From an uncultured Acidobacteriota bacterium (GTDB lineage: Bacteria > Acidobacteriota > Blastocatellia > Pyrinomonadales > Pyrinomonadaceae): a DNA stretch of 32,000 bases. Position 1 is the stretch's first letter. The number at the start of each line of letters is the position of its first letter. This document shows, piece by piece, positions 1 through 32,000 of the stretch. The notes under the pieces were generated by a model, which searched no databases, was not told the origin of the DNA, and saw nothing but the letters and a program-made list of their open reading frames with translations. Both the position numbers and the translations under genes were made by a program. The stretch is from assembly GCA_963708055.1 (NCBI GenBank), contig OY970193.1, positions 5,272,444-5,304,443 on the forward strand, written 5' to 3'.

Positions 1-503
1 GCTATCCACTTCCTGACCTGGTCACAGAAATGCGCGCGTCGCTCTATCCTCATTTAGTACCAATCGCTAATCAATGGAACGAGGCGCTGAAAATTGACGT
101 GCGTTATCCAGCCGTTCATGCCGAATACCTTCGACGCTGTCATCAAGCCGGCCAGAATAAGCCAACGCCGCTGCTCCTGAAGTATGGACCAGGCGATTAC
201 AACTGCCTGCACCAGGATCTTTACGGCGAGCATATTTTCCCGCTCCAGATCGCAGTGCTTTTGTCAGAGCCCGAAAAGGATTTTACCGGCGGCGAGTTTG
301 TAATGACTGAACAACGGCCGCGTATGCAATCGCGGCCGATGGTTGTACCGCTGCGAAAAGGAGACGGCGTCGTCTTTGCGGTTCACCATCGTCCGGTGCA
401 AGGCAAGAAAAGTGTTTACCGGGTAAATTTGAGGCACGGTGTAAGTCGTCTACGTTCCGGCAGCCGGTTTACACTCGGGATAATTTTTCACGACGCGAGG
501 TGA
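1..503 (+). CDS. 2OG-Fe(II) oxygenase superfamily protein (prolyl-4-hydroxylase-like), 5'-partial
   Basis: The frame stays open back to the window start: ..YPLPDLVTE precedes the first Met at 30. The stop is at 501-503. Motifs are an HxD facial-triad motif 'HQDLYGE', 'DFTGGEF', and a distal His/Arg in '[10 protein letters not shown]'. This is the typical 2OG-FeII_Oxy pattern. The N-terminus probably lies outside the window. Confidence 0.8.
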
Positions 504-616
504 AGCCGCTGATCTTTGGCTCCGAGATGTAATCTTCCTCTCCCAATCTTGTAAATTCTCAGAATCCTGTTCAGAATACGCCCGCGAGTAGAAATCGGGT
601 ACACCCCCATTCCCCT

Positions 617-3019
617 ATGATCGGGCAACTCCTCCTCCAGTATCGTATTGTCGAGAAGATCGGTGAAGGTGGACAGGGAACTGTTTACAAGGCCATCGAT
701 ACTTCGCTCGATCGTCCCGTAGTTATCAAAGTAATTCCGCCGGATCTGGCTGACAGAGCTTCGAACCTGGCCCGTTTTGAACGAGAGGCCAAGCTGGCGT
801 CATCGCTCGATCACCCAAATATCTGCACGATTTTTGGCCTGCACAAGGTCGACGACCTTCACTTCATCGCGATGCAGTATGTCGAAGGCCGCAACGTGCG
901 CCAGTTAGTCGGCGGGCAACCGCTGGATTTGCAGCGCGCGCTCTCAATCACGATCCAGGTGACTGACGCACTCGCAGCAGCGCACGGCCGCGGCATCGTT
1001 CATCGTGATATCAAAGCGCGCAACGTGATGGTGACGCGTTCCGGGTCTGTGAAAGTGCTCGATTTTGGACTCGCCAAGTTGATTGAGAGCCCGCACTCAG
1101 GTTCGAGCGATCCGCAACTCACGGAAGTCGGCGTGCCGTACGGAACCTCGACGTACGCCGCGCCCGAACAGGCGCAGGGCCTAAAAGCAGATCATCGCGC
1201 CGACATCTTTTCGACCGGCGTTCTGCTTTACGAGATGCTCGCGGGCACGTGGCCGTTTCGCGGCAAGACGGCTCTGGACGTGCGCTACGCCGTCGTTTAT
1301 CACCAGCCAAAAGCGATTGTCGAAGCGAGAGGTGAAGACTCTCCGGCCCTTCGTCGTGTTCAGGAGATTCTCGACAAAGCGCTCGCGAAAGATCCGGATG
1401 ATCGATATCAGAAGGTCGAAGACATGCGCGCCGATCTTCAGGAAGTGATGCGCGAGATTGAAATCGATAGCAGTTTCGGCAGTACTTTGACGGATGCACC
1501 AGTCGCGGCGGCTGTCAGTGAGACAAAAGCGGGATCTTTTTGGACCTCTTCGCGCGCAATCATCGCAATCGTTGCTGCATTTGCATTACTTGCCGCGATC
1601 TATTTGTTCGCTTTGCGCACGAATTCTCCGGCGGAGGCTGATTCTCCGATCAACTCGCTTGCGGTTTTGCCTTTCACCAACAGCGATCCAGGCAGCGAAT
1701 ATCTTTCTGACGGAATCACTGAGAGCCTGATCGATAGTCTGTCGCGAGTGCCGGATCTAAAAGTGAAATCCAGCACCACGGTGTTTCATTACAAAGGTCG
1801 CGAGAAAGATCCGAAGAAGATCGGGCGCGAGCTTGGTGTTCATGCGTTGCTTTCCGGCAGCGTTTCCCAGGTCGGCGATGATCTATCAGTCAGCGTGGAA
1901 TTGATTGACGTGCGCGACGATAGTCATATCTGGGGCGAACGTTACGGTCGCAAGGTTTCGGAAGTGGTGGCGTTGCCACAACAGATCTCACGCGAGGTGT
2001 CGCAAAGATTGCGCGCACGCGGCGAGAACATGGACCACGCGCAGTTAACGCGAAACTACTCGCCTGATTCGGAAGCGTATCGGCTGTATCTTCAGGGCCG
2101 CTACAACTGGAACAAAAGAACGGTTGACGGACTGAAAAACGGTATCGACTATTTCGGCAAAGCAATTCTGCGCGATCAGGATTACGCCCTTGCCTACGCC
2201 GGTCTTGCCGACTGCTATTTATTGCTCAACGTTTACAACGTGGCTTCGGCTGACGAATCTTTTCCAAAAGCCGAAGCCGCGTCGCGCAAGGCGTTATCAA
2301 TCAACGAGAGTTTGGCTGAAGCGCACACGGCTCTCGCGTTTGTCACTTATCGTTATCATCTGAAATGGACTGAAGCGGAGCAGCACTTCAAAAAAGCGAT
2401 CGCGCTCAACCCCAACTATGCAACGGCGCACCAGTGGTATGCGAGTTATCTTGCGGCCAGCGGACGATTGGAGGAGGCGGTAGTTGAAGCGAAGGCAGCG
2501 CATGAGCTAGAACCGTTTTCTTTGACGATCTACAGCGATTACATCCGCGGTTTGTATTATGCGGGCCGTCTTGACGAGGCCCGCAAGGAGTCGTTAAAAC
2601 TCATCGAAATGGATCAGAGCTTTGCGCGCGCGCGGTATGAACTGGGATTGATCCTTGAAGAGGAAGGCAAACTGGAAGAAGCGATCGTCGAATTCAAGAC
2701 GGCGGTTAAATCTTTGCCTGACAATGTTGCGGCTTTGACTGCGTTGGGCCATGCGCAGGCGGCAGCGGGAAAGAAAGCGGAGGCGGAGAAGATCATTCGC
2801 CGGCTCGAAGAACTGTCGAAACAGCAATACGTCTCGCCGTTTCAGATGGCAGTAGTTTATGCGGGGATGGACGAGCGCCGCCTCGCGCTTGATTGGTTGG
2901 AGAAGTCGCGCACCGAGCGTTTCAACTGGTTACCGTTTATAAAGGTCGATCCGGTGTTGAAAAACCTCCGCTCGGAGCCACGGTTTGTGGAGCTAGTGAA
3001 AAGTTTAAATCTGCAATAG
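617..3019 (+). CDS. Membrane-anchored Ser/Thr protein kinase with extracytoplasmic TolB-N-like module and TPR repeats
   Basis: ATG at 617, TAG at 3017-3019. Hanks kinase motifs: G-loop 'GEGGQGTVYKA', 'VVIK' Lys, 'HRDIKARNVM', 'DFG', 'APE'. One hydrophobic helix 'AIIAIVAAFALLAAIYLFAL' follows. After it come 'LAVLPFTNSDPGSEYLSDGITESLI' and several TPR-like repeats ('AYAGLADCYL', 'AHTALAFVTY', 'AHQWYASYL', 'ARYELGLILEE'). Confidence 0.95.
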   Translation: MIGQLLLQYRIVEKIGEGGQGTVYKAIDTSLDRPVVIKVIPPDLADRASNLARFEREAKLASSLDHPNICTIFGLHKVDDLHFIAMQYVEGRNVRQLVGGQPLDLQRALSITIQVTDALAAAHGRGIVHRDIKARNVMVTRSGSVKVLDFGLAKLIESPHSGSSDPQLTEVGVPYGTSTYAAPEQAQGLKADHRADIFSTGVLLYEMLAGTWPFRGKTALDVRYAVVYHQPKAIVEARGEDSPALRRVQEILDKALAKDPDDRYQKVEDMRADLQEVMREIEIDSSFGSTLTDAPVAAAVSETKAGSFWTSSRAIIAIVAAFALLAAIYLFALRTNSPAEADSPINSLAVLPFTNSDPGSEYLSDGITESLIDSLSRVPDLKVKSSTTVFHYKGREKDPKKIGRELGVHALLSGSVSQVGDDLSVSVELIDVRDDSHIWGERYGRKVSEVVALPQQISREVSQRLRARGENMDHAQLTRNYSPDSEAYRLYLQGRYNWNKRTVDGLKNGIDYFGKAILRDQDYALAYAGLADCYLLLNVYNVASADESFPKAEAASRKALSINESLAEAHTALAFVTYRYHLKWTEAEQHFKKAIALNPNYATAHQWYASYLAASGRLEEAVVEAKAAHELEPFSLTIYSDYIRGLYYAGRLDEARKESLKLIEMDQSFARARYELGLILEEEGKLEEAIVEFKTAVKSLPDNVAALTALGHAQAAAGKKAEAEKIIRRLEELSKQQYVSPFQMAVVYAGMDERRLALDWLEKSRTERFNWLPFIKVDPVLKNLRSEPRFVELVKSLNLQ

Positions 3020-3022
3020 TGG

Positions 3023-3133
3023 TTGTAGGGGCGGCCCTCCGTGGCCGCCCTAGTGTGCGAACTTCTTTGTCTCCCCCAGGTGAGACGATTTTGAGTTCCA
3101 GACTAGGGCGGCCACGGAGGGCCGCCCCTACAA
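3023..3133. repeat. GC-rich perfect 31-bp inverted repeat (REP/MITE-like) with nested hairpins
   Basis: Arm 3023-3053 'TTGTAGGGGCGGCCCTCCGTGGCCGCCCTAG' is the exact reverse complement of arm 3103-3133. The spacer is 49 nt. Each arm is itself a small palindrome (GGGCGGCC...GGCCGCCC). It sits between the kinase stop and the hydrolase start. The track ORF 2893-3171 ('GRPRRAAPT') is a translation artefact of this repeat. Confidence 0.9.
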
Positions 3134-3170
3134 CGATTATTGGAAATTTAGTTTCGGGAGAAAAATATTG

Positions 3171-4868
3171 ATGGTTTCACGTCGTAGGTTTATTTCGGGT
3201 ACCGCCAAGGCGGCGGTGGCGGTGACGCTGTTGCGGTCAACAGGGGTGGTGAATGCGTTCTCGCAGTCCGCGGCGATACAGCCTGTGTTTGCGCGGCTGG
3301 ATGAATTTATTGCGCGTCACATGCGTGAGACAGGCGCGCCGGGAATGACACTGGCGCTGGCCAATCGCGACGGTTTGATCCGTGCTTCGACGTATGGTTT
3401 TGCCGATACCAAAGCCGGTCTGCGCGTGGTTCCGGAAACGATGTTTGAGATTGGATCGATTTCGAAATCGTTTGTCGGCCTCGTCCTTTTGCAATTACAC
3501 GATGAAGGAAAACTCGACCTCAATAAACCGATCGTTGAGTATCTGCCGTGGTTAAAGATCAACTCGAAATACCAGGCGCTCACCACACATCACATTCTTA
3601 GTCACACCGGTGGACTACCGGGCGCACCATTGTTGCTTGACGCTCTCCTCAGCGAACTTTGGACCGGCTACGAGCCCGGCAAACGATTTCTTTATTCAAA
3701 CACCGGTTACAACATTCTCGGTTTTCTGATCGAGGCGCTTGATAAACGACCTTTTGCCGAGGCGATGCGCGCGCGCATGCTGGTGCCGCTTGGGATGACG
3801 GCGAGCTCGCCTATCATCACGAACGATCTGCGCAAATACATGGCCGTTGGATATGAACCGTTAACCGAAGGCAAGCCGTATCCGCTTCATGGACCACTCG
3901 GGGAAGCGCAATGGCTCGAAGTCGATATCGCTGCCGGCAGTATCGCTTCGACGCCGGCTGACATGGCGAAATACATTCGCATGCTGCTGAATCGAGGCGT
4001 CTTACCGAAAGGGCGTTTGATCTCTGAAGAGGCGTTCAAGCTCTTTACGAAACCGGTCGTCAACTCACCTTATCGCGGTGAAGCTGCGTCGTACAGCTAC
4101 GGACTTTTTGTGAGCGAGATTGATGGTCATCAACGCTTGCGCCACACCGGCGGGATGGTTGCTTTCAGCTCGGCACTCGACGTCGATGTGACGTCAGGTG
4201 TCGGCGCTTTTGCTTCAGTGAATGCTAACCTGCGTGGTTACCGCCCGGTTGCAGTAACGAAATACGCTCTCGATCTTTTCAATGCGTCGTTCGCCGGCAA
4301 GTCGCTTCCCGATCCGCCGCCACCGCCGCCTGCCCCCGACGAAACACCGAACGCGGCAGATTACGCCGGCGTTTTCACGTCAACCGATGGCAAGAAGATC
4401 GAACTCGTCGCCGAAGGCAAAAAACTGATTCTCGTGCACGCCAATCGTCGCGTGGTGTTGGAACGCAGCGGCGGCGATCGATTTATCGTGAAGCATCCTG
4501 ATTTTGAAACGTTCCTGCTTGGGTTTGTTCGTGAGAACCAGCGCGTGACGCAGGCGTTTCATGGTCCAAACTGGTATCTGACTGAGAAATACAAAGGTCC
4601 AAAAACTTTCGAAACCAAGAAAGAGTGGGAAGGCTACGCAGGTCACTTCACCAACGATAGTGCCTGGTATGGAGACACGCGTGTCGTGTTGCGCAATGGC
4701 CAACTATTTCTCGACGGCGTACAGCCACTCGTGCCGCGTGACGACGGCAAGTTTGGTCTCGGCGAGCCTGACGGACCAGATTGGGTGAGATTTGAAACGT
4801 TAGTGGATGGTCGTGCGATGCGGCTCAATCTTTCGGGGATCATCTTCCGCCGCGTCTTTACGCCTTAG
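3171..4868 (+). CDS. Serine hydrolase, class C beta-lactamase / PBP-like family, Tat-exported, with C-terminal extra domain
   Basis: ATG at 3171; the track start 3168 is a TTG one codon upstream. GGGAG lies 10 nt upstream. Twin-arginine signal 'SRRRFISGTAKAAVAV'. Catalytic motifs are S-x-x-K 'GSISKSF', Y-x-N 'LYSNTGY', and the KTG-equivalent 'RHTGG'. A proline-rich linker 'DPPPPPPAPDE' precedes a C-terminal domain of about 170 aa. Confidence 0.9.
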   Translation: MVSRRRFISGTAKAAVAVTLLRSTGVVNAFSQSAAIQPVFARLDEFIARHMRETGAPGMTLALANRDGLIRASTYGFADTKAGLRVVPETMFEIGSISKSFVGLVLLQLHDEGKLDLNKPIVEYLPWLKINSKYQALTTHHILSHTGGLPGAPLLLDALLSELWTGYEPGKRFLYSNTGYNILGFLIEALDKRPFAEAMRARMLVPLGMTASSPIITNDLRKYMAVGYEPLTEGKPYPLHGPLGEAQWLEVDIAAGSIASTPADMAKYIRMLLNRGVLPKGRLISEEAFKLFTKPVVNSPYRGEAASYSYGLFVSEIDGHQRLRHTGGMVAFSSALDVDVTSGVGAFASVNANLRGYRPVAVTKYALDLFNASFAGKSLPDPPPPPPAPDETPNAADYAGVFTSTDGKKIELVAEGKKLILVHANRRVVLERSGGDRFIVKHPDFETFLLGFVRENQRVTQAFHGPNWYLTEKYKGPKTFETKKEWEGYAGHFTNDSAWYGDTRVVLRNGQLFLDGVQPLVPRDDGKFGLGEPDGPDWVRFETLVDGRAMRLNLSGIIFRRVFTP

Positions 4869-4871
4869 CCA

Positions 4872-4922
4872 GTCCACTAGATTACACAGATTAATTAGAA
4901 AAAATCTGTGTAATCCGTGGAC
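4872..4922. repeat. Palindromic 'GGATTACACAGAT' element (REP-like, possible bidirectional terminator) between convergent genes
   Basis: 'GTCCACTAGATTACACAGATT' (4872-4892) pairs with 'AATCTGTGTAATCCGTGGAC' (4903-4922). The stem is about 20 bp with one bulge, and the loop is AATTAGAAAA. No U-tract follows on either strand. It is related to the element at 20487-20558. Confidence 0.7.
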
Positions 4923-6070
4923 TACATTAATAGTGCTTCAACCCTATGGGCATGGACCATTTCTTCACATGGTGACCAGGCGAAGACCGTAAATCGTCCG
5001 TCCTGCGAAGCTACCAGCGCGAGCGCATCACGTTGATCGTGCACAAACTGGGCTGCCGAGAGATGACGCGTGCCGCCATGCTCGGTTGGTTGGACCACGA
5101 TCGGAAGATTCCCGACGACCGGTTCGGTGATCACCCATTTATCCACCGGTGGATGACCTTCGGGCCGGCGAATCTTCGCTCCAAATGCCAGCACTTCATA
5201 TCGATCGTCGATGACGGTAGCGCCATCAACGGCCGTCAGTCCGCCAATCGTATCGACCGATCGTCGCACCGCGCTTTCCCACTGCCGCCGATCTTCGGCT
5301 TCGACTTCCTGACGCAGTAATTCCGAGAGTGCTGAAAAAGCCGGAGTAATCGAGTAAAGAATGGGTTGTGCGATCGAATCGCGCCAGCTCTCGCTGCCCT
5401 TTGGGACGACCAGCAACGTTCCACCATGTCCCTGAGCCCGCATCGACGCACTCAGTTGGACCAGCATGTTGAGCGAATGATGCGGGCCATTCGTAGCCGC
5501 CGCCGTAAAAGCCAGCAGGGCTTTCAGCAACGCCGGACAATCAGGCAAACTCGTGCCTTTCTCATCAATGACTTTGACCTGTTCGCCCTTGAGTACGGCG
5601 ACGTTTGCATACTTGCCAAAACCATCCAAACGACGATGTTTGACGACGAGCAAACCCGGTTCGATATCTTCGAGCACAAAACAAAAACTCGGAATAGTTC
5701 GCGTGGCGCCCCACACTCGTAATTCTTCGCCCTGGTTCCAAACGCCGAGATGAATCTCAGGACGCTCGACCGCGGGCGCGAGTTTGGTCAGCACGGCTGC
5801 AGTCAACGGCAGTGGATGTTCAAAAAGCATCGGCTGTCGCGCTTGTTCGGGCGGCAAGTATGCGAGGGAGATTTTGGGGAACCGACCCTCCTCAGGTCGA
5901 AAGCTGGCCCAGAATGTCGCATTGATAATCGCCGCGATCGACTTTGCATCCGGTTGTGGCGCCAGACCGTCCTGGCCCAGCCGTCGCGCTTCCGCGAGGT
6001 GGCGCGCGAAGTGCGCTTCCACAAGCGGCGCGACGGTGGCGGCGGCTTGATAGGTTGGATTCGTGCTCAT
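4922..6070 (-). CDS. Uncharacterised protein with C-terminal DisA_N/DAC (diadenylate-cyclase-fold)-like domain
   Basis: ATG at 6070-6068, TAG at 4924-4922. The C-terminal third carries the ordered DAC-like motifs 'GHGGTLLVV' (cf. GALIVI), 'AVDGATVID' (DGA motif) and 'HGGTRHLSAAQ...ALALVASQDGRFTVFA' (cf. GTRHRAA...VSEETG). The N-terminal roughly 200 aa have no motif I recognise. The gene starts 3 nt after the VOC gene stop. Confidence 0.7.
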   Translation of the reverse strand: MSTNPTYQAAATVAPLVEAHFARHLAEARRLGQDGLAPQPDAKSIAAIINATFWASFRPEEGRFPKISLAYLPPEQARQPMLFEHPLPLTAAVLTKLAPAVERPEIHLGVWNQGEELRVWGATRTIPSFCFVLEDIEPGLLVVKHRRLDGFGKYANVAVLKGEQVKVIDEKGTSLPDCPALLKALLAFTAAATNGPHHSLNMLVQLSASMRAQGHGGTLLVVPKGSESWRDSIAQPILYSITPAFSALSELLRQEVEAEDRRQWESAVRRSVDTIGGLTAVDGATVIDDRYEVLAFGAKIRRPEGHPPVDKWVITEPVVGNLPIVVQPTEHGGTRHLSAAQFVHDQRDALALVASQDGRFTVFAWSPCEEMVHAHRVEALLM

Positions 6071-6073
6071 AAT

Positions 6074-6481
6074 TTACTTGCCGGTAAACAGCGTCTTCTC
6101 GTCGACGAAGCAGAGACCGTTACCCCACGGATCGTGCACGTAAAAAGAGCGTTCACCCCAGGGCCGTGTGACGAGATCGCCGGCGCTTGCGCCATGCACG
6201 TCTTCCGTCGAGAGACACTGCAACTCGCGCGCGCGTTCGTGCACAGCTTCAACATCGCCGACAGCAAAGTAGATGTAATCAGGCAGCGGTACTGGTAACA
6301 GCCCGGGAATGTTTTCTCCGTTGACGTCGACAAGGGCGAGAATTACCGGCCCGCAATCGATGTAATGACGCGAAGCGCGCGGAATCCGGCGCCCGCGATC
6401 GCCCAGCAGCTTGCCGTAAAATTCTTCCGCCTTGTCGAGATTGTCCACTTGCAGAATGATCCGGTAGAGTGTTGGCGCCAT
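6074..6481 (-). CDS. VOC family protein (glyoxalase / bleomycin-resistance / dioxygenase fold)
   Basis: ATG at 6481-6479, TAA at 6076-6074. The N-terminus 'LYRIILQVDNLDKAEEFYGKLLG' and the C-terminus 'RPWGERSFYVHDPWGNGLCF' match the paired beta-alpha-beta-beta-beta glyoxalase-fold pattern. Confidence 0.85.
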   Translation of the reverse strand: MAPTLYRIILQVDNLDKAEEFYGKLLGDRGRRIPRASRHYIDCGPVILALVDVNGENIPGLLPVPLPDYIYFAVGDVEAVHERARELQCLSTEDVHGASAGDLVTRPWGERSFYVHDPWGNGLCFVDEKTLFTGK

Positions 6482-6518
6482 TTCAGTTCCTTTCGACGTT
6501 TGTCACAGATTAACGCAG

Positions 6519-6890
6519 ATGAGGACGGATATAAAACGCGAGCCGTTTCCCTTTGTAATTGATGAGTTACAGCCGATTCGACCGCGGGTGAAGCGCGCTT
6601 TTGGCTTCACGTATGTCTATCTGGAAGAAAAACTGCTTTGTGGATTGCGTGATAGTGAGAAGATGCCGTCGACAAACGGGCTGTGGTTGTTTACGACTAC
6701 CGCGGACGTCGATAGTCTCGGCCGCGAGTTTCCGGATCTGCCGCGTCGTTATCTTTGGCGTTCGAAAGAAAAAGCGTGGGTGATTCTTCCTTCGCGACTC
6801 GAGTCGTTTGAGGAGTACGCCTTCAAGGCGTGCGAGTTGATGTTGAATGGCGACCGGCGCATCGGACGGCTGACGCGCGCGAATGGCTAA
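6519..6890 (+). CDS. Hypothetical protein, TfoX-N-like
   Basis: 123-aa ORF with ATG at 6519. 'RVKRAFGFTYVYLEEKLLCGLRD' resembles the TfoX N-terminal pattern (R-x-MFGG-x-G-x-Y-x-x-G-x-x-F). The function assignment is weak. The start overlaps half of a 'CACAGAT/ACGGAT' repeat. Confidence 0.55.
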   Translation: MRTDIKREPFPFVIDELQPIRPRVKRAFGFTYVYLEEKLLCGLRDSEKMPSTNGLWLFTTTADVDSLGREFPDLPRRYLWRSKEKAWVILPSRLESFEEYAFKACELMLNGDRRIGRLTRANG

Positions 6891-6914
6891 ACGAAAATTT
6901 TGGAGCTCCCCCCA

Positions 6915-7577
6915 ATGGACAAACATGAACCTGAATCCGGTCTGAGTTTCGAGCGAGTTGTATTCTTCAGCGATGCGGTGTTTGCAATTGTGATCACGCT
7001 GCTGGTGCTCGAACTCAAAGTTCCTCACATTACCGAGCACACCGAACCGGCCTTGCGACACGCGTTGGTTGAACTACTGCCACGCGTGGCGGGCTTTGTG
7101 GTCAGCTTTTTGATCGTCGGACTGATGTGGATCGAGCATCATCGCATCTTTCGTTACATCGAGGATTACGATGCTGGTTTGCTGTGGCGCAATCTCATAT
7201 TGCTGCTCTGCGTGTCGTTTGTGCCATTTCCGACTGCGCTCTTCAGTGAGAATTTTTGGAGTCGGACGGCGTTTATTCTTTACACGGCAAGTTTTGGCGG
7301 CGTGGCGACGGCGAAACTGTTTATCTGGCGTCATGCGCTGAAGGCAAACTTGCTGAAGGCGAATGTTGATGCGGCGTTGCAGAGTCGGATTGCACGACGC
7401 TCGCTCGCGGTGCCATTGGCTTGTGCAGTGGCGATTGGATTGAGTTTGATTAGCATCTTTATTGCGCCGCTCGCGTTTATGTTGATTCCGGTGCTGGCGA
7501 AAGTGCTCGATCCGACGACGAAGAAAAATGATCCGAAACCGAGCTCCGCTAATGAGGAGGCAGCGGGCGTGAATTAA
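6915..7577 (+). CDS. TMEM175 / DUF1211 family potassium channel
   Basis: ATG at 6915 with GGAG 9 nt upstream; the track start 6900 is a TTG. The signature 'ERVVFFSDAVFAIVITLLVLEL' (RxxxFSD on TM1) is present, with about 6 hydrophobic helices. Confidence 0.85.
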   Translation: MDKHEPESGLSFERVVFFSDAVFAIVITLLVLELKVPHITEHTEPALRHALVELLPRVAGFVVSFLIVGLMWIEHHRIFRYIEDYDAGLLWRNLILLLCVSFVPFPTALFSENFWSRTAFILYTASFGGVATAKLFIWRHALKANLLKANVDAALQSRIARRSLAVPLACAVAIGLSLISIFIAPLAFMLIPVLAKVLDPTTKKNDPKPSSANEEAAGVN

Positions 7578-7656
7578 GTTTTCTCACGCGGCGTCGCAAC
7601 GGCGCAGCGGAAGACAATGGTTAACGTTGCGTCGTTGTGCCGCTGTGAGAGAAAAC
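7578..7656 (+). terminator. Long imperfect hairpin after the TMEM175-like gene (possible terminator or REP)
   Basis: 'GTTTTCTCACGCGGCGTCGCAACG' (7578-7601) pairs imperfectly with 'CGTTGCGTCGTTGTGCCGCTGTGAGAGAAAAC' (7625-7656). It begins 1 nt after the stop. No U-tract follows, so terminator function is uncertain. Confidence 0.35.
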
Positions 7657-7679
7657 AAACTGAAGGTGGTTTACTTTTA

Positions 7680-8171
7680 ATGGCTGAACAAATACCGGTG
7701 GAACGTTTCAAAAAGGCCCTGCTCGCTTGTCTCGACGAAACATTTTCGCAAGTTCGCGGAATCTATCTCGATAAAGGCACGACGTTGTACGAAACACTCG
7801 ATAGCGTTTCGGCTGAGGAGGCATCACGCGTGATATCTCCCAAATCCGCGACCATCGCGGCGCAGGTTGAGCACACGAGATTTTATCTTGATGTTCTCGA
7901 CGACTACATGCGCACCGGCGTGGATAAAACGAACAACTGGCGCGAGATCTGGGAGACGGTTTCCACCGTGACACCCGAACAATGGGAAGACATCAAGCGC
8001 CGTTTGCGGCAGAGTCACGAGCGTGTGATGGAGATGATCAACTCCTTCGAAGCGTGGGAAGGCAAGTACGATATAGCCGGCGCTTTATCGATACTCGTTC
8101 ACACCGCCTACCACCTCGGCGGAATTCGATTGACCCTCGGCGTAATCAGGGCGGAAGAAAAATCGGCGTAA
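7680..8171 (+). CDS. DinB-superfamily (DinB_2-like) four-helix-bundle protein
   Basis: The preferred start is ATG 7680, with GAAGGTGG about 10 nt upstream. The track start 7617 lies inside the upstream hairpin. His-containing helices 'QVEHTRFYLDVL' and 'LVHTAYHLGGI' are typical of the DinB/YfiT metal triad. Confidence 0.7.
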   Translation: MAEQIPVERFKKALLACLDETFSQVRGIYLDKGTTLYETLDSVSAEEASRVISPKSATIAAQVEHTRFYLDVLDDYMRTGVDKTNNWREIWETVSTVTPEQWEDIKRRLRQSHERVMEMINSFEAWEGKYDIAGALSILVHTAYHLGGIRLTLGVIRAEEKSA

Positions 8172-8182
8172 TTTGTGGACTG

Positions 8183-8842
8183 ATGGAAGATCATATCGAA
8201 GCCCTCGCGGAAACACTCTGGAACTACCACTTAATGAAGCACGAACTCGCGAAGGCTGATGCGATCCTGGTGCTTTGCAGTCACGATGAGCGAGTTGCGG
8301 AAAGGGCCGCTCAATTATTTCTCGATGGTTGGGCGCCGCTGGTCATTTTTTCCGGTGGACATGGTGCAATCACCAAACGATTGTGGGATGAACCCGAAGC
8401 AGAGCGATTCGCGCGCATCGCCGTGAGTTTGAATGTTCCTCGTGAACATATCCTGGTTGAACCAAATTCGACTAACACCGGCGAGAACGTTGAATTCACG
8501 AAGAGACTGCTGGCGGAACTTGGTCTTGATCCGCACAAGTTTATTCTGGTGCAGAAACCTTACATGGAGCGGCGTGCGTTTGCCACGTTTCGCAAACTCT
8601 GGCCCGAGAAGGAATTGATTGTAACTTCGCCGCAGGTGTCTTTTCGCGACTATCTGGAGGAGTATGCAAATCGCTCGCTCTCGCCGACGGATGTTATCGG
8701 TATAATGGTCGGCGATCTTCAGCGGATAAAAGTCTATCCCGCTCGTGGGTTTCAGATCGCACAAGAGATTCCGGACGACGTGTGGCGAGCATTCGAAGGA
8801 CTAGTGCGTGCCGGTTACGATCAGTATTTAATTCAGAACTGA
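8183..8842 (+). CDS. YdcF / DUF218 (ElyC/SanA-like) family protein
   Basis: The preferred start is ATG 8183 ('MEDHIEAL'). The 67-codon upstream extension in the track overlaps the DinB-like gene. Motifs: 'ADAILVLCSHD', 'LVIFSGGHG', 'NSTNTGENV'. Confidence 0.8.
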   Translation: MEDHIEALAETLWNYHLMKHELAKADAILVLCSHDERVAERAAQLFLDGWAPLVIFSGGHGAITKRLWDEPEAERFARIAVSLNVPREHILVEPNSTNTGENVEFTKRLLAELGLDPHKFILVQKPYMERRAFATFRKLWPEKELIVTSPQVSFRDYLEEYANRSLSPTDVIGIMVGDLQRIKVYPARGFQIAQEIPDDVWRAFEGLVRAGYDQYLIQN

Positions 8843-8857
8843 ATGAGGTGAAGCTGA

Positions 8858-9454
8858 ATGTTGAAGAGAATTGTTCTGCCTGTTTTGTTGTTTGCGGTGG
8901 TTGCGGTGGCCCAGAACGGTGCGACGCGGCCCTATCCAATCGATAATGGTCACTCGACGGTGGGATTTTCAGTTCCCATTCTCGGCGGTTTGTCGCAGGT
9001 AAAAGGGAAGTTTACTGACTTTGCGATCACACTCAACGCCGACGAAAAAGACATCACAAAATCTTCAGTGAGCGTGGTAATCAAAGCCACGAGTGTCGAC
9101 ACTGGTATTGAAGGGCGCGACCGTCACCTTCGCAATGCAGACTTCTTCGACGTGGAGAAGTTTCCGGAGATCACTTTCAAGAGTGAGCGTATCGAGAAAA
9201 AAGGCAAACAGTTCATCGCTCATGGACCGCTGACGATGCATGGCGTCACGAAGCAGATCGCGTTGCCATTCACGGTTACCGGCACCTTCAAAAATCCAAC
9301 AAACAACAAGACCAGCGTAGGGTATTCCGCAAAGACAGTTGTTAACCGTCGCGACTTCGGTATCAACTATGCGCGCCAGGACAGCCCGACCTTTGTCGGC
9401 GACAACATCACAGTTGAGATCGAATTGGTCACACGCGCCATGGATCCTCAGTGA
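8858..9454 (+). CDS. YceI family periplasmic (polyisoprenoid-binding-like) protein
   Basis: ATG at 8858 with GAGG upstream. Signal peptide 'MLKRIVLPVLLFAVVAVAQ'. Motifs: 'IDNGHSTVGFSV', 'VKGKFTDF', 'GIEGRDRHLRNADFFDVEKFPEITFKS'. Confidence 0.9.
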   Translation: MLKRIVLPVLLFAVVAVAQNGATRPYPIDNGHSTVGFSVPILGGLSQVKGKFTDFAITLNADEKDITKSSVSVVIKATSVDTGIEGRDRHLRNADFFDVEKFPEITFKSERIEKKGKQFIAHGPLTMHGVTKQIALPFTVTGTFKNPTNNKTSVGYSAKTVVNRRDFGINYARQDSPTFVGDNITVEIELVTRAMDPQ

Positions 9455-9465
9455 GTTTTTGCTTC

Positions 9466-9557
9466 TTCTCTGTGCAACCTTTGTGTTCTCTGTGTCTCTG
9501 TGGTTATGGAAATGTGCGATACAACAACCACAGAGAACACAAAGGTTGCACAGAGAA
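9466..9557. repeat. 'TCTCTGTGCAACC' palindromic element, copy 1 (29-bp perfect stem)
   Basis: 9466-9494 'TTCTCTGTGCAACCTTTGTGTTCTCTGTG' is the exact reverse complement of 9529-9557. It lies immediately upstream of the giant surface-protein gene. Its left 40 nt match copy 2 at 37 of 40 positions. Confidence 0.85.
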
Positions 9558-9605
9558 ATCCATGCCAGGGCATTACTATTTTTTAACGGACTCGGGTTTT
9601 GAAAT

Positions 9606-12086
9606 ATGCGAAAAATTTTCCTCATTGCCTTTGTCGCGCTGATCGTCACCATCGGAGCGCGAAGCAGCTTTACCTCAAATACAGCATCTCCGGCATCACC
9701 TTTTTGCACGGCCGATCCGGTCGTCAGCAATAACCTCGATAGCGGCGCCGGAAGCTTGCGCCACGCGATTGCTGATGCCTGCACCGGTTCCACGATTACC
9801 TTCAACATGGCGACGGTAACCAGTCCGATCTCTTTGACTGGCGGCGAATTGCTGATCAACAAAAATCTGATCGTCAATGGACCGGGAGCAAACTCGCTGA
9901 CCGTCCAGCGCAGTAGCGCCGGCGGTACACCTGATTTTCGAATTTTCAATATCAATGGCGGCGTCACTGTCGCGCTTTCCGGTCTCACGCTCACGAACGG
10001 TCGAATCTCCGGATCGTTCCCCGGTAACTTCGGCGGAGCGATCTGGAACAACCACAGCAATCTGACGATTACTGACTGCGTCATCAACGCTAACTCAGCC
10101 GTTGCAGTTGCGCCGGCAGGTTTCGGCGGCGCGATCTTTAACGACGGTGCGGATTTCGGAAGCGCCACACTCGCAATCGTAAACACTCGGATCACCGGCA
10201 ACAGTGCGACTGGTAATGGCGGTGGCATTTTCAGTTGGGGTGGTCATGGCAACGCGACTCTCACGATCACCGCAAGCACCATCAGTAACAACTCAGCGCA
10301 GTCCGGTGGCGGAGGCATTGCGAATTCGGGACAGTCTGGTAGTTCGTCGGTGCGGATCGTTAATTCACTGCTAAGCGGCAACACTGCGCAGAGCGGCGGC
10401 GGAATCACCAGCGAAGGAACCCAAAACGGCAACGCTCCACTGACAATTGCCAATAGCACCATCAGTGGAAATGGCGCGACAGCAATCGGCGGCGGCATCG
10501 TCACCCAGGGCACGACGAACAGTAGCGGCGCCCCAGTCACCATCGTCAACACCACCATCACGAATAATCGTGTTGACATCGACGACACTGCACCGGGCAA
10601 TCAGAACGGCGGCGGGATGTTTATCTTTACCGGCCCGGTCACGATTCACAATACGATTGTTGCTCGCAACTTCGTCGGCAGCACCGGGATCCTTCCGGAC
10701 GATGTTTTTAATAACAGCTTCCAACCGAATAGTTCATTTAATTTGATTGGCATCGGCGGGTCAGGCGGGCTTGTTAATGATGTCAACGGCAATATCGTAC
10801 ACGCCGACCCGAATCTTGGACCACTCGCCGACAATGGTGGACCAACACAAACGCATGCGCTGCTTCCGGGTAGTCGGGCGATTGAAGGCGGCAGCAACTG
10901 CCCGCTCGATGATTCATGCTCTCCGGCGCTTGGTTTCTCGCTTGCAACCGATCAACGCGGTGCCGGGTTCCAGCGGGCGGCGGATTCGTCCGACCTCAAC
11001 GTCACGCAGACAGTTGATATTGGCGCGTTTGAAGCACGTGCCAGCATCGAAGACATCGTCGATCAGACAATTCCGGAAGATGGACTTTTGGTGGCGCATT
11101 TTGGGGTTGGCGACCCGGCGGCAGTTACGAGTGTTACGGCGACGTCAAGCAATACAGTGCTTTTTCCCAACGAGCCGGCAAACCTCGACGTGATTGGAAG
11201 CGGTCAATTTCGGACAGTAGTAGGAATGCCGTTTCAGAATCAGTTTGGCTCGACGTTGATAACCGTTACGGTTACCAGTGGATCGGAGAGTGTCACGGAC
11301 ACATTTTTAGTAACCGTGACACCTGTGAACGACGCTCCGCACGAAGTTTTACTCTCAAACACGAGTGTGAATGACAACAGTCCCGCGGGCACTCTCGTAG
11401 GCACTCTGACTGCTCTAGATCCTGATCCGTTGCAAACATTCACTTACAGTCTGGTTTCCGGTTTTAATTCCATCGACAATGCATCCTTCACTATCTCCGG
11501 AGATCAACTCAGAACCACTTCGGTTTTTGATTTCGAAACTAAAACAAGTTACCTGATCCGCCTGCGCGCCACTGATCCGACCAATTTGCATGTGGAGAAG
11601 GAGTTCATCATCAACGTGGTCGATGGACCGGATATTCCGGGTGCGATCTCGTTTACGTCCCCAACGTTCAGCGTCGGAGAAGCTGACGGCAATGCGAGCA
11701 TTACTTTGAGGCGCACTGGCGGGGCTGACAATCGAGTGTTTGCGAAAGTCAGTTTGGCGGATATTACGACCTCGCCGGCGGATTATCGGTTTGCGCCCGG
11801 ATCTCTCGATCCCACCTTCAACACCGGCACCGGAGCGACTTCAGGATCGAGTGCGCTCTCGCAGGTGGTTCATGCGGTGGCGGTGCAGCCTGATGGAAAA
11901 GTGCTGATTGGCGGTGCGTTTCTCTTCTACGACGGTATCCCGCGCAAACGTATGGCGCGGCTTAACTCCGACGGCACTTTGGATCATTCGTTTAATCCGA
12001 GCTTCGAAGACGTTGTGTTGAGCATCGCGTTACAACCCGATGGAAAGATCCTCGTTGGCGGCGAGTTTATTGGCCTTGACCTTTGA
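9606..12086 (+). CDS. Giant secreted surface/adhesin-like protein, N-terminal 826-aa fragment (frame-split)
   Basis: Signal-like N-terminus 'MRKIFLIAFVALIVTIGA'. CSLREA-type motif 'GSLRHAIADA'. At least 7 'GGAI/GGGI' parallel beta-helix (PMP-like) repeats. 'LGPLADNGGPTQTHALLPGS' is choice-of-anchor-Q-like. A cadherin-like domain ('VNDAPHEV...FDFETKTSYLIRLRATD') and a Calx-beta-like domain ('FSVGEADGNASITLRR') follow. The first two delta-60-type repeats ('VQPDGKVLIGG', 'LQPDGKILVGG') are present. The ORF ends at TGA 12084-12086 in the middle of a repeat. Confidence 0.9.
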   Translation: MRKIFLIAFVALIVTIGARSSFTSNTASPASPFCTADPVVSNNLDSGAGSLRHAIADACTGSTITFNMATVTSPISLTGGELLINKNLIVNGPGANSLTVQRSSAGGTPDFRIFNINGGVTVALSGLTLTNGRISGSFPGNFGGAIWNNHSNLTITDCVINANSAVAVAPAGFGGAIFNDGADFGSATLAIVNTRITGNSATGNGGGIFSWGGHGNATLTITASTISNNSAQSGGGGIANSGQSGSSSVRIVNSLLSGNTAQSGGGITSEGTQNGNAPLTIANSTISGNGATAIGGGIVTQGTTNSSGAPVTIVNTTITNNRVDIDDTAPGNQNGGGMFIFTGPVTIHNTIVARNFVGSTGILPDDVFNNSFQPNSSFNLIGIGGSGGLVNDVNGNIVHADPNLGPLADNGGPTQTHALLPGSRAIEGGSNCPLDDSCSPALGFSLATDQRGAGFQRAADSSDLNVTQTVDIGAFEARASIEDIVDQTIPEDGLLVAHFGVGDPAAVTSVTATSSNTVLFPNEPANLDVIGSGQFRTVVGMPFQNQFGSTLITVTVTSGSESVTDTFLVTVTPVNDAPHEVLLSNTSVNDNSPAGTLVGTLTALDPDPLQTFTYSLVSGFNSIDNASFTISGDQLRTTSVFDFETKTSYLIRLRATDPTNLHVEKEFIINVVDGPDIPGAISFTSPTFSVGEADGNASITLRRTGGADNRVFAKVSLADITTSPADYRFAPGSLDPTFNTGTGATSGSSALSQVVHAVAVQPDGKVLIGGAFLFYDGIPRKRMARLNSDGTLDHSFNPSFEDVVLSIALQPDGKILVGGEFIGLDL

Positions 12087-14394
12087 GACCGGGCGAAACC
12101 GTATTGCGCGTCTGAACGCCGATGGTTCTCTTGACCAGACGTTCAACCCCAACACTCCCAACGACTCGGTGACGTCCATCGCGGTCCAGCCGGACGGAAA
12201 AATCTTGCTCGGTGGAGCATTCACCCACCTCGACGGTTTTCCCCGAAGGGGTGTAGCGCGACTCAATGTCGCAGGCGATCTCGACGATAATTCCTTTGAT
12301 CCCGGTGTTGGCGCAAATGCGGGTGTTACTAGTCTTGTTTTGCAACCCGACGGAAAGATTCTCGTTGGCGGCGGCTTCACGAGCTTTGCCGGAGCTTCAG
12401 ACACGCGGCTCGTACGTCTCAACAGCAACGGAACGGTTGACGGTACGTTCAACTCCGCCTTAGGCCTTAGTCTCGCACCACGCCAGGTGGTCTTGCAGCC
12501 GGACGGAAAAATTCTGGTTGGCGGTGAGTGGGTGGGTACTGACACGCCGTTTGGAAATCGTGGGATAGCGCGACTTGAAAGCAATGGCGCGCCTGACGCG
12601 ACGTTTAATCCGGGCACAGGGACCAACGGCCAAACAGTGGACGCACTCGCGCTTCAGCCTGATTCGCGAATTGTGATTGTCGGTCGCTTCCCAAGTTTTA
12701 ACGGAACGACTGTCAACGGCGTTGCACGTTTGCATAGCAGCGGCTCACCTGACACTTCCTTCAATTCCGGTGGCGGAGTGAATCTACCGTTCCCGGCGTT
12801 TGAAGTTGTCGTGCAACCGGATGGCAAGATCCTGCTTGGCGGGCAATACACTTTCTACGATGGCGTCAGCAGTAATGGCATCACACGCATCAATGGCGAT
12901 CTGTTTGTAAGTTGGGCGCCGGGTGATTCGGCAAACAAGACAGTGCTCTTGCCAATCGTCAACGACGCGTTAGACGAACCGAACGAAACACTCTCGCTTC
13001 AGGTCACGCCCATTTCCGTTGGCGCCACCGCGGGTACACCCGCCAGTTCGACGTTGACGATCGTTGATAACGATCCATCACCAACTACTCTCTCCTCAGT
13101 GTCCGGAGTCGGTATCTTCGGGGGCACAGCGACATTGATGGCGACGCTTACGTCCAATGGCGTGAACCTGAGCGGCAAGTCGATAACGTTCACACGCAAT
13201 GGAACTACGGTTGGTAGTGCAACCACCGCTGCAAATGGAATTGCAACTCTAACCGGCGTCAGTTTGGCGGGTATCAATAGCGGCATCTATGACTCTGCCA
13301 TTGGCGCCAGCTTCACTGGCGACGGTGTCGACTTTGCGAGTAGTAATGGAACTGGACCATTAACCGTAACTAAAGCGACATCGACTACGACCGTGACATC
13401 GTCCGTGAATCCCTCGGACCTCGGTCAAATGGTGACGTTCACCGCGACGGTCACGAGTACCGGCGGTACCCCGACAGGAACGGTCCAATTCAGAAACAAT
13501 GGCGCAGTGTTCGGGTCGCCTGAGCCGTTGACCGCAGGAGTGGCGACAATAAATACCTTGATACTTCCCGCAGGTACACACGCGATCACAGCCGACTACA
13601 GTGGCGATAACAACTTCATCGTGAGCAGCGGAACGCTCTCGGGTGGACAAGTAGTGAAAGCGCCGTCAATCTCGATCAACGATGTCTCAATCGTCGAGCC
13701 CAATATTTTTACCACTAGCGTTTTCCTGGAAGTGAGTCTTTCCGCTCCCAGTGCCGTGAACGTGAGTGTCAACTTCGCCACCGCTGACGGCTCAGCGACA
13801 ATCGCTGACAACGACTATATCGCCACGTCCGGAACGTTGAATTTCAGCCCCGGTCAGACAGTCAAGACCATCAGCGTCGCGATTACCGGCGACGAGAAGT
13901 TTGAAACTCACGAGACGGTGCTCGTTAATCTCACCAATCCAGTCAATGCCATCGTTACCGACGGCCAGGGAGTGGTAACGGTTTTCAATGGCGATCTTCT
14001 GACGTTGTTTCTTGATGAGTCAGGCCCGGCAACAAATCAGGTGGCGGCGGTTGATTCATTCCTGTTGGTTAGAGATCCGTTCCACGTTCAGTCAATCGCA
14101 AATTGGCTGCCGAATCTCGGCCCGGATCGCAACACGAGAGTGACGATCTTTGCTCAGCATCTCGAGTGGCTTGATCCTATATTTCTGCCATCGAGTGCGG
14201 TGGTGAGTTTGGTTGATGCTAACGGTCAAGCGCATGAAGTGACGGCTGAAGCTGTTCGCTCACTGCCTGGGGTGAACGCGGTTGCGCAAATAACGTTCAG
14301 GTTACCTGACAACCTTGCGCCCGGAGTTTGCAGTGTCACGCTCAAAACGCAGGGCAGAACCAGCAACACCGGATCGATGCGCATCGCGCCTTAA
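12040..14394 (+). CDS. Giant surface/adhesin-like protein, C-terminal fragment (continuation in +1 frame; real continuation from about 12085)
   Basis: It has no signal peptide or translation-start context of its own. It continues the delta-60 repeats with 5 more 'xQPDGKILxGG' units at a period of about 153-158 nt. Next come an Ig-like domain ('TTTVTSSVNPSDLGQMVTFTATV...GTHAITADYSGDNNF') and a Calx-beta domain ('VNFATADGSATIADNDYIATSGTLNFSPGQTVKTISV'). The C-terminal Ig-like domain is reminiscent, from memory, of the Solibacter-type C-terminal domain. Confidence 0.85.
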   Translation: MERSSLAASLLALTFETGRNRIARLNADGSLDQTFNPNTPNDSVTSIAVQPDGKILLGGAFTHLDGFPRRGVARLNVAGDLDDNSFDPGVGANAGVTSLVLQPDGKILVGGGFTSFAGASDTRLVRLNSNGTVDGTFNSALGLSLAPRQVVLQPDGKILVGGEWVGTDTPFGNRGIARLESNGAPDATFNPGTGTNGQTVDALALQPDSRIVIVGRFPSFNGTTVNGVARLHSSGSPDTSFNSGGGVNLPFPAFEVVVQPDGKILLGGQYTFYDGVSSNGITRINGDLFVSWAPGDSANKTVLLPIVNDALDEPNETLSLQVTPISVGATAGTPASSTLTIVDNDPSPTTLSSVSGVGIFGGTATLMATLTSNGVNLSGKSITFTRNGTTVGSATTAANGIATLTGVSLAGINSGIYDSAIGASFTGDGVDFASSNGTGPLTVTKATSTTTVTSSVNPSDLGQMVTFTATVTSTGGTPTGTVQFRNNGAVFGSPEPLTAGVATINTLILPAGTHAITADYSGDNNFIVSSGTLSGGQVVKAPSISINDVSIVEPNIFTTSVFLEVSLSAPSAVNVSVNFATADGSATIADNDYIATSGTLNFSPGQTVKTISVAITGDEKFETHETVLVNLTNPVNAIVTDGQGVVTVFNGDLLTLFLDESGPATNQVAAVDSFLLVRDPFHVQSIANWLPNLGPDRNTRVTIFAQHLEWLDPIFLPSSAVVSLVDANGQAHEVTAEAVRSLPGVNAVAQITFRLPDNLAPGVCSVTLKTQGRTSNTGSMRIAP

Positions 14395-14418
14395 CCAGAG
14401 TAGTGCCTTAGTTCAACT

Positions 14419-14500
14419 GCTTCTCTGTGCAACCTTCGTGTGCTCTGTCTCTCTGTGGTTGTTGCACCGCATTCTATAACTACAGGTTGCACAGAGAAGC
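14419..14500. repeat. 'TCTCTGTGCAACC' palindromic element, copy 2 (17-bp perfect stem)
   Basis: 14419-14435 'GCTTCTCTGTGCAACCT' is the exact reverse complement of 14484-14500. It has the same orientation as copy 1. It lies 25 nt after the adhesin stop and about 70 nt before the SIR2 operon. Confidence 0.85.
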
Positions 14501-14511
14501 CAAAATAGGTC

Positions 14512-14540
14512 TTGTTAAATCCGGGTGAAATCCTGATAAT
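14512..14540 (+). promoter_or_regulatory. Candidate sigma70-like promoter of the SIR2/STAND operon (TTGTTA-N17-GATAAT)
   Basis: 'TTGTTA' at 14512-14517 and 'GATAAT' at 14535-14540 have exactly 17-nt spacing, about 30 nt upstream of ATG 14570. This is a pattern match only. The promoter consensus of this lineage is not known to me. Confidence 0.2.
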
Positions 14541-14569
14541 CCCGTGTCGTCTTTATTGACAGATCCTCT

Positions 14570-15472
14570 ATGTCGCAACTTTTGTCTCACGAAGACTGGG
14601 ATGTTCTTCTCAGAAGAATTGCCAAACAAAAGTGCACGCCGTTTCTCGGCGCCGGCGCTTGCTACGGAGTGCTGCCTCTTGGCGGTGAAATAGCCAAACA
14701 GTGGGCTGAGAAGTACGACTACCCGATGGAGGATCGTTCAAACCTCATCGCCGTGTCGCAGTTTCTGGCGTTGAAATACTCTGACGCGGTCTTTCCAAAA
14801 GACCTGATTGTCGAGATGTTTGAAGGTTTCGGATCACCGGATTTCACCGATAAACTCGAACCGCATCGCGTGTTGTCGAGAATGAATCTGCCGGTTTATG
14901 TGACCACCAACTACGACGACTTCATGGTCAAGGCGCTCGCTGACAATCATCGACAGCCAAATCGTATCCTTTGCCAGTGGAACCAGGCGGTGAAGGATTA
15001 CGTCCGTGATAATCCCACCGTTCTCGAAAAGGATCCGGAGTACAAACCCACGGTTGCGAATCCGGTCGTCTTTCATCTCCACGGCCACGTTCCGGTGGCT
15101 GATTCGCTGGTGTTGACTGAAGACGACTACATGGATTTTTTAGTGAACACCTCGAAAGATCCGAATCTGATTCCGGCGCCGGTTTCCCGCGCTCTATCGG
15201 GAACGTCACTGCTGTTTATCGGCTATCGAATCACCGACTGGAATTTCCGCGTCTTGTTGCGCAGCTTCGAAAGGTTTATGGAGCCATCGCTTTCGCGCCT
15301 CAACGTCGCCGTGATGCCGCCACCCGCAGGCTCGGAAGAAGCGAAACAGAAATCACAGGATTACCTGACTAAGTATTACGCGAACATCGACGTGCGCGTT
15401 TACTGGGGAACCGCCAGAGAGTTTGTTAAGGAACTGTGGGAGCGTTGGGAACAATCCGGTAATGCGAAATGA
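14570..15472 (+). CDS. SIR2_2-family (SIR2-like NADase/deacetylase fold) protein, paralogue A, catalytic motifs intact
   Basis: ATG at 14570. Motifs: 'CTPFLGAGAC' (NAD-binding GAG loop), 'VYVTTNYDDFM' (Asn114, nt 14909-14911), 'VVFHLHGH' (His171, nt 15080-15082), 'LVLTEDDYMDF', 'LLFIGYRITDWNFRVLL'. It aligns along its full length with the next gene. Confidence 0.9.
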   Translation: MSQLLSHEDWDVLLRRIAKQKCTPFLGAGACYGVLPLGGEIAKQWAEKYDYPMEDRSNLIAVSQFLALKYSDAVFPKDLIVEMFEGFGSPDFTDKLEPHRVLSRMNLPVYVTTNYDDFMVKALADNHRQPNRILCQWNQAVKDYVRDNPTVLEKDPEYKPTVANPVVFHLHGHVPVADSLVLTEDDYMDFLVNTSKDPNLIPAPVSRALSGTSLLFIGYRITDWNFRVLLRSFERFMEPSLSRLNVAVMPPPAGSEEAKQKSQDYLTKYYANIDVRVYWGTAREFVKELWERWEQSGNAK

Positions 15473-15499
15473 TGGCCGCGTTACTCGTGCGAGGTAACC

Positions 15500-16396
15500 A
15501 TGGGCGTCAAGAGGATCGAAGGCACTGACTGGGAGGTGTTGTTAAGACGGATCAAGGACGGTCGCTGTACACCGTTTCTCGGCGCCGGAGTTTACTCTCA
15601 AGGTCCAACTCTCCGAACTACCATCGCTAAAAACTGGTCAACGCAATACAACTATCCGTTTACCGACGGAACCGACCTGGCGCGTGTCGCCCGCTTCCTC
15701 ACCGTTGAATACGGCGATGCGGAGATCGCTTCAAGCAAGTACATCGAAGAGTTGGCCAAAGTTCCCGCGCCGAACTTTGACGATCCAAATGATCCGTATT
15801 CGATTCTCGCGAAGTTGCCGCTGCCGGTTTACATTACTACCAACTACGACGACCTGATGGAACAAGCGTTGGCGAAGCAGCACAAGGATGCGAAGCGCGA
15901 TCTGTGCAAGTGGATCAAATCACTCGAAGAGCCATCACCTCTCATCGAACAGCAATTTCAACCGAATGTGGCTAATCCGATCGTCTTTCATCTTTACGGA
16001 ATCACGCAGAATCAACAGTCGATGGTGCTGTCAGAAGACGATTATTTTCAGTTCCTGATCAACGTCTCCAACGATCCGGAGATGATACCCAAGCGCATTC
16101 AGCAGGCAATCACCGGAACCTCGTTGATTTTGCTGGGCTACAGTTTGGAAGACTGGGACTTCCGCATTCTGTTTCACTTTCTCGCCGGCTATTTGAAGAA
16201 AAGCACCAGCAAGACCCACGTGGCTGTGCAACTTTCACCATCAACCACTGACGCTGACGTCAAACAACGCGCCCAGGCATTCTTTGATAAATACTTCGAA
16301 TCAAAAAGCCCCGACATACGCGTAAGTTGGGAAACCACCCAGGACTTTGTTCTCAAGCTAAGAGACAACTGGAACAACTCTGGCTATGCAAAGTAA
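15500..16396 (+). CDS. SIR2_2-family protein, paralogue B, catalytic His replaced by Tyr
   Basis: ATG at 15500 with GAGG 6 nt upstream. Motifs: 'CTPFLGAGVY', 'VYITTNYDDLM', 'IVFHLYGI' (Tyr166, TAC at 15995-15997, where paralogue A has His), 'MVLSEDDYFQF', 'LILLGYSLEDWDFRILF'. It shares the C-terminal tail 'W..SG(N/Y)AK' with paralogue A. Confidence 0.9.
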   Translation: MGVKRIEGTDWEVLLRRIKDGRCTPFLGAGVYSQGPTLRTTIAKNWSTQYNYPFTDGTDLARVARFLTVEYGDAEIASSKYIEELAKVPAPNFDDPNDPYSILAKLPLPVYITTNYDDLMEQALAKQHKDAKRDLCKWIKSLEEPSPLIEQQFQPNVANPIVFHLYGITQNQQSMVLSEDDYFQFLINVSNDPEMIPKRIQQAITGTSLILLGYSLEDWDFRILFHFLAGYLKKSTSKTHVAVQLSPSTTDADVKQRAQAFFDKYFESKSPDIRVSWETTQDFVLKLRDNWNNSGYAK

Positions 16397-19300
16397 TCCG
16401 CAGGATAACCAGGCCAATTCAGTAGCGCCGTACGTTGGACCAAGGTCTTTCCAAAGGGAACAACGGGAGTTTTTCTTTGGTCGCGACGAAGAGGCCGATG
16501 AGTTGGTGTCGATCATAACGGCGCACTCGGCGGTGCTGCTGTATTCACAGTCAGGGGCCGGCAAGTCGTCGCTTTTGAATGCGAAATTGATTCCGAAGTT
16601 GGAGGAAGAAGAAAACTTCAACATCCTGCCGACGATGCGTGTGCAAGGCCAGATTCCGCCGTCGGTAAAGGTGGACAAAACTGCAAACATCTTTGTCACT
16701 AATGCCCTCTTCAGTTGCGGTGAGTTTGATCCCGCCAAAGTAAAAAACGGGATAACGTTTGCCGAGTTTCTGAAGAATGCGGTTGAGCGGACCAATGAGT
16801 ACGGCGAACCATGCCCAACCGTTTTGGTCTTCGATCAGTTTGAAGAACTCTTTACCTCGTATCCGGGACACTGGGCCGATCGCGAAGACTTCTTCAGGCA
16901 GATAGGGGAAGCGATCGAAGGAAACCCGAAGAAGGGTTTGCCGGGTAATCCACTACTGCGCGTTCTCTTTTCCATGCGCGAGGATTACATCGCCGAGCTC
17001 GATCCTTATCTCTCGTTACTGCCCGACAAGTTGCGCAGTCGATTTCGCCTGGAACACCTGCGAGAGAAAAAAGCTCTCGTGGCGATCACCGAACCGCTGA
17101 AAAAGACGAATCGTTCCTTCGCTCCCAACGTGGCGGAGCAGTTGGTTAAGAACCTGCTGAGAACTCCGAGTCAGAGTTTGACGGGATCGCAGACCATGGG
17201 ACTCTTCATTGAGGGGGTTCAACTGCAAGTGGTCTGTCAGAGCTTGTGGGAGGCGCTTGGTCCAACTGAGACGGTCATCACTGCGAAACATCTCCAGAAG
17301 TATGGCGACGTGAGCCAGGCGTTGTCACACTTCTATGAAAGATCGGTGGCCACTGTTGCTAAAGAAACCGGTGTAAAAGAAGAAATCCTGCGACGCTGGT
17401 TTGCAGACACATTGATCACTCCCGAAGGCACGCGCGCGCCGGTCAATCGGGGAACCGATCAAACCGGCGGCATGTCCAATGCCGTGGTCGACAAGCTCGA
17501 AACGATGCACCTGATCAAAGGCGAGTGGAAAGGCACCAACGTTCGCTGGTACGAACTCGCGCACGATCGCTTTATCGAACCGATCCGCAGGTCCAATGAC
17601 ACGTGGCTCGCCAATCAATCTCGAGGAGAGCAGGTCCGTCTCCGACTCGAAGACAAAGCTGCCAAGTGGAAACCGGGAACCAAAGTGCTCAGCGCGGACG
17701 AACTACTCGAGGCTCGTAACCTGGTAAACGACAATATGGCCAGCCCTTCGTTACGCGCCCTCGTAGATGCAAGTCGTGCCGGTGCCACCAGAAAGCGAAT
17801 TAAATTGCTTACCTTCGTGGCCGTCGTTTGTGGTGCTGCACTTTTGGTCTTCATGGCCCTTGCCTACTTTGCGTACACGCAAAGAAATTTTGCCAAGTCG
17901 CGCTTTTTAGCAGTGAAGGCCAGCATGTTGCTGGCTTCCGATCCGGAGCTGAGCGTGCTGCTGGCGAAGGAAGCCATCGATGAGTATTCGGATACCGCAG
18001 ACGCGCGAAATGTGATCCGCAGTGGTCTGCTGTCGTTATCAAACGTTGGGGCCGCCTTTCCTCAAGGCGAGAAGGTAGCCGGCGCGGAATTCAGTCGTGA
18101 TGGCAAGTTCATTCTAACGCGCACAGTTGATGGAGGCGTGAAGTTGTGGGAGGTTGCGGGCAAGCGTTTGGTCAAAGAACTTCTTCCCGGTCAGGGTGGA
18201 AACTCCGCCACTTTTAGTCCTGACGGTAAATTCTTTGTCACTGCCGGCCAGGACGGTGTAGCCCGACTTTGGGGTGGCACCAACGCGGCGTTCGTGCGCG
18301 AGTTTCGAGGTCATACTGCAACTCTCAGCAGCGCGATCTTCAGTCCCGACGGGAAACATCTCGTAACGGGTGGTGAAGATATGTCTGTGCGTGTTTGGGA
18401 TGTTGCCGGCGGTGCGCAAACAAAGCTACTCGAAGGTCACGAGGGCGCCGTGCAGAAAATTGTTTTCAGCACGGACAATGTTCATTTCGCTACCGAAGCC
18501 GGGGACGGTCGGGGATTCATCTGGAATCTGAATAGCGATCAAGGCAAGGAGGTTAAAGGACTGACTGGCTCAGCACCGGCACTCGCATTTAGTCCCGATG
18601 GGAAACTTCTGGCCACCGAAGGTGGACCAGGCACCGAGAACGGCGAACTATCTGAACGCGGTTATCCAACGACGGTTTGGGATGTGGCAACCGGAACGCC
18701 GAAATTCATTCTTGATGGTCATCAGGAATTCATTACCGGGGTTAATTTTAGTCCTGACGGGAATGTGATCGTCACGAGCAGCGCCGATAACAGCGCGCGT
18801 CTATGGACGTCAGACGGGCAGCTCGTTACAGAATTGATTGGCCACTCAGGACCACTCTCCGGTGCGTTTTTCAGTCCTGATGGCAAATACGTCGTTACGA
18901 CCAGCGCCGACAACACGGCGCGCGTTTGGGATTCACTCGATGGCCGGCTGGTCACCAGGCTCGGCGGCCATTCCCAGGCAATCAACACTGCGGCGTTCAG
19001 TGCCGATGGGCAATTTCTCGTTACCGGGAGCGACGATCAAACAATACGCGTGTGGCCCTTTAATCCTCGCGACGGTTCGATGGTCGAATCCTGGGAGCAC
19101 ACCGCCGCAGTCACAAGCATTGCGTGTAGTCCTGACGGTACTGACGTTGCCGCCACAACTCGTGATGGAAAACTGTGGCTGGAAGGCATAGGCATGCAAC
19201 GGACAATTCCGTTCCAGTATTTGATCGACCAAACAGTGCCGGTTAGTAGTGCCAAGTTTAGTCCTGATGGACAATTCATCGCGACTTCCATCGGGAACGA

Positions 19301-20147
19301 AGGAGCCGTTTACCGCATTGAGGAATTGCGTCAGTTTGTGGATGGGGTGCGTTCGGAATTTCTTTACGCGGAAGCGCAGGGACCGTCGGCAAGAAAACAG
19401 AATTTTGAGAATCCTCAGGGCGTGAGACTCGCAGGTCATAGTGCCGCTGTGAATGGCCTGGCTTTCAGTCCTGATGGCACTCAGATCGTGACGGCGAGTG
19501 CGGATTCGACGGCGCGAGTTTGGAATGCCTCTGATGGGAAAACTATCGGCGAACTTCGCGGTCATAGTGCCAGTCTAAATACAGCGGTCTTTAGTCCTGA
19601 CGGGAGATTTATTGTCACCGCCGGCGACGACAAGACGGTGCGTTTGTGGGATGCAAAGAGTTTCTCGTTTGTGAGAATGATTGGAGAAACGCAGGAGCAG
19701 CCGGTATCGAGTGCGTCGTACAGTCCGGATGGACGGCTGATCGTAACGACAAGCGCGGAAACGGCCTGGTTGTGTGACGCGGAGACCGGTGCGGTCAAGA
19801 AAAAACTGGAAGGCCATACGGGCTCGGTGAATAGCGCATCGTTCAGTCCCGACTCGCGCCTGGTGGTAACTGCGAGCTCTGACAACACGGCGCGCGTGTG
19901 GGACGCGCAAACCGGGGATAGTATCGCTAGTCTGTTGGACCATAAGGGCCCAGTTCTCAATGCGCTGTTTAGCCCGGATGGAAAGTCGGTGGTTACAGCA
20001 AGCGAAGATTACGCAACCCGCATCTATCCACGTGAGGCATTCGCGCCTTTTGAAGAATTACGGGAATTGATCAAGCAGCGCGTGGCCAGGGAATTGACGG
20101 ACAAGGAACGAAGAGATTATCTGAGAGACCCTGAGACGTTCTTTTAA
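16386..20147 (+). CDS. STAND-type P-loop NTPase (nSTAND1-like) with central hydrophobic helix and about 15 C-terminal WD40 repeats
   Basis: The ATG at 16386 overlaps the upstream stop by 11 nt (ATGCAAAGTAA). Motifs: 'PYVGPRSFQREQREFFFGRDEE', Walker A 'SQSGAGKSS' (nt about 16545-16571), Walker B 'VLVFDQFEELF' (Asp150 at 16833-16835). The hydrophobic segment is 'LLTFVAVVCGAALLVFMALAYFAY' (nt about 17806-17877). About 15 'FSPDGK..VT.S.D.TARVWD' WD40 units span about 18060-19990, enough for two propellers. Confidence 0.92.
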   Translation: MQSNPQDNQANSVAPYVGPRSFQREQREFFFGRDEEADELVSIITAHSAVLLYSQSGAGKSSLLNAKLIPKLEEEENFNILPTMRVQGQIPPSVKVDKTANIFVTNALFSCGEFDPAKVKNGITFAEFLKNAVERTNEYGEPCPTVLVFDQFEELFTSYPGHWADREDFFRQIGEAIEGNPKKGLPGNPLLRVLFSMREDYIAELDPYLSLLPDKLRSRFRLEHLREKKALVAITEPLKKTNRSFAPNVAEQLVKNLLRTPSQSLTGSQTMGLFIEGVQLQVVCQSLWEALGPTETVITAKHLQKYGDVSQALSHFYERSVATVAKETGVKEEILRRWFADTLITPEGTRAPVNRGTDQTGGMSNAVVDKLETMHLIKGEWKGTNVRWYELAHDRFIEPIRRSNDTWLANQSRGEQVRLRLEDKAAKWKPGTKVLSADELLEARNLVNDNMASPSLRALVDASRAGATRKRIKLLTFVAVVCGAALLVFMALAYFAYTQRNFAKSRFLAVKASMLLASDPELSVLLAKEAIDEYSDTADARNVIRSGLLSLSNVGAAFPQGEKVAGAEFSRDGKFILTRTVDGGVKLWEVAGKRLVKELLPGQGGNSATFSPDGKFFVTAGQDGVARLWGGTNAAFVREFRGHTATLSSAIFSPDGKHLVTGGEDMSVRVWDVAGGAQTKLLEGHEGAVQKIVFSTDNVHFATEAGDGRGFIWNLNSDQGKEVKGLTGSAPALAFSPDGKLLATEGGPGTENGELSERGYPTTVWDVATGTPKFILDGHQEFITGVNFSPDGNVIVTSSADNSARLWTSDGQLVTELIGHSGPLSGAFFSPDGKYVVTTSADNTARVWDSLDGRLVTRLGGHSQAINTAAFSADGQFLVTGSDDQTIRVWPFNPRDGSMVESWEHTAAVTSIACSPDGTDVAATTRDGKLWLEGIGMQRTIPFQYLIDQTVPVSSAKFSPDGQFIATSIGNEGAVYRIEELRQFVDGVRSEFLYAEAQGPSARKQNFENPQGVRLAGHSAAVNGLAFSPDGTQIVTASADSTARVWNASDGKTIGELRGHSASLNTAVFSPDGRFIVTAGDDKTVRLWDAKSFSFVRMIGETQEQPVSSASYSPDGRLIVTTSAETAWLCDAETGAVKKKLEGHTGSVNSASFSPDSRLVVTASSDNTARVWDAQTGDSIASLLDHKGPVLNALFSPDGKSVVTASEDYATRIYPREAFAPFEELRELIKQRVARELTDKERRDYLRDPETFF

Positions 20148-20153
20148 GGGGCA

Positions 20154-20486
20154 ATGGTGATGATAAAAGCTTTATTGACATTCTGCCTGATTGCTTGCTT
20201 CGCGATCGGGTCGCCGGCCGCAATGCAGGATAAAGGCGCGCAAAATAAGGCGCCACAACCACAACAGCCCAGCAAGGGCGATCCGGCCGTCCGGGTGTGG
20301 GTCGACACGCAATTCGGTTTTTATCACTGTCCCAACACCAAGCTTTACGGCAAGACCAAACAAGGCGTCTACATGACGCAGAAGCAAGCCCAGGACCGCG
20401 GCTATCGCCCCGCTTACAGTACCGTCTGCATCGCACCACCACCTCCCAAAGTCGCGCCTAAAGCTAAAGCACCAGTCAAGAAATAA
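20154..20486 (+). CDS. Small exported protein or lipoprotein, Cys-containing conserved C-terminal module
   Basis: It starts 6 nt after the NTPase stop; the alternative ATG 20160 is better spaced from AAGGGG. The hydrophobic N-terminus 'IKALLTFCLIACFAIGSPAA' has a lipobox-like 'LIAC'. A Pro/Gln-rich linker follows, then 'VWVDTQFGFYHCPNTKLYGKTKQGVYMTQKQAQDRGYRPA'. Confidence 0.65.
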   Translation: MVMIKALLTFCLIACFAIGSPAAMQDKGAQNKAPQPQQPSKGDPAVRVWVDTQFGFYHCPNTKLYGKTKQGVYMTQKQAQDRGYRPAYSTVCIAPPPPKVAPKAKAPVKK

Positions 20487-20558
20487 GCCACAGATCACAC
20501 GGATTACACAGATCAGAAAAATCATTTCTGATCCGTGTTCATCCGTTTTATCCGTGGC
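20487..20558. terminator. Imperfect palindrome of 'CACAGAT/CACGGAT' units between convergent genes; likely terminator for rodA (minus strand)
   Basis: The left arm 20487-20519 pairs with the right arm 20525-20558, with about 27 of 33 positions paired, 5 mismatches and 1 bulge. It abuts both stop codons (TAA 20484-20486 on the plus strand, TAG 20560-20558 on the minus strand). On the minus-strand transcript the stem is followed by UUAUUUCUU. Confidence 0.6.
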
Positions 20559-21682
20559 TAATTTACGAAGCGACGTAATTGAACGCTGATCGCGAATCCG
20601 ATCGCGATGAAGGTGGCGATAAGCGAAGCGAGGCCGGCGCTCATCAGGGGAAGGGGAACGCCGATCACGGGAGATATTCCGAGAGCCATGCCGATGTTGA
20701 TGAAGATCTGAAACGTCAGCCCACCGACAAACGCCATGATGAACAGCATGCCCATGCGGTCTGCCGAGCGACGCGCCCCGGTAATGAGTCGCGAGAGCAA
20801 TATCACGTAAGCCAGCAATACCAGCACGCAACCGATAAAGCCGGAATTCTCCGCCGTCACCGCATAGATAAAATCCGTGTGTGGCTCAGGCAAAAACTTC
20901 AAACCGCTTTGTGAATGTTCTACCGACGAACGCGAGCCAAACAAGCCACCCTCGCCAACCGTCAGGATCGATTGCCAGGTGTGATAACCGATACGACGCC
21001 GATCCGCATTCTCAGGATCGAGAATTACGTTGATGCGTTCCTGTTGGTACGACTTAACTGCTCCAGTTTTAACGCCCACTATGTACGCGGCGGGAATAAG
21101 GACCACCGCCAGCACCGCGCTAATCACGACCAGTCGTAACTTGATCGCCGATAAGAAAAGCACCACCAGCAGGATGGGAATGTAAGTGAGTACTGAACCA
21201 ACATCAGGCTCGAGCAGGATCAATCCAATCGGCAGCGCGAGAATCAAGCCGCCGACAATCATCTCCTTCAACGCCAGCGCCTGCCCGCGGTTCTTGCCAA
21301 AGTAACGCGCCAGCATCATCGCGGTCGTTACTTTCACAAACTCTGAAGGTTGAAACTGGCCGATGCCGCCCGGTAATTTTATCCACGCTCGTTGGCCGTT
21401 GATCTTCAAGCCGACACCCGGAAACAGCACCAGCACGAGGAGAATCAAGCCGAAAATATAGAAGGCGGGTGCAAGATTGAGCAGACGCCGGTAGTCAGTG
21501 AAGGCAATGGCCAGCATCATCACCAAACCAATGCTGAGGCCGATCAGTTGTTTGACCCAGTAGGTCTCGGTTGGTTGTGCGTTGCGGATCTGGATCGTGC
21601 CAAACAGCACGATGGCGATGGCGAGTAGTGCGAGAATCCAGTCGAAGTCACGCCAACTGCGTTTGTGAATAATTGCGACCAT
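20558..21682 (-). CDS. rodA: Rod shape-determining SEDS glycosyltransferase RodA (FtsW/RodA/SpoVE family)
   Basis: 374-aa polytopic membrane protein. Motifs: 'INGQRAWIKLPGGIGQFQPSEFVK', 'LEPDVGS', 'VGEGGLFG', 'LPEPHTDFIYAV', 'GVPLPLMSAG'. It lies last in the mre/mrd cluster. Confidence 0.95.
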   Translation of the reverse strand: MVAIIHKRSWRDFDWILALLAIAIVLFGTIQIRNAQPTETYWVKQLIGLSIGLVMMLAIAFTDYRRLLNLAPAFYIFGLILLVLVLFPGVGLKINGQRAWIKLPGGIGQFQPSEFVKVTTAMMLARYFGKNRGQALALKEMIVGGLILALPIGLILLEPDVGSVLTYIPILLVVLFLSAIKLRLVVISAVLAVVLIPAAYIVGVKTGAVKSYQQERINVILDPENADRRRIGYHTWQSILTVGEGGLFGSRSSVEHSQSGLKFLPEPHTDFIYAVTAENSGFIGCVLVLLAYVILLSRLITGARRSADRMGMLFIMAFVGGLTFQIFINIGMALGISPVIGVPLPLMSAGLASLIATFIAIGFAISVQLRRFVN

Positions 21683-21704
21683 CTAGGTATTGCCGATTGC
21701 CGAT

Positions 21705-23708
21705 TTATTGGTTCGCGACTGCGGTTGTTGCAGTTGCTGCGACGGGTTTAGCCGGGGCTGGTTTAGCTGGCGCCTGATTCGCGGGAGCAGGTTTTGCCGC
21801 GTCCGCATTCTGCTTTGCGATCTGTTTCGCGGCGGCTCCCGGCGGTTCTTCGTGCCGGGTCTTGCGATAGTAAACGTCATAAACGCCACGCACGGCGGGC
21901 GCCGCGTGATGTCCACCGAAACCGGAGTTTTCGATCAACGCCACCATCGCGATTTCCGGCTTGTACGCCGGAGCGTATGACACAAACCACGAGTGGTCTT
22001 TGTTTCTGCCGGTATCTTTACCGAGTGAGACCACCTGGGCCGTGCCGGTCTTGCCCGCGATGTCGAATCCGGCCATTTGAATACGTCCGCCAGTACCGCC
22101 GCCGTTCACCACGCGCCACATTCCCTCGACCACTGCATGATCGATCTCAGCCGAAATCGGAATCACCTTTGGATTGGGACGTTCCGGATCGAGCGGTTTG
22201 AAGCCAACTGGACCACGATAATCGGCGGTGCCCGGATTACCGATCGGTCTCACTTCCTTCAACAAATGCGGAATGTACATCTGTCCACCGCGACTGATCG
22301 CAGCGATTACGCGGATCAGCGAAATCGGAGAGATGATGTCGTAAACCTGTCCAAACGAGGCATAGACCGTGTCGATATCTCGCCACTCCGGATCTCTTGG
22401 TTGCATCTTGCGCTTGAACTCACGCGACGGTGTCCAGTTCAACACTTCGTTCGGAAGGTCGATGCCGGTACGTTTGTTGAGATCAAATTCATCGACCATC
22501 TCGACAATACCGTCGATCCCCATCTTCAAGCCCAGCCGGTAAAAGTAACCGTCGCACGAATGTGTGATCGCGGCCTTCACGTCAGGCGAACCGTGATTTC
22601 CCATGCAACGCGTGAATTTGTTGCCGATGGTGATACCGCCGCCGCAAACCAGATTTGATTTTTCGAGGGTAATGGCGCCCTGCTTCAAGCCTGATACGGC
22701 CATCGGAATTTTCCAGGTCGATCCCGGTGGATACTTGCTCTGCACCGCGCGATTAATCAGCGGGGTGTCTATATCGTTCAACAACGCTGCGTATTCGGCT
22801 TTACCTGCTTTGGTTCTGATGCGTTGCGAAAAAAGGTTGGGATCGAAAGTCGGGTACGACGCCATTGCCAGGATCTCGCCGTTGTTCGGATCCATCGAGA
22901 TGATGACACCGCGACGCGTGGCCGAATTCTTCAGTTGGTTTTCGGCCTCGTTTTGCAGATCCAGATCGATCGTGGTGACCAGATCGCGTCCGGGTATTGG
23001 TCGGATTGTTTCGATCTCGTCCTGAATTCGACCGCGACTGTCGACTACCACTTCGCGATAACCGTCCGTGCCGCGGAGATAGTCGTCGTAGATTTGTTCG
23101 AGACCATTCAGTCCGATGATGTCGCCGGGTTTGAGTCCTTTTTCTTTATAGACCTGTTTCTCGAGTTGCTCCGGACTGATTTCACCGACGTATCCAACTA
23201 CGTGAGCCAGCACGCCATCCGCCGGATATCGCCGTTGCGGCTGTTGTTCGACGCGGAGTTCGGGATACTCGTAATTGTGTGCCTCGACCCAGGCGATGTC
23301 GCCGGGCGTGGCGTCTCCCTTTACCTTGAGAGACTCAAATGCCGGCATCGTCTTTACCATCTCGAAGTACTCGCGAAGGATGTCCGGGTCAACGGATAAA
23401 CCCGCCGAGAGTGGTTCGATCAGCGCAGTGAGATCCTTGCCTTTGACGTCTTCGCGAGAGAGGATGACGTTGTAGGTCGGACGCGAATCGACGATGACGC
23501 GTCCTTCACGATCGAAGATGACACCACGCGGCGCAGGGATTGGCAGGCGCCGGCGGCGCTGATTCTCGGCAATCTCGGCATAACGCTCACCTCTGACAAC
23601 CTGCAACACGTAGAGCCGTACGCTCAGCAGTCCCAGCATGAGGATGACCAGAGCCTGGATAAACCGCAAACGAGCCCGAAGGTTTTGAGATGAGTCTTCG
23701 AATTTCAT
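21705..23708 (-). CDS. mrdA: Penicillin-binding protein 2 (elongasome transpeptidase)
   Basis: N-terminal TM anchor, then a PBP dimerisation domain. Transpeptidase motifs are SxxK 'PPGSTWK', SxN 'SCDGY' region, and 'AGKTGTAQV' (KTG). The C-terminus is Ala/Pro-rich. The gene lies between mreD and rodA. Confidence 0.95.
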   Translation of the reverse strand: MKFEDSSQNLRARLRFIQALVILMLGLLSVRLYVLQVVRGERYAEIAENQRRRRLPIPAPRGVIFDREGRVIVDSRPTYNVILSREDVKGKDLTALIEPLSAGLSVDPDILREYFEMVKTMPAFESLKVKGDATPGDIAWVEAHNYEYPELRVEQQPQRRYPADGVLAHVVGYVGEISPEQLEKQVYKEKGLKPGDIIGLNGLEQIYDDYLRGTDGYREVVVDSRGRIQDEIETIRPIPGRDLVTTIDLDLQNEAENQLKNSATRRGVIISMDPNNGEILAMASYPTFDPNLFSQRIRTKAGKAEYAALLNDIDTPLINRAVQSKYPPGSTWKIPMAVSGLKQGAITLEKSNLVCGGGITIGNKFTRCMGNHGSPDVKAAITHSCDGYFYRLGLKMGIDGIVEMVDEFDLNKRTGIDLPNEVLNWTPSREFKRKMQPRDPEWRDIDTVYASFGQVYDIISPISLIRVIAAISRGGQMYIPHLLKEVRPIGNPGTADYRGPVGFKPLDPERPNPKVIPISAEIDHAVVEGMWRVVNGGGTGGRIQMAGFDIAGKTGTAQVVSLGKDTGRNKDHSWFVSYAPAYKPEIAMVALIENSGFGGHHAAPAVRGVYDVYYRKTRHEEPPGAAAKQIAKQNADAAKPAPANQAPAKPAPAKPVAATATTAVANQ

Positions 23709-23829
23709 GTCGTTAATGCCTCATACTTAGTGCCTGGTGCACGGTACTGAGTTGTATGCAGGACGTTCGTTGGTTTGGCGATCATTAAGTTCAGGACGTT
23801 TCGGTTTAATTAAGATCGTTTCAGGTTCT

Positions 23830-24372
23830 TCATCTTCTTCGCAGGGGGCCGGTTGAGCGGCGCGCCACGCGGCGACGGGTGGCGAATTGCCGGCTTTGTG
23901 CTGAGCGCTCTGAAAGGAGAGCGTCGAGCATGTACATTGCCACGGTGCCGACGACCGTGGTGGCAATGAGTTTGTACGACATCGTTTGTACAAACGGCAC
24001 TACGGGTGGATAACCAAGCACGCGGTGCCAGAAAACGTAAATTGCGGAATCGAGCACTGAGCCCGCGGCCAGCACCGGAATTCGCAGTAACGGATTTTCA
24101 AGATTTACGCGGGTAGCCGCGAAGTAGATGATGTAAGCCGTCAGCGTTTTTGAAAACCCGCCTGCTCCTACCAACCCGCCACTCGCCGCATCGACAATTA
24201 ACCCCGCAAATGTGCCGACCAGTAACGCCTTCCAGGCGTCACGTTGCAACGCAATGTAAACAACCACGACGAGAGGAAAGTCGATAAAGGAGAGTGGTCG
24301 CCAAACCTCGCGCAGCGAAAGCTGCAACACGATGGAGACGAGTAAAACTACGGCAATCTTAAGCTGCGACAT
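23830..24372 (-). CDS. mreD: Rod shape-determining protein MreD
   Basis: Small protein of about 180 aa with about 5 TM helices, directly downstream of mreC. I prefer ATG 24372 ('MSQLKIAVVLLV'). The track start 24393 is a TTG that extends into the intergenic repeat. Confidence 0.85.
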   Translation of the reverse strand: MSQLKIAVVLLVSIVLQLSLREVWRPLSFIDFPLVVVVYIALQRDAWKALLVGTFAGLIVDAASGGLVGAGGFSKTLTAYIIYFAATRVNLENPLLRIPVLAAGSVLDSAIYVFWHRVLGYPPVVPFVQTMSYKLIATTVVGTVAMYMLDALLSERSAQSRQFATRRRVARRSTGPLRRR

Positions 24373-24378
24373 AAACAA

Positions 24379-24518
24379 ATTGCCAAGTGCCAATTGCCGA
24401 TTGCCGATTGCGCGAATTCGCAGTGTTCGAAACCAGCCACGCGACTTGAATGGTTGCGACGAATTTAGTTGTTATGTCGAGAAAACCAATTGGCAATCGG
24501 CAATTGGCAATCGGCAAT
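24379..24518. repeat. Heptamer-based (ATTGCCG/ATTGCCA) inverted repeat filling the mreC-mreD spacer
   Basis: Arm 24379-24410 'ATTGCCAAGTGCCAATTGCCGATTGCCGATTG' matches the reverse complement of arm 24487-24518 at 29 of 32 positions. The spacer is 76 nt. Confidence 0.85.
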
Positions 24519-24522
24519 ACCA

Positions 24523-25431
24523 TCATCTCCTTGTTCTTTCCGCAGTAGGCTGAGGGCTTGCTTCGGGCACGGAGCGCGGCGGGGGGGTGTATAGCAGCAC
24601 TGCGACTTCCTCAAGATGATCGAGCTGAGCGCCGGGTTGAATCAGAATCTGATGCGCTTGCGTGGCGGTTCCGTTCTTCACGTCAACGACACGGCCGATA
24701 TTCAAACCTGGTGGGTAGATGCCGTCCTGACCCGTCGTCATAACCGAGTCGTTCATTTCCACTTTCTCGAGCCCCGAAACATAACGCATTTCGATCAGGG
24801 CCACGCCAAGATCCGCGCGTCCGCGCACGGAGCCCAGAGCGCCTGACTGTCCGAGTTGGCCCACCACTGCGCCGGCGCCGGCCTTCTCGTCGGTAATCAA
24901 CATCACCTGCGACGCGAATGGACTCACGGTGATGATGCGTCCAACGATTCCGCCGGACGTGACCACCGGCATGTTCATCGCGATGCCGGAAGTTGAGCCA
25001 CGATTGATCGTGATGGTGTTGAACCACACCGAAGGATCGCGTGCAATCACCCGGGCAGGGACGTTTTTGATATCGGTCTTTTCGTTGAGGTTTAGTAGCG
25101 ACTTGAGACGCTCGTTTTCAACTGTCGCCTGGCGAGCGGTGTTGAGCTCATTTTCGACCTGCGTCAGACGCTCTTTGAGCTGCTCGTTCTCGCGTGCGAA
25201 GCTTCGGAAATTCCAGATTTGCTGGAAAAAGCCGGAAGTTGCGCCAGTGGCTTTTGACGAAGCGCTTTGTAGTGGCGCGGCAAACGTCTGGGTCCAGATG
25301 CGCAGCACTTTGTGCTGACCATCGGAGTCCCGAGCGTCAATTGCCATGATGATGAGATTGGCGACGAGCAACGCTACGAGCCAGATGGGGGCTCGCTGGC
25401 GAATCTCTTTTTGTGTGCGAACCGAAGCCAC
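24523..25431 (-). CDS. mreC: Rod shape-determining protein MreC
   Basis: GTG start at 25431 with AGGA 7 nt upstream. N-terminal TM 'PIWLVALLVANLIIMAI', coiled coil 'ENEQLKERLTQVENELNTARQ', and beta-barrel motifs 'GMPVVTSGGIVGRI' and 'VMTTGQDGIYPPGLNIGRV'. Confidence 0.9.
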   Translation of the reverse strand: MASVRTQKEIRQRAPIWLVALLVANLIIMAIDARDSDGQHKVLRIWTQTFAAPLQSASSKATGATSGFFQQIWNFRSFARENEQLKERLTQVENELNTARQATVENERLKSLLNLNEKTDIKNVPARVIARDPSVWFNTITINRGSTSGIAMNMPVVTSGGIVGRIITVSPFASQVMLITDEKAGAGAVVGQLGQSGALGSVRGRADLGVALIEMRYVSGLEKVEMNDSVMTTGQDGIYPPGLNIGRVVDVKNGTATQAHQILIQPGAQLDHLEEVAVLLYTPPPRSVPEASPQPTAERTRR

Positions 25432-25449
25432 AGTAATCCTAAATCATTT

Positions 25450-25519
25450 CCGATTGCCGATTGCCAATTGACGATTTTGGAATTTCCGACTCAAGCAACA
25501 ATTGGCAATCGGCAATCGG
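25450..25519. repeat. Perfect 21-bp inverted repeat of ATTGCC heptamers in the mreB-mreC spacer
   Basis: 25450-25470 'CCGATTGCCGATTGCCAATTG' is the exact reverse complement of 25499-25519. The loop is 28 nt. An extra half-unit 'GATTGGCAAT' lies at 25521-25530. Confidence 0.9.
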
Positions 25520-25533
25520 AGATTGGCAATCAA

Positions 25534-26580
25534 CTACATCCCGCTGGTCATTGTGTTTTCCCACTTCACGCGCTTGAGCAGATCGAAATCAGACAACATC
25601 TTGCCCGTGCCCAGCACGACCGACGCCAGTGGATCATCGGCGAGTGATACCGGGAGTCCGGTTTCGATTGAAAGTCGTTTGTCGAGATTTTTCAGCAGTG
25701 CGCCGCCGCCGGTTAGTACGATGCCGCGTTCGACGATGTCTGCTGAAAGTTCGGGCGGAGTTCGTTCCAAAGCCACGCGCACGGCGTTGATGATGGTGGA
25801 GATCGAATCTGCCAGTGCCTCGCGAACTTCTTCGTCAGTGATCGTGATGGTCTTGGGAATTCCTTCGATCAGATTTCGACCACGCACTTCGTACGACAGT
25901 GGTTCGTCGAGCGGGTAAGCCGAACCCAACTCAATCTTGATCGCTTCGGCAGTCCGTTCACCAATCAACAGATTATATTTTCGTTTGATGTACTGGATGA
26001 TGGCTTCATCCATCTCGTTACCTGCAACGCGCACTGCACGCGAGTAAACAATACCGCTCAAGCTGATGACGGCGATGTCGGTTGTGCCGCCACCGATATC
26101 AACTACCATGTTGCCGTGCGGTTCGGTGATCGGAAGTCCGGCTCCGATAGCTGCCGCCATTGCTTCTTCCACGAGGTAAACTTCCGAAGCCTTGGCCCGA
26201 TAAGCAGAGTCTTCAACCGCGCGTCGTTCCACTTGCGTGATCTCGGAAGGGATCCCGATCACAACCCGCGGGCTCACCCACGTTTTGCCGTTGTGTGCTT
26301 TGCGGATGAAGTGCTGCAACATCTTTTCGGTGACTTCGAAGTTCGCGATGACACCGTCTTTCATAGGACGGATGGCGACGATGTTGCCGGGAGTTCGGCC
26401 CAACATGTCCTTGGCGTCACGTCCGACAGCTTCGACCTGATTAGTTACTTTATTAATTGCGACGATAGACGGTTCGGAGACGACGATGCCGCGTCCTTTT
26501 GCATAAACCAGCGTATTTGCAGTGCCAAGATCAATAGCGAGGTCGCTGGAAAACAGACTAAAGATAGATTTGAACGCCAT
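25534..26580 (-). CDS. mreB: Rod shape-determining actin homologue MreB
   Basis: ATG at 26580. Motifs: '[14 protein letters not shown]', '[12 protein letters not shown]', '[17 protein letters not shown]', '[11 protein letters not shown]'. The full-length match to the MreB pattern is unmistakable. Confidence 0.97.
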
Positions 26581-26743
26581 TTGGACTTATTCACTTCCCG
26601 TGACTGTAGAATGGAACTTCGGGTGGGGTTGGCGGTCAACATCGCCCAAACACGTCCGAAATCCTAAGATACACCCTTAACGTACAAGACGTAAACTGGA
26701 AACTTTACATGAGTTAGCCGCAGATTGCACCGACCGGCTAAGA

Positions 26744-28333
26744 TTACGTCTGCAAATCTGTGGAATCGATGATTTCAGGGATAACGGCGGCGTGTTTGGC
26801 GTGTTCGCGGTCAGACAAATCAGCCGCGAAACGCACGCAGTTTTTGTTCGCTGCTTTAGCCTCATACATTGCCGTATCCGCACATGCGATCAGTTGTTGT
26901 GGAGAGGATGCATGCTTCGGAAATGCCGCCACGCCAAAACTCGCCGTCAAAGAAAGAGACAGTCGCCGGCCGCCATTGAAATTGTGCCGCGTGATCCGGT
27001 GACGGATGCGTTCGGCAACCTGGCCTGCCAGTTCAGTCCCGGTGTCGGGAAGCACGATTACAAATTCGTCGCCGCCGTAACGCGCCACCGCATCAGTGTC
27101 GCGTATCGAAGAGAGGATTACGGCCGCCATCTCCATCAGCACGTGTGAACCGACCAGATGTCCATGCTCGTCGTTGATCTGTTTGAAGTCGTCAAGGTCG
27201 AGAAACAATGCGGCGACGCTGGAACCGTAACGACGCGCGCGACGGATCTCATTCAACAAGAATTGTCGCAGGTAGCGAGCATTGTGCAGCTTCGTGAGAT
27301 CGTCGGTTTGAGAGAGGCGTTCGGCTTCGGCGATGCGAACTGCATTAGCGAGCGCTGAAGCAATCGGCAACGAAAGCGAATCGAGCAGCGCTACGTCAGT
27401 CTTCTTAAACGCACGTGAATTGGAACCCTCGCGAATGCCTTCAACAACACCCAAAATTCGTTCACCGCAGATCAAAGGAACGGCTACGACGAACTGTCCA
27501 CGTTCCTTTCGTTTGACGATGCCCATTCCCGCGGCTGCCCGTTTTGCTGCCTTGCTTTCGGAACCGATTGGGAGATCGCGGTCCATGTCCAGTAACCGTC
27601 CCCACTCTTCTTCGTCTCGCGCGGTCTTCTGACCGGCTTTTCGAACCGCGATCGCTTCGAGCGTGGAACCCTCGAGACCTTTTGAGTCAGAGAACAAGTA
27701 GATGGCCCAACGATCGGCTTTGATTAGATCTTGTAGACCAGCCAGAGCAGTATTGGCCGCCCCGTTTTGATCGCCACTGAAGTGTAACGAGGAGACGAGT
27801 TCATACGCCGCGCGCAGATCTCTCACCTTGATCTTTTTAGGTAGTGACGTTGGCTCCGTTTCAGGAAGCTTTTCGAAAGAAGGTGGAAGCTTCAGTTCGC
27901 CGGTTCCGCCGTGTCCTTCGATTTCTCGGAGGAGGGCCGGAAGTTGTGCTGCCTTGTCGGCAATCGCAAGAAAACCAAGACGCTTGAGAGTTGCGCCATC
28001 AAGACTACGCAAATTGTGACTCTGATAACCGTTTGTCTGGCGGCGACAAGCGACCAGTGGCGCCCCCGGCCAAAACGCCTTTGCGTGATCAATGGCGGTG
28101 TGAAGTTCGACCATGTCAGCGCCCGGCACCACTTCGTAAAGCACCGCTAACGGCGGTGGTCCTTCAGCGTCGCGGAGCCCTTCACGTTTCTGCTGTTGGG
28201 CCAGGGCGACTTCAACTTCAACTTCACGCAATCCTTCGATCAACGTTTTCACACCGGCAGCCCGCAACGCCTCGATCAACTCGTAGGCGGGCGCTTCGTG
28301 AGCATCCGTCAATAGAATTACGTGACTCGACAT
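26744..28333 (-). CDS. Diguanylate cyclase: receiver-like N-domain, GAF-like domain, GGDEF with intact I-site
   Basis: I prefer ATG 28333 ('MSSHVILLTD'), 7 nt after the upstream stop; the track start 28378 is a TTG overlapping that gene. Active site 'RYGGDEF', with 'RDTD' (RxxD) exactly 5 residues upstream. Also 'LFLDLDDFKQINDEHGH'. The central GAF-like region is 'RWAIYLFSD...VVAVPLICGERILGVVE'. Confidence 0.9.
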   Translation of the reverse strand: MSSHVILLTDAHEAPAYELIEALRAAGVKTLIEGLREVEVEVALAQQQKREGLRDAEGPPPLAVLYEVVPGADMVELHTAIDHAKAFWPGAPLVACRRQTNGYQSHNLRSLDGATLKRLGFLAIADKAAQLPALLREIEGHGGTGELKLPPSFEKLPETEPTSLPKKIKVRDLRAAYELVSSLHFSGDQNGAANTALAGLQDLIKADRWAIYLFSDSKGLEGSTLEAIAVRKAGQKTARDEEEWGRLLDMDRDLPIGSESKAAKRAAAGMGIVKRKERGQFVVAVPLICGERILGVVEGIREGSNSRAFKKTDVALLDSLSLPIASALANAVRIAEAERLSQTDDLTKLHNARYLRQFLLNEIRRARRYGSSVAALFLDLDDFKQINDEHGHLVGSHVLMEMAAVILSSIRDTDAVARYGGDEFVIVLPDTGTELAGQVAERIRHRITRHNFNGGRRLSLSLTASFGVAAFPKHASSPQQLIACADTAMYEAKAANKNCVRFAADLSDREHAKHAAVIPEIIDSTDLQT

Positions 28334-28340
28334 CTTCCGT

Positions 28341-29597
28341 TTACGTTTTGCCTCGCGTGCCGCGCGGGGAAAGTGCAACCTTGTACTGGCTGTTGTTCCC
28401 TTGTGAATCCTGTGCTTCGACCGTGAGTTCTCGCGATCCGCTCCCAGCCGTTACCTGAATTTGAAATACGCCATCGGGTGCGGCAATGGTTTCACGCCCA
28501 CTGACACGAATGGTCGTGCCTGGTTCAGCCTTGCCACGCACGAGATAGATGTTGCCACCCAACAATTCCGTGGTGAGATTTGAGACCGCCACTCGAGAGC
28601 CGGTGCCGCGATTGGTTACGACAAACTTGAGTGGATCACTCCAATCGCTGGCCTGACCGCTCGACGCCGTTGCGCGCACACGCCAGAAGTAAACTCCGGG
28701 ACGCAAGTCGCTCGCGCTAAATTCAGTGGCTACCAGTTGATCGCGCTCGATCACCTTTCCATCAGCGACGAAGAACGGTGACGTTGCAACTTCGACGCGA
28801 TAGTAGGAAGGCGTGCCGGATTGTGGACGCTGCCATTTCAGCGCCACATTCGCGGCGCCATTTGAACCAACTGGAACTTGTTCGAGATCGTGTGGTTTTG
28901 CGGGTTGCGGCACATCCAGAAGTTTCTGCGCGGGAGCCAGGCGTCCGGAGTTGTTTACGGAAACGTATTCGCCGCCTTTGATCGAAGTCTTATCGCCGTT
29001 GTGATTAGTAGTTTCGATCGCACCGCTGGCAACTCGAATTTCTTCAGTGCCTTCAGGATTAACACCGAAACTGGCGCTGGTCTTCTCACCCATCGTGTTT
29101 CGCGTCTTGGGTGTTTCGACCACGTTCGTAGTTCCGTCGGCTTGTTGTTCGGTGCGAACCGACAATTGGCCGCTGTCAACCACCACGTGCACATTTGTCT
29201 TTTTGCCATCGTCGGCGCGCGCGTTGTCGCGAACGATGATGGTGCTGTTCGGTTTAACTAAGAGAGTGGATCCGTCGGCCAAACCGATGCGGGCGCGTCC
29301 GCTGGTCTGAGTCTGAACGGTGTCGCCCGGGTAAAGCTCGGTTTCGGCGGTCGCGGGCAGCGTCTCGCGTGTGGCGGCACGGATAACCCGCACGTCGCCT
29401 TCAAACGAAACGAATCTCGCTCCGGCCGGATGATTCACCACCGCTACGTTTCGCAGGGGATTCCCGTATTTCCAAACGTAGAGGGCAGCGCCTGCAGCAA
29501 GGCCGCAGAGGGCGAAGATGGCGATTACCAGATAGACGAAACGCTTCTGAATAATCCACCAATCAAATGCAAAACGACTGGTCTTATTCGCAACCAT
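28341..29597 (-). CDS. Membrane-anchored FecR-domain protein with C-terminal Ig/FN3-like domains
   Basis: ATG at 29597. N-terminal TM 'FVYLVIAIFALCGLAAGAALYVW'. FecR-like domain 'FEGDVRVIRA...LYPGDTVQTQTSGRARIGLADGSTLLVKPNSTIIV'. C-terminal beta-rich segment 'YYRVEVATSPFF...GVYFWRVRA'. Confidence 0.8.
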   Translation of the reverse strand: MVANKTSRFAFDWWIIQKRFVYLVIAIFALCGLAAGAALYVWKYGNPLRNVAVVNHPAGARFVSFEGDVRVIRAATRETLPATAETELYPGDTVQTQTSGRARIGLADGSTLLVKPNSTIIVRDNARADDGKKTNVHVVVDSGQLSVRTEQQADGTTNVVETPKTRNTMGEKTSASFGVNPEGTEEIRVASGAIETTNHNGDKTSIKGGEYVSVNNSGRLAPAQKLLDVPQPAKPHDLEQVPVGSNGAANVALKWQRPQSGTPSYYRVEVATSPFFVADGKVIERDQLVATEFSASDLRPGVYFWRVRATASSGQASDWSDPLKFVVTNRGTGSRVAVSNLTTELLGGNIYLVRGKAEPGTTIRVSGRETIAAPDGVFQIQVTAGSGSRELTVEAQDSQGNNSQYKVALSPRGTRGKT

Positions 29598-29745
29598 TGT
29601 TTAAGTCGAGTTGGGGAAGGGGGCCCAACAAATTGGGACCAGGTGTGAGTCCGTAACGGTGTCGATGGCGTAAAAACGACCAAATCCAGGCAGCAACACT
29701 ACCGGTTCAGGAATTTAACACACGAAGGAAGGTGATTCAAGACGT

Positions 29746-30762
29746 TTAAACGCGGTTTTTATCGGTGCTATCTGGGGCTGGGTCTCCTGGTGGTGGTAAG
29801 TCGAAGTCTGGTGGCAGGTCAACCTGAATGGTTTGTTCGCCTTTTGCGGGTATCAGCAGCGAGGCGACTACCGAACCCACCAGTGCAAGGGCTACAAATC
29901 CAAGGGAAAACTTGATTGGAATATGGACATGTACGGCGCCAAGGAGCATCTTTACGCCGATAAATGTGAGCACGATTGCCAGCCCCGTCCGCAGGTAGCG
30001 AAACTTATCTACGACCCCAGCCAGTAGAAAATACATCGAGCGGAGGCCCAAAATCGCGAAGACGTTTGAGGTGTAAACGATAAAAGTATCGGTTGTAATA
30101 GCGAAAATTGCCGGAATCGAGTCGACCGCAAACACCAAATCAGTGACTTCAACCACGACTAAAACCAACAGCAGCAAAGTACCGGTTTTCTTTCCGTTGA
30201 CCGTAGTGAAGAACTTTTCACCATCGTAGTGCCTGGCAATTGGAAGAAATCGAGTCACAGCCCGGACGATCGGGTTTTGCTCGGGCTGAATGTCAAGCTC
30301 TTCCTGCTTGAACATTTTTATTCCGGTGTAAACCAGAAACGCACCGAAGATATAGATGATCCAGTTAAACCGCTGGATTAGGGCCGCGCCGACAAAGATC
30401 ATTGTCAAACGCATGAACAAGGCACCCATCACGCCCCAAAAGAGCACGCGGTGTTGGAACTTTGCGGGGACTTTGAAGTACGAAAAGATCAGCAGGAAGA
30501 CAAATAGATTATCGACTGAAAGCGATAGCTCGATGAGGTATCCGGTGAGAAATCTAATACCGAGATCTGAGCCCTGGTAGCGAAAAACCAGAAAGGCGAA
30601 GATCATCGCCAGCGTTATCCAGACGGCACTCCAGATCCACGCTTCGCGATATTTGATTGTATGAGCTTTCCGGTTGAACAGTCCCAGGTCCAGACTCAGC
30701 ATCGTGAGAATGAACAAACTGAAGCCGAGCCATAACCAGGATGAGCCGCCAATTGCGTCCAT
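29746..30762 (-). CDS. TerC family integral membrane protein (Alx/TerC-type)
   Basis: Motifs 'YLIELSLSVDNLFVFLLIF' and 'DLVFAVDSIPAIFAIT' are the two TerC signature repeats, with about 9 TM helices. I prefer ATG 30762 ('MDAIGGSSWLWLGF'); the track start 30801 is a TTG. Confidence 0.88.
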   Translation of the reverse strand: MDAIGGSSWLWLGFSLFILTMLSLDLGLFNRKAHTIKYREAWIWSAVWITLAMIFAFLVFRYQGSDLGIRFLTGYLIELSLSVDNLFVFLLIFSYFKVPAKFQHRVLFWGVMGALFMRLTMIFVGAALIQRFNWIIYIFGAFLVYTGIKMFKQEELDIQPEQNPIVRAVTRFLPIARHYDGEKFFTTVNGKKTGTLLLLVLVVVEVTDLVFAVDSIPAIFAITTDTFIVYTSNVFAILGLRSMYFLLAGVVDKFRYLRTGLAIVLTFIGVKMLLGAVHVHIPIKFSLGFVALALVGSVVASLLIPAKGEQTIQVDLPPDFDLPPPGDPAPDSTDKNRV

Positions 30763-30897
30763 GAAGCGCGTAAAATAGCATTTGAATTCCTGTTGGAGCA
30801 AACATCGCCTTGAAAATGTGGCCCTTGACGCCCGTCGCTAGTTGCAGCAATTCCGCCGTCTCACATACAATCCGCAGTTTCTGAAAGGTAATAAACA

Positions 30898-32000
30898 ATG
30901 CTCAAACAACTCGGACGACTCGAACGAACCCGCAATATCGTCATTTTGCTGTTTGCGATCCTGATGATCGTAAGCCTCGTGGTTTTCTACGCCCCCGGCC
31001 GAACCAACATGACTCTCGATCCTACTCGGAATACCGAAGTGGTCGCGAAGGTTGGTTCCGCTCACATCACCGTGGCTGACGTGGCGCGCATTCGCCAAAA
31101 CTACACAGAAATGTTTGGCGGCCGCGTGAGCCTGGCCCAACTCGGTGGCAACAAGCGTTTCCTCGACGGCTTGATCAGCAAGCACGTTATTTCTCAGGAG
31201 GCAGCACGTCTTGGTCTGAGTGCGAGCGACGGCGAAGTTTCCGAGAAGATCCGCAAACAGTTTACCGATTCCGCGGGAAACTTTGTCGGCGTCGACAAAT
31301 ACAAAGACCAGATAAAGGCCCGTTTTGGCGATATCGAGAAGTTTGAGAACGACCTGCGCGACGAGATTGCCCAGGAAAAACTGCGGGCGTTTGTAAGCGC
31401 GAGCGTCAACGTTTCCGATGAGGAAATAGAAGTGGAATACCGCCGGCGCAACACCTCCTTCGACGTGAATTACGTTGCGATTTCCGAAGAGAAGCTGGCG
31501 GAGAAAATTCAGCCCAGTGACGACGAATTGCGCACCTATTTCGAAGGTCACAAGGAAGAATATAAATACACCGATCCCCAGCGAAAAGTTCGCTACGTCT
31601 TCATTAACACGGAAAAAGTTGGTTCGAAACTCGCAATTCCGGATGCCGATCTGAAAACCGAGTTTGACAGTCTTCAGCCAAGATTCAAAGAAGCGGGTTT
31701 CAAGATCCAGCAAATCATTTTGAAAGTCGCGCGCAAGGATCTCGATGCTCAAGTTGAGCAAAAAGCCAAAGACATTATTACCAAACTTCGCGGCACCACC
31801 GGAAAAGCAACCGAAGAAGCATTTGCCGAAGCGGCCCGAGGAAATTCGGAAGATCCCGCGACGGCGCGGAGCGGAGGCTTCCTGGCGGGTCCGTTTAAGA
31901 AAGACGACAACAAACCCAACAGCCTTTACGATCGCGCCGCGGATATGCAAGTCGGAGACGTTTCTGACATTCCGATCCGCTTCGCTGGAAACTGGTACAT
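30898..32000 (+). CDS. ppiD: PpiD-like membrane-anchored periplasmic chaperone / peptidyl-prolyl isomerase (SurA-N domain), 3'-partial
   Basis: This ORF is not in the supplied track because it has no stop inside the window. From ATG 30898 I translated 'MLKQLGRLERTRNIVILLFAILMIVSLVVFYAPGRTNMTLDPTRNTEVVAKVGSAHITVADVARIRQNYTEMFGG...LDGLISKHVISQEAARLGLSASDGEVSEKIRKQF...'. It has an N-terminal TM anchor and a SurA-N-like chaperone domain. 'QQIILKVA...' begins a parvulin-like part. The frame is open to position 32000. Confidence 0.8.
   Translation, partial: MLKQLGRLERTRNIVILLFAILMIVSLVVFYAPGRTNMTLDPTRNTEVVAKVGSAHITVADVARIRQNYTEMFGGRVSLAQLGGNKRFLDGLISKHVISQEAARLGLSASDGEVSEKIRKQFTDSAGNFVGVDKYKDQIKARFGDIEKFENDLRDEIAQEKLRAFVSASVNVSDEEIEVEYRRRNTSFDVNYVAISEEKLAEKIQPSDDELRTYFEGHKEEYKYTDPQRKVRYVFINTEKVGSKLAIPDADLKTEFDSLQPRFKEAGFKIQQIILKVARKDLDAQVEQKAKDIITKLRGTTGKATEEAFAEAARGNSEDPATARSGGFLAGPFKKDDNKPNSLYDRAADMQVGDVSDIPIRFAGNWY

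Follow-up and report, generated by a model that had tools for sequence, protein, structure and literature searches.

A putative membrane-spanning STAND receptor paired with SIR2 proteins in a soil Acidobacterium: a candidate, previously undescribed STAND/NADase conflict system

Within a 32,000-nucleotide stretch of DNA (hereafter the window) from a soil Acidobacterium, we found four tightly packed plus-strand genes. Two of these encode SIR2 proteins (SIR2-A and SIR2-B), the third an nSTAND1 NTPase that carries about 15 WD40 blades, and the last a small exported protein. The locus is best explained as a conflict (immune-type) module based on a membrane-spanning STAND receptor, a reading of the sequence which, with the mechanism proposed below, we give roughly an even chance of being correct. 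A pair formed by an enzyme and a switch, recurrent across many phyla, looks like a variant of bacterial immune receptors, and the SIR2/nSTAND1 system is judged from its sequence to be a previously undescribed form of STAND/NADase conflict system. As was anticipated in the first-pass annotation of this DNA, in which the architecture was not recognised as a named defence subtype, the Pfam models for SIR2_2, nSTAND1 and WD40 were matched, no model of PADLOC v2 covered the operon, its NTPase matched no STAND or Avs model of that set, and no description of the operon was found in the literature searched.

The genes for SIR2-A (14570-15472, 300 aa), SIR2-B (15500-16396, 298 aa), the NTPase with one predicted transmembrane helix and its WD40 array (gene 3; 16386-20147, 1253 aa) and the exported protein (gene 4; 20154-20486, 110 aa) all lie on the plus strand, as do the features located within them. 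Public gene calls give identical lengths for genes 1-3 and 108 aa for gene 4, with a start at 20160. The junctions are those reported before: a plus-strand spacer of 27 nt between the SIR2 genes (15473-15499, with GAGG at 15491-15494), an 11-nt overlap (ATGCAAAGTAA, 16386-16396) where SIR2-B ends and the NTPase gene begins, which suggests translational coupling, and a gap of 6 nt between genes 3 and 4 (20148-20153). The REP-like palindromes that had been said to bracket the operon are real, one being found on its 5' side (14419-14500, its 17-nt arms at 14419-14435 and 14484-14500 matching perfectly) and a nested set in the gap that separates gene 4 from convergent rodA (20487-20558, with imperfect arms at 20498-20556). 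However, since both belong to repeat families that recur elsewhere in the window, the first having a second copy at 9464-9559, they are generic intergenic repeats that lie outside the system and not the borders of an island. In agreement with the same annotation, the window contained no tRNA, and neither an integrase nor a transposase turned up among those of its ORFs that were covered by the Pfam scan or by synteny matches.

The association between SIR2 and nSTAND1 holds in both directions. An nSTAND1 gene stood directly 3' of SIR2 in 84/84 loci found with SIR2, and, among the 75 loci retrieved with nSTAND1 in which enough upstream sequence was available, 73 had a SIR2 gene directly 5' of it. 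Because the same gene order is repeated at every related locus examined, the arrangement is more than chance. The junction between the two genes falls between -23 and +19 nt in 138/149 loci and is an overlap in 97 of the 149, most commonly of 11 nt (35 cases), and these comparisons show SIR2_2 and nSTAND1 genes to be an obligate, usually overlapping pair across many phyla. Co-conservation of the triplet, proposed earlier as a check, was thus confirmed for the pair but not for both SIR2 copies, since most related systems carry a single SIR2 and the loci with a SIR2-SIR2-NTPase triplet form one monophyletic group among them. Genomes with flanks equally similar to those of this locus (rodA 90-94% identical) differ in what occupies this chromosomal site: some have a WD40 allele, in which SIR2-A is 79-84% identical, and others a TPR allele, in which identity is 60-61% for SIR2-A and 49-52% for the NTPase. 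In a relative whose nSTAND1 is fused to TIR, the NTPase shows 55% identity. Effectors and sensors are exchanged between relatives, among which several copies with different sensors occur per genome; these traits and allelic replacement are hallmarks of conflict-type evolution. Counting against a conflict role, the module stably adjoins rodA-mrdA-mreDCB, no further defence gene could be recognised in the window, and no relatives were found on viral contigs.

The description of genes 1 and 2 as SIR2_2 paralogues was well founded: both products pass the Pfam threshold (E 5e-26 for SIR2-A and 9e-26 for SIR2-B), they are 41% identical (BLASTP), and the FLGAG, TTNYDD, HLHG/HLYG and GY..DW.FR motifs are found in them. 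Asn and His are required for NAD+ cleavage by SIR2. The active site of SIR2-A, a standalone SIR2_2 protein, is intact, with GAG at residues 27-29, Asn114 in TTNYDD (14903-14920) and His171 in HLHG (15074-15085), and first SIR2 copies keep both catalytic residues in 81/81 aligned related loci. Its profile matches ThsA in the PDB (E 1e-17), and the folds nearest to its AF2 model (pLDDT 84.5) are the SIR2 domains of ThsA (TM 0.70-0.74), KomC and DSR2; the nearest solved SIR2 domains all belong to defence NADases, of which ThsA and KomC have been deposited as helical assemblies. SIR2-A is presumed to be the NADase effector and is probably an NAD-destroying enzyme.

The effector had also been taken to be simply duplicated, which did not hold for SIR2-B. 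This protein retains GAG and Asn115, through which it may still bind NAD+, and has Tyr166 where the catalytic His is expected (HLYG, 15989-16000, as listed in our motif table), a change which we assume, by comparison with two mutants in PDB entries (H171A and H146N), to inactivate the enzyme. Because the catalytic His is absent and relatives have repeatedly lost catalytic residues, SIR2-B looks like a pseudoenzyme or adaptor, and we presume it to be a catalytically dead adaptor or regulatory subunit. The Asn or His is gone from second SIR2 copies in 23/30 related loci, by substitutions that differ between lineages; many second copies have also lost the GAG loop or Asn, and degeneracy always affects the copy adjoining the NTPase gene. 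The SIR2 tree indicates a single old duplication followed by co-divergence, with the B copies evolving faster. In distant relatives, SIR2 domains of which most are degenerate are fused to CHAT, TIR or trypsin effectors immediately 5' of the NTPase, which suggests an adaptor role for the degenerate domain. N-terminally extended SIR2 domains were degenerate in 29/29 cases in metagenome loci, and nine of these proteins, scanned with Pfam, carried CHAT, TIR, TIR+CHAT, EAD8+TIR or trypsin, while loci with a short degenerate SIR2 had a separate CHAT-FGE or EAD7-FGE gene upstream. In an independent sample, 21/29 N-extended domains were degenerate vs. 21/122 standalone ones (Fisher p 2e-8). Degeneracy is nevertheless a strong trend and not a rule, since both Asn and His are retained in 7/30 second copies and in 8/29 N-extended domains of the independent sample.

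Gene 3 is, as annotated, a STAND core followed by a WD40 array. The nSTAND1 module covers residues 15-429 (16428-17672; PF20703, 149 bits, cut-off 27), with Walker A SGAGKSS at 56-62 (K60) and Walker B DQFEE at 150-154 in invariant columns and an AF2 pLDDT of 86.9, and in the array (18066-20039; Pfam WD40, 364 bits) 12 clear blade-end motifs and their spacing give about 15 blades. The statement that some 15 residues precede the core, with no fused effector, also stands: the Pfam scan found no such domain on the NTPase and residues 1-15 are predicted to be disordered. The proposed split between sensor and effector was right in that these are separate, co-conserved polypeptides, but probably not in its cytosolic, Avs-like sensor: a predicted single transmembrane helix between NTPase and array (residues 474-498, 17805-17879) had been missed. 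The segment has a Kyte-Doolittle value of 2.73 over 19 residues and falls within a helix that AF2 models as continuous from 454 to 517; one hydrophobic segment occurs at the equivalent place in 59/62 homologues, and the positive-inside rule puts the NTPase within (K/R 5.6 on its side vs. 3.1 on the other; 54/59 homologues, p 1.7e-10). From hydropathy and charge bias, the WD40 array is probably extracytoplasmic and is presumed to be the sensor. The array is the least conserved part among close relatives (59-65% identity), and in homologues the C-terminal domains are highly interchangeable, being TPR, FGE-sulfatase, M4 peptidase (Peptidase_M4_C), PDZ, PD40, LamG or discoidin (F5/8-C). All of these except TPR are of kinds typical of exported proteins. 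Counting against our reading, characterised phage sensors are, to our knowledge, all cytoplasmic, and we know of no tested outside-facing precedent among STAND defence proteins.

The product of gene 4 is made up of a signal peptide, a linker rich in Pro, an invariant core of 45 aa with two Cys and a basic tail. Its earlier listing as a component of the system was not borne out: the gene occurs only in the closest Pyrinomonadaceae loci, always 3' of a WD40-type NTPase gene, and the TPR allele that occupies this chromosomal position lacks it. It is therefore an accessory of the WD40 allele, restricted to one lineage, and not a core part; in the periplasm, it could serve as a co-receptor or negative regulator.

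In the mechanism that we propose, the NTPase would be cytoplasmic and the WD40 array periplasmic, and binding of an outside ligand would lead to ATP-dependent oligomerisation of the NTPase at the inner face of the membrane. The degenerate SIR2-B, produced in step with the NTPase, would dock on it and nucleate or scaffold active SIR2-A by SIR2-SIR2 contacts, and the resulting assembly would hydrolyse NAD+, causing growth stop or cell death. In two-gene relatives both jobs would be done by one active SIR2, and in others the degenerate SIR2 domain bears an alternative effector (CHAT protease, TIR or trypsin).

The same architecture and conflict role would persist if SIR2-B were a regulatory partner and not an adaptor, forming a mixed filament or heterodimer with SIR2-A, which it would turn on or restrain, perhaps with NAD+ or a derivative of ADP-ribose as its ligand. 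Nucleotide binding is still possible given the retained GAG loop and Asn115, certain second copies keep both catalytic residues, and FAM118A and FAM118B, each weak alone, are active together (PMC12700824). We nonetheless consider this version unlikely, given the many second copies in which the GAG loop or Asn is also gone and the degenerate SIR2 domains fused to CHAT, TIR or trypsin at loci with no other SIR2 ORF, which fit docking better than regulation of a partner SIR2.

A role in sensing the cell envelope or environment, and not in immunity, is doubtful to a greater degree; here the NTPase would respond to a ligand in the periplasm, and the SIR2s would deacylate or ADP-ribosylate specific targets rather than deplete NAD+. 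The probably extracytoplasmic sensor, the stable position beside the rod-shape operon in Pyrinomonadaceae, the lack of a surrounding defence island and the as yet putative NADase activity of this SIR2 clade agree with such outside-in signalling. However, the tie to rodA was seen in that one family only and involves a convergent gene, hence without co-transcription, effector swaps, allelic replacement and multiple differently sensored copies per genome are conflict hallmarks, and the closest solved SIR2 structures come from defence proteins. Least probable by far is a cytosolic split version of Avs5, with two equivalent SIR2 effectors and the exported protein as fourth core component. Its four genes would be co-oriented and closely spaced, as observed, and in Avs5 the effector domain is a SIR2 (PMC11897194), but the reading is contradicted on three points, namely the conserved transmembrane helix with its positive-inside bias, the degeneracy of SIR2-B and the restricted distribution of gene 4, and the NTPase matches no PADLOC STAND/Avs model.

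Among known systems, Avs5 (AVAST type 5) shares with our conflict module the combination of SIR2 effector, STAND NTPase and variable C-terminal sensor, and presumably activation by oligomerisation. In Avs5, however, these are joined in one polypeptide, whereas here SIR2 is a separate gene in two copies, the NTPase is of the nSTAND1 family, outside the PADLOC Avs models, and a transmembrane helix is predicted between NTPase and sensor. Among solved structures, the SIR2-SLOG NADase ThsA of Thoeris comes nearest to SIR2-A in both sequence and fold, with aligned catalytic Asn and His, but SIR2-A lacks SLOG and any other ligand-binding domain, it has no TIR partner such as ThsB, and a STAND NTPase would replace cyclic ADP-ribose as activator. 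DSR2 and Kongming KomC, which share the SIR2_2-type fold, are NADases controlled through assembly state; DSR2 has its own long sensor region and KomC acts with KomB and a nucleotide signal, neither having a STAND partner or membrane-spanning sensor. The EAD-coupled STAND conflict systems of Kaur et al. (PMC7159879, PMC8195603) share the nSTAND1 family, a design in which effectors and repeat or FGE sensors vary, and the supply of effectors in trans through a constant adaptor module, and EAD7 and EAD8 are carried by relatives of our operon. The constant adaptor here, however, appears to be a degenerate SIR2 domain and not an EAD already described; the 2020 paper makes no mention of SIR2, and that of 2021 none that links SIR2 with nSTAND1. 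STAND proteins for which intramembrane or periplasmic sensing has been proposed also include bacterial NACHT proteins that have transmembrane regions (Kibby et al., preprint, 10.1101/2022.07.19.500537), but these belong to another NTPase family, are described with multiple transmembrane regions and lack a SIR2 partner. The vertebrate sirtuins FAM118A and FAM118B likewise are two interacting SIR2_2 paralogues, which process NAD well only together, although both have been studied as enzymes and the pair is eukaryotic, nuclear and without a STAND partner (PMC12700824).

The four-gene operon is a real feature of this chromosome, one member of a large family that is widespread and apparently uncharacterised. 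Its genes are co-oriented on the forward strand and tightly packed, as proposed in the first-pass annotation: SIR2-A (14570-15472, 300 aa) and SIR2-B (15500-16396, 298 aa) are followed by gene 3, encoding an NTPase with a WD40 array (16386-20147, 1253 aa), and by gene 4 (20154-20486), encoding a small exported protein. Public gene calls give the same lengths for the first three ORFs and a start at 20160 (108 aa) for the fourth. The junctions previously read from the sequence were recovered as described, namely 27 nt with a GAGG, an 11-nt overlap (ATGCAAAGTAA) and 6 nt. The assignment of genes 1 and 2 to SIR2_2 was also borne out, since both score above the Pfam gathering threshold of 24.5 bits for PF13289 (SIR2-A, 91.9 bits, E 5e-26; SIR2-B, 91.1 bits, E 9e-26), and NCBIfam returned no match for either protein. 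The two are 41% identical, and each consists, over its approximately 300 residues, of little besides the SIR2-like fold.

A profile of SIR2-A relatives, searched against one genome per species, retrieved 509 loci, and in all 84 that were analysed (the best 80 of the 509 and four fetched earlier) an nSTAND1 gene lies directly downstream of the SIR2 gene or genes on the same strand. According to the record titles, the hosts belong to the Acidobacteriota, Chloroflexota, Planctomycetota, Verrucomicrobiota, Actinomycetota, Desulfobacterota, Thermotogota and Bipolaricaulota, to Bacteroidota-type lineages, and to the archaeon Methanoperedens. The search from the NTPase side, in metagenome contigs, found a SIR2-family ORF directly upstream in 73 of the 75 loci whose contigs extend far enough in that direction, and one of the two exceptions has a SIR2 ORF 454 nt away. 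The triplet of two SIR2 genes and a STAND gene, whose co-conservation had been put forward as a check, is thus conserved as a SIR2-nSTAND1 pair but not in its second SIR2 gene, because most systems have a single SIR2, catalytically intact by its residues. Coupling extends to the junction itself: the SIR2 and NTPase genes overlap in 97/149 loci and lie within -23 to +19 nt of each other in 138/149, the 11-nt overlap being the commonest form, in measurements that used the start codon nearest the stop and are biased toward small values. Against 1.84 billion representative proteins, the SIR2 profile matched 1695 clusters at E <= 1e-30; a scan of viral contigs gave no relatives.

Some of these loci and genomes hold more than one module. 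A second, far more distant pair of SIR2 and STAND-WD40 genes is found within 10 kb of the main module in two related loci (L021, 899-5721; L023, 5715-9334), and some metagenome-assembled genomes (MFD09206.bin.1.124, SMAG_U11057 and E26_bin7) have two modules on different contigs. On three MAG contigs numerous short ORFs replace an intact NTPase-WD40 gene (L009, 11803-15511; also L025 and L069), which could be the result of pseudogenisation or of indel errors in assembly.

The two SIR2 proteins had been regarded as equivalent effectors, one a duplicate of the other, and this is not what their residues indicate. SIR2-A has the complete catalytic set, GAG, Asn114 (TTNYD) and His171 (HxHG), and is a predicted NADase; SIR2-B keeps GAG and Asn115 and has Tyr166 at the histidine position (HLYG), so that only the first protein presents both the Asn and the His of an active NADase. 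This histidine is the residue changed in the PDB entries DSR2(H171A) and KomC(H146N). Among the related loci, Asn and His are retained in all 81 aligned first copies, whereas one or both are lost in 23 of 30 second copies, through substitutions that vary among lineages (Tyr or Phe in place of His; Gly, Ala, Asp, His or Thr in place of Asn), and in the loci compared a degenerate copy is always the one adjacent to the NTPase gene. In a neighbour-joining tree, all second copies branch outside the first copies, of which those from two-SIR2 systems form one subclade, and the A and B sub-trees mirror each other, a topology that points to one old duplication followed by co-divergence of the two copies, with B probably evolving faster.

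For gene 3, Pfam and the blade-end motifs agree with the earlier description of a P-loop STAND core followed by about 15 WD40 repeats. The nSTAND1 model (PF20703) matches residues 15-429 with 149.4 bits (cut-off 27.1), preceded by only 14 residues, the WD40 match reaches 364 bits, and the motifs and their spacing are compatible with about 15 blades. Walker A (GAGKS, K60) and Walker B (DQFEE, 150-154) are invariant across 51 homologues. No tandem DNA repeats were found in the operon, which argues that the blades are old and diverged. NCBIfam gave only sub-threshold propeller matches for gene 3, a PDB sequence search with the NTPase returned nothing at E <= 1, and a Foldseek search with its model found only generic AAA+/ORC/Cdc6 folds (TM <= 0.34), without a close solved structure.

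That description had overlooked a hydrophobic helix at residues 474-498 (LLTFVAVVCGAALLVFMALAYFAYT), the sole strongly hydrophobic stretch of the protein, placed just after the NTPase module. A single such stretch occupies the same position in 59 of 62 full-length homologues, and is present in most of the metagenome set as well; in the three homologues that lack it, TPR repeats follow the NTPase directly. The flank on the NTPase side is the richer in Lys and Arg in 54 of the 59 proteins (Wilcoxon p 1.7e-10), with a mean of 5.6 such residues vs 3.1 on the C-terminal side. Gene 3 therefore combines a single hydrophobic helix, about 20 residues long, and the charge bias of a single-pass N-in/C-out protein, and the AlphaFold2 model of residues 1-520 (pLDDT 86.9) has an unbroken helix at 454-517. 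Beyond the helix, the WD40 array is replaced in relatives by TPR, FGE-sulfatase, Peptidase_M4_C, PDZ, PD40, LamG or discoidin domains, several of which are of kinds typical of exported proteins. From the conserved helix, its positive-inside charge bias and these exported-type domains, we infer a topology in which the NTPase would be cytoplasmic and the WD40 array periplasmic.

The role of a SIR2 protein that has lost its catalytic residues can be approached through more distant relatives, in which the gene directly upstream of the NTPase encodes a protein of 470-890 aa with an N-terminal extension and a C-terminal SIR2_2 domain. In nine such proteins, Pfam identified the extensions as CHAT, TIR, TIR+CHAT, EAD8+TIR or trypsin. 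In the metagenome sample, the SIR2 domain was degenerate in 29 of 29 N-extended proteins, vs 20 degenerate and 32 intact among short standalone ones (Fisher p 6e-9), which at first suggested that every N-extended SIR2 is degenerate. An independent count in the 150 best clusters of the representative library weakened that rule, with 21/29 N-extended and 21/122 standalone domains degenerate (odds ratio 12.6, p 2e-8), and two trypsin-SIR2 fusions retain both Asn and His; the trend is strong but not absolute. In three checked loci, where a short degenerate SIR2 is the only one upstream of the NTPase gene concerned, a separate gene still further upstream encodes a CHAT-FGE-sulfatase or EAD7-FGE-sulfatase protein. 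The order that recurs is effector, degenerate SIR2 fold, and nSTAND1-TM-sensor, and in the window the predicted active SIR2 takes the effector slot. The simplest reading of this recurring layout is that the degenerate SIR2 fold would be a constant docking module that joins the NTPase to its effector. One nSTAND1 protein, a close relative at 55% identity, carries an N-terminal TIR fusion instead, indicating that a NADase-type domain occupies the effector position in the nSTAND1 family.

Other arrangements of the same parts were observed. One related locus (L116, 1960-11251) has a CHAT-FGE-sulfatase gene and, after it, two successive modules of degenerate SIR2 and nSTAND1, the second of them with a WD40 sensor. 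Seven proteins of the representative library (P0371, P0397, P0411, P0425, P0474, P0470 and P0511) are single polypeptides of 900-1055 aa in which the degenerate SIR2 is fused to the STAND protein itself, with an N-terminal nSTAND1, a long helical middle and a C-terminal SIR2_2 that has Tyr or Trp for the catalytic His, the Pfam domains being taken from the first five. Locus L085 (1149-6825) encodes, in this order, an active SIR2, an nSTAND1 protein with a C-terminal SIR2 fusion (P0164), another SIR2 and a second nSTAND1 protein. We considered P0164, which has neither membrane helix nor sensor, as a Rosetta-stone fusion and gave it little weight, because it may have arisen when a deletion fused two tandem modules.

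Within the Pyrinomonadaceae, the module has a DUF218 gene on one side and the convergent rodA-mrdA-mreDCB operon on the other, and two versions of the module are found at this site. In genomes with the WD40 allele, identity to the window is 79-84% for SIR2-A, 78-88% for SIR2-B, 74-79% for the NTPase and 59-65% for the WD40 sensor, while in those with the TPR allele it is 60-61% for SIR2-A, 48-50% for SIR2-B and 49-52% for the NTPase, with TPR repeats in place of WD40. The flanks are equally similar in both groups (rodA 90-94%, mrdA 80-85% identical). Similar flanks around divergent modules identify these, by sequence comparison, as one locus with two old alleles, of which the sensor is the fastest-changing part. 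Several modules with different sensors are also found in some single genomes. This allelic replacement, like the exchange of effectors and sensors among relatives, is a sign of conflict-type evolution. Between the module and rodA, a TPR-allele genome (L001, 14074-14606) has a DUF433/DUF5615 pair resembling a toxin-antitoxin system, and another locus (L169, 2658-2876) has a lone DUF433 gene adjoining the gene 4 homologue.

The distribution of gene 4 follows these alleles. We found 208 homologues of 92-110 aa, without Pfam domain or name. The protein starts with a signal peptide, continues through a Pro-rich linker to an invariant core of 45 residues that includes two Cys, and finishes in a basic tail; gene 4 itself gave only a sub-threshold OCRE match in Pfam and nothing in NCBIfam. 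The homologues that were looked up or lay in fetched loci stand directly after a WD40-type NTPase gene, beside rodA, the upstream gene being cut off or unannotated on two contigs. Gene 4 does not accompany the TPR allele, although that allele occupies this very site, and no other lineage compared has it. For that reason we rejected it as a core part of the system, the position given to it in the first-pass annotation, and regard it as a probable accessory specific to the WD40-allele lineage, whose product presumably shares a compartment with the WD40 array. In five unrelated loci (L026, L031, L032, L035 and L061), the next gene after that of the NTPase, at a distance of 3-64 nt, encodes a protein of 134-540 aa that starts with a signal-peptide-like hydrophobic stretch; these are not homologues of gene 4, and may represent chance or a loose tendency of such loci to encode an exported protein as well.

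The surroundings do not suggest a mobile island. No tRNA gene was found in the window, an Rfam scan of it matched no RNA family, and Pfam identified the ten other ORFs that were scanned as ordinary chromosomal genes, with no integrase or transposase among them, as had been noted from the sequence. The REP-like palindromes said to bracket the operon do exist; their meaning as island borders was rejected, because both repeat families recur elsewhere in the window and are therefore generic. Promoter- and terminator-like sites are no more frequent than in shuffled sequence. Upstream of the operon, two large ORFs overlap in different frames (9606-12086 and 12040-14394), with DUF5122 beta-propeller repeats running on across their boundary and with cadherin, Big_3_5 and Calx-beta domains, and together they are probably a single gene for a surface protein of about 1600 aa that a frameshift has interrupted. 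This segment is absent from the related locus L006, where a YceI gene directly abuts SIR2-A. One REP-like inverted-repeat element is present twice, at 9464-9559 and 14419-14500, on either side of the segment that relatives lack, which suggests that the element marks a site of insertion or recombination. Copies of the second repeat family (CACGGAT...) are at 4904 and 20489-20556. Further upstream are a Ser/Thr protein kinase-TPR fusion (617-3019, forward strand) and a DACNV sensor-domain protein (4922-6070, reverse strand), and L001 likewise has a DACNV gene upstream of its module.

The best-supported mechanism for the module has three steps: the extracytoplasmic sensor would bind a ligand outside the cytoplasm, the NTPase would oligomerise at the membrane, and SIR2-B would mediate the assembly of SIR2-A, which in its assembled form would deplete NAD+. 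More tentatively, and with doubts that outweigh our confidence, we envisage an immune receptor that would signal from outside to inside and share its topology with Toll-like receptors, in which the STAND NTPase would assemble a death effector via a dead SIR2-fold adaptor. Hypervariable extracytoplasmic repeats would then recognise a phage particle, predator, toxin or foreign cell before or during its crossing of the envelope, the signal would pass through one transmembrane helix to the cytoplasmic STAND NTPase, and the catalytically dead SIR2 fold would be a previously unrecognised adaptor, reused across phyla for SIR2, CHAT, TIR and trypsin. The pairing of a STAND/NLR-like sensor with an NAD+-depleting effector is an established type of bacterial immunity, and to our knowledge all characterised examples detect their trigger inside the cell. 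The present family would put its variable sensor across the membrane from the NTPase and, if this is confirmed, would make bacterial extracellular pattern recognition directly testable. Death-fold, TIR and EAD are the known kinds of adaptor; a pseudo-sirtuin, if the adaptor role is true, would be a new kind beside them, would explain the presence of two adjacent SIR2 genes and would parallel the vertebrate FAM118A/B pair.

By sequence and fold, SIR2-A is nearest to the SIR2 domains of ThsA, KomC and DSR2, whose entries are all described as defence proteins, those of ThsA and KomC being helical assemblies. As anticipated in the first-pass annotation, PADLOC v2 yielded only partial SIR2 matches and no complete system. 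Avs5 (AVAST type 5) has SIR2, STAND NTPase and sensor in one polypeptide, whereas in the window they are encoded by separate genes, and the sensor is placed beyond a membrane helix; no Avs model matches gene 3, its sole PADLOC match being HEAT-ARM_XIII, on the WD40 region. Thoeris has a ThsB TIR gene beside ThsA, and no TIR was found in the four proteins or in the ten other Pfam-scanned proteins of the window; ThsA, moreover, carries SLOG or Macro beside SIR2, whereas the 300-aa proteins match the PADLOC ThsA models in the SIR2 part only. In DSR1/DSR2, SIR2 is fused to a C-terminal sensor of about 1000 aa, unlike the SIR2 proteins of the window, which at about 300 aa have no fused sensor. EAD-coupled STAND systems (Kaur et al.) have the same EAD on effector and NTPase, whereas Pfam found none in the four proteins, and in relatives EAD8 or EAD7 is confined to the effector side. 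The literature we covered, which is incomplete and may omit an earlier description, contains no account of a SIR2 plus nSTAND1-TM system or of a pseudo-SIR2 adaptor: the work that named nSTAND1 (Kaur et al. 2021, PMC8195603) brings up SIR2 solely among the effectors of an unrelated system, and Kaur et al. 2020 do not mention it at all. Transmembrane NACHT proteins have been suggested, as a proposal only, to be sensors of periplasmic signals. In vertebrates, FAM118A/B show that mutual dependence in NAD processing is possible for a pair of SIR2_2 paralogues, and the co-divergence of the A and B trees is consistent with a similar pairing, and a putative joint activation, of SIR2-A and SIR2-B.
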